Assembly: GCA_001897305.1 (NCBI GenBank)
Contig: MKSO01000001.1
Span: 510,001-542,000 of the forward strand
Direction of reading: 5' to 3'
DNA from: Candidatus Saccharimonadota bacterium
Lineage (GTDB): Bacteria; Patescibacteriota; Saccharimonadia; Saccharimonadales; Saccharimonadaceae
Length of the DNA stretch: 32,000 nucleotides
Positions 1 to 32,000 of this stretch are shown here, one piece after another (position 1 is the first letter of the stretch; each line of letters starts with the position of its first letter). A model generated the notes under the pieces. It saw nothing but the letters and a program-made list of their open reading frames with translations. It had not been told where the DNA came from and did not search any database. The translations under genes were made by a program, and so were the position numbers.

Positions 1-657
1 TACCAAAATAGCAGCAGCTTCTTCAAACGCTTCACGTGGGCTGATTGAGCCGTCGGTTTCAACGTTTACCTGGAGCTTATCAAGGTTGGTCTCTTGACCA
101 ACACGAGTTGCGTCAACCTTGTAACGTACACGAAGGACAGGGCTAAACATTGCATCCAAGGCGATCATGTCGCTGTGGAGGCGGTTTACGCTAGCGTCTT
201 CGATGGTTTGATACCCGCGACCAGCTTCAACAACGAGGTCAATAACGACAGACTTCTTTGGATCATCGATTGTAGCGATGATTTGGTCTGGGTTAATAAC
301 TTCAACGTCGGCAGTAGTTTTGATGTCGGCAGCAGTAATAGCGCCGGCACCCTTCTTCTCGATACGGAGCTCAACCGGCTCGTCTGAAGAAGATTTTACA
401 CGTACGTTCTTGAGGTTAAGCATGATGTCAACGACATCTTCTTTAATACCATCAACGGTTGTGAATTCGTGGCTTGCACCTTCAATACGGAAGGCGACAA
501 TTGCTGCACCCTTCACGCTTGATAAAAGCACGCGACGGAGGCTGTTACCGAGGGTGTTACCATAGCCGGCTTGAAGCGGCTCAATAACGAACGATGCACT
601 ATTTGCACCAGTTTCTTCAACTGCGGCAAGTGCTGGGTTGTGAATAACTTTTGACAT
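1..657 (-). CDS. rpoA: DNA-directed RNA polymerase alpha subunit, N-terminal 219 codons (gene runs off the window start)
   Basis: Missing from the ORF track because it has no stop inside the window. The reverse complement from ATG at 655-657 reads MSKVIHNPALAAVEETGANSASFVIEPLQAGYGNTLGNSLRRVLLSSVKGAAIVAFRIE..., typical of the alpha N-terminal domain. It follows rpsD as in the alpha operon. Confidence 0.9.
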   Translation of the reverse strand, partial: MSKVIHNPALAAVEETGANSASFVIEPLQAGYGNTLGNSLRRVLLSSVKGAAIVAFRIEGASHEFTTVDGIKEDVVDIMLNLKNVRVKSSSDEPVELRIEKKGAGAITAADIKTTADVEVINPDQIIATIDDPKKSVVIDLVVEAGRGYQTIEDASVNRLHSDMIALDAMFSPVLRVRYKVDATRVGQETNLDKLQVNVETDGSISPREAFEEAAAILV

Positions 658-675
658 ATCTTATCTCTCCTTACC

Positions 676-1293
676 CTATCGTGAGTAGTACTCAACAATT
701 AATTGCTCGTTAATGTCTGCTTCAGCTTCTTCGCGCTTTGGAGCGCCGGTAATTGAAATAGTCATTTTCTTGGCGTCGCTTTTTAGCCAGCTAAGTGAAC
801 CCTGAGTGCTTGCCTTTACAACATCGTCAAGAGTGGTAAAGTAACCAGACTTTTGGCTCTTTGGGCGAACAACCAGTTCGTCACCAGCTTTTAAGCGGAT
901 TGATGGAATATCGACACGACGACCGTTTAGCATGAAGTGTCCATGTCCAACGAGTTGCCTTGCAGCACGACGACTAGTAGCAAAACCAGCACGGTACACT
1001 GCGTTGTCGATACGTTGCTCGAGCATACGAAGAAGGTTCTCACCAGTTAGACCTGGTTGACGAGTAGCTTCATTCATAAGCTTAGCGAATTGCTTTTCAA
1101 GAAGACCGTACAAACGACGAACCTTCTGCTTTTCACGAAGTTGTGTCAGGTAAAGACTTGGCTTACCTTGACGGCCGTGGGCGTGAACACCAGGAATACC
1201 ACTCTTACGAGCCATAATCTTGTGCGCCTTAGGGTGAAGTGCATAGCCTTCACGACGGCTTTGTTTAACGATAGGTGAATTATCTCGTGCCAT
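676..1293 (-). CDS. rpsD: 30S ribosomal protein S4
   Basis: 205-aa ORF containing the S4 RNA-binding segment RIDNAVYRAGFATSRRAARQLVGHGHFMLNGRRVDIPS. Operon position is rpsK-rpsD-rpoA. Confidence 0.96.
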   Translation of the reverse strand: MARDNSPIVKQSRREGYALHPKAHKIMARKSGIPGVHAHGRQGKPSLYLTQLREKQKVRRLYGLLEKQFAKLMNEATRQPGLTGENLLRMLEQRIDNAVYRAGFATSRRAARQLVGHGHFMLNGRRVDIPSIRLKAGDELVVRPKSQKSGYFTTLDDVVKASTQGSLSWLKSDAKKMTISITGAPKREEAEADINEQLIVEYYSR

Positions 1294-1296
1294 AGC

Positions 1297-1692
1297 CTAT
1301 CCCCTTCGCACCTTACGTGGGCGTACGCCACCGTGTGGCACGCCAGTTACTTCTTTAATGCTATCGATGTTAATGTCAAACCCGTTCAACGCACGAATGG
1401 CTGAATCACGGCCTTGGCCAACACCTTTAACAAATACGTCAACCGACTTTAGGCCAAAGCCCTTAGCGGTTTCGGCTGCCTTTTCAGCAGCAACTTGGGC
1501 TGCATATGCAGTACCCTTTTTGCTTCCACGGAAACCAACTGCACCAGCACTACTTTGTGAAATAACGTTACCCTTCTTGTCAGAAAAGCTCACAATAGTA
1601 TTGTTGAAGGTTGCTTGAACGTGAAGTTGACCAGCGGGAACTGATCGCTTTTGCTTCTTTTTTGATGAAGCGCGTGATGTAGAATCTGCCAT
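1297..1692 (-). CDS. rpsK: 30S ribosomal protein S11
   Basis: 131-aa ORF with ...HVQATFNNTIVSFSDKKGNV...GFRGSKKGTAYAAQ..., typical of S11. It lies between rpsM and rpsD. Confidence 0.96.
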   Translation of the reverse strand: MADSTSRASSKKKQKRSVPAGQLHVQATFNNTIVSFSDKKGNVISQSSAGAVGFRGSKKGTAYAAQVAAEKAAETAKGFGLKSVDVFVKGVGQGRDSAIRALNGFDINIDSIKEVTGVPHGGVRPRKVRRG

Positions 1693-1707
1693 CTAATCGG
1701 TTCCTTT

Positions 1708-2094
1708 CTAGGTCTTACTTGCTGCTTTAGGTTGAGCACCACCAACGGCGATCGCGCGACCCTTACGAGTTCGTGCATTCGTACGTGTACGCTGACCGTT
1801 TACCGGCAGACCCGCCTTGTGGCGAAGACCGCGGTACGCGTTGATGTCTTTCAAACGTTTGATATTGTTAGTTACGAGACGCTGGAGGTCGCCCTCTACG
1901 GTGTAATCGGCGTCGATTACTTCGCGTAGTCGCTGTTCTTCAGCCTCGGTGAGATCTTTCACCCGAGTGGTCGGCTCAACTTTTGCCGCCGCAAGGATGT
2001 CTCGTGCAAACTTCGGACCGATGCCGTAAATATACGTCAAAGCGATCTGAACTTGCTTTTCAGCGGGTATTACTACCCCTGCAATTCGAGCCAT
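1708..2094 (-). CDS. rpsM: 30S ribosomal protein S13
   Basis: 128-aa ORF starting [34 protein letters not shown]..., the classic S13 N-terminus. Confidence 0.96.
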
Positions 2095-2096
2095 GC

Positions 2097-2213
2097 TTAA
2101 CCCTGCCTTTGCTTATTCTTAGGTTTTTTCTTGTTGATGACACGCAAGCGGCCCTTACGGCGCACTAGCTGGTCATCTGGACTGATTTTCTTTACACTCG
2201 CACGAACTTTCAT
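2097..2213 (-). CDS. rpmJ: 50S ribosomal protein L36 (38 aa, lacking the usual Cys/His zinc ligands)
   Basis: Below the ORF-track size cutoff, so translated by hand as [38 protein letters not shown], from ATG 2211-2213 to TAA 2097-2099. It lies in the canonical infA-rpmJ-rpsM position. Confidence 0.88.
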
Positions 2214-2233
2214 GAGTTCAAGAATTCCTCCAG

Positions 2234-2464
2234 TTAAATTTGGTCCTTGTGGCGGTACGTGATTCGTCCCTTCGTAAGATCGTAAGGGGTCATCTCAACA
2301 TCCACCATATCACCAGGCACTAAGCGAATATAGTTTTTACGCATTTTTCCGCTAATGTGCGCGATGATGCTCAGGCCATTCTCGAGTTCAACCTTAAATT
2401 GAGTATTAGGCAGTGCTTCCACCACCTTGCCTCGCATTTTGATTACCTCTTTAGAATTAGCCAT
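2234..2464 (-). CDS. infA: Translation initiation factor IF-1
   Basis: 76-aa ORF with ...[62 protein letters not shown], an S1-like OB fold typical of IF-1. Confidence 0.96.
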
Positions 2465-2610
2465 AAGTTACAGTAGTGTATTATACACCAAAAGTTAGTT
2501 CAGGTAAAGCGTTTTCAAGAATATACCTTCCGACTTTTTCGGAGTGGTACGTCATAATAGACTTATTTTAGCAAATCGCTAACACGAGTCAATAGTTTGA
2601 TTGTTATGTA

Positions 2611-2654
2611 CCCTTCTCTACTGCTCACAAAAAGTTATGAAAACTAGAGAAGGG
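2611..2654 (-). terminator. 10-bp inverted repeat (CCCTTCTCTA ... TAGAGAAGGG, 24-nt loop) just downstream of the 122-aa ORF
   Basis: The two arms at 2611-2620 and 2645-2654 are exactly complementary. The loop is large and there is no clear U-tract, so terminator function is uncertain. Confidence 0.3.
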
Positions 2655-2691
2655 ACAGGAGGCATCAACGACGCCACCAGCCCTGTTCTCG

Positions 2692-3060
2692 TCAGCGACG
2701 CGGAATCAGCACGACGTGTGCCTGGTCTTCGTCGTTGAGGGTGATGGCCGGCATGAGGTTTTGCTCGTTGAGCCGGGTTTTGAGTATGTAGCCGATCGCC
2801 TCGACACCTTGCGACTGCTGGTCGATGTTGGCCAACCCGCAGAAGTACTGGAACTGCTCGATGGACATGAAGTACTCGTCCACCGTTCCGTTGGCGATGG
2901 CTTCGTGAAGAGGCTCTTTGGTAAAGCCTTCACGGACATGCAGGTTTCGGAGCCTCTGGTAGGTGCCGAGAACAATGTTCACCGCATTGGCATCATACAC
3001 CGTACGGACGTACTGTTTGCGCAGCGCTTCGGTGCTTGGGATCGTACTTCCGTTAGGCAC
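2692..3060 (-). CDS. Hypothetical protein, 122 aa, compositionally foreign (high GC, GC-rich third codon positions)
   Basis: GTG start at 3058-3060, preceded by AGGAGG with a 5-nt spacer. The protein is globular-looking (MPNGSTIPSTEALRKQYVRTVYDANAVNIV...) and the stop is TGA. The long antisense ORF 2716-3231 is the kind of shadow expected in GC-rich coding DNA. I recognise no family. Confidence 0.7.
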   Translation of the reverse strand: MPNGSTIPSTEALRKQYVRTVYDANAVNIVLGTYQRLRNLHVREGFTKEPLHEAIANGTVDEYFMSIEQFQYFCGLANIDQQSQGVEAIGYILKTRLNEQNLMPAITLNDEDQAHVVLIPRR

Positions 3061-3083
3061 GGACGCCTCCTGTCAAAAATACG

Positions 3084-3104
3084 CTCCACATCCGGGGTGT
3101 GGAG
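3084..3104 (-). terminator. Terminator-like hairpin (CTCCACA / TGTGGAG, 7-nt loop) followed on the minus strand by CGUAUUUUU
   Basis: 7-bp perfect stem. It lies about 95 nt downstream of the secY stop and immediately upstream of the SD of the 122-aa ORF, so it could be the secY terminator and/or a leader attenuator. Confidence 0.45.
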
Positions 3105-3114
3105 TCATATTTAT

Positions 3115-3123
3115 ATTATACCA
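3115..3123 (-). promoter_or_regulatory. Extended -10 promoter element TGgTATAAT (minus strand) upstream of the 122-aa ORF
   Basis: Forward 3115-3123 is attatacca, whose reverse complement is TGGTATAAT. It lies 54 nt upstream of the GTG start. I saw no convincing -35 element. Confidence 0.35.
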
Positions 3124-3153
3124 CAAAATACATATAAAAGCGAGTATTTGACT

Positions 3154-3213
3154 CTATCGGTCGTAATACTACGGGGTAACAACGCCCGTGGGTTCCTCCC
3201 TATCGGTCGTAAT
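3154..3213. repeat. Exact 14-nt direct repeat CTATCGGTCGTAAT (3154-3167 and 3200-3213), with copy starts 46 nt apart
   Basis: Read directly from the sequence. The second copy is the last four codons plus the stop of secY. The first copy is intergenic. The 32 nt between them contain a small hairpin (ACGGG...CCCGT). Confidence 0.85.
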
Positions 3214-4615
3214 CGTCGTAGGTCACCATAAGGGCGCGCGAGTTGATCTGGCGAAGCGTCTCAAGCCCTACAGATACAACAATCAGCAAACCAGTACCAC
3301 CAATTGAGAGGTTGGTATTTGTAATGCCAGCAAAGTGATAAAGCAAATATTCGGCTGCGAACGGTGTAACAGCAATAAGACCAAGCACAACTGAACCAAA
3401 CAGGATTAAACGATTAACGGTAGTTGTAAGGTATTTCTCGGTTTGCTTACCTGGGCGTACACCTTCAATGAAACCACCTTGCTTCTGAAGGTTTTCGGCA
3501 ATCTCACTGGCATTAAATACAATACCTGTATAGAAGTACGTAAAGAATATAACAAGTACAAAGTACACAATTGGGTAAATAAAGGCTTCTAATGAAGTAC
3601 CTGTGAAGTTGCCTGGGTTAGGTGCTTGGAACCAGGTGATAAGGTTATTCGCCAACACCGCATAGGCTTCATTGCCGGTTGCTTTCAAAATTTGACCGAT
3701 AAAGGCTGGGAGTGACAGAAAAGCGACCGCGAAGATTACAGGAATAACACCGGCAGCGATGAGCTTAATTGGAAGAATACTTTTAATACCACCGTAGCTA
3801 CTATTACCTTGGACACGCTTAGCATAGTTAATTGTGACTACCCGCTGGGCTTCATTAATTTTCACCAAGAAGTACAGCAAGAAGAGCGACACTAACAGTA
3901 TGGCTAATATAGACCAGAACATAGTTGGGTTTACCGGCAATGTGAACCAGTTAAAGACATGGAGTGAACCAGAAGATGTATTGAATAGCGATGTGCCGAA
4001 AGTTGAAAGAATTGAAGGCAGTTGGCTAATAATACCAGCAAAAATGAGGAGGCTAATACCGTTACCTATACCCTGTTCGGTTATAAGCTCACCTAGCCAC
4101 ATAAGTAAAATAGCACCGGCTGACATTGCACCGACAGCTACGATCCACTCGATGGCGGTAGGGTCACCCAGGGCTGTCGAGTTACTCGCAAGCACCGTTT
4201 GACGCAAGATGAAAATATACGCAATTGACTGGACGATCGCCAATGGCACGGTAATCATACGGGTCCACTGGTTAATCTTGCGACGACCAGATTCACCATC
4301 CTTGTGGAGCTCTTCAAGACGCGGGATAGCCTTTGTAAGAAGCTGGGTAATAACCGAGGCGGTAATAAACGGGGTTAGTCCAACGAGAACGATCGAGAAG
4401 CTAGCCAGCGCACCACCGGAAAGTAGGTTCAAGAAACCACCAAAGTCGGTACCGCTCACAACGCTATTTACAACCTCTTTCAGCTGGGTTGGCTCGGCTA
4501 GTGGCACCGGAATGTGCGCCAATAAGCGGTATACGATAATAATACCAAGTACAATTAATAGCCGCTTTTGCATGTCGCGGTTTTTGAGCGATTTAAAGAT
4601 TGTTTTCCAGTTCAT
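3200..4615 (-). CDS. secY: Preprotein translocase subunit SecY
   Basis: 471-aa polytopic membrane protein (MNWKTIFKSLKNRDMQKRLLIVLGIIIVYRLLAHIPVP... through ...GTGLLIVVSVGLETLRQI), located in the canonical position after rplO. Confidence 0.96.
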   Translation of the reverse strand: MNWKTIFKSLKNRDMQKRLLIVLGIIIVYRLLAHIPVPLAEPTQLKEVVNSVVSGTDFGGFLNLLSGGALASFSIVLVGLTPFITASVITQLLTKAIPRLEELHKDGESGRRKINQWTRMITVPLAIVQSIAYIFILRQTVLASNSTALGDPTAIEWIVAVGAMSAGAILLMWLGELITEQGIGNGISLLIFAGIISQLPSILSTFGTSLFNTSSGSLHVFNWFTLPVNPTMFWSILAILLVSLFLLYFLVKINEAQRVVTINYAKRVQGNSSYGGIKSILPIKLIAAGVIPVIFAVAFLSLPAFIGQILKATGNEAYAVLANNLITWFQAPNPGNFTGTSLEAFIYPIVYFVLVIFFTYFYTGIVFNASEIAENLQKQGGFIEGVRPGKQTEKYLTTTVNRLILFGSVVLGLIAVTPFAAEYLLYHFAGITNTNLSIGGTGLLIVVSVGLETLRQINSRALMVTYDDYDR

Positions 4616-4659
4616 ACGGACTTTTTCCAGACTACCCCGAAGTTATACGATTTACCTTG

Positions 4660-4665
4660 ATTATA
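4660..4665 (-). promoter_or_regulatory. Candidate -10 box TATAAT for secY
   Basis: A perfect TATAAT on the minus strand, 44 nt upstream of the secY ATG. The -35 region is weak (ATTTCA with an 18-nt spacer). Confidence 0.4.
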
Positions 4666-4691
4666 CTACACAGATCGGCTTCATGAAATAG

Positions 4692-4739
4692 CCCAGGAGC
4701 CAATCTGCCGCACATTAAGCGAACAGATCAGCCCCTGGG
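4692..4739 (-). other. 16-bp hairpin (CCCAGGGGCUGAUCUG / CAGAUUGGCUCCUGGG with a 16-nt loop, minus-strand reading)
   Basis: All 16 positions pair, counting three G-U wobbles. It sits between the ORF-free segment and the secY promoter, so it may be the 3' terminator or stabiliser of the upstream RNA. The trailing U-tract is weak (CUAUUUCAU). Confidence 0.5.
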
Positions 4740-5124
4740 TGTCACCGGAGCGACGTGCGATATAGCGTAAGTATCCCGTACCAAAAGTACGTTACACTTA
4801 GCTTTACCAGCGGGCGGCGCTTCTAGCCGCTACTGTGATTCAAGTACATGAGGATCGCACTCCTGCATGCCTTATGGGTGCACTACGTATATCTTGACTT
4901 CCGTCATCAAGCCCGATCGGGCCTTCTAGATGTCGTACGCGTGCCGTATACACTACGCTTCCGGGCATCGAACGCCAAGAAACGGTTTGTGGGTGCATAG
5001 CACCTTTTCGTCCACTGTGGTGAATCACGCCCAGTAGGTGGTGGCAGATATAATATGTGAGTAATGTCGCCGGGTATCTAATCCTCCGATACACCCACTT
5101 AACCTGTCCGAATACATCATAGCA
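4740..5124 (-). ncRNA. Candidate structured non-coding RNA of unknown class (strand tentative)
   Basis: About 450 nt between rplO and secY with no credible ORF. It looks more GC-rich than the surrounding intergenic DNA and contains several local hairpins: 4777-4791, 4814-4830, 4911-4922 and 4992-5004. It is bracketed by the rplO terminator, a CCGACA-18-TATGAT promoter-like element, and the 16-bp hairpin at 4692-4739. I could not recognise the conserved cores of RNase P, SRP, tmRNA or T-box RNAs. Confidence 0.3.
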
Positions 5125-5152
5125 TAAAAAATACACCCCTGTCGGGGTGTAT
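5125..5152 (-). terminator. Rho-independent terminator after rplO
   Basis: On the minus strand the sequence is AUACACCCC-GACA-GGGGUGUAU followed by UUUUUU. The 9-bp stem lies 18 nt after the rplO stop. Confidence 0.8.
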
Positions 5153-5170
5153 TTAAAGGTGTAATATACA

Positions 5171-5653
5171 CTACTTGTCGCTGGCTTCAGCTTCCTTAGT
5201 ACTCTTGCGAAGCGGTACGGCTGTTTTTTCAAACACGCCACCAGCTTTGGCAATCGCTTCTTGCGAGCTCTTACTTGCACCGGCTACCTTAACGGTCAAT
5301 GCAGCAGTTAGTTCACCGCGAGTAATTACCTTAACGGTGTGGAAAGGTGTTGAGATGTAGCCCTGTTCGAAAAGAGTGGCGTTATCAACAGTCTTACCCT
5401 TAAAATCGTTAAGCGTATCGAGGTATACAACCTGAGCGGGCGTACGGAGGCTCTTGAAACCACGAGCCTTAGGCACGGCACGTACAAGCGTACGTTGACC
5501 ACCTTGGAAAGTAGCACCAAGCTTCTTACCAGTACGAGCGCCTTGACCCTTCGTACCACGACCAGCAGTTTTACCACCACCAGCGGCAATACCACGACCA
5601 ACACGCTTCTTGTCTTTGTTAGCCCCGGCGAGGAGTTCGTTATACTTAGTCAT
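5171..5653 (-). CDS. rplO: 50S ribosomal protein L15
   Basis: 160-aa ORF with ...KKRVGRGIAAGGGKTAGRGTKGQGARTG..., the glycine-rich N-terminus typical of L15. Confidence 0.95.
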   Translation of the reverse strand: MTKYNELLAGANKDKKRVGRGIAAGGGKTAGRGTKGQGARTGKKLGATFQGGQRTLVRAVPKARGFKSLRTPAQVVYLDTLNDFKGKTVDNATLFEQGYISTPFHTVKVITRGELTAALTVKVAGASKSSQEAIAKAGGVFEKTAVPLRKSTKEAEASDK

Positions 5654-6270
5654 TACTTCTCCTCCTTGTCAGCAGCTTTCTTAGCAGTAGCTTTTTTAGG
5701 AGCCTTTTCTGCACCAAGCCATTCTTCCTTAGGAACAAGGCCGCGAAGCGCTTCAATAGTAGCGTAAGCGATGTTTACCTTGTTCGTAGAGTTAAGTGAC
5801 TTAGAAAGAAGGTTACGAATACCAGTTACACCAATGATTGAACGAACGACACCACCGGCAATAATACCAGTACCAGGAGCAGCCGGCTTAAGAAGCACAC
5901 GCGCGCCACTGTATTTAACTTCGTTATCGTGAGGGATAGTTTCATTTACAATAGGAATAACGATAAGGTTCTTCTTTGCAATGTCAGTTGCCTTTTGAAC
6001 GGCAACTTGCACGTCAGCACCCTTGGCTACACCCACACCAACTTTGTTCTTGCGGTCACCTACAACAACAAGTGCCTTAAAGCGGAAACGACGTCCACCT
6101 TTTACCACACGTGAGACACGGTCGATGTTAATAACCAGTTCTTCAAATTGCTTTGGCTCTTGTGGAGCTTGGTCGCGGCGTGGGCCGCGGTTGTTACCGC
6201 CACGCTGACCACCACGGGTACCCTGTGCAGGTGCGGTAGTTGGCGCAGCTGTGTTTTGTACTTCAGCCAT
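5653..6270 (-). CDS. rpsE: 30S ribosomal protein S5 (205 aa using the ATG at 6268-6270)
   Basis: Contains ...LVINIDRVSRVVKGGRRFRFKALVVVGDRKNKVGVGVAKG..., the S5 dsRBD and C-terminal domain. The ORF-track start at 6303 would overlap rplR. The ATG at 6270 lies one nt after the rplR stop. The stop overlaps the rplO ATG (TAATG). Confidence 0.93.
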   Translation of the reverse strand: MAEVQNTAAPTTAPAQGTRGGQRGGNNRGPRRDQAPQEPKQFEELVINIDRVSRVVKGGRRFRFKALVVVGDRKNKVGVGVAKGADVQVAVQKATDIAKKNLIVIPIVNETIPHDNEVKYSGARVLLKPAAPGTGIIAGGVVRSIIGVTGIRNLLSKSLNSTNKVNIAYATIEALRGLVPKEEWLGAEKAPKKATAKKAADKEEK

Positions 6271-6271
6271 A

Positions 6272-6625
6272 TTAGAATTCCAATCCTTCCTTGCGTGCAG
6301 CATCAGCTAGGGCAGCAAGACGCTGAGCGTATTTGCGGCCGTTGCGGTCGAAGACAATCGCAGTAATCTTTGCTTTCTTTGCTTTCTTAGCGATATCAGC
6401 ACCAATCCAAGCAGCTTGCTCGGTCATAGTACCAGTTTGCTTTGTGCCAACAGTTGTCGCAGCGGCAACGGTGTGTTGCTTAACGTCATCAATGAGTTGG
6501 GCGCTAATGTGCTTGTTAGAAATAGTTACGGTCAGGCGTGGGCGTTCAGCAGTACCTGAAACCTTCGCACGAACACGAGCAGCACGGAGGCTACGATTTA
6601 CAAGTTTTTTATCGAGAGCGCTCAT
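6272..6625 (-). CDS. rplR: 50S ribosomal protein L18
   Basis: 117-aa ORF with ...RPRLTVTISNKHISAQLIDD...VFDRNGRKYAQRLAALADAARKEGLEF, typical of L18. Confidence 0.95.
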   Translation of the reverse strand: MSALDKKLVNRSLRAARVRAKVSGTAERPRLTVTISNKHISAQLIDDVKQHTVAAATTVGTKQTGTMTEQAAWIGADIAKKAKKAKITAIVFDRNGRKYAQRLAALADAARKEGLEF

Positions 6626-6627
6626 GA

Positions 6628-7161
6628 TTACTTACCTGCCTTTCCTGCTTTTCGAAGAATAACTTCGTCAGCATACTTAATACCCTTACCCTTGTATGGT
6701 TCAGGCTTTTTAAGAGCACGAATTTCAGCAGCAGTTTGACCCACAGCTTGCTTGTCGATACCCTTAACAGTAATTTCCATCTTGTTTACTTCAAGTTGGA
6801 CACCATCGCGAGCTTTGTATTTCACTGGGTGCGAGAACCCAAGGGCCATAGTGATTTCTTGGCCACCACCTTCAACACGGAACCCAACACCGTTTACTTC
6901 CAGCTTCTTTTCAAAGCCAGTTGTAACACCGTTGACTGCGTTGTTAAGAAGGGCACGTTGCAAACCGTGCTGTGCTTTGGCAATGCGCTCGTCGTCCTTA
7001 CGGGTAACAATAGCGTTGCCGTCCTCTAGTGAGACAGTTACGTCAGAGAGATGCGGTACTACTAGTTGGCCTTTAGGACCAACAACTGTAATAGCATCAT
7101 CAGCGACCGTGATTGTCACGCCTGAGGGAATTTGAATTGGTAGTTTTCCGATTCGACTCAT
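6628..7161 (-). CDS. rplF: 50S ribosomal protein L6
   Basis: 177-aa ORF starting MSRIGKLPIQIPSGVTITV..., with ...GFSHPVKY... and ...KKPEPYKGKGIKY, typical of L6. Confidence 0.96.
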   Translation of the reverse strand: MSRIGKLPIQIPSGVTITVADDAITVVGPKGQLVVPHLSDVTVSLEDGNAIVTRKDDERIAKAQHGLQRALLNNAVNGVTTGFEKKLEVNGVGFRVEGGGQEITMALGFSHPVKYKARDGVQLEVNKMEITVKGIDKQAVGQTAAEIRALKKPEPYKGKGIKYADEVILRKAGKAGK

Positions 7162-7386
7162 GATCTACTTCCTTGTTTACCACGAGTGAAACGGACAAGA
7201 CGTTTCAGTGCTTCGGCTATATTACTCTACTACGATGCCATGCATTGGCTTTAGTATCATTAATAGCGCTAGCGCAAAATCACCTCTGATTTCACTCGCA
7301 TTAATTATCTGAATAATAGTAGCACATTAACGCCATATACACAAGATGTGGCACTCTTTTTAAAATGAGTTAACGAGACAATCTTA

Positions 7387-8670
7387 TCACTTTTCGTGAT
7401 CAGTTGCCTCCGTTAGTCTTTGTTCTATCGCCTTATTAACCAAACTTGAGACCGTGCTATTCATATTTTCAAGCCGCACTCTTTGCATAAAGCCTACAGG
7501 CCCGAGTTTCTTAAACATCTTACCAAAAGTTTCATCAGCAAACGAAGATGATACAATCGCAATCTTATCAAAGTCAACAACTACCGGAAGGCCAGTCTCA
7601 AGCATTAGATTTTCAATGTCATTTCTAATCCTGAAGCCCGATTGCCTAGTACCATAACCTGAAGCTTTCTCATCCAACCTATACATTAATCTCTCTCCTG
7701 TTTCATTAAGAGACGAGAGTACTCGATATGAATCAGGTCGATGTCCATTTAAAGCATTTTCAATATTAATTGGCTTCTGATAATTTATTTGAAAATCGAC
7801 AATTGTACCACCACCCTTTCGCGCATGACTGAGATAAGGCCCTGAATCTTTTGTAATTTGCCCATCATTACCAATATGAATACGCGCTCCACTACTTGTT
7901 ATAGTCATCTCTCCTGTTCCAGATTCTATAATCCTATGCAAACCCCATAAACCGTTTCCTTGATGTTCCGTCTTGCTCCTTGTAACCCCTTCTTTCATTG
8001 CAAGAGTAATGGCATCCATTGAATCGGATGGTTTATAAAAGTCCGATGTACTTAAAGAGTTATATATACCCTGACCTGCGTCCGCCACACAAAAAACGAC
8101 CTGCTTTTGTCCGCTGTGCAACTGGCCCATTACGTAACCTGAGTCGGAATCTGCGTGTTGTAAAACATTATCGACAACTTCATTAAGTGACCACTCCAGT
8201 GACACTAATGCATCCTTATTAGTGATTAACTCTCTTTCTCGAATAGCATCAATAAGCAGAGTAACAATACCAAACACATCCTCGGGACTTTCAAATTTCC
8301 AAACTTTGTTTAATGGATTATTACTATGCTCATTGAAACCAAAACTAATAGGCTCAATGAGACGCTTGTCTACAAATGAGTTAGGCGTCTCATGAAGCCT
8401 AAAAACAACTCCGGAATTAGTTCTTAGGTTGTCACAAAAAGCCGCTAACGGGACTGCTATATTTGCGTATACTGTTTCATTTTTTAGCTTACTGAAATCA
8501 AGGGTGATTTCTTGATAGCCCTCATGTCTAGCTTCTAGAACAGCACTAATAAAATGCCGTAGGGAAATCCGCTCTTTAAGTGAACGTATTATAATCACAC
8601 CGTCTCTACGTTCTATTGCAGAATCATTCAACTTATTCTGCAGTCGCTCTAGTATATTAGGACGTCCCAT
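7387..8670 (-). CDS. GHKL-type ATPase (RsbW/SpoIIAB-like kinase fold) with a C-terminal STAS-like domain and possibly an N-terminal STAS-like domain; 427 aa
   Basis: N-box LNEVVDNVLQHA (E164/N168), G1 box VADAGQGI (D197-x-G-x-G201) and G2 box GNGLWGL (G238-G243). The C-terminal 340-415 segment (VVVDFDKIAIVSSSFADETFGKMF) resembles the STAS-like family I recall as DUF4325. The N-terminal segment ITLDFSKLKNETVYANIAVPLAAFCDNL is also STAS-like. The gene is visibly AT-rich relative to its ribosomal neighbours. Confidence 0.6.
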   Translation of the reverse strand: MGRPNILERLQNKLNDSAIERRDGVIIIRSLKERISLRHFISAVLEARHEGYQEITLDFSKLKNETVYANIAVPLAAFCDNLRTNSGVVFRLHETPNSFVDKRLIEPISFGFNEHSNNPLNKVWKFESPEDVFGIVTLLIDAIRERELITNKDALVSLEWSLNEVVDNVLQHADSDSGYVMGQLHSGQKQVVFCVADAGQGIYNSLSTSDFYKPSDSMDAITLAMKEGVTRSKTEHQGNGLWGLHRIIESGTGEMTITSSGARIHIGNDGQITKDSGPYLSHARKGGGTIVDFQINYQKPINIENALNGHRPDSYRVLSSLNETGERLMYRLDEKASGYGTRQSGFRIRNDIENLMLETGLPVVVDFDKIAIVSSSFADETFGKMFKKLGPVGFMQRVRLENMNSTVSSLVNKAIEQRLTEATDHEK

Positions 8671-8702
8671 TTGCTAACTCTTTTGTTATTAAACTTTCTC
8701 TT

Positions 8703-8708
8703 ATTATA
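8703..8708 (-). promoter_or_regulatory. Candidate -10 box TATAAT for the 427-aa gene
   Basis: Perfect TATAAT on the minus strand, 32 nt upstream of the ATG at 8670 and downstream of the rpsH terminator. There is no clear -35 element. Confidence 0.4.
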
Positions 8709-8775
8709 CTAAGGTATCGTAAGCGCAGTGACAATAAAGCATCTCAAATTAACCCACTTCTACAAACTAGTTTTC

Positions 8776-8810
8776 TAAAAAAGAACCTCACATGAAGTGA
8801 GGTTCTTTTA
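8776..8810. terminator. Bidirectional-looking rho-independent terminator after rpsH
   Basis: AGAACCTCAC (8782-8791), loop ATGAA, GTGAGGTTCT (8797-8806). The hairpin is flanked by an A-run upstream and a T-run downstream, so the minus strand reads hairpin plus UUUUUU, about 20 nt after the rpsH stop. Confidence 0.8.
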
Positions 8811-8828
8811 TTATGCAAAGAATTTTCA

Positions 8829-9230
8829 TTAGTAAACGCTCAAAAGCAATTCACCACCAAGACGCTGCTTAGTAGCTTCTTGTCCAGTAACCACACCCTT
8901 CGATGTACTTACCAGAACGATACCACGGCCGCTCTTTACCTTAGGGATGTCGTTGGCACTTACGTACACGCGGCGTCCAGGTTTTGAAAGGCGCTTGATT
9001 TCGTTAATAGCGGCGTTTTCACCTGGCTTGTTAATAGTAACAACCAAGATGTCGCGAGGCTTTGCTGCTTCAACTTTTACGCCAGCGATGTAGCCAGCCT
9101 TCTTAAGTTCTTCAGCAACCACCTTCTTCAATTTGCTTGAAGGAACAGTGATTTCGTTCTTACCAACCATAACTGCATTACGGATGCGAGTCAGTAGGTC
9201 GGCGATTGGGTCTGTAGATTGTAGTGACAT
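8829..9230 (-). CDS. rpsH: 30S ribosomal protein S8
   Basis: 133-aa ORF starting MSLQSTDPIADLLTRIRNAVMVGKNEITVPSSKLK..., the classic S8 N-terminus. Confidence 0.96.
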   Translation of the reverse strand: MSLQSTDPIADLLTRIRNAVMVGKNEITVPSSKLKKVVAEELKKAGYIAGVKVEAAKPRDILVVTINKPGENAAINEIKRLSKPGRRVYVSANDIPKVKSGRGIVLVSTSKGVVTGQEATKQRLGGELLLSVY

Positions 9231-9246
9231 AATCGTTTCTCCTTTC

Positions 9247-9516
9247 CTACCAACTACTCTTTGTTATGCCAGGGATTTCACCCTTTGAAGCTTTTTCGCG
9301 GAAGTTAATACGGCTCAGGCCAAAGCGGCGCATGTATCCGTGCGGGCGTCCGTGAAGTGCGTCACGGTTCTTCCAACGAGTTGGAGAACTGTTACGAGGA
9401 AGTTTTTGCAAACCATCAGTGTCACCAAGCTCTTTGAGCTCAGCACGCTTTTCGGCGTACTTGGTGATCATCTTCTTTCGTTTTTCGTCGCGTGCGACAG
9501 CAGATGTTTTAGCCAT
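9247..9516 (-). CDS. rpsN: 30S ribosomal protein S14 (long, non-zinc form)
   Basis: 89-aa ORF with ...[51 protein letters not shown], typical of S14. Confidence 0.94.
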
Positions 9517-10097
9517 TAGCGTGCGCCTCCTTCTTTTTCAAACGGCATACCAAACTTTACCAATAGGGCTTTGCTTGCTTCTTTGCTACCATTCTTGATA
9601 ACAAAAGTTACTTGCAGGCCGTGAATGTGTTGTGTTTCTTCAAAGGTAAGCTCTGGGAAGATTGACTGGTCGGTGATACCTAGGTTGTAGTTACCGCCCT
9701 TGTCAAATGCCTTGTTGCTCACGCCGTGGAAGTCACGAACACGAGGTAGGTCAATATTTACCAGACGGTCGAGGAATTCGTACATACGAGCACCGCGAAG
9801 TGTTACTGACAAACCAACACGGTTCATACCAGCACGAATCTTGAAACCAGCGATAGACTTTTTAGCCATGCGGTCGATTGGTGACTGACCAGTTACCTTA
9901 GTAACGGTGTTGCGCACTACTTCGTAGTGGTGCTTGTCGTCTTTGTTCTTACCGATTCCTACGCTGACAATAATCTTTTCAAGCTTTGGTACTTCATTAA
10001 CGTTTGAAAGACCGAGTTCGGCTTGAAGTTCCTTTACATACGTATCAGTATAAAAGGCTTTCAGGCGAGGAGCGGTAACAGTAGTAGCTTTAGCCAT
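9516..10097 (-). CDS. rplE: 50S ribosomal protein L5
   Basis: 193-aa ORF with ...[13 protein letters not shown]... and ...[25 protein letters not shown]..., typical of L5. Confidence 0.96.
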
Positions 10098-10426
10098 TAC
10101 TTAATCTCCTTACTATTAGCTTGGCGGGCAACACGAGTGCTTCCACCTTCAACATTTTTAACGTATCCGACACGACTTGTTTTGCCAGATTTTTCATCAA
10201 TAACCAATGCAACCTTTGAAAGTGGGGTTGGAACATGAATATCCTTGCTTCCACCGCGTGGGTTGAGTTGGCTTGGCTTGATGTGACGGTGCTTTTGACC
10301 GATACCTTCAAGAAGTACAGCATTCTTAGCGGTCAATACAGCCAATACCTTAGCAGTTGTACCCTTGTTGTCACCAGAGATCACCTTTACGGTGTCACCC
10401 TTCTTGATGCGCTTAATAGCAGCCAT
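10097..10426 (-). CDS. rplX: 50S ribosomal protein L24
   Basis: 109-aa ORF with MAAIKRIKKGDTVKVISGDNKGTTAKVLAV..., a KOW motif. Confidence 0.95.
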   Translation of the reverse strand: MAAIKRIKKGDTVKVISGDNKGTTAKVLAVLTAKNAVLLEGIGQKHRHIKPSQLNPRGGSKDIHVPTPLSKVALVIDEKSGKTSRVGYVKNVEGGSTRVARQANSKEIK

Positions 10427-10428
10427 AA

Positions 10429-10797
10429 TTAGAGTACCTCCGGCGCAAGGCTGATGATCTTAGCGTAGCCAAGGTCACGCAGTTCACGTGGCACTGGGCC
10501 GAACACACGAGTAGCCTTTGGTGTTTTGTCGTCGTTAATAATAACCGCAGCGTTTTCGTCAAAAGCAATAGTGCTTCCGTCTTTACGCTTGATTTGGTTC
10601 TTGGTACGAACAACTACAGCTTTTACAACTGATTTCTTTTTAACGTTACCGGTTGGGTTAGCGTCTTTAACGGTAGCGACAATAACGTCGCCAACGTTTG
10701 CGTAACGACGGCCGGTGCCACCGAGAACACGAATACAAAGGATTTCCTTTGCACCGCTGTTGTCAGCAACCTTAAGACGAGATTCTTGTTGGATCAT
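10429..10797 (-). CDS. rplN: 50S ribosomal protein L14 (122 aa using the ATG at 10795-10797)
   Basis: [27 protein letters not shown]... is the canonical L14 start. The ORF-track extension to 10824 would overlap rpsQ. Confidence 0.95.
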
Positions 10798-10798
10798 A

Positions 10799-11083
10799 TT
10801 ACTTCTCCTCCTCGACAGTCTCATCTTTCAATTCGATGCTACCGTGAGAACGCTCATCAACACTTACAAGTGTGAATGATTTGTTCTTTGAAATAGGACG
10901 AGTCTCTTTGATGGTAACGCGGTCACCTTCGTGAGCTTCGTTCTTTTCGTCGTGGGCAGCATATTTACGGTTTACAGTGTACTGCTTACCGTAGATTGGG
11001 TGTGTTTCACGGCTTGTAACCGTAATAACGATTGTCTTGTCAGCCTTATCAGAGGTGACAATACCAGTCAGTGACTTTGCCAT
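10799..11083 (-). CDS. rpsQ: 30S ribosomal protein S17
   Basis: 94-aa ORF with ...[42 protein letters not shown]..., typical of S17. Confidence 0.95.
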
Positions 11084-11084
11084 A

Positions 11085-11333
11085 TTAGTTTTCCTCCTTT
11101 TTGGCTGCGATTTCTGCTTGCTTAATAGCAGTCAAAGATCGCGCAATTGCTTTACGTTGAGTCGTTAAAACGTGTGGGTTTACGAGTTCACCAAGCAAGT
11201 GGCTCCGGCGTGATTCGCGGTGGTCGTTTTGCAGGGTTACCAGCTCAGTTTTGAGTTGCTCGAGTGTTTTTACTTCAGTTGCTTTTGCAACTTTAGTAGT
11301 CTTTTTGGTTGTCTTCTTCGCTACGTCAGCCAT
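11085..11333 (-). CDS. rpmC: 50S ribosomal protein L29 (with a K/T-rich N-terminal extension)
   Basis: 82-aa ORF in the operon position between rplP and rpsQ. It is helical, with LKTELVTLQNDHRESRRSHLLGELVNPHVLTTQRKAIARSLT. Confidence 0.9.
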   Translation of the reverse strand: MADVAKKTTKKTTKVAKATEVKTLEQLKTELVTLQNDHRESRRSHLLGELVNPHVLTTQRKAIARSLTAIKQAEIAAKKEEN

Positions 11334-11746
11334 TATGCTTGCTCCTTCACGATGAATTTAGTCTTCACAGGAAGCTTGTGAGCAGCGAGACGCATAGCCT
11401 CACGGGCAACAGCTTCGTCGACACCCTTCATTTCAAACAAGATAGTGCCAGGTTTTACACGAGCTACGAAGAACTCTGGGTTACCCTTACCACCGCCCAT
11501 CTTTACGTCCTGTGGTTTACGGGTTCGTGGAAGGTGCGGGAAGATACGAATCCAGATTTTACCACCACGCTTGATGTAGCGGGTCATCGCCTGACGAGCT
11601 GACTCGATTTGGCGAGAGGTAATGTCGCTGTTTTGTTGTGACTGAAGACCGAAGTCGCCAAAGGCTACATAGTTACCAGAGGTTGCAACGCCATCGTTGC
11701 GGCCTTTGCGAACTTTTCGGTGCTTCATTTTCTTAGGAAGTAACAT
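11333..11746 (-). CDS. rplP: 50S ribosomal protein L16
   Basis: 137-aa ORF with [16 protein letters not shown]..., ...[29 protein letters not shown]... and ...[15 protein letters not shown]. Confidence 0.96.
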
Positions 11747-11751
11747 ACCGA

Positions 11752-12384
11752 TTAGCTCCTTTCACCTTTGTAGATCCAGACCTTTACACCAACGATACCA
11801 GCACCTGGAAGTGCGGCACGTGCAGTGTGGAAGTCAACATCAGCACGAAGAGTGTGCAGTGGCACTGAACCTTCGCTGATTTTTTCGCGACGAGCCATTT
11901 CAGCGCTGTTAAGACGACCTGATACTTGGATACGAACACCCTTAGCACCAGCAGCCATAACATTTTGAGCTGACATTTTTAGCGCACGACGGAAGTTTCC
12001 ACGACGCTCAAGTTGGTGAGCAATGTTTTCAGCCACTAATTTAGCGCTGAGGTCAGGACGTTTTACTTCTTCGATGTTAATACGAACTGGCAAGCTTGCA
12101 AGTTTTTCGAGCTCGCTCTTAAGCTCTGTAACACCTGCACCACCGCGACCGATCACAACACCAGCCTTAGCCGTGTGGATAGTAACCGTAACGAGGTTGG
12201 CTGAACGTTCGATTTCAATACGAGCAATCGTTGGACGGCTCGCGAAACGCTTCTCGATGTGCTCACGAATTTTAATATCTTCGACGAGCAGACGAGAGAA
12301 GTCTTTCTTGTGGGCAAACCAGCGTGAATCCCAGTTCTTGTGAACCTGGAGACGGAAACTGGTTGGATTAACCTTCTGTCCCAT
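11752..12384 (-). CDS. rpsC: 30S ribosomal protein S3
   Basis: 210-aa ORF starting [24 protein letters not shown]..., with KH and S3-C domains. Confidence 0.96.
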
Positions 12385-12848
12385 TATTTCTTCTCCTCTT
12401 TCTTCGCTGGCTTTGCAGCTGGCTTCTTAGCAGCTACTTTTGGAGTCTCAACAACTTCAGGAGTAGTTACTTCAGCCGCCTTAGCTGCTGCCTTCTTTGG
12501 TTTCAACTCACCAGTTACCTCAATCAAGATGTTTGAAGACTTCTTTTGGTAAGGTAGTGCACGGCCACGGCTAGCTGGGTTGAATCGCTTCATACGCGTA
12601 CCAGTTGTGACAGACAGTGTCTTGATGATGAGTGTTTTGCCGTCAAAACCATGGTTGTTAACAGCGTTAGCCTGGGCGCTTTCGATTGCCTTACGAACAG
12701 ACAATGCGGCGCGCTTTGGCGTGTGGTTTAGGATAACGATAGCGTCAGCTACCGAACGGCCACGCACAAGGCTAGCAACCAGGCTCACTTTACGTGGAGC
12801 GAGGTCGATACCTTTAGCATAGGCACGTACTACAGTTGAATCAGCCAT
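12384..12848 (-). CDS. rplV: 50S ribosomal protein L22 with a K/A-rich C-terminal tail (154 aa using the ATG at 12846-12848)
   Basis: MADSTVVRAYAKGIDLAPRKVSLVASLVRGRSVADAIVILNHTPKRAA... is typical of L22. The ORF-track start at 12917 would overlap rpsS. Confidence 0.93.
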   Translation of the reverse strand: MADSTVVRAYAKGIDLAPRKVSLVASLVRGRSVADAIVILNHTPKRAALSVRKAIESAQANAVNNHGFDGKTLIIKTLSVTTGTRMKRFNPASRGRALPYQKKSSNILIEVTGELKPKKAAAKAAEVTTPEVVETPKVAAKKPAAKPAKKEEKK

Positions 12849-12849
12849 A

Positions 12850-13113
12850 CTACTTCGCCTTTCCTCCGTGCTTACGGAACTTACGAGTTGGGCTAAACTC
12901 ACCGAGCTTGTGGCCAACCATGTTTTCCGTAATAAGCACTGGTACGTGTACCTTACCGTTGTGAACGGCGATAGTACGACCTACCATGTCTGGGCTAATA
13001 GTGCTTGCGCGAGCCCAAGTTTTAATGATAGTTCGGTCTTCGAGGCTCAAGGCCGCTACTTTCTTCGCGAGCTTGAAGTCGACGAATGGACCTTTTTTCA
13101 GTGATCGACTCAT
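12850..13113 (-). CDS. rpsS: 30S ribosomal protein S19
   Basis: 87-aa ORF with [15 protein letters not shown]... and ...[32 protein letters not shown]. Confidence 0.96.
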
Positions 13114-13114
13114 A

Positions 13115-13954
13115 TTACTTCTTCCTCTTCGCGTCGTGGCGCGACCTTACGATATGACCAGCTACGTCTTTACGACGGCGAGTACGGTATCCGAGGGTCA
13201 ATTGACCCCATGGAGTACGTGGTGCCTTACCAGCACCGTGACGTCCACCGTCACCACCACCGTGAGGGTGATCTGCGGCGTTCATAACAACACCACGAAC
13301 GGTTGGACGAATACCCTTGCGTCGTTTACGACCGGCTGAACCAATCTTGATGTTCTGGTGTTGGACGTTGCCGACAACACCAATGGCAGCGGTTGCCTCA
13401 AGTCGGAACTTGCGAACTTCGCCAGAAGGAAGACGTACTTGTGCGTAGTCACCTTCTTTAGCCATCAACTGTGCCTTCGTACCAGCTGAACGCACCATTT
13501 GCGCGCCCTTACCTGGGTGAAGTTCAATTGCGTAAATTTGGGTACCAACAGGGATGTTGGCAAGTGGCATACGGTTTGACTGCTCAATAGGAGCTTCCGC
13601 ACCACTTTGGATAACCTTGCCTACGGTCATTGAAGTATCAGCAAGGATGTAGTGGTAAAGGCCATTTTGGTCTTTTACACGAGCAATACGAGCTGAACGG
13701 TTAGGGTCATACTCGATGTGCTCTACAGTGACAACCATACCAGCAGGAAGGTTGTGGTTCATGAGACGGTAGTGACGCTTTACACCACCACCACGGTGGC
13801 GAACGGTAATTCGGCCAGCGTTGTTACGACCAGCATTTTGCTTTTTACTTTTCGTAAGGCTTTTAAGAGGCTTACGAGTAGTAATGTCGCTAAGATCCTG
13901 TGAAGTCATACCACGACGAGCAGGAGTTGTTGGGTTGTATTGCTTAATAGCCAT
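13115..13954 (-). CDS. rplB: 50S ribosomal protein L2
   Basis: 279-aa ORF with ...[22 protein letters not shown]... and ...[14 protein letters not shown]... Confidence 0.97.
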
Positions 13955-14301
13955 TACTTCTTCTCCTCTTTCGTCTTAGTTTCGGTTGGCTCTTCTGGTT
14001 GTTCGAAGATAGCAAGTGAGCTACCAGCAGCAAGCGTTACATACGCTTTTTTGCTATCAGTACGCTTAGTTGTACCTGGGTAACGGTTCTTGCCTCGTGA
14101 GAAGCGAACTGCTTTACCTTGTTGCACAAGCGTCTTGATTTCTTTTACTTCAACACCGTATTGGCTTTTAACCGCTTCAGTGATTTCGTTTTTGTTTGCT
14201 GCAAGTGGGACGTTAAATACGTAAACATTCTTTTGTGAGAGGCCGTAGGCTTTCTCGGTAGTTACAGGAGTAACGAGGATGGTTGAAAGATTCTTAGCCA
14301 T
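13954..14301 (-). CDS. rplW: 50S ribosomal protein L23 (with an acidic/lysine-rich C-terminal tail)
   Basis: 115-aa ORF in the operon position between rplD and rplB, with ...YVFNVPLAANKNEITEAVKSQYGVEVKEIKT... Confidence 0.92.
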   Translation of the reverse strand: MAKNLSTILVTPVTTEKAYGLSQKNVYVFNVPLAANKNEITEAVKSQYGVEVKEIKTLVQQGKAVRFSRGKNRYPGTTKRTDSKKAYVTLAAGSSLAIFEQPEEPTETKTKEEKK

Positions 14302-14302
14302 A

Positions 14303-14935
14303 TTACGCCTCCTCCTTTACTAACCAACTCTTGAGTGTTGGGAGTGAAGCAGTTGAAAGCACGATGTGATCTGCGTTCAAAACGTGGTACACACTTAGGT
14401 ACTTAGTGCTTACTAACAGTACGTTTTCAAGGTTGTTCGCGGCACGAATGATCGTAGGAGTCTTTTCGTCTACAACGATAAGAGTTTTACGGTCAAACTT
14501 GTTGTCGGCGAGGAATTTCGCAACTTCAGCTGTTTTACCGGTAGTTTTAACGTCAATAACGTGAACCTTACCTGCTTTTTCAGCGAGCGTAAGAGCCTGC
14601 TTGATAGCCTGGCGCTTTGCCTGTGTTGAAATTTTCTTGCCGTAGTTTTCGTTGCCACGTGGACCAAATACGATACCACCACCGCGCCAGATTGGGTTTC
14701 GGGTTGAACCGAAACGAGCACGACCAGTACCTTTTTGCTTCCATGGCTTCTTACCACCACCGCTTACTTCACCGCGAGTTTTAGTGCGGGCTGCACTTGT
14801 GCGGTTGTTAGCAAGGTAGGCATCGTAAGCAAGCTTTAATAGCTCGTGGTTGTTTACTTCAACTGCGAACACTTCCTCAGGAAGCTTTGGCGCAGCCGCT
14901 GCTTTTGGTGCAGCTTTTGTCGTATCAGTCGCCAT
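14303..14935 (-). CDS. rplD: 50S ribosomal protein L4
   Basis: 210-aa ORF with ...RTSAARTKTRGEVSGGGKKPWKQKGTGRARFGSTRNPIWRGGGIVFGP..., typical of L4. Confidence 0.96.
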   Translation of the reverse strand: MATDTTKAAPKAAAAPKLPEEVFAVEVNNHELLKLAYDAYLANNRTSAARTKTRGEVSGGGKKPWKQKGTGRARFGSTRNPIWRGGGIVFGPRGNENYGKKISTQAKRQAIKQALTLAEKAGKVHVIDVKTTGKTAEVAKFLADNKFDRKTLIVVDEKTPTIIRAANNLENVLLVSTKYLSVYHVLNADHIVLSTASLPTLKSWLVKEEA

Positions 14936-15549
14936 TATGCTTTACCTCCGATAACGATAAGGCCCTTCTTTGGACCTGGCACAGCACCCTTAAGACCAAT
15001 AAGGTTGTTTTCGGCGTCGATGTAGCTTACGACCAAGTTCTTAACAGTCACTTGTTCGTGTCCCATACGGCCAGCCATTCGCTTACCTTTAAAGACCTTT
15101 TGAGGATACATTGAACCAATTGAACCGGGGCGACGAGTGTTACCCTTACCACCGTGTGTTTTACGGTGACGTTCAAAGTTGTGCCTCTTGATATTTCCGG
15201 CGAAACCTTTACCCTTGCTGATACCGGTAGCGTCCACTACATCACCGATTTCAAAGGTGGTTACGTCGATAGATGCACCGACAGTGAGTTCTTCACTTGG
15301 GTCGTCGATGCGGAACTCGCGAATATACTTCGGAGTTGTGTCGGCTGCCTTAAGGTGTCCAGCCACGGCCTTGCTCAGGTTCTTACCCTCACCAAACCCT
15401 ACTTGCACTGCGTTGTAGCCGTCGGTGTCGACGGTTTTTACCTGAGTCACAGTCACAGGGCCAGCTTGAATCAACGTTACAGGTACTGCACGTCCATCCT
15501 CACTGATGATTTGGGTCATACCAATTTTGGTACCGAGAAGTGCTTTCAT
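14935..15549 (-). CDS. rplC: 50S ribosomal protein L3 (204 aa using the ATG at 15547-15549)
   Basis: MKALLGTKIGMTQIISEDGRAVPVTLIQ... is the canonical L3 start. GGGAGA lies about 9 nt upstream. The ORF-track start at 15684 adds 45 non-L3 residues and runs through the predicted promoter. Confidence 0.94.
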   Translation of the reverse strand: MKALLGTKIGMTQIISEDGRAVPVTLIQAGPVTVTQVKTVDTDGYNAVQVGFGEGKNLSKAVAGHLKAADTTPKYIREFRIDDPSEELTVGASIDVTTFEIGDVVDATGISKGKGFAGNIKRHNFERHRKTHGGKGNTRRPGSIGSMYPQKVFKGKRMAGRMGHEQVTVKNLVVSYIDAENNLIGLKGAVPGPKKGLIVIGGKA

Positions 15550-15654
15550 GCTCTTCATTCTCCCACTTAAAAGCCTCGGTGACAGGTAGTATCCGTAGAC
15601 TTGCCTATTCACTCGAGAACTTGAGTTGTTATTACGTAATAAGTTACAAGGTTG

Positions 15655-15684
15655 ATAATAGCATACTTTTAGGTGTTTCGTCAA
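15655..15684 (-). promoter_or_regulatory. Candidate sigma-70-type promoter for the rplC block: TTGACG-18 nt-TATTAT
   Basis: On the minus strand the -35 element is at 15679-15684 and the -10 element at 15655-15660, leaving a leader of roughly 100 nt before rplC. Confidence 0.45.
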
Positions 15685-15704
15685 GAGTAATTACGGATAA
15701 GCCC

Positions 15705-15733
15705 TTGAATTTCATGCACATACGTTGCATACT
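15705..15733 (+). promoter_or_regulatory. Candidate promoter for the plus-strand small gene: TTGAAT-17 nt-CATACT
   Basis: The -35 element is at 15705-15710 and the -10 element at 15728-15733, about 40 nt upstream of the ATG at 15774. It is divergent from the rplC promoter. Confidence 0.35.
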
Positions 15734-15773
15734 GCTAGATAAGGAAAACCCCAACCAGTTTAAAGGAATAGTT

Positions 15774-16085
15774 ATGGCGACAACGAAAGCAGCAGCCACC
15801 AAGAAAACCCCCACCAAGAAAGCACCCGCTTCGGCTGCTTCGAAGAAAAAAAGTGTTACCACGAAAAAAGTAACTAAAAAAGCCGTGGCTCAGTCACCAG
15901 AAGTTCGTTCATTTAAGGTAGCCAAAAGTTCTCAAAAATTTACAGACTTCAAGCTTAGCCGCCAGACTATTTACTGGATTATCCTCATTGCCTTTATCAT
16001 TTTCGCCCAACTCTGGATCATCAAACTACAAGTTGACATTGGAAGTCTGCTTGACTCACAACAAACGCAAATTACTACCAACTGA
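15774..16085 (+). CDS. Small bitopic membrane protein, 103 aa (K/A/T-rich N-terminus, one TM helix)
   Basis: ATG at 15774, preceded by AAGGA about 7 nt upstream. The sequence is MATTKAAATKKTPTKKAPASAASKKKSVTTKK...TIYWIILIAFIIFAQLWIIKLQV... It is the only credible plus-strand gene in the window and ends at a bidirectional terminator. The ORF-track start at 15540 is an upstream extension through the rplC start. Confidence 0.6.
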   Translation: MATTKAAATKKTPTKKAPASAASKKKSVTTKKVTKKAVAQSPEVRSFKVAKSSQKFTDFKLSRQTIYWIILIAFIIFAQLWIIKLQVDIGSLLDSQQTQITTN

Positions 16086-16098
16086 GTATCTTGGAAAT

Positions 16099-16129
16099 AA
16101 AAAAAGCGAGCATAAAAGCTCGCTTTTTT
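16099..16129. terminator. Bidirectional rho-independent terminator shared by the plus-strand small gene and rpsJ
   Basis: AAAAAAA-GCGAGC-ATAAAA-GCTCGC-TTTTTT. The stem arms are at 16106-16111 and 16118-16123, lying between convergent stop codons at 16085 and 16142. Confidence 0.8.
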
Positions 16130-16141
16130 AGTACACACAAA

Positions 16142-16465
16142 CTACATACGGATTTCTGCATCAACACCAGCTGGAAGGCTGAGGTTTTGCAGGCTGTCGA
16201 TAGTCTTTGGAGTAGCGTTTGTGATATCAATAAGACGCTTGTGAATACGCATTTCAAATGTTTCACCACCTTTTTTGTAAACGTGCGGTGACTTCACAAC
16301 CGTAAAAGTACTACGGCGAGTTGGAAGTGGTACTGGACCGGCAATTGATGCACCGGTACGAATAGCGGTGTCAATGATTTGCTTTGCTGATTGGTCGATA
16401 ACCTTGTGATCATAGGCTTTAAGACGAATACGAATTCGTAGGCCTTCTTGCTTTGCTTCTGCCAT
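16142..16465 (-). CDS. rpsJ: 30S ribosomal protein S10 (107 aa using the ATG at 16463-16465)
   Basis: [49 protein letters not shown]... is typical of S10. AAGGAG lies 9 nt upstream. The ORF-track start at 16549 is an unsupported extension. Confidence 0.95.
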
Positions 16466-16598
16466 GAGAAGAAACTCCTTTACCCATCTAACGCTTGGGT
16501 AGCGACTCTGTAACCTCTCCTCGAATCGTAGACTCTTACAATAAGACAAGTGACTTACGTCTGGCCGAGTTTTCAGAAGTAATTAATAATACTCTCTT

Positions 16599-16627
16599 AT
16601 TATAGCACGTTTAGGGGTCGTTGACAA
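16599..16627 (-). promoter_or_regulatory. Near-consensus promoter for rpsJ: TTGTCA-17 nt-TATAAT
   Basis: On the minus strand the -35 element is at 16622-16627 and the -10 element at 16599-16604. The resulting leader of about 125 nt contains a 6-bp hairpin (16481-16501) that abuts the SD. Confidence 0.55.
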
Positions 16628-16664
16628 ACCTCGCCGTCCTCCGGGACGAGCGGGGTCTTCGCAT

Positions 16665-17594
16665 TTAGTAGTAGTACCCTCCGCCAAGAATATCCCAGTA
16701 CTGTTCGAGGGTTTTTATGCCTCTCGCCTGCATATCTTTTGCAACCGCCGTACCGACATAGCGATAATGCCACTCTTCTGCCTTATAGCCTGTGATGTTT
16801 TCATAACCTGCATAGTAGCGCTGAATAAACCCGTAGTCGGCTGCGTTTGCCTGAAGCCATTGGTACTGAGAAGTTGCCCCAAAACAATCTAATACACATG
16901 AACCGGCAGCGACATCAAAAGCCAGGCCGGTCTGATGTTCACTATAGCCAGGGCGAGCACTATAGGTATCAGCCCCCTCTTTTCCACTTACAGACACCCA
17001 ATAATTGTACGTACTTACTTGGTCGCCATAGGATCGATAGCTGCTGGTTACAGAGAAGCCTTGGCCAGCGGCGGCGGCAGCAGCAAAGAGCTGGTTATAT
17101 GCAGAAATTGCCTTGGCGCTTAAGGTCGCTCCGTTGGAAGTCACAAGATCACCCGGCGCGTAACTTAATGGTTGAAGACAATGTTTTTTATTAACCAGCA
17201 CATCAATGTTCGCCGGGTTACTATGAGAGCTTGCCGTGTTACATGCCGATGAATTAATTGTTGATACGGTTGATTCATTAGCCGTTCGAGCTGCGTCGGC
17301 AGCTTCGTTAGCCGCTTTTTCTCTCGCTGCCTTCGCCTCTGCTCTAAGTTTAGCGTTAGCCACCAGCTGATCATTTGCCTTTTTTAGTAACTGCGAGGTA
17401 TTGGCATTAGCCTGACTTATAGATTGGTCAATATGTGCGTTATACCAGTTATTAAATACAAGGCTTGCAAGTAGCGGCAAAATAATAAGCGAAGCAATGA
17501 GCCAATAACGGCGCACGAAAGTGACGGGAGACTTCTTATTTTTTGTCGATTTCACTCTCTCTATAATAGTACTTTTTGGCTTTTGTCCAAACAA
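16665..17594 (-). CDS. Membrane-anchored D-alanyl-D-alanine carboxypeptidase, peptidase M15B (VanY-like)
   Basis: Contains SSYRSY, GYSEHQTGLAFDV and AEEWHYRYVG, the VanY/M15 zinc-peptidase motifs. There is an N-terminal TM helix (YWLIASLIILPLLASLVF) and an A/K/E-rich coiled segment. The start is uncertain: TTG at 17594 lies inside the tuf terminator, and the alternative is GTG at 17553-17555. Confidence 0.85.
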   Translation of the reverse strand: MFGQKPKSTIIERVKSTKNKKSPVTFVRRYWLIASLIILPLLASLVFNNWYNAHIDQSISQANANTSQLLKKANDQLVANAKLRAEAKAAREKAANEAADAARTANESTVSTINSSACNTASSHSNPANIDVLVNKKHCLQPLSYAPGDLVTSNGATLSAKAISAYNQLFAAAAAAGQGFSVTSSYRSYGDQVSTYNYWVSVSGKEGADTYSARPGYSEHQTGLAFDVAAGSCVLDCFGATSQYQWLQANAADYGFIQRYYAGYENITGYKAEEWHYRYVGTAVAKDMQARGIKTLEQYWDILGGGYYY

Positions 17595-17615
17595 AAACCC
17601 CTGCTTTCACAGGGG
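17593..17615 (-). terminator. Rho-independent terminator after tuf
   Basis: On the minus strand the sequence is CCCCUG-UGAAAG-CAGGGG followed by UUUUU, about 20 nt after the tuf stop. Confidence 0.8.
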
Positions 17616-17636
17616 CTTTGCTTCAAAAAGTATAGA

Positions 17637-18818
17637 TTACTTAATGATCTTGGTTACCACACCGGCACCAACAGTCTTACCACCTTCACGAATTGCGAAG
17701 TTAAGACCTTGCTCCATAGCGATAGGCGCGAGAAGCTTTACGGTGAAGGTTACGGTGTCACCAGGGATAACGAGTTCCTTATCAGCAGGAAGCTCAACTT
17801 CACCGGTAACGTCAGTCGTACGGAAGTAGAACTGTGGCTTGTAACCCTTAGAGAATGGAGTGTGGCGACCGCCTTCTTCCTTCTTAAGGATGTACACTTC
17901 AGCTTCAAACTCGGTGTGTGGAGTAATTGAACCTGGCTTAACAATAACCTGGCCACGTTCGATGTCATCACGCTCGATACCACGAAGCAGAAGACCGGCG
18001 TTGTCACCAGCTTGACCGCGGTCAAGGTTCTTCTTGAAGGCCTCGATACCAGTAACAGTTGAGGTTTGAGTTGCCTTAACACCAACAATTTCAACTGGGT
18101 CGTTAATGTTAATAACACCAGTTTCGATACGGCCGGTTGCAACAGTACCACGACCCTTAATTGAGAAGACGTCCTCGATAGGCATCAAGAATGGCTTGTC
18201 AAGGTCACGTACTGGCTCTGGGAAGTACTCGTCCATAGCAGCAACCAATTCCATGATTGCGTCTTCAGCAGCAGCATCACCTTCAAGAGCCTTAGTAGCA
18301 GAACCCTTGATGATTGGAGCGTCTTCGTCGTATCCGTTCTTAGCAAGAAGTTCACGGATGTCCATTTCAACAAGCTCAACCAATTCTGGGTCAGCAAGGT
18401 CCATCTTGTTAAGGAACACAAGGATCTTAGGCACACCAACCTGGTGAGCAAGAAGAACGTGCTCACGAGTTTGTGGCAATGGACCGTCGTTTGCAGCAAC
18501 CACGAGGATTGCACCGTCGATCTGCGCAGCACCGGTGATCATGTTCTTGACATAGTCGGCGTGTCCTGGCATGTCAACGTGAGCGTAGTGACGTGTTGGT
18601 GACTCGTACTCTTGGTGAGAGGTAGCAATGGTAATACCACGTGCACGCTCTTCGGGTGCGTTGTCAATTTGGTCGTAAGCGATAGGTTTGTTTACATCGC
18701 TTGGAAGTTTCTTAGCAAGTACAGCGGTAATAGCTGCAGTTAGGCTGGTCTTACCGTGGTCAACGTGACCCATAGTTCCAACGTTAACGTGAGGCTTGCT
18801 TCGGTCGAAATCTGCCAT
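17637..18818 (-). CDS. tuf: Elongation factor Tu
   Basis: 393-aa ORF with ...[24 protein letters not shown]..., ...[13 protein letters not shown]... and ...[18 protein letters not shown]..., the GTPase G1-G4 motifs. Confidence 0.98.
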
Positions 18819-18882
18819 TTAGTTAGTTCTCCTTTAAATTATAATTCGCATAGGATAATATACCCCACGGCGTATAGCAGTA

Positions 18883-18911
18883 ATTATAGCCTGTTTTTAG
18901 CCGAGAGTAAA
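18883..18911 (-). promoter_or_regulatory. Candidate promoter for tuf: TTTACT-17 nt-TATAAT
   Basis: On the minus strand the -10 element is at 18883-18888 and the -35 element at 18906-18911, immediately downstream of the 128-aa ORF stop. Confidence 0.45.
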
Positions 18912-18920
18912 GAGCCAATG

Positions 18921-19307
18921 TTAGGACGAAGACTGCATATCCACCTGCCAAATATCGGGCATCGTACTGTATTTAATAACCATCTTTTGATGCAACGCTT
19001 TTAGTTTTTCAGAATCGGTCTGGTTGAACTCAAACTGAGATGCTGCATTTCGCAATTTTTCGAGGTCGAACTCTTTGATGCAATCTCGAGCCCTACGAAT
19101 AATTTCCTGCATAAAAATATCGAGTGTTTCGTAGGCAAGCCAGGTATAGACTGCATCTAGACCTACGCCATGCACAATCTTACACCGCACCTGGTACCAA
19201 TATTCTATAAGTGATTGCCAATCATCGACGTTTTGTATTTCACCATTCCAGTGATTTGTTTCGTTTTTTAGGGGCTGCTTTTGCGTGACATCAACCAGAC
19301 GCTTCAT
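18921..19307 (-). CDS. Hypothetical protein, 128 aa, with a HEPN-like Rx4H motif (WYQVRCKIVHG; R41, H46)
   Basis: The ATG overlaps the stop of the upstream ORF (ATGA at 19304-19307). The R codon is at 19185-19187 and the H codon at 19170-19172. The predicted protein is helical. The family call rests on the motif only. Confidence 0.55.
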   Translation of the reverse strand: MKRLVDVTQKQPLKNETNHWNGEIQNVDDWQSLIEYWYQVRCKIVHGVGLDAVYTWLAYETLDIFMQEIIRRARDCIKEFDLEKLRNAASQFEFNQTDSEKLKALHQKMVIKYSTMPDIWQVDMQSSS

Positions 19308-19555
19308 GTAGACTTAAGTGGTGTCATGCTATTGCCAATTCGATAATCCTCCCAGATACCTACTCTTGCTTTTAGTAGCGTAATGGCCTTGCGGTCATTT
19401 GTCGTAACCGTCACTCGACGATACCACGCATTATATGCTGCATATAATAACATGAAGCGTTGCTCGTAATCTATCATTGATTTTTCATACAACTCACATA
19501 CCTTTTCAAATCCAAAAGGAACATTATAGCTGCCATTGTTCGATATGTCCGTCAT
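19304..19555 (-). CDS. Hypothetical protein, 83 aa (88 aa if started at 19570); possible N-terminal half of a split HEPN-like domain
   Basis: The ATG at 19553-19555 overlaps the RadC-like stop (ATGA). The segment RFMLLYAAYNAWYRRVTVTTNDRKAITLLKA resembles the first helices of some HEPN families, from memory and unverified. Confidence 0.5.
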   Translation of the reverse strand: MTDISNNGSYNVPFGFEKVCELYEKSMIDYEQRFMLLYAAYNAWYRRVTVTTNDRKAITLLKARVGIWEDYRIGNSMTPLKST

Positions 19556-20187
19556 AGGACGCTTCCCCATTCTTGACAGGAGGGTCCGTAAACCGCATAT
19601 ATCCCTTTGAGCTTTATGCCTAAAAGTCGTGAGGTTTCGTACATAGAACCCATAAGCCCTATTTCCTGTGGATTTGGCCCTTTAGTGCTATTTTTCGTCA
19701 CGATAAATATATACACGTTGCGAGCATGAACAGTAAGAGCATCGGTAAAAATCCGCTTAGCAATAAGGCTGTAGTGTTCATTTTTCACTAGGGTATACGA
19801 CTTATGATCGATTTCTTTCATAAAGCCGTCTAGCCAATAGCTCACGACTTGATGACCACGTATATTCGCCAGTTCACCAACGTATTTACTAACGAGTTCT
19901 GTCGACTCACGATCACCAGAATTCTCCATCACCATGCGCCGCCCAAGTTCGACCGCACCAAGCAACTGGCAGGCCTTAGCATCACCAAGTCCAACAATAC
20001 CAACAAGCGAGCTATACTGAAAGTTCCCTGCCAAAAGAAGACTTTCGACTCGTTTGGATAATTTTGCCGCCGAAACCCGAGCACTCCCAGAGCCAATAAT
20101 AAGTTGAATGAGCTCAACCAAGCTTAAGTAACGCACCCCTTGAGCACGCAGCTTTTCTCTTGGTTGTTCGTATAAAACTTGCCCCAT
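19552..20187 (-). CDS. RadC-like protein with a degenerate (probably inactive) JAB/JAMM motif, 211 aa
   Basis: The N-terminus PREKLRAQGVRYLSLVELIQLIIGSGSARVSAAKLSKRV...GLGDAKACQLLGAVELGRR matches the RadC helix-hairpin-helix region. In the C-terminal JAB region the expected HNHPSG...PS..D...DH is replaced by VTKNSTKGPNPQE...KG. Confidence 0.7.
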   Translation of the reverse strand: MGQVLYEQPREKLRAQGVRYLSLVELIQLIIGSGSARVSAAKLSKRVESLLLAGNFQYSSLVGIVGLGDAKACQLLGAVELGRRMVMENSGDRESTELVSKYVGELANIRGHQVVSYWLDGFMKEIDHKSYTLVKNEHYSLIAKRIFTDALTVHARNVYIFIVTKNSTKGPNPQEIGLMGSMYETSRLLGIKLKGIYAVYGPSCQEWGSVL

Positions 20188-20207
20188 ATCACTATGATAC
20201 GGGGCAA
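20179..20207 (-). terminator. Terminator-like hairpin after fusA that includes the RadC-like start codon
   Basis: On the minus strand the sequence is UUGCCCC-15 nt loop-GGGGCAA followed by GUUUUAU. The 3' arm is codons 2-3 of the RadC-like ORF. Confidence 0.4.
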
Positions 20208-20239
20208 ATCTTAACTAATTTTGAACTTTATTACTAAAG

Positions 20240-22333
20240 TTATTTATTTGTACGCTTTGCAATAATCTCTTGCATCACGTTTGGTGGTACTTCTTCGTAC
20301 TGGGCAAGTTCCATGGTTGAAGCGGCACGACCTTGGCTCATTGAACGAATGTCGTTGGTGTACCCAAAGAGGTTTGCAAGTGGTACGTAGGCACGAACCA
20401 ACTTAGCACCACCAGGAATGTCTTCCATGGCGTCAATACGGCCACGACGAGAGTTAAGGTCGCCGATGATGTCACCCATGAAATCTTCTGGAGTTGAAAC
20501 TTCAACTTTCATGACAGGCTCAAGGATAACTGGGCGCGCTTGTGGAATACCGGCCTTTACAGCCAATACACCTGCCAAGTTAAAGGCGAGTTCGCTTGAG
20601 TCGACGTCGTGGTAGCTACCATCGTAGAGGGTTGCTTTTACACCAATCATTGGGTAACCAGCGATCACACCGCCCTCGAGCGTATCTTTAATACCCTTCT
20701 GAACTGGTGCGCGGTATTCTTGCGGCACCACACCACCCTTAATTTCGTCAACGAATTCGAAGCCTTCACCAGATTCGGTCGGTTCGAAACGAATCCAAAC
20801 ATCACCATACTGTCCACGACCACCAGATTGCTTAGCATGCTTACCCTGAGCTTCAGCGGTACCACGAATAGTTTCACGGAAGGCCACTTGCGGTTCACCA
20901 ATGTTGGCTTCAACGTTAAATTCACGCTTCATACGGTCAACGAGGATGTCGAGGTGAAGCTCACCCATACCTGACATAATGGTTTGGCCGGTTTCTTCGT
21001 CGGTGTGAATACGGAAGGTTGGGTCTTCTTCGGCTAGACGCTGCAGGGCAATACCCATCTTTTCTTGGTCGGCTTTTGTCTTAGGCTCAACCGCAATCGA
21101 TACAGGAGGTTCTGGGAATTCAATTGACTCAAGTACGATTGGGTGTGCTGGGTCAGACAGAGTATGACCTGTGAAAGTCGTCTTAAGGCCAACAACGGCG
21201 GCGATGTCACCAGCGCCAACGTGGTCGATGTCTTCACGCTTGTCGGCGTGCATACGAACAATACGGCCAATACGCTCTTTTTCACCCGTTGTGGTGTTAA
21301 GCACATAGCTACCAGCTGTAAGCTTACCGCTATATACACGAACAAAGATTAGACGGCCAACGAATGGGTCGCTAGCGATCTTAAAGGCTAGCGCAGAAAG
21401 AGGCTCGCTGTCAGCAGGTTGGCGTTCAACGACATCACCAGTCTTAGGGTTGGTACCCTGAATCGCCTCAACATCAAGCGGCGAAGGCAAGAAGTCGTTT
21501 ACAAGGTCAAGCACCTTTTCAACGATTACACCACGGCCATCACCACCAGTCACGAGGAAGAAGTCACCGGCAAGGACACGCTTGCGAAGCGCACGCTTAA
21601 GCTCTTCAAGAGTGATAGACTCTTCACCTTCTTCAAGGAAACGTTCGAAGAGTTCATCTTCTGCTTCAACTGCTGCTTCAACTAATAGACTGCGAGCATT
21701 CTTGGCTTTTTCAAGCATGTCGGCTGGGATTTCACCTTGAACCAAAGCCTTGTCAGTATAGTCACTGTAGGTGTAGGCTTTCATGTCGAGAAGGTCAACA
21801 AGACCGTTGATGTCCTTTTCAAAGCCAATAGGAAGGTGCACAGGAAGTGCGTGCTTCGAAAGACGGTTGTGAATACTATCGAGAGACTTGTAGAAATCAC
21901 CACCAATTTGGTTAATCTTGTTTACGAAACAAATACGAGGCACGCCGTACTTGTTCGCCTGGCGCCATACGGTCTCGGTCTGAGCTTCAACACCCATCTT
22001 ACCGTCGAACACAGTGACCGCACCGTCGAGGACACGAAGTGAACGCTCAACCTCAGCGGTAAAGTCGATGTGACCTGGCGTGTCAATGATGTTGATCTTG
22101 TGACCCTTCCAGAAACACGTAACAGCAGCAGAGGTAATCGTAATACCACGCTCTTTCTCTTGCGCCATCCAGTCAGTGGTTGCACCGTCGCCGTCGCCAC
22201 GAACTTCACCAATCTTGTGGTTAATACCCGTACGGTACAAAATACCTTCAGTAGTAGTGGTCTTACCCGCGTCAATGTGGGCAATAATACCAATGTTTCG
22301 ATAGTCCTTAAGTGGGACGTTTGCTTGAGCCAT
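20240..22333 (-). CDS. fusA: Elongation factor G
   Basis: 697-aa ORF with ...[21 protein letters not shown]... and ...[23 protein letters not shown]..., showing full five-domain EF-G architecture. Confidence 0.98.
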
Positions 22334-22386
22334 GTCTCTCTCTTTCTTACTTATTTTTGGCCATAGAAAATAGCCGCTTTAACTCT

Positions 22387-22415
22387 ATTATAACAGATAC
22401 TAAGGCCTATGACTA
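22387..22415 (-). promoter_or_regulatory. Candidate promoter for fusA: TAGTCA-17 nt-TATAAT, overlapping the 3' end of the 333-aa ORF
   Basis: On the minus strand the -10 element is at 22387-22392 and the -35 element at 22410-22415. The ORF stop is at 22400-22402. Confidence 0.45.
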
Positions 22416-23401
22416 GTTACTGTATAAAAAGCTTTTCGCAACGATACTATTGATTTGATTGATGATAGTGGTACCGTATATGTCATTGATTCCTGTCGAT
22501 GATCCATAGGGTATACTCGTGACTTAACAACCAATTGGTAGCTGGAAGAAATACTGTTAGTATCTACCATTCTTGGAATCAAGTTGATGTTCGAGAGGTG
22601 GGTCATGGCGCGCATATTAGTGACTTCATAGCATATATTATGGCCCATCTTTTTATCTTTTCGAATAATCGGCCCCTCTATAACCGCTTCGTAAGGCATG
22701 TCCTTGTCAAGAACTATGAGGCCACGTAGATATTCTTTGACACAATTCCTTGATAGAGGGTCACTGAGATCAATCCACTGTTCTATATCCAGGTCAGCAA
22801 CCGCTTCTAATGCTTCTGTTTCGGACATTACACCCAAAAGTCGCCTATCAATTTCATCTACAAACAAAGGATATTGCAAGGTCACCCAATTAAAGGCCCT
22901 TTCTTTTGATGCTTTATCTGTATCAACAATAACGTCAGTAAGCTTACCAGTAGCTCTTACGTACTGCTCGCCCTCAGGCGGATTTGGTACACAGTCTGCG
23001 GGAACAACAAAGTCATGTAATAGTTCAGAATAAGATCGGTCATCTTTAATAGCCGACGTAGTGACTGCATTAAAACCGTTTGAGATAACCGTCGTATCCC
23101 AGAGTATTGCTTGACTTCTCTGTCCTTTACCATCTCTGTACTCAATCAACCCTCGAACCTTAAGCTTTTCTCCTAACCACTCCCCCCACTTGCGGTCAAA
23201 TTCCGCTACAATCTCCTGCCTGTGCTGTAAGCTGTTGGGTATAGTTGTAAGTAGTTCATTAGCCGAGTAGGCTTCGGAGAGAACTCTATCCATAGCAGGT
23301 TCGCGTAATAGACCAATTTGCTCCTCAAGGGCGGCGAGCGATCCATCGCTAACCTCAAGATTATTCGCATTGTTGTCGAAAGACTCATTTTCTGCTGACA
23401 T
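22400..23401 (-). CDS. Hypothetical protein, 333 aa (cassette ORF4), no recognisable domain
   Basis: ATG preceded by AAGAGGA 7 nt upstream and 18 nt after the ORF3 stop. The N-terminus is acidic and the rest appears mixed alpha/beta. The DNA is AT-rich. Confidence 0.7.
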   Translation of the reverse strand: MSAENESFDNNANNLEVSDGSLAALEEQIGLLREPAMDRVLSEAYSANELLTTIPNSLQHRQEIVAEFDRKWGEWLGEKLKVRGLIEYRDGKGQRSQAILWDTTVISNGFNAVTTSAIKDDRSYSELLHDFVVPADCVPNPPEGEQYVRATGKLTDVIVDTDKASKERAFNWVTLQYPLFVDEIDRRLLGVMSETEALEAVADLDIEQWIDLSDPLSRNCVKEYLRGLIVLDKDMPYEAVIEGPIIRKDKKMGHNICYEVTNMRAMTHLSNINLIPRMVDTNSISSSYQLVVKSRVYPMDHRQESMTYTVPLSSIKSIVSLRKAFYTVTSHRP

Positions 23402-23419
23402 AACTATCCTCTTTGACTA

Positions 23420-24109
23420 TCAATGGTCCAAAAGTTCGGCGAATTGAGCGTCCCAATCAATGTCATGTGCTGATTGCGCAAGCGCCTGCATTACTGCCCG
23501 CTCCTGCTTTGCGAAAAGTATTTCATGCTGATTGAAGGCTAGTTTCGCAACGGCTCCCGTGCCCGTTTCAAACATACGCTGCTTAGTAACGTCTTTGACA
23601 AACCGTTCACTCCAATGCTCAATAATATCGTTTGTCTGAGGACCCATTAGAACGAGCCCTCGGTGTCCCATATTTAAAATAGCTTCACTAATTTGATGAT
23701 GCGTATGTGCTTCATCATCAGTGTTATTTTCAATCCCACCTAGCTCAACATTGGAATATAACCGCAACGGCGAGAGTGCAGAACCGTGCGCTTCATATAT
23801 CAAAAGAGCACCAGCAGTCGCCCCAAGGTAAAAAGCCTCTTTAGACCTACGGTCTGAATCAATGAATTCACCGGTTGAGCGATCCATTGGCTCTACAAAG
23901 GCCGCTAACCGCTCCGTTTCTTGAAGAAAATTCTTAAAAGAATGTTTGTTTTGAAGAAATCGTGAATAAGCTACATCTATTGTAGTCTCGGATAAAACTG
24001 CATCTATCTTTTGAGCTGCAGTAAAATATTCGTCGTGAGTAGGGAGTTCTGGTATTGTCGGTTCGGGCATAGCAATCATTATACCCCGCACATCACGTGA
24101 CTCAAGCAT
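23420..24109 (-). CDS. Hypothetical protein, 229 aa by the ORF track (cassette ORF3), a paralogue of ORF1; the true start may be the ATG at 24068-24070 (216 aa)
   Basis: Collinear similarity to the 240-aa protein. From M14 the N-terminus MPEPTIPELPTHDEY parallels MLPTPEQLPTPNDY of ORF1. Confidence 0.7.
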   Translation of the reverse strand: MLESRDVRGIMIAMPEPTIPELPTHDEYFTAAQKIDAVLSETTIDVAYSRFLQNKHSFKNFLQETERLAAFVEPMDRSTGEFIDSDRRSKEAFYLGATAGALLIYEAHGSALSPLRLYSNVELGGIENNTDDEAHTHHQISEAILNMGHRGLVLMGPQTNDIIEHWSERFVKDVTKQRMFETGTGAVAKLAFNQHEILFAKQERAVMQALAQSAHDIDWDAQFAELLDH

Positions 24110-24126
24110 AAGCTAGGTAGTAGCAA

Positions 24127-25242
24127 CTAGACTCGTGTTATAGGCGTTCCAAACTCTGGAAAGTGCTTCACAACCTCATCATTTCGATGGAACCGCATCA
24201 AGCCACTAGAAGCTATATCATCAAACCTCACAAGGCCTTGTTGATAAAGACGGAGTGTTTCACGAAATTGAGTTGCAATATTTTCAATAGCCAATTCCTC
24301 ATCCACACTGGCCCCTCCTCTAACAAAGCGGCTAAATGCATCTACGGTACCGGACGGATCGTCTTCGTTGATTGTTAAGCGCACCCCTCCTGGAACAACG
24401 AGCGCATTATAGCGACGTTTTGCCCTTTTTGTGAGGCGTGATTTTATTTCTATCGGAATGACTTTACGAATATTCCCCCAATGTTGGTTGACTATCATAA
24501 TGTCATGGGTTTGTCTGGCATTGTAAAGCCCTGACCCCCCTCTTACCGTAGATAGTAGTGGCACGTACCGTGGGTCATCAATAACTAGAGCGGCCATAAG
24601 TGCTATTGCTTCAAACAATAGTCCTTTGTGCTGCGCCTGCATTGCCCAATCATCTTGTTCAATTGCCGCTTGATATTCGATGTTAATACTGTCAGTAATA
24701 TGCGCTATGTCCGCCAATACCGATGCCATCACTCCATTACTAACATTCCCTACGATGATCGACTTTACTAGTGGCATTGTCGCTAAATTTAATGCAGTCC
24801 GATGGCCACCGTATTCATTGCGATCACCTACTTCAAATGTTAAATTTCTTCCTGCGTAAAGTTCGCTCACAAGTTGTCTTTGCCAAATTTGTTCACCCCT
24901 CATCGCTATAGCTAATCGATCAACAGCTGACGTGTCTGCCGCTAATAATGAAGCCTCTACATAAGCTGATCCTGCCGCTCTAAGATATTCTGGATACGTT
25001 TCTGATTCAAGTTTTTGACCATATTCAACCAGAATGTCCGGGCTTACAGCATCAGTCATTGATTTACTCAGTGTCATATATTCACGATAATCTTCATTAA
25101 GAAGATATCGATAATACCCTCCCGGCTGATCATATTCGCTCAAGCAATTTGGGTCAAAAGACTCGGGGGCGTCAAAATATAATGCAGATTTGAGGGCGTC
25201 ACTTCCAGGGAGGGGTGCATGAAAAACCCTCTCCCGTGGCAT
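24127..25242 (-). CDS. Hypothetical protein, 371 aa (cassette ORF2), with a PD-(D/E)xK nuclease-like core in the C-terminal half
   Basis: E211 (GLLFEAIALMAAL), D247 (QTHDIMIVN) and E265-I-K267 (VIPIEIKSRLTKRAKRRY) show the spacing typical of the restriction-endonuclease fold. The codons were verified at 24610-24612, 24502-24504 and 24442-24450. AAAGGA is the SD. The N-terminal roughly 200 aa are unassigned. Confidence 0.65.
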   Translation of the reverse strand: MPRERVFHAPLPGSDALKSALYFDAPESFDPNCLSEYDQPGGYYRYLLNEDYREYMTLSKSMTDAVSPDILVEYGQKLESETYPEYLRAAGSAYVEASLLAADTSAVDRLAIAMRGEQIWQRQLVSELYAGRNLTFEVGDRNEYGGHRTALNLATMPLVKSIIVGNVSNGVMASVLADIAHITDSINIEYQAAIEQDDWAMQAQHKGLLFEAIALMAALVIDDPRYVPLLSTVRGGSGLYNARQTHDIMIVNQHWGNIRKVIPIEIKSRLTKRAKRRYNALVVPGGVRLTINEDDPSGTVDAFSRFVRGGASVDEELAIENIATQFRETLRLYQQGLVRFDDIASSGLMRFHRNDEVVKHFPEFGTPITRV

Positions 25243-25346
25243 ATTAGTCCTTTTTCAACTTTCTGAATATATTGATTTTTGCTCCCATTTGCTTATGGTT
25301 ATACACCACACTCAAATATTTGGAAAGACTTTTTTGTTTTAAAAAT

Positions 25347-26069
25347 TTACGCATCACCCTGAAATTCACGCCAATGCCTATCCCAGTCACTTTCGGTATC
25401 CGTAGTCATATTATTTAAATCATTCTTATCAACAATTTCGTTAAAATCACCGTGGAGTCGCCGCTGGACGGCTTCAAACAAACTCTGACGAGAAGCGAAA
25501 TCGGCATCTATAATAATACCTACGCCTACTTGCACCATTCCTTCGGCTTCTGAATTGCTCGTATGGAGCAGTATTTCTTCCCACAGTTCAATGATTTCTT
25601 TACTTGTCGAAAGCGCACCCATCCCCCATCGTCCTGCAATATGAAGTTGGTCGAACAGTACAGCACGGTCCCCAACCTCATTGGCCCGATACTCAGCCGC
25701 GCGAAGCACAACATCAACGCCCTTGTTAATACGGGTTATATGCTCTGGCGTGGAATCAGGTGACGTTCGATGCATTGTATCCGTCAATAAAGAGCCTACT
25801 AGCATACCGTCTTGTAGAGCCTTCGCAGTTGCTTGTGCATCTTCAGTATGTGACCACGCTGGATTTGCATCACCCATACTCATCATCACAGACAAGTTAT
25901 TGACTCGTTGCAAAAAGTCTCTTCCCCTTCTGCTACGAAAAAGACCATTGCCGGAGAATCGGTCAATGGTCTTTCGTGGTCCACCCTCGCTCGCAAATAG
26001 TCGATCAAGCGCAATTGTAGCTCGACGATAATCATTAGGAGTAGGAAGTTGTTCCGGTGTCGGAAGCAT
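25347..26069 (-). CDS. Hypothetical protein, 240 aa (cassette ORF1), a paralogue of ORF3
   Basis: It starts 28 nt after the rpsG stop with no intervening hairpin. The protein is mostly helical. I recognise no family. Confidence 0.7.
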   Translation of the reverse strand: MLPTPEQLPTPNDYRRATIALDRLFASEGGPRKTIDRFSGNGLFRSRRGRDFLQRVNNLSVMMSMGDANPAWSHTEDAQATAKALQDGMLVGSLLTDTMHRTSPDSTPEHITRINKGVDVVLRAAEYRANEVGDRAVLFDQLHIAGRWGMGALSTSKEIIELWEEILLHTSNSEAEGMVQVGVGIIIDADFASRQSLFEAVQRRLHGDFNEIVDKNDLNNMTTDTESDWDRHWREFQGDA

Positions 26070-26097
26070 AGAGGTGGAGTATCCTGTTTATTGCGGG

Positions 26098-26577
26098 CTA
26101 ACCGCGTGCAAAGTGTGCGAAAGCACGGTTTGCTTCGGCCATCTTGTGGGTGTCTTCTTTTTTCTTGAAGGCAGCACCAGTTTCGTTGTAGGCATCAACG
26201 ATCTCAAGGGCGAGTCGTTGGCTGTAAGGAATACCCTTACGTGCGCGTGCGCTTTGTACAAGCCATGAAAATGCGTAGTGCAATTGGCGGTGGCCAGCTA
26301 CTGGGAATGGAATTTGGTAGTTTGCTCCACCAACACGACGGCTTTTTACTTCGAAGTTTGGAGAAACGTTCTTGAGGGCTTTTTCAAAGACTTCAAGTGG
26401 GTTTTCGCTATCAAGCTTTTTAGCTGCAGCTTCGAGTGCGTCGTAGACGGCACGCTCTGCAACAAGCTTTTTACCATTAAGCATTGACTTGTTGATTAGG
26501 CGCTGTACCATTACGCTTTGGTATTTGCGGTCTGGGTTAGGGATTCGCTGTAGGCTAACAGTTTTCTTACGTGGCAT
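26098..26577 (-). CDS. rpsG: 30S ribosomal protein S7
   Basis: 159-aa ORF with MPRKKTVSLQRIPNPDRKYQSVMVQRLINKSMLNGKKLVAERAVYDAL..., typical of S7. Confidence 0.96.
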   Translation of the reverse strand: MPRKKTVSLQRIPNPDRKYQSVMVQRLINKSMLNGKKLVAERAVYDALEAAAKKLDSENPLEVFEKALKNVSPNFEVKSRRVGGANYQIPFPVAGHRQLHYAFSWLVQSARARKGIPYSQRLALEIVDAYNETGAAFKKKEDTHKMAEANRAFAHFARG

Positions 26578-26579
26578 GA

Positions 26580-26993
26580 CTACTTGCTCTCCTTCTTTGC
26601 ACCGTACTTAGAACGGCCCTGTTGACGCTTTGCAACACCTTGGAGGTCGAGGGCACCACGAACAATGTGGTAACGAACACCTGGAAGGTCTGGCACACGA
26701 CCGCCACGAACGAGCACAACGGCGTGCTCCTGGAGGTTGTGGCCTTCACCGCCAATGTAAGCCCATACTTCGTGACCATTAGTAAGACGCACACGAGCAA
26801 CCTTACGAAGAGCCGAGTTAGGCTTTTTTGGAGTCTTAGTTGTTACCTTAATACACACACCACGCTTCAAAGGAGCGTCTTGGTCGTAGTAACGAGTTTT
26901 AAGTGCGTTGTGGATACGGCCGAGCGCTGGAGACTTCGACTTCTTGGTCGCTGTCTGGCGTGGCTTACGCACGAGTTGGTTGATTGTTGGCAT
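26580..26993 (-). CDS. rpsL: 30S ribosomal protein S12
   Basis: 137-aa ORF with [13 protein letters not shown]..., ...[35 protein letters not shown]... and ...[19 protein letters not shown]. Confidence 0.97.
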
Positions 26994-27196
26994 AAAACAA
27001 TACTTTCCTCTTAAAAATTAATGAGATTCACACCTTCTAGTTAAAGGATTCCTTTCTAATGAAAGGAGGCTAACGCAAAGAAACAGTAACTGCGTTAGGT
27101 GCTTCAGGCGATTCAGCAATTCGCTTAAAGCGGTGTTCATTGCACGTAGCCGTCTTGTACACGGTTCGGTTACGTATGAACGGAAACTCAACAGTA

Positions 27197-27225
27197 ATTA
27201 TAGCAGATATAACACAATACTTCAA
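27197..27225 (-). promoter_or_regulatory. Candidate promoter for rpsL: TTGAAG-17 nt-TATAAT, giving a structured leader of about 195 nt
   Basis: On the minus strand the -10 element is at 27197-27202 and the -35 element at 27220-27225. Leader hairpins lie at 27135-27181, 27071-27097 and 27051-27066. Confidence 0.5.
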
Positions 27226-27237
27226 TAGAAACAGTCC

Positions 27238-27552
27238 TTAGTCTTCATCCGGAAGAATGGGATACGGGTTACTCTTCGGCCTTAGTGCTCTTCGTTTTGC
27301 AAAGTATTCTTGGGCTATCTTGCGCTGTAGTTCGTTCCGTCGAGCAAGGTCATCCTTAGCTGCACTATCTTCGCCGACCTGCTCAGATGCGACATGACGG
27401 TCTGCGTTTCCCCGAGCATGTTCAATAGGCTCATCCACCCTTTGACGAACAATATCAGCTGCCCTACCTACAATAAATAGACGAGGACGATCTTCGGCTT
27501 TTATGCTTGATTGGTCCCCAGGTAAAGGGTTATGTTCAGAAATACTCATCAT
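27238..27552 (-). CDS. Hypothetical protein, 104 aa, charged with low-complexity character
   Basis: The ORF lies between the rpoC terminator and the rpsL promoter. AGGAG is about 11 nt upstream of a tandem ATG ATG. No motif was recognised, so its coding status is less certain than for its neighbours. Confidence 0.45.
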   Translation of the reverse strand: MMSISEHNPLPGDQSSIKAEDRPRLFIVGRAADIVRQRVDEPIEHARGNADRHVASEQVGEDSAAKDDLARRNELQRKIAQEYFAKRRALRPKSNPYPILPDED

Positions 27553-27574
27553 GACTCATTGTACTCCTAATGCT

Positions 27575-27607
27575 TATAAAACAAATAGCTCCACATAGGG
27601 AGCTATT
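27575..27607 (-). terminator. Rho-independent terminator after rpoC
   Basis: On the minus strand the sequence is AAUAGCUCC-CUAUGU-GGAGCUAUU followed by UGUUUUAU. The 9-bp stem arms are at 27584-27592 and 27599-27607. Confidence 0.75.
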
Positions 27608-27629
27608 CGTTAAGCACTTCGCAAATGCT

Positions 27630-30600
27630 TTAGGCAGCGATTTCGATATCTTCAGCGATATCGGCTACGATCTCTTCGTCGCTTTCCAATGTATCAAGTG
27701 CAGTTGCACTGTGCACACCAGTACCTACAGGGATCTTGCGACCGATGATCACATTTTCCTTGAGGCCGTGGAGTTGGTCTTGGCGACCACTTACCGCAGC
27801 GTTGATCAGTACACGAGTAGTGTCCTGGAATGATGCAGCTGAAAGCCAGCTATCAGACCAGATAGACACCTTAGTGATACCGAGGAGCAACTGAGTATAC
27901 GCGATTGGTTCTTGGCCAGCAGCAACCAGTTCATCGTTAGCTTCGACAACAGCAGCACGTGAGACGATGTCACCAGTAACAAATGAACTGTCACCTGGGT
28001 CTTCAACCTGAACACGGCTAAACATTTGACGAACGATGATCTCGAGGTGCTTGTCGGCAACATCTTGACCCTGTGCGGCGTAAATACGCAGTACTTCGTT
28101 GATGATGTACCGCTGAGTTGCTTCAACACCCTTGAGGCGCATGAGGTCGTGAAGGTTAAGTGAACCACCAGTCAGGCGATCACCAGCCTCAACAACATCA
28201 CCGCTCTTTACGAGGAGCTGCATAGAACCAGGTACTTCGTAACGTACTGGCGCGCCAGCGTTAGCTGCAACAATAACGTACTCGTCGGTTACTTCTGCTA
28301 CACCGTCAAATGGTGAAATGATTGGCTTGCTTTCACTTTCACCGCTTGCCAGCACGTCACCAGCCTTAACGTTGGCACCATTCTTGATACCAGCTGTACG
28401 GCCTTCAAGCGCCAGGCGCTCAACGTGACCAGCTTCAGGGGTTACTTGTACGATGTACTTCTTGCCATCTTCCCAAGCTTCAACCACACCAGTTACTTCA
28501 GTAAGGTGAGCTTGACCCTTAGGGTTACGAGCTTCAAACAACTCTTCAACACGAGGCAGACCCTGAGTAATGTCGCTTTCGGCCACACCTGAGGCGTGGA
28601 AGGTACGAAGCGTTAACTGTGTACCAGGCTCACCGACAGACTGTGCAGCGATCACACCAACTGGTTGTGCATCTGCAACAAGCGTGTTAGTTGACATGTC
28701 GATACCGTAGCTCTTACGAGGTACACCACGAAGGTTCTTCGTTGAAAGAACTGACATGATCTTTGCTTCGGTAATTTCAGCGTCTGCTTCAATTGCGTTG
28801 GCAATCTCGCGAGTAATGAGTTCACCAGCCTTAACGTGGCCAGCAATGTCTTCAGCGGCGTAACGTCCGTAGAGACGGTTACCAAAGTCAATCATAGTGA
28901 GTTCAGTTTCCGCACGGTAGATTGTGAATCCATCGTCATCACCAGCGTCTTCAACCGTAAACACATCTTGCGACACGTCAACGAGACGACGAGTGAGGTA
29001 CCCTGAGTCGGCCGTCTTAAGCGCGGTGTCGATCAGACCCTTACGTGAACCACGGGTAGCCACGAATTGCTCAAGGCTTGAAAGACCCTTCTTGTAACTT
29101 GAACGGATAGGTAGCTCAATTTCACGGTTGGTTGCATCAACCATAATACCGATCATAGCGCTAGCCAACATAACGTTCGAGATATCACCACGAGCACCAG
29201 AGTTCACCATCACAGACACGCTCGTATCCATGTCCTTCAACTTGTCTTGCAAGAAGTCGGTAATTTGGCGAACCACACCACGCCAAGTAGCAACAGTAAG
29301 GTTGTAACGCTCTTCGTCAGTAATAAGACCTTGGTCGTATTGCTCACTAATTAACGCAGCCTTAGCATCACCTTCGGCGATCATTTCGTCGGTTTCGTCG
29401 AAGTGAATGTAGTCGTCTTTACCAGTTGATACAGCCGAAACAGTAGCGAAGCGGAAGGCTAAGCCCTTCATACGGTCGGCTGTTTTAGCGGTCTCTTCAG
29501 CACCATACTTCAAGAAGATGTTATTAAGAACTTTCTTAATTTGCTTCTTGGTTTGAACGTTGTCATCGTATGGGTAATCAGCGGGAAGAATTTCGTTAAA
29601 GAACACACGACCAAGCGTTGTGTTACGGATTTCACCCTTTGCAAACACACGAATTGGCGTTTGGAGCTGGATGATGCCGTTGTCATACGCGATCTCGGCT
29701 TCATATACAGAACTGTATGGCTTAACATTTTCACTTTGAGCGCTTGGCTTGTTGTACGTAAGGTAGTAGTTACCAAGTACAACGTCCTGAGCGATTGAAA
29801 GCACTGGCGCACCATCGGCTGGCTTCAAGAGGTTAGCTGTTGCACTCATCAAAGTACGAGCTTCTTCTTGAGCTTGGCGGCTCAAAGGAAGGTGGACAGC
29901 CATCTGGTCACCGTCGTAGTCGGCGTTGAAACCGTTGGCTACAAGTGGGTGAAGTTGAATAGCCTTACCTTCAACCAACTTAGGCTGGAAAGCCTGGATT
30001 GATAGACGGTGAAGTGACGGTGCACGGTTCAAAAGAACGTACTTGCCTTCGATTACTGCATCAAGTGCGTCCCATACTACTGCTTCGCCAGCTTCAATCA
30101 GGCGTGAAGCAGAACGAATGTTGTGGGCGTACTCGTTGCGAATCAACCAGCTAATAACAAATGGTTTGAAGAGTTCAAGGGCCATTTGCTTAGGCAGACC
30201 ACACTCGTTGATCTTTAGCTTAGGACCAACCACAATAACTGAACGTCCAGAGTAGTCGACACGCTTACCAAGTAGGTTTTGACGGAAACGACCCTGCTTA
30301 CCCTTAAGCATGTCAGAGATTGACTTAAGACGGCGGCGACCACCGGTTGCATTAACCGCACGGCCACCACGGGCAGCTGAGTTATCAACCAAGGCGTCAA
30401 CGGCTTCTTGGAGCATACGCATTTCGTTGCGACGAATCACTTCAGGGGCGTTAAGCTCAATCAGCTTCTTTAGACGGTTGTTACGGTTAATGACACGGCG
30501 GTAAAGATCGTTAAGATCTGAGGTCGCAAAACGGCCACCCGTAAGCTGTACCATTGGACGGAGGTCCGGAGGAATAACAGGCAAAACGGTAAGCGTAAGG

Positions 30601-31481
30601 CTACTTGGCTTAATACCAGCAGCTTGCATACCTTCAAGCACCTTCAGACGCTTCAAGATTTTCTTTTCACGTTGACCCTTAGCACCTTCAGCTTCTTCGG
30701 TGAGTTCAGCAATCAGTGTTTCAAGGTTAATTTCGTCAAGTAGTGCCTTGAGTGCTTGGCCACCCATACCAACCTCGATGAGATCTTGGTACTCTTCAGG
30801 AAGGTTACGGTAGTCAACTTCGCTCATGAGTGAGTTCTTAGTAAGACTTTCGAGCTGAGCCTTCTTTACAGTGTAGGCTTCATCAAGATCGTTCAGTTCA
30901 CGAGTTTGAGCTTCAGCGAGCGCCTTTACATCGGCACCTTCTGGTTCAGCTTCTTTTTCGTAACGCATCTTGATAGCCATGCGGCCAGCTTCGGTCTCGG
31001 CTTCAAGGTCAGCTAGGAACTTGTCGCGAGTCTCTTCATCGGCTTTCAATACAACGTAGGTTGCAAAGTAAGCAATGCGTTCGAGGTTACGAACAGTGAT
31101 ACCAAGCAGTAATGACATTGCACTTGGGGTGCCACGCATAAACCAAATGTGGGCAACTGGCGCAGCTAGGCTAATGTGACCCATACGCTCACGACGAACG
31201 ATTGCCTTGGTAACAAGGTCACCGTTTTTGTCGACAGCAGCTTCACGAGAGCGAACGCCCTTGAGCTTCGAGTCGTGTGGGTTGATGTCTTTTACTGGAC
31301 CGAAAATACGCTCACAGAACAGACCATCACGCTCTGGTTTTTGAGTACGATAGTTAATCGTCTCAGGCTTAGTGACTTCACCGTAGCTCCATTTGAGGAT
31401 GTCATCTGGGCTAGCGACACTTAGGCGAATAGCATCAAAGTCAGCGATGCCGTTGTTGGTGTTAGTGACGACGCGCGACAT
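27630..31481 (-). CDS. rpoC: DNA-directed RNA polymerase beta' subunit
   Basis: 1283-aa ORF containing NADYDGDQMAVHLPLS, the catalytic Mg site, along with typical clamp, bridge-helix and trigger-loop segments. Confidence 0.98.
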   Translation of the reverse strand: MSRVVTNTNNGIADFDAIRLSVASPDDILKWSYGEVTKPETINYRTQKPERDGLFCERIFGPVKDINPHDSKLKGVRSREAAVDKNGDLVTKAIVRRERMGHISLAAPVAHIWFMRGTPSAMSLLLGITVRNLERIAYFATYVVLKADEETRDKFLADLEAETEAGRMAIKMRYEKEAEPEGADVKALAEAQTRELNDLDEAYTVKKAQLESLTKNSLMSEVDYRNLPEEYQDLIEVGMGGQALKALLDEINLETLIAELTEEAEGAKGQREKKILKRLKVLEGMQAAGIKPSSLTLTVLPVIPPDLRPMVQLTGGRFATSDLNDLYRRVINRNNRLKKLIELNAPEVIRRNEMRMLQEAVDALVDNSAARGGRAVNATGGRRRLKSISDMLKGKQGRFRQNLLGKRVDYSGRSVIVVGPKLKINECGLPKQMALELFKPFVISWLIRNEYAHNIRSASRLIEAGEAVVWDALDAVIEGKYVLLNRAPSLHRLSIQAFQPKLVEGKAIQLHPLVANGFNADYDGDQMAVHLPLSRQAQEEARTLMSATANLLKPADGAPVLSIAQDVVLGNYYLTYNKPSAQSENVKPYSSVYEAEIAYDNGIIQLQTPIRVFAKGEIRNTTLGRVFFNEILPADYPYDDNVQTKKQIKKVLNNIFLKYGAEETAKTADRMKGLAFRFATVSAVSTGKDDYIHFDETDEMIAEGDAKAALISEQYDQGLITDEERYNLTVATWRGVVRQITDFLQDKLKDMDTSVSVMVNSGARGDISNVMLASAMIGIMVDATNREIELPIRSSYKKGLSSLEQFVATRGSRKGLIDTALKTADSGYLTRRLVDVSQDVFTVEDAGDDDGFTIYRAETELTMIDFGNRLYGRYAAEDIAGHVKAGELITREIANAIEADAEITEAKIMSVLSTKNLRGVPRKSYGIDMSTNTLVADAQPVGVIAAQSVGEPGTQLTLRTFHASGVAESDITQGLPRVEELFEARNPKGQAHLTEVTGVVEAWEDGKKYIVQVTPEAGHVERLALEGRTAGIKNGANVKAGDVLASGESESKPIISPFDGVAEVTDEYVIVAANAGAPVRYEVPGSMQLLVKSGDVVEAGDRLTGGSLNLHDLMRLKGVEATQRYIINEVLRIYAAQGQDVADKHLEIIVRQMFSRVQVEDPGDSSFVTGDIVSRAAVVEANDELVAAGQEPIAYTQLLLGITKVSIWSDSWLSAASFQDTTRVLINAAVSGRQDQLHGLKENVIIGRKIPVGTGVHSATALDTLESDEEIVADIAEDIEIAA

Positions 31482-31482
31482 A

Positions 31483-32000
<518 letters not shown>

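What the first reader, a model, noticed from the sequence alone, without database searches (positions are those of the whole stretch)
7387..8670. AT-rich single-gene insertion splitting rpsH from rplF: a one-polypeptide STAS-GHKL kinase-STAS protein
rpsH and rplF are adjacent in the spc operon of essentially all bacteria (established). Here they are 1.67 kb apart, separated by a strong terminator after rpsH, a TATAAT box and a 427-aa ORF that is visibly more AT-rich than its neighbours.

The protein has the N, G1 and G2 boxes of RsbW/SpoIIAB-type GHKL serine kinases and anti-sigma factors (EVVDN, DAGQG, GNGLWG). It also has a C-terminal domain resembling STAS-like antagonist domains (VVVDFDKIAIVSSSFADETFGKMF). 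The first ~100 residues also show a STAS-like pattern (ITLDFSKLKN...).

Partner-switching kinase and antagonist modules are normally separate proteins. Fusing them in one chain, and placing the gene inside the ribosomal operon, is unusual. It may act as a self-contained switch sensing translation state, or as a stand-alone conflict-system component.
Basis: partly seen in the sequence, partly recalled or inferred. Interest (0 to 1): 0.65.

Follow-up and report, generated by a model that had tools for sequence, protein, structure and literature searches.

The report
Fused sensor kinase–STAS gene in ribosomal operon
A horizontally acquired gene sits between two ribosomal protein genes of a Saccharibacteria (TM7) bacterium; it joins in one chain a kinase and its target domain that a phage-defence system described in 2026 (VapK and VapS) keeps as two proteins, it belongs to a large uncharacterised family, and what it acts on is unknown.

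Summary
A 427-aa ORF (7387-8670, minus strand; GC 0.40 against 0.45-0.51 for its neighbours) lies in a 1,667-nt gap between rpsH and rplF. A strong rpsH terminator and a promoter-like site of its own lie upstream of it.

The proposed STAS-GHKL-STAS architecture holds. DUF4325 scores E 1e-13, the N, G1 and G2 boxes are invariant in 58 homologues, and the AlphaFold model is confident (pLDDT 89).

The closest characterised relatives are VapK (STAS-GHKL kinase) and VapS (STAS antitoxin) of the ssDNA-activated VapKSC defence system, and the related CapK/CapS pair (EMBO J 2026). The protein aligns end to end with VapK followed by VapS. Its invariant Ser375 aligns with the phospho-acceptor VapS Ser48. 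It has no VapC toxin and no DNA-binding domain.

The fusion is not rare: there are 612 clusters at 50% identity. Relatives occur inside type I restriction-modification operons, as extra genes in phage genomes and in defence-like islands, and no partner gene is conserved.

The ribosomal location reflects a clade-specific insertion hot spot between the rpsH terminator and a conserved rplF promoter and structured leader. I found no link to translation.

Verdict: a new, effector-less fused variant of a known kind; its output is unknown.

The parts
8829..9230 (-). rpsH (ribosomal protein S8), the gene upstream of the insertion
   Evidence: The ORF is, Pfam Ribosomal_S8 is recorded, and it is 77-95% identical to S8 of 80 Saccharibacteria species representatives.
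8773..8809 (-). Intrinsic terminator of the rpsH transcription unit (13-bp stem, 5-nt loop, U tract)
   Evidence: Folded: -18.8 kcal/mol, z -4.15. One search lists it as inverted repeat I3, 100% complementary. A similar hairpin follows S8 in relatives such as L023.
8703..8734 (-). Promoter-like site of the inserted gene (TTGTCA, 17 nt, TAGTAT, overlapping TATAAT)
   Evidence: Found and read directly. It is a consensus match only and has not been tested.
7387..8670 (-). The 427-aa fused kinase-substrate ('K-S') protein: N-terminal STAS-like domain, GHKL kinase domain, C-terminal DUF4325 STAS-like domain
8287..8622 (-). N-terminal STAS-like domain (about aa 17-128), homologous to the sensor STAS domain of VapK; position 68 is aromatic (Tyr here)
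   Evidence: The AlphaFold topology is strand-strand-helix-strand-helix-strand-helix. Foldseek hits include SLC26 STAS domains, RsfB, RsbS and MlaB at E 0.03-0.3 with probabilities up to 0.96. hhalign matches it to VapK residues 11-100. Position 68 is aromatic in 57 of 58 homologues.
7771..8286 (-). GHKL (Bergerat-fold) ATP-binding kinase domain (about aa 129-300), with N box E164/N168, G1 box D197-x-G-x-G201 and G2 box G238-N-G-x-x-G243
   Evidence: Pfam HATPase_c (E 2e-5) and HATPase_c_2 (E 4e-5) both fall just below their curated cut-offs. The motif residues are invariant in 58 of 58 homologues. Foldseek finds ParE, Hsp90 and SpoIIAB (1tid_C, TM 0.69 on the target, probability 1.00).
7390..7695 (-). 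C-terminal VapS-like STAS domain (DUF4325, about aa 326-427), with the invariant GTGTR (338-342) and SSSFADE (374-380) motifs
   Evidence: Pfam PF14213 scores E 1.1e-13, above its cut-off. The best sequence match of the family profile in the whole PDB is VapS 9z7o, E 1.8e-5. hhalign to VapS gives probability 89% and E 2.6e-6.
7546..7548 (-). Codon of Ser375, the predicted phospho-acceptor
   Evidence: It is invariant in 58 of 58 homologues. It aligns with VapS Ser48, which is residue 66 of the tagged PDB chain. VapS S48 and CapS S54 are the sites described in PMC13373217.
7316..7344 (-). Conserved promoter of the rplF unit (-35 TTGTGT 7344-7339, 17 nt, extended -10 TGC-TACTAT 7324-7316); it marks the downstream edge of the insertion
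   Evidence: The alignment of 23 junctions has the consensus TTGCnT, 17 nt, TGCTACTAT. BLASTN conservation is shown.
7162..7315 (-). Conserved, apparently structured 5' leader of rplF (long-range helix 7299-7292 with 7189-7182, two internal hairpins)
   Evidence: It has no Rfam match.
6628..7161 (-). rplF (ribosomal protein L6), the gene downstream of the insertion

Best explanation
The gene encodes a single-chain version of the kinase-plus-STAS-substrate modules recently described as CapK/CapS and VapK/VapS.

Shown here:
- Residues 22-295 are collinear with the whole of VapK, which consists of a sensor STAS domain and a SpoIIAB-like GHKL serine kinase domain.
- Residues 343-425 are collinear with the STAS domain of VapS.
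- The domain order matches the vapK-vapS gene order.
- The ATP-binding and catalytic motifs and the serine aligned with the VapS phospho-acceptor are invariant across the family.

Inferred:
- By analogy, the N-terminal STAS and GHKL domains sense a nucleic-acid danger signal (single-stranded DNA for CapK).
- The kinase then phosphorylates Ser375 of the fused STAS domain, within the same chain or across a dimer.
- That phosphorylation changes what the STAS domain is bound to.
- The downstream output is unknown. The protein has no toxin, no DNA-binding domain and no conserved neighbour, so it must act on a partner encoded elsewhere (host or phage) or through its own oligomeric state.

The gene behaves as a mobile, stand-alone conflict or stress-response gene. 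It was acquired horizontally and is fixed in this Saccharibacteria species. It landed in a clade-specific intergenic hot spot between the rpsH terminator and the rplF promoter/leader, where it does not disrupt ribosomal gene expression.

The overall confidence of 0.55 applies to the phospho-switch and defence/stress reading. My confidence in the domain architecture alone is about 0.9.
For: Architecture:
- Pfam DUF4325 scores E 1e-13, and the two HATPase families fall near their thresholds.
- E164, N168, D197, G199, G201, G238-G243, S375/S376 and others are invariant in 58 homologues.
- The AlphaFold2 model has pLDDT 89 and pTM 0.87, which implies a defined arrangement of the domains.
- SpoIIAB and other GHKL structures are the Foldseek hits for the whole model, and STAS domains dominate the hits for the N-terminal domain.

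Relationship to VapK and VapS:
- hhalign of the family profile against VapK gives probability 91% and E 9e-7 over 255 columns, covering VapK 11-288 of 302.
- Against VapS it gives probability 89% and E 3e-6.
- VapS is the best sequence hit of the family profile in the whole PDB, E 1.8e-5.
- S375 aligns with VapS S48.

Conflict-system context:
- The GHKL and STAS part matches the N-terminal region of a PADLOC DISARM DrmA profile, E 3e-28.
- Homologues lie inside type I R-M operons in two different arrangements, with overlapping reading frames.
- One lies antisense between the tape-measure and Dit genes of a siphophage, and others sit beside GmrSD-like and ResIII genes.
- Others sit beside KwaB, zeta-toxin and NYN genes, or beside a Rep gene and a resolvase.
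- Split K and S gene pairs without a toxin occur on an Alicyclobacillus plasmid and in the lysogeny module of Marinitoga phage MPV1.
- One family member carries a C-terminal wHTH and RHH, which amounts to CapK and CapS in one chain. Others carry an N-terminal HTH-like IF2_N domain, as CapK carries an HTH.

Horizontal origin and hot spot:
- GC is 0.40 against 0.47 for the window.
- Homologues at 75% and 62% identity lie at unrelated loci.
- The gene is absent from 80 related species representatives.
- It is present in all 24 long contigs read from the same species.
Against: - No biochemical data exist for any member of this fused family. Kinase activity, the ssDNA trigger and Ser375 phosphorylation are all inferred by homology at about 19-22% identity to VapK and VapS.
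- The HATPase Pfam scores are slightly below the curated cut-offs.
- The best Foldseek hits for the whole model are ATPases (ParE, Hsp90), not kinases.
- The aromatic residue that binds ssDNA in VapK (F54) aligns two positions away from the conserved aromatic residue of this family.
- No effector was found. A defence role therefore rests only on context, and many of the 99 contexts examined are housekeeping genes such as aminoacyl-tRNA synthetase genes and kdtA.
- PADLOC has no dedicated model for the family.
- I could not inspect the model coordinates, so whether Ser375 sits at the ATP site is untested.
Confidence: 0.55

Rival explanations
1. The protein is a GHKL ATPase rather than a protein kinase, comparable to MORC, Hsp90 or topoisomerase ATPase modules. 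The STAS-like domains would then serve as ligand- or nucleotide-binding or oligomerisation modules, and no phosphotransfer to Ser375 would occur.
For: The top Foldseek hits for the whole model are ParE, Grp94, Hsp90 and TRAP1. The Pfam HATPase scores are below the gathering thresholds. STAS domains elsewhere bind nucleotides or anions (established knowledge of SLC26 and YtvA-type STAS domains).
Against: SpoIIAB is also hit, at probability 1.00 and TM 0.69 on the target. The whole kinase half aligns with VapK. The serine equivalent to the phospho-acceptor of VapS, CapS and SpoIIAA is invariant, together with the flanking SSSFADE motif. Split K and S pairs mirror kinase-substrate operons.
Confidence: 0.15
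2. It is a classical partner-switching module, an anti-sigma factor kinase fused to its antagonist, that controls a host sigma factor as part of normal Saccharibacteria physiology.
For: The fold resembles SpoIIAB, and the N-terminal domain resembles the RsfB, RsbS and anti-sigma antagonist STAS domains. One split homologue lies next to a gene annotated 'sigma factor-like HTH DNA-binding protein' on an Alicyclobacillus plasmid.
Against: By sequence the family profile is closest to VapS and VapK, not to SpoIIAA or SpoIIAB. The family is distributed sporadically across phyla, phages and plasmids. None of the 80 related Saccharibacteria species representatives has it. No sigma factor or PP2C phosphatase gene is adjacent. 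The low GC points to recent acquisition.
Confidence: 0.1
3. It is a sensor of translation or ribosome state that is functionally tied to the spc operon.
For: It lies between rpsH and rplF. No terminator follows it, so its transcript may read into the rplF leader. Some distant homologues lie next to aminoacyl-tRNA synthetase genes, and some carry an N-terminal IF2_N domain.
Against: The nearest homologues (75% and 62% identity) lie beside dnaX/dnaB or beside a Rep gene and a resolvase. The junction holds unrelated cargo in other species, including an esterase, an RCC1-repeat protein, UvrD, Fic, thymidylate kinase and a HerA-like ATPase. The gene has its own promoter-like site and is insulated upstream by a strong terminator. 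rplF has its own conserved promoter and leader. Small CPR (candidate phyla radiation) genomes make housekeeping neighbours likely by chance. IF2_N is a small HTH-like fold.
Confidence: 0.05
4. It is a counter-defence gene of mobile-element or phage origin: a decoy substrate and kinase that interferes with host CapKS- or VapKSC-type signalling.
For: Full-length homologues occur in 17 viral contigs, in GenBank phages and in PHROG families 3364 and 5816. One is an extra gene in a phage tail module.
Against: Prophage-borne defence genes occupy the same kinds of position. Homologues embedded in host type I R-M operons and fused to DrmA argue for a role on the defence side. Here the gene is chromosomal and fixed in a species with no prophage genes next to it.
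Confidence: 0.08

Closest known systems
VapK + VapS of the VapKSC toxin-antitoxin/anti-phage system (Chambers et al., EMBO J 2026, PMC13373217; VapS-VapC structure PDB 9Z7O)
   Same: The domain content and order are the same: STAS, GHKL kinase, then a STAS substrate. The profile alignments cover almost the whole of VapK (11-288 of 302) and the STAS domain of VapS (17-100 of 116). The catalytic Asn and the G boxes are conserved, as is the serine equivalent to VapS S48. A GTR motif near the N-terminus of the S domain is shared. Both are associated with defence islands.
   Different: K and S are fused here in one polypeptide. There is no VapC PIN toxin in the locus or in any of the 99 contexts examined. 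The alignment ends at about VapS residue 100, so the C-terminal VapC-blocking helix (94-116) is not recognisably present. Identity is only about 19-22%. The ssDNA-binding Phe54 of VapK does not align exactly with the conserved aromatic residue of this family.
CapK + CapS (HTH-STAS-GHKL kinase and STAS-wHTH repressor controlling CBASS, Bub and Thoeris operons; same paper)
   Same: The kinase-STAS-serine logic is the same. Some members of the window protein's family carry an N-terminal HTH-like IF2_N domain, as CapK carries an HTH. One member (P0237) carries a wHTH and RHH after the STAS domain, as CapS does.
   Different: The window protein has neither an HTH nor a wHTH, and no immune operon lies downstream. 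The next gene is rplF, which has its own promoter.
SpoIIAB/SpoIIAA and RsbW/RsbV partner-switching pairs
   Same: It has a GHKL serine-kinase fold (1tid_C, TM 0.69 on the target) and a STAS fold, with a conserved serine at the start of the second helix.
   Different: There is no sigma factor or PP2C phosphatase partner. It has an extra N-terminal STAS sensor domain. The window protein has no hit to Pfam STAS or STAS_2. It is mobile and sporadically distributed.
Pfam DUF4325 / NCBI 'STAS-like domain-containing protein' entries; PADLOC DrmA profile PDLC02567; PHROGs 3364 and 5816
   Same: The window protein is a member of this uncharacterised family by sequence.
   Different: These are annotation labels with no tested function. 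The DrmA profile matches only over its N-terminal positions 114-396 of 1750; the window protein has no helicase or DUF1998 part.

Membership tests
CapK/VapK-type STAS-GHKL sensor kinases | An N-terminal STAS domain directly precedes the GHKL domain | tested here: met
   The AlphaFold topology is strand-strand-helix-strand-helix-strand-helix. Most of the strongest Foldseek hits for the isolated domain are STAS domains (SLC26A7, RsfB, RsbS, MlaB), although the E-values are only 0.03-0.3. hhalign covers the VapK STAS region. A family member, P0227, gives a weak STAS_2 hit on this domain.
CapK/VapK-type STAS-GHKL sensor kinases | A GHKL ATP-binding site with the catalytic Asn (CapK N218) and the G1 and G2 boxes | tested here: met
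   E164, N168, D197, G199, G201 and G238-G243 are invariant in 58 of 58 homologues. The Pfam HATPase families score E 2e-5 and 4e-5, just under their cut-offs.
CapK/VapK-type STAS-GHKL sensor kinases | A conserved aromatic residue in the STAS loop that stacks on ssDNA (CapK W68, VapK F54) | tested here: inconclusive
   Position 68 is F, Y or W in 57 of 58 homologues. In the hhalign alignment, however, VapK F54 pairs with position 66, two residues upstream.
CapK/VapK-type STAS-GHKL sensor kinases | Kinase activity that is switched on by ssDNA | not testable with these tools
   This needs biochemistry or a complex model with ssDNA.
CapK/VapK-type STAS-GHKL sensor kinases | The gene is encoded with a cognate STAS substrate and a regulated effector or operon (VapC, or a downstream immune operon) | tested here: not met
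   The substrate domain is present, fused in the same chain. No PIN gene and no immune operon are present, and no partner is conserved across 99 loci. The downstream gene is rplF.
CapS/VapS (DUF4325) STAS substrates | A match to the DUF4325 STAS-like profile | tested here: met
   PF14213 scores E 1.1e-13 and 51 bits against a cut-off of 23. The family profile matches VapS 9z7o at E 1.8e-5.
CapS/VapS (DUF4325) STAS substrates | An absolutely conserved Ser or Thr at the start of the second helix, which is the phospho-acceptor | tested here: met
   S375 is invariant and aligns with VapS S48. Phosphorylation itself was not tested.
CapS/VapS (DUF4325) STAS substrates | An output module after the STAS domain (wHTH in CapS, toxin-blocking C-terminal helix in VapS) | tested here: not met
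   There is no HTH hit. The alignment to VapS ends at about residue 100 of 116. Only a conserved terminal helix with Q417 and R418 remains.
SpoIIAB/RsbW-type anti-sigma partner switching | An operon with a sigma factor, a separate STAS antagonist and a PP2C phosphatase | tested here: not met
   The neighbours are ribosomal protein genes. The window protein has no hit to Pfam STAS or STAS_2.
DISARM DrmA | A helicase core and a DUF1998 domain | tested here: not met
   The PADLOC match covers only positions 114-396 of a 1750-position profile, and the protein is only 427 aa long.
Two-component sensor histidine kinases | A DHp/HisKA dimerisation domain with the phospho-acceptor His | tested here: not met
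   There is no HisKA hit. The NCBIfam hits to NarX and PrsK score E about 0.1 and cover the ATP-binding region only.

The most novel reading that the evidence does not exclude
The fused K-S protein, together with the toxin-less split K and S pairs, is a complete single-gene danger sensor whose output is intrinsic. For example, phosphorylation of Ser375 could free the GHKL or STAS surface to capture an essential host or phage factor such as RNA polymerase, a sigma factor or a replication protein. That would make it a previously unrecognised, widespread single-protein defence system that also works in minimal CPR genomes.
Probability: 0.2. Interest if true: 0.7.

Novelty: new variant of a known kind. 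Interest (0 to 1): 0.45.

Why it matters
CapK/CapS and VapK/VapS showed that a GHKL kinase and a STAS substrate can form an ssDNA-triggered switch in bacterial immunity. In both published cases the output is obvious: a repressor or a toxin.

This family holds at least 612 clusters at 50% identity, from Cyanobacteria to CPR bacteria and phages. It carries the same switch as one chain with no visible output. Working out what it controls would show whether the switch can be a defence system on its own or plugs into partners encoded elsewhere. The fusion is also independent, Rosetta-stone-type evidence that K and S interact.

Separately, the locus shows that the otherwise rigid spc ribosomal operon of one Saccharibacteria clade has been split into two transcription units. 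The gap between them acts as a landing pad for accessory genes and is guarded by an apparently new structured leader RNA before rplF.

Tried and rejected
- A literature search for 'VapS' alone returned only unrelated VAP and VAPS papers. 'STAS-like' combined with 'phage' gave nothing useful. The MtvS1/MtvS2 preprint concerns YgfB-family proteins and is irrelevant.
- The three papers that mention DUF4325 only note it as a neighbour of PIN.4 VapC genes or as a prophage ORF.
- NCBIfam gave no meaningful hit.
- Rfam at gathering thresholds found nothing in the window.
- I searched for target-site duplications or terminal inverted repeats around the insertion and found only short matches of the kind expected by chance, so no transposon-like mechanism is evident.
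- The hairpin just after the ORF is not a terminator (z -0.58). It overlaps the -35 element of the rplF promoter.
- Foldseek with the whole model is dominated by GHKL ATPases and does not resolve the STAS domains. I therefore modelled the N-terminal domain alone.
- A profile comparison of the N-terminal against the C-terminal STAS-like domain gave no significant similarity: probability 4%, with only the shared LDF strand aligned. The two domains are not a recent duplication.
- A clustering search for a conserved partner gene among 99 loci found none that is universal.
- I considered a polymorphic insertion within the species and rejected it: all 24 long contigs with identical S8 or L6 carry the gene.
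Full report
**1. The observation**

The window carries the str, S10, spc and alpha ribosomal gene clusters on the minus strand.

- A 427-aa ORF lies at 7387-8670 on the minus strand, between rpsH (8829-9230) and rplF (6628-7161). The two ribosomal genes are 1,667 nt apart.
- The ORF has GC 0.396 and GC3 0.313. The neighbouring ribosomal protein genes have GC 0.45-0.51, and the window as a whole has 0.467.
- rpsH is followed by a perfect 13-bp hairpin that runs into a U tract (-18.8 kcal/mol, z -4.15).
- A promoter-like TTGTCA-17-TAGTAT, overlapping TATAAT, precedes the ORF.
- No terminator follows the ORF.

**2. What the protein is**

Sequence and structure evidence:
- Pfam finds the STAS-like DUF4325 domain at residues 345-407 (E 1e-13). 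It also finds two HATPase families at 151-293, just below their curated thresholds.
- In an alignment of 58 homologues at 36-85% identity, several sets of residues are invariant. They are the GHKL N box (E164, N168), the G1 box (D197, G199, G201), the G2 box (G238-N-G-x-x-G243), a GTGTR motif (338-342), SSSFADE (S375, S376, D379, E380), K384, and Q417/R418.
- AlphaFold2 with that alignment gives a confident model (pLDDT 89, pTM 0.87) with three domains.
- Foldseek with the whole model hits GHKL domains, including the anti-sigma kinase SpoIIAB (1tid_C, probability 1.00, TM 0.69 on the target).
- The N-terminal 129 residues were modelled alone (pLDDT 86). They have the strand-strand-helix-strand-helix-strand-helix order of a STAS domain.
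- Their best Foldseek hits are mostly STAS domains: SLC26A7 and SLC26A11, RsfB, RsbS, anti-sigma antagonists and MlaB. The E-values are weak (0.03-0.3), but probabilities reach 0.96.
- The two STAS-like domains are not detectably related to each other by sequence.

The STAS-GHKL-STAS reading is therefore right.

**3. The closest characterised relatives**

A weak PDB hit to 'Escherichia VapS' led to Chambers et al., EMBO J 2026 (PMC13373217). That paper describes two systems:
- CapK is an HTH-STAS-GHKL kinase activated by single-stranded DNA. The ssDNA binds between its STAS and GHKL domains. CapK phosphorylates Ser54 of the STAS-wHTH repressor CapS.
- In VapKSC, VapK (STAS-GHKL) is proposed to phosphorylate Ser48 of the STAS antitoxin VapS, which releases the PIN toxin VapC.

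I took the VapK and VapS sequences from the paper's supplementary model file and compared them with the family.
- Profile against VapK: probability 91%, E 9e-7, window residues 22-295 against VapK 11-288 of 302.
- Profile against VapS: probability 89%, E 3e-6, window residues 343-425 against VapS 17-100.
- VapS is the top sequence hit of the family profile in the whole PDB, E 1.8e-5.
- The invariant Ser375 aligns with VapS Ser48.
- Position 68, in the loop that carries the ssDNA-stacking aromatic residue of CapK and VapK, is aromatic in 57 of 58 homologues. The alignment, however, places it two residues from VapK Phe54.

The protein is thus VapK followed by VapS, fused in gene order, without VapC and without the wHTH of CapS. 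The paper does not mention such fusions or DUF4325.

**4. The family and its contexts**

Size and labelling:
- The word-indexed search found 549 clusters at 90% identity.
- The exhaustive profile search found 612 clusters at 50% identity with E <= 1e-30. Nearly all are 400-430 aa and match the profile from end to end.
- Sources name them 'STAS-like domain-containing protein' or 'hypothetical'. They come from Cyanobacteria, Anaerolineales, Bacteroidia, Firmicutes and Saccharimonadales.

Close relatives of the window protein lie at other loci:
- The 75%-identical protein lies beside dnaX and dnaB.
- The 62%-identical protein lies beside a Rep gene and a resolvase.
- Another lies in an island with KwaB, zeta-toxin and NYN genes.

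Among 99 loci examined, no neighbour is universal. Recurrent arrangements are:
- hsdM, K-S, hsdS;
- hsdM, hsdS, K-S, hsdR; both arrangements have overlapping reading frames;
- insertion next to aminoacyl-tRNA synthetase genes.

In viral contigs the gene sits antisense between the tape-measure and Dit genes of a siphophage, or next to GmrSD-like, ResIII and M78-peptidase genes.

Other variants:
- A PADLOC DrmA profile contains the GHKL and STAS part at its N-terminus.
- Split K and S pairs without a toxin occur on Alicyclobacillus plasmid pAACI02 and in the lysogeny module of Marinitoga phage MPV1.
- Longer family members add an N-terminal HTH-like IF2_N domain, or a C-terminal wHTH and RHH.

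Taken together, this is the pattern of a mobile defence or stress module that can stand alone or be attached to different outputs.

**5. Why it is in the ribosomal operon**

I fetched the S8 loci of 80 related Saccharibacteria species representatives (S8 77-95% identical) and measured the S8-L6 distance.
- Of the 67 loci in which L6 was found downstream of S8, 32 have the canonical gap of 14-50 nt.
- Most of the other 35 have gaps of about 120-3,200 nt. In several further loci whose fetched sequence ran the full 3.5 kb downstream, L6 was not found there at all.
- None of the 80 carries a homologue of this gene.

The larger gaps hold unrelated cargo:
- an esterase-like membrane protein;
- an RCC1-repeat protein;
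- a HerA/mad8-like ATPase;
- a UvrD helicase;
- HD, MazG-like and Fic proteins;
- a DUF3800 / PDC-M04A protein;
- a DEAD-box helicase;
- thymidylate kinase;
- LytR;
- an ArsR regulator with an FMN reductase.

The last 165 nt or so before rplF are conserved among relatives with an expanded junction. The conserved region contains a clear promoter (TTGCnT, 17 nt, TGCTACTAT) and a leader.

In this clade the spc operon is therefore already split into two transcription units at the rpsH-rplF junction, and the spacer serves as a landing site. In the window the insertion runs from just after the rpsH terminator (about 8775) to just before the -35 element of the rplF promoter (about 7345). I found no flanking repeats.

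Within the species the gene appears fixed: all 24 long contigs with identical S8 or L6 carry it.

I found no evidence of a functional link to translation.

**6. Mechanism**

Shown: the architecture, the motif conservation, the homology to VapK and VapS, and the horizontal origin.

Inferred:
- The N-terminal STAS and GHKL domains sense ssDNA or a related signal.
- Ser375 is phosphorylated within the chain or across a dimer.
- The interactions of the STAS domain then change.

Unknown: the output. Alternatives are listed among the rival explanations: a pure ATPase, an anti-sigma partner switch, a translation sensor, and a counter-defence decoy. I could not check whether the STAS domain docks on the ATP site, because the model coordinates are not exposed.

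**7. Novelty and score**

The kind of system (a GHKL kinase with a STAS substrate switch in immunity) has been known since 2026. The sequences are already in databases as uncharacterised proteins. What is new is the recognition that a large family carries the K and S parts as one chain without an effector.

I rate it a new variant of a known kind, with interest 0.45.

The side observations may be of independent interest. They are the hot spot in the spc operon and a candidate new rplF leader RNA. The leader has a long-range helix kept in 17 of 17 sequences and an internal hairpin whose stem differs in almost every species.

Noticed in passing
L011-L090 (S8 loci of related Saccharibacteria); window 7162-8828: The rpsH-rplF junction is a variable-cargo hot spot in this clade. 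Of the 67 species representatives in which both genes were found, 32 have a 14-50 nt gap. Most of the others have gaps of about 120-3,200 nt holding unrelated genes: an esterase-like protein, an RCC1-repeat protein, a HerA/mad8-like ATPase, UvrD, HD, MazG-like and Fic proteins, a DUF3800/PDC-M04A protein, a DEAD-box helicase, thymidylate kinase, LytR, and ArsR with an FMN reductase. In several further loci L6 is not within 3.5 kb.
   Followed up: yes
window 7162-7344 (minus strand): A conserved promoter (-35 at 7344-7339, extended -10 at 7324-7316) and an apparently structured 5' leader lie upstream of rplF, shared with 18 relatives. The leader has a long-range helix, GCGAGTGA (7299-7292) with TCACTCGT (7189-7182), kept in 17 of 17 sequences. 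It also has a GAAATC/GATTTT hairpin with two compensatory changes, and a second hairpin whose stem sequence differs in nearly every species. There is no Rfam match. This is a candidate new ribosomal-protein leader RNA.
   Followed up: partly
window 22400-26069 (minus strand): Four consecutive ORFs (240, 371, 229 and 333 aa) with no Pfam hit lie between rpsG (26098-26577) and fusA (20240-22333). They form a 3.7-kb block of unknown function that splits the normally contiguous str operon.
   Followed up: no
window 15685-16141, ORF 15774-16085 (+): An AT-rich spacer (GC about 0.41) lies between rpsJ and rplC. It holds a 103-aa ORF on the opposite strand with no Pfam hit, and may be another small insertion in the S10 operon.
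   Followed up: no
window 16665-17594 and 18921-20187 (minus strand): A VanY D-Ala-D-Ala carboxypeptidase gene lies between tuf and rpsJ. A RadC-like (UPF0758_N) gene and a 128-aa ORF lie between fusA and tuf. The whole ribosomal super-operon of this organism is interrupted repeatedly.
   Followed up: no
L162, L163, L172; L167, L168, L171; L155: Homologues of the 427-aa protein are embedded in type I restriction-modification operons in two different arrangements, hsdM-KS-hsdS and hsdM-hsdS-KS-hsdR. The reading frames overlap by 3 nt or 46 nt.
   Followed up: partly
L100 7962-9182, L101 2438-3658: A homologue lies antisense between the tape-measure gene and the distal tail (Dit) gene of a siphophage. 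It looks like an accessory gene inserted into a conserved structural operon, which echoes the ribosomal-operon insertion here.
   Followed up: partly
P0159, P0173, P0226, P0227, P0219; P0237: There are longer variants of the family. Five members have an N-terminal IF2_N (HTH-like) domain ahead of the STAS-GHKL-DUF4325 core. One member has a C-terminal winged HTH and a ribbon-helix-helix domain, which amounts to CapK and CapS fused in one chain.
   Followed up: partly
L188 540-1748 (Alicyclobacillus plasmid pAACI02); L189 3911-5264 (Marinitoga phage MPV1): Split kinase (297-321 aa) and STAS-like (102-123 aa) gene pairs occur with no PIN toxin. One lies next to a gene annotated 'sigma factor-like HTH' and IS elements. 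The other lies in a phage lysogeny module, downstream of the repressor and DNA methyltransferase genes and just upstream of the integrase gene.
   Followed up: partly
L143, L144, L149, L150, L153; L010, L110-L112: In two sub-lineages the homologue lies directly next to class II aminoacyl-tRNA synthetase genes. One arrangement is kdtA-KS-hisS. In the other the homologue overlaps the end of a tRNA-synt_2b/HGTP_anticodon gene by 22 nt. This probably reflects small genomes, but I did not test it for enrichment.
   Followed up: no

Follow-up and report, generated by a model that had tools for sequence, protein, structure and literature searches.

A RadC-like protein and a probable HEPN-superfamily protein encoded by a clade-specific gene pair between fusA and tuf in Saccharibacteria

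In the genome of a Candidatus Saccharimonadota bacterium, the genes for the elongation factors EF-G and EF-Tu are separated by a group of small open reading frames (ORFs), which raises the question of what these frames encode and whether they arrived recently or belong to the locus. The window, i.e. the whole stretch of 32,000 nucleotides that was analyzed, carries on its minus strand fusA as the upstream neighbor (a 697-aa ORF at 20240-22333, 88-96% identical to EF-G of related loci) and tuf as the downstream neighbor (17637-18818). The preliminary description of the locus placed three ORFs of 211, 83 and 128 aa between them, chained by ATGA stop/start overlaps at 19552-19555 and 19304-19307, and interpreted them as a small mobile cassette composed of an inactive RadC-like protein and a HEPN-like pair. 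The coordinates of the ORFs (19552-20187, 19304-19555 and 18921-19307, all on the minus strand) and both overlaps were borne out. The spacer between fusA and the RadC-like gene is 52 nt; the spacer before tuf is 102 nt and includes a promoter-like site at 18883-18911, a consensus match only, and predicted promoters and terminators in the window are no more numerous than in shuffled sequence. Scanning the window with Rfam and for tRNAs revealed no RNA genes. The reading that we favor, with a probability of about 0.6, is a vertically inherited module of two genes with a toxin-antitoxin-like layout, encoding a helix-hairpin-helix (HhH)/pseudo-RadC protein and a member of a branch of the HEPN superfamily.

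The supposed HEPN-like pair is a single gene, here called gene X, in two halves. The concatenated 83-aa and 128-aa sequences match 197 single-protein homologues, which among the matches listed are mostly 202-226 aa long with a coverage of 82-100%. The 83-aa fragment aligns to residues 1-82 and the 128-aa fragment to residues 84-211 of intact 211-aa homologues, and relatives read PLK(A/S)YMKRL over the junction. Alignment of the DNA with two related loci (L001 and L002) places the frameshift at 19309-19312 on the minus strand, with a net deletion of one nucleotide, one T of the TT at 19310 (TCTTAC to TCTAC), and a G>T change at 19312. The predicted N-terminal core helices, with the motif YNAWY (19421-19435), lie on the N-terminal fragment. 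An insert begins there and continues into the C-terminal fragment, which further comprises the helix with the Rx4H motif, the next long helix and a clade-specific tail (PDIWQVDM, 18936-18959).

The deletion gave rise to the TGA and to the second ATGA at 19304-19307; the apparent second coupling is thus a product of the frameshift, at an internal Met codon that is conserved. The first overlap, between the stop of the RadC-like gene and the start of X, is kept in relatives: in 17 of 19 of them the stop of the RadC-like gene is overlapped by a start codon by 1-14 nt, which, across these loci, is more than expected by chance. The proposed ATGA coupling thus stands for the first junction and falls for the second, and a plausible misreading, three coupled genes, is corrected to two, the RadC-like gene and X, of which one is frameshifted.

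The split allele is widespread. Sequences identical to the 128-aa product are recorded on 39 contigs and to the 83-aa product on 41 (106 index blocks); among these records are contigs of 0.9-1.3 Mb and the NCBI metagenome-assembled genome "Ca. Saccharibacteria bacterium 47-87". A sequencing or assembly error was considered and ruled out: contigs of several sources, about 40 in number, record the same split products, so that a single misread cannot account for the frameshift. In the species-level cluster the split allele is the majority (about 39 contigs vs about 9 for intact alleles). The protein sequence of one intact allele (P0400) is identical except for the ...PLKSYMKRL... at the junction, and therefore the split is very recent. 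No Shine-Dalgarno-like sequence is present upstream of the second ATG, the start of the 128-aa ORF.

The first gene of the module encodes a protein with an HhH N-terminal domain followed by a degenerate JAB domain. The UPF0758_N family (Pfam PF20582) matches its residues 7-73 (19969-20169, minus strand) with E=2.3e-12 and 47 bits vs a cut-off of 27 bits, and the NCBIfam RadC equivalog matches residues 10-193 with E=1.5e-14 and 54 bits, below its cut-off of 180 bits. In an alignment with two canonical RadC proteins (P0132 and P0133), which read SHNHPSGQLKPSMAD...LDH at the JAMM site, VTKNSTKGPNPQE (19663-19701, minus strand) stands where canonical RadC has HNHPSG..PS..D. The His-x-His of the JAMM site is absent from all 19 clade members aligned with canonical RadC and the distal Asp-His is likewise replaced clade-wide, while the HhH domain is retained in all copies. 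The earlier view of this protein as a pseudo-enzyme, with the HhH region kept and the metal ligands lost, is hence confirmed and extended to its 19 relatives.

The role of the RadC HhH domain has been obscure for decades. In the loci studied here, it is the part of the partner that is always found with X: besides the HhH-dead-JAB protein encoded next to X, an HhH-only partner of 89 aa precedes X in two loci of a sister sub-clade (L029 and L031), where the JAB part was dropped, and an HhH-X fusion protein (P0183) was found. These three independent architectures tie the RadC HhH to X and offer a concrete clue to what is bound by proteins of the RadC type. Nucleic-acid processing has been suggested as a function of RadC domains, which occur in fusion with HhH (PMC5512222). 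The literature searched contained neither a RadC-HEPN pairing nor a paper on HEPN proteins in Saccharibacteria.

Comparison of related genomes bears directly on the origin of the module. In all 19 related Saccharibacteria loci compared, the RadC-like gene and X follow each other on the same strand between fusA and tuf, in the order fusA-(0-3.6 kb)-RadC-like-X-tuf-...-S10, and the pair adjoins tuf in 18 of the 19. The expectation that the arrangement would recur elsewhere is thereby upheld for the linkage, though as two genes and not three. Across these loci identity is 35-57% for X and 26-50% for the RadC-like protein vs 88-98% for EF-G and EF-Tu. The evolution of X and the RadC-like protein is 5-8 times faster than that of these two translation factors next to them. 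X is strongly conserved, with 21 columns invariant and 41 nearly so, among them those of the clade-specific C-terminal tail SPDIWQVDM. The G+C content of the pair is 41-45% vs 48-52% in fusA and tuf; since other lineage-specific genes of the window are equally low in G+C, this composition is no mark of recent arrival. Mantel (mirror-tree) tests of co-evolution between X and the RadC-like protein (r=0.17, p=0.08) and of vertical descent against EF-G/EF-Tu were uninformative because the distances are saturated or star-like. The annotation of Southlakia epibionticum lists no RadC and, at this locus, no gene of the size of X, and shows short hypothetical genes upstream of tuf; as the pair is unannotated in that genome, it is not a general requirement of Saccharibacteria. 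On the evidence of synteny and divergence, the module is old, vertically inherited and specific to one clade of Saccharibacteria, and not mobile. Toxin-antitoxin and defense genes are typically patchy, and it is unusual for them to keep one locus throughout a clade.

X is probably a member of the HEPN superfamily, as the conservation of its motif, the predicted position of the motif and profile comparisons suggest. The motif RCKIVH, previously noted in the last ORF, is present at 19170-19187 on the minus strand (R124 and H129 of intact X, R41 and H46 of the 128-aa ORF). The HEPN assignment had been made to depend on the conservation of these two residues in homologues, and both are invariant in 120 of them; in a merged superfamily alignment of 97 sequences the Arg is invariant and the His at least 90% conserved. 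HEPN domains possess a four-helix core, often with an insert between helices 2 and 3; the motif lies where core helix 3 ends and the loop toward helix 4 begins, and a polar residue, mostly N, D or H, directly follows the Arg (PMC3710099). AF2 models were obtained for the intact X allele and for the protein P0226 (pLDDT 86 and 94). In the former, R124..H129 marks the end of helix 113-128, after which come a loop and helix 135-162; in the latter, helices 3-18 and 26-45 are followed by three insert helices, helix 114-129 with R125..H130, and helix 138-156. The modeled position of Rx4H in X matches the published HEPN definition, and in both models a helical insert lies upstream of the motif. The residue after the Arg is Cys, invariant in the clade of the window; in distant relatives it is either Asn (RNNLFHG) or Cys (RCNLFHG).

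When the merged superfamily profile was compared with the PDB, the top match was the HEPN region of Ec2ApeA (E=1.1e-3, about 100 residues), in which the Arg of X aligns with catalytic R502 and the His with H507; a profile of the clade alone returned low-complexity matches only, and ApeA appeared only after the profile was broadened. The E-value of the ApeA match is suggestive and falls short of compelling. In Pfam, HEPN_RiboL-PSP matched 2 of 83 X-family members (best E=2.4e-3) and HEPN_Apea (PF18739) reached at best E=0.084, and relatives of X gave single weak matches to Cas13-ApeA, Cas13a and CARF_HEPN. None of the HEPN models of Pfam and NCBIfam was significant on any X-family member, a Pfam search with the 120 clade members gave no significant match and no HEPN among the 25 listed families with the most matches, and the separate 83-aa and 128-aa ORFs matched nothing significantly in Pfam, NCBIfam or PADLOC. 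The most frequent Pfam match, wHTH-HSP90_Na-assoc (18 of 120 members, best E=0.003), was judged to be noise. Foldseek comparisons of both models with the PDB, and of the X model with BFVD, gave no match with E<0.1 and TM-scores of at most 0.26. HEPN folds are very divergent, and the authors of the ApeA study needed GT-align; the Foldseek result was recorded as a failed test and not taken as disproof of a HEPN fold. For the idea that the last ORF is a HEPN RNase, the invariant Rx4H, its position at a helix end and the ApeA profile match speak in favor, with membership in the superfamily itself graded as probable.

Beyond the clade, X belongs to a wider superfamily with the motif R[CN]xLFHG that has no Pfam family and occurs in defense islands. 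Comparison by hhalign of X with a short R[CN]NLFHG family, in which Arg and His are invariant in 118 aligned sequences, gave a probability of 99.2% and E=7e-20. The neighbors of the short family include DpnII with an ABC/AAA_21 ATPase, a type IIG restriction-modification system with UvrD, Abi_alpha, and SMEK with DUF2326. Metagenomes were scanned with a degenerate DNA pattern. Some distant relatives of X are located on a few plasmids, whereas the long form of X has no plasmid match; one relative (P0208) directly follows aspS. Twenty of 34 distant relatives match positions ~231-336 of the 341 of PADLOC DzbB (E down to 2.8e-6), and residues 28-50 of the 128-aa ORF of the window weakly match its positions 287-309 (E=0.017). 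A Pfam-less HEPN branch would thus link genes of Saccharibacteria with those of defense islands and with the C-terminal parts of ApeA and of DzbB (Dazbog).

Interruption of X is not limited to the window. A TGA stands in place of an invariant Trp codon of X (W103) in the sister-sub-clade loci L029 and L031 and also in L042, and in all three the invariant residues downstream of it are kept. Between L029 and L031 synonymous sites are saturated (pS 0.75-0.87) and pN is 0.27-0.37; judged by this codon comparison, the interrupted X of the sister sub-clade stays under purifying selection. Full-length X appears to be dosage-sensitive, and its recurrent interruptions may serve as a natural experiment on the dosage control of a probable RNase.

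The following scheme is proposed for the module. The first gene would be a RadC paralogue with an intact HhH nucleic-acid-binding domain and a dead JAB metal site, and the second a member of the Pfam-less HEPN branch, the sister members of which reside in defense islands. X would dimerize like HEPN RNases and use its invariant Arg and His for metal-free cleavage of RNA. The overlapping stop and start codons would ensure that the HhH partner and X are made in a fixed ratio, and the partner may bind X, either restraining it or bringing it to a nucleic-acid target. The RNase activity of X, the binding of the partner and toxicity are what we infer from these features. The recurrent interruption of X and the HhH-X fusion are indirect hints that X may arrest growth and that its partner may neutralize it by binding. 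In layout the pair resembles a type II toxin-antitoxin or abortive-infection system that would have turned into a fixed chromosomal resident. Its full-length X would be dosage-sensitive; X is split by a recent one-nucleotide deletion here and carries a UGA at an invariant Trp, with conserved codons downstream, in the sister sub-clade. A more far-reaching version, which we regard as improbable, is that the RadC HhH is a dedicated partner of a HEPN RNase in this lineage and that the module represents a domesticated, translation-linked RNase limited by recoding, namely UGA read-through in the sister sub-clade and a split HEPN produced by stop-start reinitiation in the strain of the window.

Several other explanations were weighed against the two-gene resident module. 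Recent insertion of a small mobile toxin-antitoxin or defense cassette, with the pseudo-RadC as adaptor for two HEPN-like proteins, would account for ATGA-chained small ORFs in a normally empty gap and for the lower G+C content relative to fusA and tuf, and agrees with the occurrence of distant X relatives in defense islands and on a few plasmids; however, the second and third ORFs are one gene, the low G+C is shared by other lineage-specific genes of the window, the long form lacks plasmid matches, and the presence of the pair between fusA and tuf in all 19 diverged relatives largely refutes this scenario, which is left with very little credibility. The possibility that the module is decaying in this strain, with X killed by the frameshift, its two ORFs yielding no useful product, the second ATGA an accident at a conserved Met and the RadC-like gene perhaps to follow, has to be taken more seriously, although we consider it doubtful. 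The frameshift parts the N-terminal core helices from the Rx4H helix, the second ATG lacks a Shine-Dalgarno-like sequence, the split is very recent given the otherwise identical intact allele, cells would be expected to cope with losing a toxin-like gene, and the Southlakia locus has neither an annotated RadC nor a gene of the size of X. In contrast, the split allele is the commonest in its species-level cluster, the overlapping stop and restart codons favor reinitiation, and the interrupted X of the sister sub-clade is under purifying selection; moreover, the break falls in the insert between predicted core helices, a place at which insertions are tolerated in HEPN domains, and ApeA is described as having a split HEPN domain.

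The two remaining alternatives to the toxin-antitoxin-like module concern the function of X. It could be a housekeeping factor of RNA processing or one linked to the ribosome and translation, comparable to eukaryotic Las1, which the HhH protein recruits and which is co-expressed with EF-G and EF-Tu from the str operon. The position upstream of tuf fixed throughout the clade, the strongly conserved columns and tail, and the location of one relative directly after aspS would fit such a role, but an essential housekeeping role is difficult to reconcile with in-frame stops and with a frameshift allele that is so widespread, the pair is unannotated in S. epibionticum, the nearest wider relatives are defense-island genes, and X and its partner evolve much faster than the translation factors; this alternative is therefore unlikely. 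Alternatively, X may not be an RNase, its Rx4H belonging to a non-catalytic helical domain, possibly not of the HEPN type, that binds nucleic acids or a ligand and acts with the RadC-like protein on DNA, e.g. in uptake or repair. The Foldseek searches, in which neither model matched a HEPN structure, the curated HEPN models, none of which was significant, the Cys (not N, D or H) after the Arg and the proposed nucleic-acid processing by RadC domains fused to HhH lend themselves to this interpretation. It is nonetheless quite unlikely in view of the ApeA HEPN match with the catalytic residues in register, the exactly HEPN-like position of the motif, the RNxxxH of distant relatives, and several independent weak matches that all point to HEPN families.

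Among known systems, ApeA (PDB 9hxb) provides the best match of the X superfamily profile to a solved structure, and both proteins are helical domains with large insertions. In the Ec2ApeA study, the protein was described as containing a split HEPN domain, was found to cut tRNA anticodon loops, and lost its defense activity upon the R502A substitution. It differs from X in being one protein of 593 aa with N-terminal and Mid domains, forming decamers activated by deoxydinucleotides, whereas X has about 210 aa, a separate HhH/pseudo-RadC partner and a fixed chromosomal location. Only the C-terminal ~100 positions of DzbB (Dazbog, PADLOC PDLC03836) are common to relatives of X. Dazbog contains a DUF262 protein (PMC10952713), assigned here to DzbA, which is absent from the locus, where the neighbors are fusA, the RadC-like gene and tuf; no domain description of DzbB was found in the literature searched. 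Canonical RadC/YicR (UPF0758; PF20582 and PF04002) shares with the RadC-like protein the same two-domain layout and a full-length but weak similarity, and differs in having the JAMM His-x-His and the distal Asp-His, both lost in the clade.

A parallel in organization is offered by HEPN-MNT (HepT-MntA) and other two-gene HEPN toxin-antitoxin modules, which likewise consist of two small co-directional genes with a stop/start overlap, the HEPN gene following that of its partner. Toxins of this kind require their Rx4H motif (PMC4621449, PMC3710099). The partner in HEPN-MNT is a nucleotidyltransferase, and here it is a RadC paralogue with an HhH and a dead JAB domain; HEPN-MNT systems are patchy and mobile, while the RadC-like/X module occupies a single locus and is, by its synteny, vertically inherited. 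The module also has the layout of type II toxin-antitoxin systems, i.e. small adjacent co-directional genes with a stop/start overlap, without their patchy and mobile distribution, being found at one locus in 19 of 19 relatives. The locus shows that a module with the appearance of a toxin-antitoxin system can be long established and fixed within the str operon of a lineage of symbionts with reduced genomes.

The ribosomal super-operon of a Saccharibacteria (TM7) genome fills the wider window, in the order rpoC-rpsL-rpsG-...-fusA-...-tuf-...-rpsJ-rplC.... On its minus strand, fusA (20240-22333) is followed, after a 52-nt spacer, by a RadC-like ORF of 211 aa (19552-20187), an 83-aa ORF (19304-19555) and a 128-aa ORF (18921-19307), and after a further 102 nt by tuf (17637-18818). 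The three products are recorded in the databases as OJU97067, OJU97066 and OJU97065, respectively ('Candidatus Saccharibacteria bacterium 47-87'), and the ORF chain with its two ATGA stop/start overlaps lies exactly where the preliminary description had placed it. The last two ORFs, described there as separate genes, are the N- and C-terminal fragments of a single gene, here called X, which is split by a frameshift.

The joined 83+128-aa query recovered 197 proteins in a protein search; among the matches listed, nearly all were 202-226 aa long and covered 82-100% of the query, and one, of 211 aa, was 98% identical. Homologues continue across the junction of the two ORFs as ...PLK(A/S)YMKRLVD.... 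In DNA alignments, the junction reads AAGGCTTACATG in two contigs (99.2-99.5% identical) versus AAG-TCTACATG in the window, which differs from both by G>T at 19312 and the loss of one T at 19310. Because of this 1-nt deletion, TCT TAC ATG AAG became TCT ACA TGA, and the second apparent ATGA coupling exists because the deletion-made stop overlies a conserved internal Met codon. The protein of the intact allele (P0400) equals the window's X except at the junction. A one-off artefact was ruled out: records of the exact products exist on 39 contigs for the 128-aa and on 41 for the 83-aa fragment (106 index blocks), in assemblies from NCBI, JGI, ENA and Logan, among them scaffolds of 0.9 and 1.3 Mb. 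The split allele had the same neighbouring genes in all 24 contigs read, and split and intact alleles occur in the species-level cluster on about 39 versus 9 contigs. In another contig, L030, the fusA call (542-2678) is broken into ORFs of 624 and 106 aa, probably through an assembly frameshift in an essential gene; this case illustrates that single-contig frameshifts need a multi-sample check, which the window's split has passed.

The pair was compared across 19 distinct related loci, comprising one near-identical strain, three metagenome/MAG contigs and 15 species representatives (the complete genome TM7i among them). The order fusA-(0 to 3.6 kb of variable genes)-RadC-like-X-tuf-...-rpsJ on one strand was found in 19 of 19 loci, X being a single ORF in each; the distance from X to tuf was 45-135 nt in 18, and in 17 a start codon overlapped the stop of the RadC-like gene, by 1-14 nt. 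Identity to the window's proteins was 88-98% for EF-G and EF-Tu, 35-57% for X and 26-50% for the RadC-like protein. The RadC-like/X pair is thus an old, fixed resident of one locus. It is not universal in Saccharibacteria: Southlakia epibionticum is without an annotated RadC and has short non-essential hypothetical genes upstream of tuf (PMC10633639 supplement). In that genome (SEML1_0477-0485) several other genes separate fusA from tuf, among them those for an adenylate cyclase and an ABC transporter substrate-binding protein, plus two short hypotheticals adjoining tuf; these listed genes are non-essential (same supplement). The fusA-tuf gap therefore looks like a site where lineage-specific genes generally land in Saccharibacteria.

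Lineage-specific genes break into the str operon of these bacteria at several points. Four consecutive minus-strand ORFs (333, 229, 371 and 240 aa; 22400-26069) without a Pfam match lie between rpsG (S7) and fusA, where unannotated genes also occur in relatives (L003). A minus-strand gene for a VanY-type D-Ala-D-Ala carboxypeptidase (16665-17594; Pfam E=2e-35) lies between tuf and rpsJ, as in many relatives (e.g. L006, L007, L008, L010, L011 and L029). An odd operon passenger amid the ribosomal-protein genes (7387-8670, minus) encodes a protein of 427 aa that combines a histidine-kinase-like ATPase domain with a STAS-like DUF4325 at its C-terminus. On the plus strand between rplC and rpsJ lies a 181-aa ORF (15540-16085), possibly but not certainly a real gene, whose product is rich in Lys/Thr/Ala in the middle, has a hydrophobic stretch at the C-terminus and matches no Pfam family.

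The RadC-like protein carries the UPF0758_N helix-hairpin-helix (HhH) domain at residues 7-73 (Pfam), and the NCBIfam RadC equivalog aligns to residues 10-193 with 54 bits versus a cut-off of 180. In alignment with two canonical RadC proteins, the JAMM positions read IVTKNSTKGPNPQE...KGI versus canonical SHNHPSGQLKPSMAD...LDH. The loss of the metal ligands, already proposed for the window, extends to the whole clade, in which none of 19 members has His-x-His. In a sister sub-clade, the gene directly upstream of X (L029, 2728-2997; L031, 2-112) encodes an 89-aa RadC-derived HhH domain alone, without the JAB part, and in P0183, known from a 1.8-kb contig only, the HhH domain is fused directly to X in one protein. 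Counting the HhH-dead-JAB form of the window's clade, three architectures thus suggest that UPF0758_N and X are linked functionally and probably also physically, whereas the dead JAB part seems to be dispensable.

The Rx4H motif of X, which had suggested a HEPN RNase, proved to be strictly conserved: R124 and H129 (R41 and H46 of the 128-aa ORF), C125 and G130 are invariant in 120 homologues. An exhaustive profile search collected 263 representative proteins, whose distant members (~160 aa) carry EFWYxVR[NC]NLFHGxK, the classical R-N-x3-H; the X group and this short group align with an hhalign probability of 99.2% (E=7e-20). In AlphaFold models (X, pLDDT 86; a short relative, pLDDT 94 and pTM 0.89), Rx4H lies at the C-terminal end of a helix, at the start of a loop to the long final helix, with a three-helix insert upstream; exactly this motif placement has been described for HEPN (Anantharaman et al. 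2013, PMC3710099). The merged-superfamily profile, searched against 177,635 PDB sequences, matched best the HEPN region of Ec2ApeA (E=1.1e-3), followed by two variants (E=3e-3) and Ec3ApeA (0.31), and the invariant Arg and His align with R502 and H507 of Ec2ApeA. ApeA is a tRNA anticodon nuclease, whose defence is abolished by R502A (bioRxiv 10.64898/2026.01.26.701840). Of 34 distant members, 20 matched the PADLOC DzbB (Dazbog) model over its C-terminal ~100 positions, down to 2.8e-6, and the scattered weak matches were all to HEPN families (Cas13-ApeA, Cas13a, CARF_HEPN, RiboL-PSP, Apea). We estimate the probability that X belongs to the HEPN superfamily at about 0.8, and consider RNase activity somewhat less probable.

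Short relatives of X occur in defence-type neighbourhoods. One adjoins DpnII and a 1046-aa AAA_21/SMC_N ATPase (L023), one overlaps a gene for type IIG restriction-modification and has a UvrD helicase gene after it (L025), and one is near Abi_alpha (L024). On a Sphingomonas plasmid one comes after Dam, DpnII, SMEK and DUF2326 genes, and on a Methylocystis plasmid one comes after an AAA ATPase, with Fic and ubiquitin-like conjugation genes nearby. Downstream of large ABC/AAA-type ATPases (AAA_21/SMC_N, DUF2326 or AAA ATPase), such relatives (~160 aa; L023, 1-5583; L028, 1-5513; L027, 3432-5552) were found twice beside DpnII restriction-modification and once with a SMEK-domain protein, and may represent an undescribed family of defence-system effectors. 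Saccharibacteria X has an additional, highly conserved C-terminal tail (...K-Y-x3-P-D-I-W-Q-V-D-M).

X is also interrupted elsewhere. At three distinct loci of the sister sub-clade, an in-frame stop replaces the invariant Trp codon (W103): L029 (3001-3450, stop 3277-3279), L031 (102-545) and L042 (around 5668). The codon is TGA in L029 and L031, for which the DNA was read; four close relatives (L035, L040, L041 and L049) keep Trp. In L029 and L031, X uses TGG for its five remaining Trp codons; TGA is the real stop in the vanY of L029, and fusA and tuf contain no in-frame TGA. When L029 is compared with L031, synonymous sites prove saturated both before the stop (pS 0.75) and after it (0.87), versus pN of 0.37 and 0.27, and downstream the sequence is conserved in frame with all invariant residues kept. 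In a simple NJ tree, the stop carriers did not form a clade. The downstream part of X is thus still under selection, whether TGG and TGA were interchanged repeatedly or an old TGA was retained and sometimes reverted. In bacteria, leaky insertion of Trp at UGA is known. The pattern suggests read-through at the W103 UGA and a premium on low amounts of full-length X, to which the window's young frameshift may be a third route, unless it is no more than a recent loss. In another sub-group, P0219 (95 aa) is an N-terminal X fragment ending just before the expected invariant Trp and could be a fourth such case.

Among the alternatives, decay of the module in this strain is possible, although doubtful, and is compatible with our main reading. 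A housekeeping role of X in RNA processing seems unlikely. A non-RNase role, rather less likely still, would fit the lack of any Foldseek match for both models and of any significant curated HEPN model on the X family, as well as the Cys, instead of N/D/H, that follows the Arg in the window's clade; however, the match to the Ec2ApeA HEPN region, with both catalytic-motif residues aligned, argues against it. The missing Foldseek and curated-model matches and the Cys also weigh against HEPN membership itself. A recent mobile cassette, the original view of the locus, is highly improbable given the constant order in all 19 diverged loci; moreover, the long form of X has no plasmid match, and the window's other lineage-specific genes are as low in G+C as the pair (41-45%).

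Our main reading is that the locus is a vertically inherited module, laid out like a type II toxin-antitoxin or abortive-infection pair, in which a probable HEPN RNase accompanies an HhH/pseudo-RadC protein. It descends, on this reading, from a defence-island family and has kept a fixed place upstream of tuf throughout one Saccharibacteria clade; in this strain's lineage a real 1-nt deletion has split X. The data establish the gene structure, the split, the synteny, the dead JAMM site, the conservation and position of the motif and the homology links. As with RNase activity, we infer partner binding, dosage sensitivity and a function of the split form. We found no record of the Pfam-less HEPN branch, of its pairing with the HhH domain of RadC, of its fixed position in the str operon or of the interruption pattern; two-gene modules with HEPN proteins, like inactive JAB domains, are already known kinds.

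Follow-up and report, generated by a model that had tools for sequence, protein, structure and literature searches.

The canonical str operon reads rpsL-rpsG-fusA-tuf. In the 32,000-nucleotide stretch of Candidatus Saccharibacteria bacterium 47-87 analyzed here (the window), the order and orientation of these four core genes are kept, but the string is broken between rpsG and fusA by a cassette of four co-directional minus-strand ORFs (240, 371, 229 and 333 aa), between fusA and tuf by a RadC-like gene and two small ORFs, and between tuf and rpsJ by VanY. Also unlike the canonical operon, fusA here is preceded by a conserved promoter and leader belonging to it alone. The interval between rpsG and fusA, which we call the slot, resembles genomic islands and defense or integration hotspots in its presence/absence polymorphism between identical core flanks, its mosaic content with many orphan, fast-evolving families, and an allele phylogeny that is uncoupled from the host. 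However, the slot differs from these systems in that it lies inside the str operon, has no integrase, tRNA, boundary repeats, compositional deviation or recognizable defense gene, and carries cargo that is nearly all co-directional with the operon.

The layout of the locus (Table 1) agrees with the original prediction: 28 nt separate rpsG from ORF1, the gaps within the cassette are 104, 17 and 18 nt, and both SD-like sites are present. The gap between ORF4 and fusA is 66 nt. A consensus scan found no minus-strand terminator-like sites in the intergenic gaps of the cassette, and neither promoter nor terminator in the 104-nt spacer; promoter and terminator consensus matches over the region are overall close to chance (14 versus 12.1 expected and 7 versus 7.3). 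Because no terminator-like site was found, read-through transcription is probable, and the cassette may be transcribed from the rpsL promoter.

Table 1. Features of the slot and its flanks in the window
Feature	Coordinates	Strand	Description
rpsL	26580-26993	-	Conserved left flank of slot; translation; Pfam Ribosom_S12_S23 recorded on identical contig
rpsG	26098-26577	-	Conserved left flank of slot; translation; Pfam Ribosomal_S7 recorded on identical contig
ORF1, 240 aa	25347-26069	-	Divergent member of the ORF1/ORF3 family (F13); no catalytic signature
ORF1-ORF2 spacer, 104 nt	25243-25346	-	SD-like AAAGGA ahead of ORF2 start
ORF2, 371 aa	24127-25242	-	Putative orphan enzyme family; helical N-domain and C-terminal alpha-beta core
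ORF2 putative PD-(D/E)xK-like core, residues 199-290	24373-24648	-	From AF2 secondary-structure order and conservation
ORF2 D247	24502-24504	-	Start of predicted strand 2
ORF2 E265	24448-24450	-	Predicted strand 3
ORF2 K267	24442-24444	-	Predicted strand 3
ORF3, 229 aa	23420-24109	-	F13 family
ORF4, 333 aa	22400-23401	-	Fast-evolving, putatively non-catalytic superfamily; SD-like AAGAGGA upstream
fusA promoter and leader	22351-22397	-	Extended -10, then motif AAGCGGCTATTTTCTATGGCCAAAAATAA; conserved across loci
fusA	20240-22333	-	Conserved right flank of slot; translation

A promoter for fusA of the form TAGTCA-17-TATAAT had been proposed. It sits at 22415-22387 on the minus strand, with TAGTCA (22410-22415) in the last codons of ORF4 and TATAAT (22387-22392) in an extended -10 of the form TcTGnTATAAT; the -10 is conserved across loci but the -35 is not. 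Together with the leader motif AAGCGGCTATTTTCTATGGCCAAAAATAA, the -10 recurs at more than 20 loci irrespective of the upstream gene and occurs nowhere else in the window. The same elements are kept at two gene-free junctions (L054 and L056) and are missing where fusA abuts rpsG. With a conserved promoter and leader of its own in front of fusA, the str operon is effectively split, and this arrangement probably makes the slot permissive.

Across 51 complete rpsG-fusA junctions from related genomes, the interval ranges from empty to about 8.8 kb and holds 0 to 7 genes. Thirteen are empty, including those of relatives whose rpsG is 79-84% identical, which upholds the view that the cassette is accessory and not ancestral to the str operon. 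In 80 metagenome loci anchored on rpsG, fusA lies between 6 nt and 7.8 kb away. Slot content is a mosaic of about 17 recurrent families and 30 singletons; among the ordinary, unrelated cargo, Pfam identifies YajQ, LssY_C, an alpha-amylase and a trypsin-like peptidase, and Walker A and signature motifs alone point to apparent ABC exporters. ORF2 is present in 2, F13 in 5 and ORF4-type genes in 4 junctions of an unbiased subset of 42.

At all 10 ORF2-anchored loci, ORF2 follows rpsL-rpsG while its neighbors vary, and 13 ORF2-bearing architectures share the rpsG-fusA position. The complete four-gene set is confined to the window's own species. Elsewhere, ORF2, F13 and the ORF4 superfamily each occur independently of the others, in mixtures with other families and ordinary genes, and no partner family is universal with ORF2. 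An F13 gene directly follows ORF2 in 5 architectures and is separated from it by one gene in 2 more; in the window, two F13 paralogues flank ORF2. F13 itself is found at 10 junctions, occurring without ORF2 in L015, L017 and L025 (where it is the sole slot gene), and two minimal cassettes (L007 and L010) consist of ORF2 and one gene. The window thus carries one of several combinations of lineage-specific genes that are shuffled at a swap-prone site, and its four ORFs are no fixed four-gene machine.

All four proteins proved to be orphans as first described, without a match in Pfam, NCBIfam, PHROGs or PADLOC. They represent three slot-associated families: ORF2, ORF1/ORF3 (F13) and the ORF4 superfamily. 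The ORF2 family comprises 170 clusters at 50% identity. Across 99 diverse members, E96, E211, R234 and D247 are invariant, and conservation reaches 90% or more at R148, G207, H246, E265, K267 and Y278. The D...ExK motif noted earlier (D247, E265 and K267) is invariant in close homologs and nearly so in 149 representatives of the wider family. AF2 models place a helical N-domain (approximately residues 30-221) before a C-terminal alpha-beta-beta-beta-alpha core, with D247 and ExK in the order alpha-beta-beta(D)-beta(ExK)-alpha, E211 in predicted helix 1 and R277-Y278 in the helix after strand 3. As in the PD-(D/E)xK superfamily, a Glu (E211) lies in a long helix, an Asp (D247) begins the next-but-one strand, E265-x-K267 follows 18 residues later on the hairpin partner strand, a conserved R-Y occupies the helix after the ExK strand, and the predicted order is alpha-beta-beta-beta-alpha(-beta). 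Unlike that superfamily, the full model and the isolated domain have no Pfam, PDB-sequence or Foldseek match, the isolated-domain model is without the fourth core strand, and the conserved E96 and R148 (both in the helical N-domain), R234 and H246 have no assignable counterpart. Structure prediction followed by Foldseek searches of PDB and BFVD did not return the nuclease fold that had been expected, and profile searches with Pfam and PDB did not recover a PD-(D/E)xK fold either. ORF2 represents an orphan enzyme family whose invariant acidic and basic residues are positioned as in a PD-(D/E)xK active site, and it may be a metal-dependent nuclease or phosphodiesterase.

The proposed kinship of ORF1 and ORF3 is weak but real: BLASTP finds 22% identity over 206 aa (E = 1e-4), and an iterated ORF3-family profile recruits ORF1. 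The only conserved positions in ORF3 are Gly, Pro and Trp, suggesting a probable role in binding or as an adaptor, and both paralogues appear from sequence to be non-catalytic. The start of ORF3 is uncertain, with homologs aligning only from approximately residue 11-14. The ORF4 superfamily has a conserved C-terminal tail, VPxSSIxxIxSxR.

Since all four cassette genes are intact in the close strain L101 with dN/dS values of 0.23 (ORF1), 0.11 (ORF2), 0.42 (ORF3) and 0.40 (ORF4), they are real genes under purifying selection. Flanking genes have values of 0.03 or less in the same comparison, and between two close strains dS is uneven (0.03-0.20) across adjacent genes. The cassette had been described as more AT-rich than the flanking translation genes, which is only marginally true (GC of 0.43-0.47 versus 0.467 for the window), but its GC3 of 0.35-0.39 is inside the range of the other window genes (0.31-0.50) and it is no compositional outlier. 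We found no boundary repeats or mobility genes at the cassette.

The divergence of ORF2 is not coupled to that of the host, and its deeply divergent alleles (34-69% identical) do not track host phylogeny. ORF2 identity has a Spearman rho of 0.02 with fusA identity and -0.15 with rpoC identity. For instance, the window and L008 share 96% identity in fusA and 92% in rpoC, yet only 38% in ORF2. Old allelic lineages, together with saturation within the narrow span of fusA/rpoC identities, could alternatively account for the uncoupling. Slot flanks are 80-90% nucleotide-identical with exact matches of 20-50 nt. On the left, rpsL/rpsG (26098..26993) has 87-98% amino-acid identity to other loci and 80-90% nucleotide identity to cassette-divergent lineages; on the right, fusA has 87-96% amino-acid identity to other loci, and its first 1 kb is 79-86% nucleotide-identical among cassette-divergent lineages. 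Cargo may be exchanged between lineages by homologous recombination through these highly conserved flanks. Saccharibacteria are documented to be naturally competent and to recombine through 1-kb arms (PMC10633639). Counting against such exchange, flanks that are 80-85% identical would recombine inefficiently.

We propose that this Saccharibacteria clade accommodates accessory genes between rpsG and fusA in a permissive slot prone to recombination, that the window's four ORFs are one draw from a pool of slot-specific families, and that F13 and ORF4-type non-catalytic proteins may be interchangeable partners of ORF2, acting as inhibitors, adaptors or specificity factors. A putative nuclease or phosphodiesterase with such partners would suggest a modular conflict-type module (defense or addiction-like) rather than housekeeping. 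The variable slot and orphan enzyme are in our judgment very likely; a conflict function is plausible though tentative, and we only narrowly favor the proposal as a whole. Like toxin-immunity and polymorphic-toxin loci, the cassette has a putative enzyme gene (ORF2) with a small non-catalytic gene close behind, this small gene has paralogous copies (ORF1 and ORF3), and it persists without the enzyme in L015, L017 and L025 as orphan immunity genes do. In contrast to those loci, the cassette lacks signal peptides and domains for secretion or delivery, the catalytic region of ORF2 is its conserved and not its variable part, unrelated proteins often take the place of the partner, and solitary ORF2 relatives exist. 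These distant relatives lie at other loci in stable housekeeping-type neighborhoods without partner families, and they fit a stand-alone metabolic or repair enzyme equally well as a conflict gene.

Saccharibacteria depend on salvage, and an accessory role outside conflict, tied to an epibiotic, auxotrophic lifestyle, is an unlikely alternative. ORF2 would then act in the cytoplasm as a nuclease or phosphodiesterase that salvages nucleic acids or nucleotides or processes taken-up DNA, and the remaining proteins would be accessory factors specific to the lineage that happen to sit in a slot which is permissive and well expressed. Consistent with this, distant ORF2-like genes stably adjoin genes concerned with nucleic acids and nucleotides (LigA in L097; in L093 and L103, SmpB and genes of the AA_kinase family and of Exo_endo_phos), the slot also carries ordinary metabolic cargo (amylase, peptidases), no defense signature was found, and Saccharibacteria take up DNA (PMC10633639). 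However, a salvage enzyme is not expected to outpace its neighbors as far as in L093 versus L103 (24% identity for the ORF2-like protein versus 66% for the adjoining Exo_endo_phos gene), to be uncoupled from host phylogeny or to be absent from most close relatives, and the recurrent non-catalytic partners and orphan F13 copies are left unexplained.

In the original prediction, the four genes formed one coherent acquired defense or toxin-immunity system of a novel kind, in which a nuclease would work as a unit with a pair of paralogous partners and one large unknown protein. Tight, co-directional packing with SD-like sites, joint retention under purifying selection in same-species strains and the conserved D...ExK motif of ORF2 are in keeping with such a system. 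Yet the set is seen in one species only, every other genome with ORF2 has partners swapped, missing or replaced, the minimal cassettes hold only ORF2 and one gene, and ORF2 relatives elsewhere are solitary. No known defense model fits, as PADLOC matched neither the cassette proteins nor the 99 ORF2-family members, and nothing was found in IMG/VR, GenBank phages or plasmids. The reading as a defined four-gene system is weakened because the genes were not found together at another locus and no nuclease fold was shown, and we consider it improbable.

More doubtful still is that ORF2 is a selfish, free-standing homing-type nuclease targeting the conserved rpsG-fusA junction, whose activity creates the hotspot and drags cargo along by co-conversion. 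ORF2 is intergenic between extremely conserved genes, patchy among close relatives, uncoupled from host phylogeny, nuclease-like in its motif and the commonest constant at large cassettes, all as a homing nuclease would be. Against this, its alleles are too divergent to be recently spread copies, many cargo-bearing junctions are without ORF2, synteny around its relatives at other loci is stable, neither viral nor plasmid copies were found, and the target site is hypothetical.

A lineage-specific translation-linked housekeeping function (for example, ribosome biogenesis or rRNA/tRNA processing) would explain the str-operon position common to the 13 ORF2-bearing architectures and accords with the probable read-through, but we give it very little credence, as it is contradicted by the presence/absence polymorphism of the junction (most relatives, including close ones, have an empty junction or none of ORF2, F13 and ORF4-type genes), no cassette family has similarity to known ribosome factors, the families evolve fast with relaxed dN/dS in ORF3 and ORF4, and the distant ORF2 relatives lie outside translation operons.

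The gene string rpsL-rpsG-fusA-tuf is among the most conserved in bacteria. In the window, where all genes from rpoB to the S10 cluster lie on the minus strand, four genes (ORF1 to ORF4) stand between rpsG and fusA. The gap of 28 nt between rpsG and ORF1, the internal gaps of 104, 17 and 18 nt, and the SD-like motifs described in the original prediction were all correct on checking. ORF1 to ORF4 are real genes. All four are intact in a close strain (L101) whose flanks are 95-98% nucleotide-identical to those of the window, and dN/dS between the two is 0.23, 0.11, 0.42, and 0.40 for ORF1 to ORF4, respectively, and 0.03 or less for each of rpoC, rpsL, rpsG, and fusA. ORF4 has a 100% identical NCBI protein, named from Candidatus Saccharibacteria bacterium 47-87, and the exact ORF2 protein is found on 0.9-1.3 Mb contigs, in 99 indexed blocks of the contig collection. 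The four products are predicted to be soluble and mildly acidic (pI ~5), with no hydrophobic segment. As originally predicted, they fall outside known families: searches against Pfam, NCBIfam, PHROGs, and the defence-protein set PADLOC returned only sub-threshold noise, and no PADLOC-DB v2 HMM matched any of them at E up to 1. When 99 members of the ORF2 family were scanned singly, PADLOC gave only chance matches to single members and no Pfam family matched more than one member at E up to 1. An Rfam search of the window returned nothing, and a literature search found no paper on the rpsG-fusA junction in Saccharibacteria.

Features of the str region and its surroundings in the window (nucleotide positions), and predicted elements of the ORF2 protein (residue positions)
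Feature	Position	Strand	Remarks
rpoB (3' end)		minus	followed by rpoC
rpoC	27630-31481	minus	
104-aa orphan	27238-27552	minus	rpoC-rpsL interval
Promoter-like site	27225-27197	minus	5' of rpsL
rpsL	26580-26993	minus	
rpsG	26098-26577	minus	
ORF1	25347-26069	minus	240 aa
ORF2	24127-25242	minus	371 aa
ORF3	23420-24109	minus	229 aa
ORF4	22400-23401	minus	333 aa
Extended -10 (TcTGnTATAAT) and leader motif	22351-22397	minus	upstream of fusA
fusA	20240-22333	minus	
RadC-like UPF0758_N gene with 83-aa and 128-aa ORFs	18921-20187	minus	fusA-tuf interval
tuf		minus	followed by VanY gene
VanY gene	16665-17594	minus	D-Ala-D-Ala carboxypeptidase family
rpsJ and S10 cluster		minus	after VanY gene
427-aa ORF	7387-8670	minus	
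ORF2 helical N-domain			AF2 model; precedes helix 199-221
ORF2 helix	199-221		AF2 model; carries E211
ORF2 strand	226-230		AF2 model
ORF2 strand	246-254		AF2 model; carries D247
ORF2 strand	257-267		AF2 model; carries E265 and K267
ORF2 helix	272-277		AF2 model; conserved Y278 directly after
ORF2 strand	281-284		AF2 model

We compared the window with ten further loci found by way of ORF2 (L003-L012) and with 80 metagenome loci anchored on rpsG, which together provided 51 complete rpsG-fusA junctions, with an unbiased subset of 42. In all ten of the former, ORF2 comes after rpsL-rpsG. Nine of the intervals end at fusA (the tenth, L004, stops within the cassette), and the one to six genes that accompany ORF2 differ in kind. 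Across the complete junctions, the rpsG-fusA gap ranges from 6 nt to ~8.8 kb. Thirteen of the 51 contain no ORF (gaps of 6-339 nt), some of them in relatives with 79-84% rpsG identity to the window. Others carry a single gene (for example, YajQ/DUF520, an LssY_C protein, a 348-aa orphan, or, in L025, a lone ORF3-family gene), and the fullest carry up to seven. Junction content comprises ~17 recurrent families and 30 singletons. Trypsin-like peptidases, alpha-amylase, LssY_C, and YajQ are recognisable by Pfam and the remainder are orphans; two large proteins of L011 resemble ABC exporters, judged solely by their Walker A and signature motifs. Within the unbiased subset, ORF2 occurs in 2/42 junctions, the ORF1/ORF3 family in 5/42, and ORF4-type genes in 4/42. 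The exact four-gene set was observed only in the window's own species (L001, L002, L013, L101) and its families recur elsewhere in other combinations, which leaves the idea of a coherent four-gene system unsupported. The best-supported reading sees here a split str operon with a variable slot for accessory genes; the window's four genes would be one draw from a pool of slot families.

Two observations concern individual loci of the survey. L006 (DATMTU010000041.1) bears the title "Dongiaceae bacterium", which denotes an alphaproteobacterium, yet its rpoC, rpsL, rpsG, and fusA are 91-96% identical to those of the Saccharibacteria window; the contig was probably mis-binned. A subgroup of nine loci (L037, L038, L043, L048, L052, L053, L055, L060, L062), with rpsG 77-82% identical, has conserved genes of ~333, ~160, ~218, and ~320 aa after rpsG and no fusA within 10 kb. 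These genes do not match the ORF2, ORF1/ORF3, or ORF4 profiles, and the subgroup may have either a much larger island or a relocated fusA.

The extended -10 element upstream of fusA is followed, after 6-7 nt, by a leader motif of ~27 nt (AAGCGCTATTTTyTATGGCmAAAAATA, with the variant AAGAGTAGTTTTTTGGTGCCAAAAAAT in one subgroup; the motif sequence under discussion is AAGCGCTATTTTCTATGGCC). The combination occurs once in the window. More than 20 loci have it in front of fusA (L003-L026, L040, L049, L054, L080), whatever the preceding gene; the gene-free junctions L054 and L056 are among the loci that carry it. It is absent from L030, L041, and L044, where fusA abuts rpsG. The leader has no Rfam entry and folds into a weak 5-bp hairpin at most; it may be a fusA-specific regulatory element. 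Conservation across loci supports the -10 of the fusA promoter that had been predicted within the end of ORF4, whereas the TAGTCA proposed as its -35 is not conserved. A promoter of its own for fusA would split the str operon: insertions upstream of it would leave fusA transcribed rather than silenced, and the interval would be permissive. As for the cassette itself, a scanner whose matches are overall at chance level reported a promoter-like site 5' of rpsL and no terminator-like site in the cassette gaps, the latter making read-through from the predicted promoter before rpsL plausible.

The slot resembles genomic islands and hotspots in that the flanking genes are conserved and the interval between them varies in presence and content among related genomes, but it lacks the hallmarks of a discrete mobile element. 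There is no tRNA, boundary repeats are absent, the composition of the cassette (GC 0.43-0.47, GC3 0.35-0.39) is inside the spread of the window's other genes, and searches of IMG/VR, GenBank phages, and plasmids yielded no relatives; on these grounds we rejected a mobile-element origin. No mobility domains (integrase or transposase) were found. The flanks of lineages with divergent cassettes are 80-90% identical at the nucleotide level, with exact matches of 20-50 nt, and Saccharibacteria have natural competence and can recombine DNA through ~1-kb arms (PMC10633639). Given flank identity and competence, it is reasonable to infer that cargo may be swapped between lineages through the conserved flanks.

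ORF2 evolves fast and out of step with its host. Its identity is uncorrelated with that of fusA (Spearman rho 0.02, 45 pairs) and of rpoC (rho -0.15, 36 pairs) among loci where both genes are available. For instance, the window and L008 are 96% identical in fusA and 92% in rpoC and only 38% in ORF2; the corresponding values for L003 and L006 are 90%, 85%, and 69%. Nor does the type of ORF2 predict its downstream partners, which differ between L005 and L016 (ORF2 69% identical). The pattern points to allelic exchange or to divergent alleles that have persisted for long, though it falls short of proof because the range of housekeeping-gene identity is narrow. Between the window and L101, dS varies ~7-fold among adjacent genes (ORF3 0.027, ORF4 0.031, ORF1 0.057, rpsG 0.079, ORF2 0.146, rpoC 0.20), suggesting a recombination mosaic even within the species.

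ORF2 belongs to a restricted family. A word-index search recovered 38 clusters, one bearing the label Saccharimonadaceae, and an exhaustive profile search recovered 170 clusters at 50% identity, 83 with E of 1e-30 or better. Among 99 diverse full-length members, with a mean column identity of 22%, E96, E211, R234, and D247 are invariant and R148, G207, H246, E265, K267, and Y278 are at least 90% conserved. All of 26 close homologues retain D247, E265, and K267, and in 149 family representatives D247 is conserved in 100% and E265 and K267 in more than 97%. In AF2 models (full-length pLDDT 78, pTM 0.83), D247 and E265/K267 lie on adjacent strands and E211 in the preceding helix. Proteins of the PD-(D/E)xK superfamily carry D...(D/E)xK on core strands 2 and 3, often with a Glu in helix 1, and ORF2 displays this arrangement; as modelled, its order of elements and placement of residues are those of a PD-(D/E)xK core. 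Fold comparison returned no nuclease: Foldseek of the full model against PDB gave helical-repeat noise (best E 0.2), a model of residues 196-340 (pLDDT 78) gave a best E of 0.44 with probability 0.10 against PDB, and the C-domain gave a best E of 0.16 against the structure set BFVD. In the isolated C-domain model, strand 4 is missing. ORF2 had no match in Pfam or NCBIfam and no profile similarity to the curated clan, and PDB sequence-profile searches with close and wide ORF2 alignments were empty or noise. Because the Foldseek, Pfam, and PDB searches gave no fold match, we describe ORF2 as PD-(D/E)xK-like by motif: the nuclease signature first noticed is conserved and placed by the models on the appropriate strands, but it has no counterpart in a matched fold or profile. 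Judged by its residue set, ORF2 is most probably an active metal-dependent phosphodiester hydrolase.

Mid-distance and distant ORF2 relatives are solitary and occupy other locally conserved positions. One (L097) is 3' of LigA and DUF1653 and 5' of an ABC transporter; in another clade, the ORF2-like gene shares a conserved neighbourhood (L093, 5684-9002; L103, 7720-11814) with SmpB and with genes of the AA_kinase and Exo_endo_phos types. Source names of the distant relatives offered no informative annotation. Between L093 and L103, the ORF2-like proteins are 24% identical versus 66% for Exo_endo_phos, the ORF2-like gene being the fastest-evolving locally. The same two loci share an uncharacterised protein of 261/283 aa (50% identical) whose genes are on opposite sides of the ORF2-like gene.

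ORF1 and ORF3 were thought to be divergent paralogues, and the relationship is weak but genuine (BLASTP E=1e-4; ORF1 is recruited by the iterated ORF3-family profile). They group with nine further proteins of 221-235 aa, and since only Gly, Pro, and Trp positions are conserved there is no catalytic signature. In iterated HMMs, ORF4 merged with families 6, 12, 16, and 20; the resulting superfamily is found at 11 loci, of which four lack ORF2. Some members reach 574-786 aa with extra domains, no residue is invariant, and the only common feature is a C-terminal VPxSSIxxIxSxR tail. Two other junction families, A and B, occur in complete junctions always together and only where ORF2 is present, and a short contig (L102) has A with ORF2 and no B. 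This contig, with the layout A, ORF2, ORF4-type, carries the closest divergent ORF2 allele (66% identity). The gene after ORF2 is of the ORF1/ORF3 family in 5/13 architectures, with one gene between in two more, and is otherwise an unrelated protein; for a toxin-immunity pair, in which the enzyme gene would keep one cognate small partner family beside it, this picture is mixed. No ORF1/ORF3-type, ORF4-type, A, or B partners were found near ORF2 relatives at non-str loci. We rejected, on present evidence, a single superfamily of all ~330-370 aa junction proteins (A, B, ORF4, and a further family, F57): hhalign with shallow profiles was unsupportive, and A, B, F57, and family 11 stay separate in iterated HMMs. 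A relationship between the ORF2 N-domain and the ORF1/ORF3 family was likewise rejected (hhalign probability 0.2%).

What the slot genes do can be framed in several ways. A conflict-type role of ORF2 or the cassette is a serious possibility, though short of an even chance; it is favoured by rapid evolution of the non-catalytic residues, a patchy distribution, and uncoupling from the host, and by non-catalytic partners that recur but interchange, with orphan copies of the ORF1/ORF3 family. Somewhat less probable is a fuller proposal, that ORF2 with interchangeable ORF1/3-type, ORF4-type, A, B, and F57 proteins would form an undescribed, Saccharibacteria-specific modular immune or addiction system, centred on an orphan enzyme, nuclease-like and of an unrecognised fold variant, housed in a swappable str slot, co-expressed with the translation machinery, and exchanged by transformation and recombination via the flanks. 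Restriction-modification, CRISPR, and other defence domains were absent from the junction loci examined; this lack of a defence signature, the solitary and stable placement of distant ORF2 relatives, and the ordinary cargo in the same slot tell against a conflict role and leave room for an accessory role outside conflict, to which we give a low probability. A housekeeping role linked to translation is unlikely because junction genes show presence/absence polymorphism.

The variable slot is a real and somewhat surprising observation, as a hypervariable interval with orphan families sits inside a highly conserved operon; variable islands between core genes and probable nuclease-like orphans are already known kinds. 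In this ultrasmall epibiotic clade, a dedicated fusA promoter would have split the str string and the gap become a hypervariable accessory slot. This gives a testable example of how streamlined, competent genomes may trade accessory genes in the absence of mobile elements, with core genes serving as recombination arms. The analysis also defines several uncharacterised lineage-restricted protein families, the clearest being ORF2, whose conserved residues form a sharp, active-site-like set and for which Pfam, PDB, and the defence catalogues contain no detectable relative. The slot families are candidates for the largely unexplored conflict and host-interaction biology of Patescibacteria, and genetic tools could make use of the slot as a natural site of expression.

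Other intervals of the window are also interrupted. The rpoC-rpsL interval is a second variable slot: in place of the window's orphan, L101 has a non-homologous 109-aa ORF (1210-1539; 19% identity), and other relatives have a pilin-like N_methyl ORF or genes of 227, 516, or 333+370 aa. The fusA-tuf insertion appears more stable than that between rpsG and fusA, because the RadC-like gene and a 128-aa homologue keep their place in L007-L010. The VanY gene, between tuf and rpsJ, is a further break in the conserved translation gene string. Lastly, the 427-aa ORF has the lowest GC of the window (0.396), with a GC3 of 0.31 and strong negative GC skew, and its neighbours resemble ribosomal-protein genes in size.

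Follow-up and report, generated by a model that had tools for sequence, protein, structure and literature searches.

A predicted PD-(D/E)xK nuclease of a previously undescribed family in a hypervariable cassette between the rpsG and fusA genes of some Saccharibacteria

The window, viz. the whole stretch of 32,000 nucleotides from a Candidatus Saccharimonadota bacterium that was analysed in this work, contains between the genes for ribosomal protein S7 (rpsG) and elongation factor EF-G (fusA) a cassette of genes whose positions are listed in Table 1. In this cassette, the gene for a 371-aa protein (its family is hereafter referred to as family N) is flanked on both sides by genes for acidic proteins of family B (pI 5.0-5.1), of which o240 is a weak paralogue of o229 (BLASTP E = 1e-4, 22% identity), and for o229 only 3 homologues were found in a word-indexed search. 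A common ancestry of the acidic families C, D, E, F, G and H, whose members are ~330 aa long, was also considered and was rejected based on an hhalign probability of <= 2%. In blastn comparisons of the window with five other loci (L003, L007, L048, L049 and L070) the DNA similarity ends at the edges of the cassette. The intergenic gaps from rpsG to fusA are 17-104 nt long, and no intrinsic terminator was detected on the coding strand in any of them, the sole minus-strand candidate being located inside o229; further, promoter and terminator scans gave no excess over the shuffled expectation and no Rfam RNA elements were found in the window. Searches with the PADLOC models gave no match at E <= 1 for the five proteins of the window, nor at E <= 0.01 for nine proteins from the cassettes of other loci. 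The cassette proteins of the window and the accessory ones included in the scan show no methyltransferase domain, no recurrent cassette family can be recognised as a methyltransferase, and the cassettes containing family N lack a methyltransferase, helicase or ATPase partner.

Table 1. Positions of the genes, protein regions and predicted catalytic codons at the rpsG-fusA locus of the window.
Feature	Position	Strand	Basis or remark
fusA (EF-G), downstream flank	20240..22333	minus	82-96% identity to Pfam-EF-G-annotated orthologues
Hypervariable cassette (3.7 kb), rpsG-fusA	22399..26085		blastn against five loci; survey of 43 loci
o333, family E, no known domain	22400..23401	minus	domain searches and family clustering
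o229, family B, directly downstream of the nuclease gene	23420..24109	minus	clustering and locus survey
Predicted nuclease ORF (family N, 371 aa)	24127..25242	minus	ORF and translation; ATG start; 38 close homologues and 173 cluster representatives; dN/dS 0.11
C-terminal helices 296-307 and 313-335 plus tail, residues 291-371	24130..24372	minus	conserved LRLYQQG
Predicted PD-(D/E)xK core, residues 196-290	24373..24657	minus	domain model pLDDT 90.8; Foldseek lists enriched in the fold
E265-I266-K267 codons	24442..24450	minus	core strand beta3; E in 83/86, K in 85/86 homologues
D247 codon GAC	24502..24504	minus	start of core strand beta2, in motif T-H-D; 86/86 homologues
E211 codon GAA	24610..24612	minus	core helix alpha1; 86/86 homologues
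All-helical family-specific domain, residues 28-195	24658..25161	minus	AF2 secondary structure; conservation
Predicted disordered N-terminal peptide, residues 1-27	25162..25242	minus	pLDDT < 50; conserved (Q)PLPGSDAL
o240, family B, acidic, no known domain	25347..26069	minus	family clustering
rpsG (ribosomal protein S7), upstream flank	26098..26577	minus	86-97% identity to Pfam-S7-annotated orthologues

In the first-pass annotation of this DNA, the 371-aa protein was described as carrying a PD-(D/E)xK nuclease core behind an N-terminal region of ~200 aa without an assignable motif. The open reading frame is confirmed by translation, being on the minus strand with an ATG start codon, and the four peptide segments quoted in the annotation begin at residues 206, 242, 260 and 269. 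The four catalytic residues are also as described there (the codons for E265 and K267 are GAA and AAA, respectively), and 17 residues separate D247 from E265, a difference of 18 in position. However, the further claim that the order and spacing of these residues match the canonical E...D...ExK arrangement carries little weight when the motif is taken alone, as the pattern E-x(20-50)-D-x(10-30)-[DE]-x-K is present in 56% of 2000 shuffled copies of this protein, and due to this the motif by itself is not evidence of a nuclease. What leads us to take the motif as real is the conservation of E211, D247, E265 and K267, which are unchanged in 39 close homologues and strongly conserved in 86 diverse homologues showing 17-45% identity to the query, where the exceptions at E265 are Q in two sequences and A in one. 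Among the 371 columns of the alignment, E211 and D247 rank first and second in conservation, K267 is tied for the third to eighth rank and E265 is eleventh, and the residues preceding D247 are likewise conserved (T245 in 80/86 and H246 in 81/86 homologues). The gene is also under purifying selection, with a dN/dS of 0.11 (34 synonymous and 14 non-synonymous differences) in comparison with a 97%-identical relative.

The alpha-beta-beta-beta-alpha-beta core that this reading predicts is present in the AlphaFold (AF2) models of both the full-length protein (pLDDT 80, pTM 0.84) and the domain alone (pLDDT 90.8), for both of which DSSP gives helix 199-221, strands 226-230, 246-254 and 257-267, helix 272-277 and strand 281-284. 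In these models, E211 is located in the first of these helices, D247 occupies the second position of strand 246-254, and E265 and K267 are placed at the end of its hairpin partner, strand 257-267. A Foldseek comparison, which had been proposed in the first-pass annotation, gave a divided answer: restriction-endonuclease-fold proteins dominate the lists obtained with the domain model, but none of the matches is significant, the best in the PDB being Hjc with E = 0.26 and the best in BFVD having E = 3.6e-3, which we also regard as non-significant. From fold knowledge, 25 or more of the 50 best PDB matches were assigned to this fold, and they include proteins that we take to be its members, viz. 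Hjc, D212, MspI, BstEII, BsaWI, BsmI, TnsA, Bax1, Prp8, EndA and cap-snatching endonucleases. The named BFVD matches are a nuclease, VRR-NUC proteins, Holliday-junction resolvases, DUF1064 and UL24, and 4tkd_C, with an rmsd of 3.5 A over 75 columns, ranks among the closest structural matches to the 145-residue core. With the full-length model, Foldseek returned only non-significant matches to designed helical repeats, which are uninformative on the core.

Sequence-based searches gave no assignment for this protein. It shows no match in Pfam, NCBIfam, PADLOC or PHROGs and no sequence or profile match in the PDB; Pfam searches with 86 full-length and 64 domain members of family N gave nothing meaningful, and the Hjc and VRR-NUC Pfam profiles did not match the protein or the 64 domain sequences at E <= 10. 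A domain-profile search of a set of 5.8 billion proteins carries no information, as it missed even family N itself. Nevertheless, conservation, the AlphaFold models and the weak Foldseek matches together establish, at the level of a predicted structure, that an intact PD-(D/E)xK catalytic domain makes up the C-terminal half, and in all likelihood the protein is a genuine metal-dependent nuclease belonging to a family not described before. The alternative that it is an inactive structural or binding protein, which has kept a PD-(D/E)xK-like scaffold, would agree with the lack of a significant match to a characterised nuclease and with the loss of ExK in some distant paralogues, but it is barely credible, as few positions of the family are conserved as strongly as the four catalytic residues, which is not expected for a scaffold.

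In comparison to Hjc, VRR-NUC and phage resolvase-type nucleases, the family N protein shows the same E...D...ExK residues on alpha1, beta2 and beta3. However, although these proteins are its best structural neighbours, the E values (0.26 and >= 3.6e-3) and the lack of Pfam profile matches set family N apart from them, and it has in addition a helical domain of ~195 residues, two C-terminal helices and conserved residues of its own (R234, G238, T245-H246 and Y278). The N-terminal part of the protein is acidic (computed pI 4.6 for residues 1-195) and the C-terminal half is basic (pI 9.05 for residues 196-371). In agreement with the first-pass annotation, which recognised no motif in the N-terminal half, residues 1 to ~195 match nothing in Pfam, NCBIfam, PADLOC, PHROGs or the PDB sequences. 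However, among the 150 family N representatives listed (of 173 in total) nearly all contain the helical domain, which has near-invariant polar residues of its own (Y55, K60, E96 and R148), hence it is not a variable add-on and may be integral to the enzyme instead of being a sensor that can be swapped. In the predicted disordered peptide that precedes this domain, P12, D15 and L17 of the (Q)PLPGSDAL motif are invariant in the close subfamily, and the motif is unaligned in distant members.

Family N comprises 173 clusters at 50% identity, and its named sources are all Saccharibacteria except for one, which looks mislabelled. No homologues were found in phage, plasmid and IMG/VR collections, and a literature search on this nuclease gene or on the rpsG-fusA locus in Saccharibacteria found no paper. 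Other members of the family adjoin ftsK, rpsF-ssb, UDG or RmuC; in another lineage the gene lies just upstream of rpsF-ssb, at the junction of the conserved genes ftsK and rpsF. Degenerate copies in which ExK is changed to QVT or QVV are also found elsewhere.

An initial view, in which the nuclease gene was a constant, housekeeping gene of a lineage-wide insertion, was based on the first 14 loci; the nuclease itself had been used to find these, and due to this ascertainment bias the view was overturned by a sample of 43 loci collected through RpoC only, independently of the nuclease. Many of the loci come from soil metagenomes (the Ga02478xx series). In this sample, the rpsG-fusA interval is empty in 14 loci, eight contain family N and one a divergent N-like gene, 12 contain a gene of family K, and in 8 others only other genes are present, whereas N and K occur together in none of the 43. 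Among the 19 closest loci, N or the N-like gene is present in 8 and K in 10, again with no locus having both (hypergeometric P = 1.2e-4). Family K is unrelated to N; its members are His-rich with an invariant D-x-H-H...R...P-R-x-x-H-x-x-x-H pattern, and they have no match in Pfam, PDB or PADLOC. In most of its 12 loci K directly follows rpsG, and in most loci the first cassette gene is either N or K, although in the window o240 precedes the nuclease gene. Downstream modules of the same composition are found behind either gene (e.g. "N E YajQ" and "K E YajQ", or "N B" and "K B"), and family B is the commonest companion of both, being present in 9/22 N loci and 7/12 K loci. N is the sole cassette gene in loci L013 and L097.

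The exchange of these genes can be seen directly in closely related loci. The flanks of L043 (carrying N) and L039 (carrying K) are 94% identical, the similarity being broken 17 nt before the start codon of N and resuming 14 nt after its stop codon; for another such pair, L042 (N) and L044 (K), the flanks are 97% identical. The rpsG-fusA segment is thus hypervariable, and close relatives differ by replacement of the whole unit, in agreement with its earlier description as a cassette. The RpoC and FusA distances are strongly correlated (r = 0.89, P = 4e-4), whereas the distances of the nuclease show no significant correlation with those of RpoC or FusA (r = 0.28-0.41). In the sister loci L006 and L009, which are separated by an RpoC distance of 0.04, the nucleases are 57% different, and overall the divergence of the nuclease exceeds that of the flanks by a factor of 5-10, with alleles at one site being 28-47% identical. 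However, in a comparison of 18 loci the nuclease and flank distances show a moderate correlation (r = 0.23-0.50, with a maximum at the 3' half of rpsG and no distinct gradient), which suggests that the inheritance of the nuclease is partly vertical. The empty sites are all found in more distant lineages (<= 79% identity in the RpoC segment) and are not intermixed with the occupied ones; in the cultured species S. epibionticum ML1 the S7 and EF-G genes are likewise adjacent with none between them (PMC10633639, supplementary file 1). Versions of the interval that are more distantly related hold ordinary genes of metabolism (DAG kinase, PAP2 and aldo-keto reductase), and therefore the interval is a general insertion hotspot that is not specific for defence. 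Based on these results, the nuclease gene is not a core gene; instead, N and K are mutually exclusive, non-homologous alternatives in a modular cassette that lineages exchange across its ultra-conserved flanks.

Hotspots of defence and accessory genes flanked by core genes are known from the pan-genomes of Pseudomonas and E. coli, and the rpsG-fusA site resembles them in its conserved flanks, mosaic content and sharp replacement boundaries between close relatives. It differs from these hotspots in being located inside the str operon, on the same strand and with no terminators, and in its content, which consists almost entirely of orphan families, with metabolic genes in distant lineages. The lack of an integrase at the cassette suggests that it is exchanged through flanking homology. 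In Shedu SduA-type and other single-protein PD-(D/E)xK defence effectors, a non-catalytic N-terminal region is followed by a C-terminal nuclease domain. The family N protein has a similar architecture, and its gene is likewise accessory, lying in a variable island of the chromosome without a methyltransferase partner; however, it shows no match to any PADLOC model, inclusive of DUF4263/Shedu, and its N-terminal domain is conserved across the family and not variable. More generally, neither this protein nor its neighbours matched any model of the PADLOC 2.0 systems (Shedu, Cap4-type and Mrr-type effectors among them), and unlike Type II restriction-modification systems no cognate methyltransferase was found in the cassette.

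The presence of two unrelated genes in the same position also brings to mind the free-standing homing endonucleases of T-even phages (the seg and mob genes), where a similar picture of unrelated putative nucleases in one intergenic slot is seen across genomes. The nuclease could accordingly be a selfish element of this kind, cutting the nuclease-free rpsG-fusA junction or a nearby site, with the subsequent repair copying in the cassette genes. PD-(D/E)xK is an established homing-endonuclease fold, the site lies between two highly conserved genes and is found in the empty, N and K states among relatives, the replacement boundaries are at the gene edges, and both the degenerate copies and the occupation of the ftsK-rpsF junction in another lineage would fit such an origin. 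However, family N is found on a cellular chromosome, where it appears to have resided for long, as indicated by the divergence of its alleles at one site, and it is under strong purifying selection. Further, no target-site or clear co-conversion signal was found in the flanks, the empty sites are confined to distant lineages, and copies in phages or plasmids were not detected. Homing is very unlikely. A housekeeping function in DNA repair or recombination, nucleotide salvage or RNA processing coupled to growth via the str operon, with K as a non-orthologous replacement, is quite unlikely. It would account for the presence of N or K in 18/19 of the closest loci, the apparent co-transcription with ribosomal genes as judged from the gene arrangement, the location of other members beside ftsK, rpsF-ssb, UDG or RmuC, and the junction resolvases among the best structural neighbours; however, it is difficult to reconcile with the interval being empty in 14/43 related loci and in S. 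epibionticum, with the divergence and discordant relationships of the nuclease relative to its flanks, and with the highly variable companion genes.

Saccharibacteria are epibionts of Actinobacteria, and the nuclease could also be a toxin (antibacterial or directed against the host), for which the neighbouring acidic protein B would be the inhibitor and the disordered N-terminal peptide a delivery or docking signal. In favour of such a pair, the nuclease half is basic and the B proteins are acidic, B follows N directly both in the window and at several other loci (and is on both sides of N in the window), evolution is rapid and the gene is replaced as a cassette, and the Pro-rich N-terminal motif sits in a low-confidence segment of the model. 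However, an immunity gene should always be adjacent to its toxin gene, whereas B is present in fewer than half of the N loci, accompanies also the unrelated K, and is missing where N stands wholly alone. In addition, no signal peptide and no known secretion or toxin-delivery domain was found in the domain searches, and we consider a toxin with this specific arrangement to be unlikely.

The best reading of these results, which we hold tentatively and with slightly less than even confidence, is that the family N protein is the swappable effector nuclease of an undescribed conflict cassette of the defence or toxin type. In this scheme, the protein would act as a Mg2+/Mn2+-dependent phosphodiesterase cutting nucleic acid, most likely DNA, with defence against invading DNA being the favoured role; the helical domain could serve in substrate recognition or in gating of the active site, the acidic family B protein would be a frequent but non-obligatory partner or modulator, and the cassette would be expressed through read-through of the str operon. 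A more elaborate form of this proposal, viz. that N and K are idiomorph-like alternatives in a new modular conflict system of environmental Saccharibacteria, swapped by natural transformation with the near-invariant rpsG and fusA sequences as recombination arms, kept inside the str operon and constitutively expressed by read-through, is possible but on balance doubtful. The blank PADLOC results, the lack of detected homologues in phages and plasmids and of partner enzymes in the N cassettes count against a conflict role, and defence genes are not usually located within a ribosomal operon. On the other side, the 43 loci and the observed replacements show an accessory gene in a variable island with conserved flanks, which is the generic island setting of defence systems.

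If a defence or toxin system is indeed present, it would provide a first handle on the conflict systems of Saccharibacteria, where the known models find almost nothing, and the nuclease is a defined effector candidate for which four point mutants are obvious. With family N, the PD-(D/E)xK superfamily would gain a family that has an obligatory helical domain of its own and that is so far uncatalogued, there being no Pfam, NCBIfam or PADLOC model for it. Further, the results for this locus indicate that even the ultra-conserved str operon can, in a lineage of the candidate phyla radiation, host a hypervariable site where two unrelated proteins are exchanged gene for gene.

The nuclease gene is an ORF with an ATG start, encoding 371 residues, in which the codons for E211, D247, E265 and K267 are GAA, GAC, GAA and AAA, respectively, and the positions of these residues in the first-pass annotation, as well as the four peptide segments quoted there, all proved exact in the sequence. 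The bare pattern E...D-x(10-30)-[DE]xK is of no weight taken alone, as it is present in 56% of shuffled sequences of this protein. The annotation had proposed conservation of D247, E265 and K267 as a check on the catalytic assignment, and these residues are found in 86/86, 83/86 and 85/86, respectively, of a set of diverse homologues (17-45% identity to the query), in which E211 is also invariant; in the set of close homologues all four are invariant. Among the 86 diverse homologues these four residues fall within the 11 most conserved of the 371 columns, and high conservation also marks R234, G238, T245, H246 and Y278 of the core, together with Y55, K60, E96 and R148 of the N-terminal domain. 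In the full-length AF2 model (pLDDT 80, pTM 0.84), residues 1-27 are disordered and only helices are seen through residue 221, followed by strands 226-230, 246-254 and 257-267, helix 272-277, strand 281-284 and two long helices; a model of the domain only (residues 196-340, 64 sequences, pLDDT 90.8) has the same elements. As E211 is placed on alpha1, D247 opens beta2, and E265-x-K267 closes beta3, the hairpin partner of beta2, the modelled layout is the canonical PD-(D/E)xK arrangement.

Foldseek searches with the full-length model matched only helical-repeat designs, and with the domain model nothing significant was obtained; the closest PDB entry is an Hjc structure, 4tkd_C (E = 0.26), superposed on 75 columns with an rmsd of 3.5 A. 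Of the 50 highest-ranking PDB matches to the domain model, at least 25 are what we take, from knowledge of the folds, to be restriction-endonuclease-fold proteins, viz. Hjc, D212, MspI, BstEII, BsaWI, BsmI, TnsA, Bax1, Prp8, and tRNA-splicing and viral cap-snatching endonucleases. The named BFVD matches of this model are annotated as nuclease, VRR-NUC, Holliday-junction resolvases, DUF1064 and UL24/UL76 (best E = 3.6e-3). The profile libraries searched with the nuclease and its domain gave no recognition. The PD-(D/E)xK core of the first-pass annotation is thus well supported by predicted topology, residue placement and conservation, with no significant match behind it, and the models show the protein to carry an intact predicted catalytic domain of restriction-endonuclease fold.

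A word-indexed search retrieved 38 full-length homologues of ~370 aa each, none with a Pfam domain, and 1.84 billion representatives, searched exhaustively with a profile, yielded 173 clusters at E <= 1e-3. Nearly all of the 150 cluster representatives listed, of these 173, align from profile position ~50 onwards, and so the two-part architecture is common to almost all of those listed. The named sources are Saccharibacteria MAGs with the single exception of a contig labelled 'Dongiaceae'; this label looks wrong, as RpoC, S12 and EF-G on that contig are 91-93% identical to those of the window. No homologues were found in phage, plasmid and IMG/VR collections. The catalytic core resembles that of the minimal PD-(D/E)xK nucleases Hjc and VRR-NUC, but by no profile test does the protein belong to these families; its architecture is like that of single-protein defence nucleases such as Shedu, whose models, however, do not match it, and the N-terminal domain is a conserved, not a variable, part of the protein. 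The protein is a new family and a new architecture within a well-known superfamily.

In the window, all genes from rpoC through tuf are on the minus strand, in the order rpoC, a 104-aa orphan, rpsL, rpsG, o240, the nuclease, o229, o333, fusA and a RadC-like gene. Gaps of 17-104 nt separate the genes from rpsG to fusA; a scan for terminator-like sites gave none in these gaps for the coding strand, the single minus-strand candidate being inside o229. Similarity to relatives stops at ~22398 and restarts at ~26086. When the nuclease itself was used to collect loci (17), its gene was located in the rpsG-fusA interval in 14 of them, in some as the sole gene, which suggested a fixed lineage-specific gene. 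However, as this sample is biased, a second one was drawn through a lineage-specific RpoC segment only (80 metagenomic loci, of which 43 contain both rpsG and fusA), and this overturned that suggestion: rpsG and fusA are adjacent in 14 of the 43 (gaps 6-452 bp), the nuclease (N) is present in 8 and a divergent N-like gene having D...QxK in 1 further locus, K (a His-rich protein of ~263 aa unrelated to N) in 12, and other genes in the remaining 8. In cultured S. epibionticum ML1, S7 and EF-G are also adjacent, with zero genes between (PMC10633639, supplementary file 1). The site is an insertion hotspot of a general kind, distant rpsG-fusA intervals containing genes for DAG kinase, PAP2 phosphatase, aldo-keto reductase, a HerA/TrwB-like ATPase, ABC transporters and proteases, and the location alone should not be interpreted as proof of a defence role. 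The PADLOC models gave zero matches to the cassette proteins.

Coordinates of the features in the window and in other loci
Feature	Sequence	Position	Strand
Region without alignment to relatives	window	18915-20240	
RadC-like gene	window	19552-20187	-
fusA	window	20240-22333	-
Cassette	window	22399-26085	
o333 (family E)	window	22400-23401	-
o229 (family B)	window	23420-24109	-
Nuclease (N)	window	24127-25242	-
Disordered segment of N with Pro-rich motif	window	25162-25242	-
o240 (family B)	window	25347-26069	-
rpsG	window	26098-26577	-
Variable rpoC-rpsL segment	window	26997-27631	
104-aa orphan	window	27238-27552	-
Genes between fusA and RadC-like gene	L001	13294-16760	
Genes between fusA and RadC-like gene	L003	12574-16046	
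YajQ-family gene	L002	6832-7326	
YajQ-family gene	L010	7120-7614	
Tandem triple of nuclease family	L019	1350-4213	
Tandem paralogues beside RmuC	L020	4973-7062	
Nuclease gene compared for dS	L025	3510-4625	
K	L039	13540-14328	

None of the 19 closest loci (RpoC segment >= 81% identical) has an empty interval: N or N-like is present in 8 of them and K in 10, one has neither, and N and K are together in 0 (hypergeometric P = 1.2e-4). K, known from L039 and 11 other loci, has no copy in the window, never occurs together with the nuclease, and in most of its loci is the first gene past rpsG, i.e. in the slot of the nuclease. Identical downstream modules follow either protein ('N E YajQ'/'K E YajQ', 'N B'/'K B', 'N F'/'K B F', where B, E and F are further cassette families). 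Between L043 (N) and L039 (K), 94% identity stops 17 nt 5' of the N start codon and similarity restarts 14 nt past its stop codon, with 88% identity downstream; between L042 (N + E) and L044 (K + E'), the flanks are 97% identical and the core is non-alignable. Both are clean replacements of N/K, and the term cassette used in the annotation is apt, the rpsG-fusA content being modular and replaced between 94-97% identical flanks. The nuclease gene is accessory and swappable, part of a hypervariable cassette within the str operon, and what goes beyond routine is this setting, a slot inside rpsL-rpsG-fusA where two unrelated proteins alternate. K has the invariant motif D-x-H-H...R...P-R-x-x-H-x-x-x-H and no match in Pfam, PDB or PADLOC; it may be a metal-dependent hydrolase.

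Among the loci, S7, EF-G and RpoC are 74-97% identical and the nuclease 28-47%. The RpoC and FusA distance matrices correlate (r = 0.89, Mantel P = 4e-4), whereas the nuclease matrix does not do so significantly with RpoC or FusA (r = 0.41 and 0.28). In the sister loci L006/L009 (RpoC distance 0.04, FusA 0.05) the nucleases are 57% different, whereas in the less related L003/L005 they differ by 22%. As the nuclease-flank correlation over 18 loci is moderate (r = 0.23-0.50, versus 0.53-0.82 among flanks), inheritance of the nuclease is partly vertical with repeated replacement. Comparison with the 97%-identical relative gave 34 synonymous and 14 non-synonymous differences (dN/dS = 0.11). Between the window and L025, dS of the nuclease gene is 0.146, or 2.5-5 times that of the three other cassette genes (0.03-0.06; small counts), and a possible reason is that this gene has recombined separately, even though the two cassettes are near-identical. 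At other places in Saccharibacteria genomes the family is found between ftsK and rpsF-ssb, as a tandem triple (one copy with QxK), and as a pair beside RmuC; in the latter paralogues ExK is replaced by QVV or QVT, and thus they are probably inactive.

The protein is predicted to be a metal-dependent nuclease, for which DNA is the more likely substrate in view of the structural neighbours and the basic core (computed pI 9.05), and it would be the effector of a conflict system, with a defence-type role favoured; taken as a whole, the chances of this layered reading are somewhat short of even. That the nuclease is a toxin and B its inhibitor is rather doubtful, as most N loci are without B, and B also occurs alongside K. 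A housekeeping enzyme, with K as its non-orthologous replacement, is unlikely in view of the empty sites in related lineages and the rapid replacement. The position and polymorphism of the rpsG-fusA site fit a free-standing homing endonuclease; however, the gene is under purifying selection and no clear co-conversion is seen, so that this is distinctly unlikely. The probability that the protein is an inactive scaffold is very small.

The two B proteins flanking the nuclease are weak paralogues (22% identity, E = 1e-4) of a family with 21 members in the surveyed islands; o229 has 3 homologues only in a word-indexed search of 5.8 billion proteins. A Pro-rich motif is conserved within the first ~25 residues of N, of K and of B (in the window, o240 and o229), reading QPLPGSDALK, RLPPLEAWK and LPxLPTPxEY, respectively; the three are alike by eye only, and the motif could serve each of them as a docking or export peptide. 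A YajQ-family gene (PF04461) recurs in several lineages as the last rpsG-fusA module (L002, L010, L042, L044, L074 and L075); within the close clade, no other family of the cassette has a known domain. A second small variable segment, between rpoC and rpsL, contains the 104-aa orphan in the window and a pilin-like N_methyl protein, a 66-aa ORF or other genes in relatives. Between fusA and the RadC-like gene, L001 and L003 have four genes absent from the window (a pilin-like protein, two unknown proteins and a 575-aa RCC1-repeat protein), and the window is likewise without alignment to relatives there. The sole Pfam match of the RadC-like protein is the UPF0758 N-terminal model, with no match to the JAB/RadC catalytic domain and no usual His motif visible by eye; relatives have this gene too, conserved 3' of fusA, with 30-50% identity.
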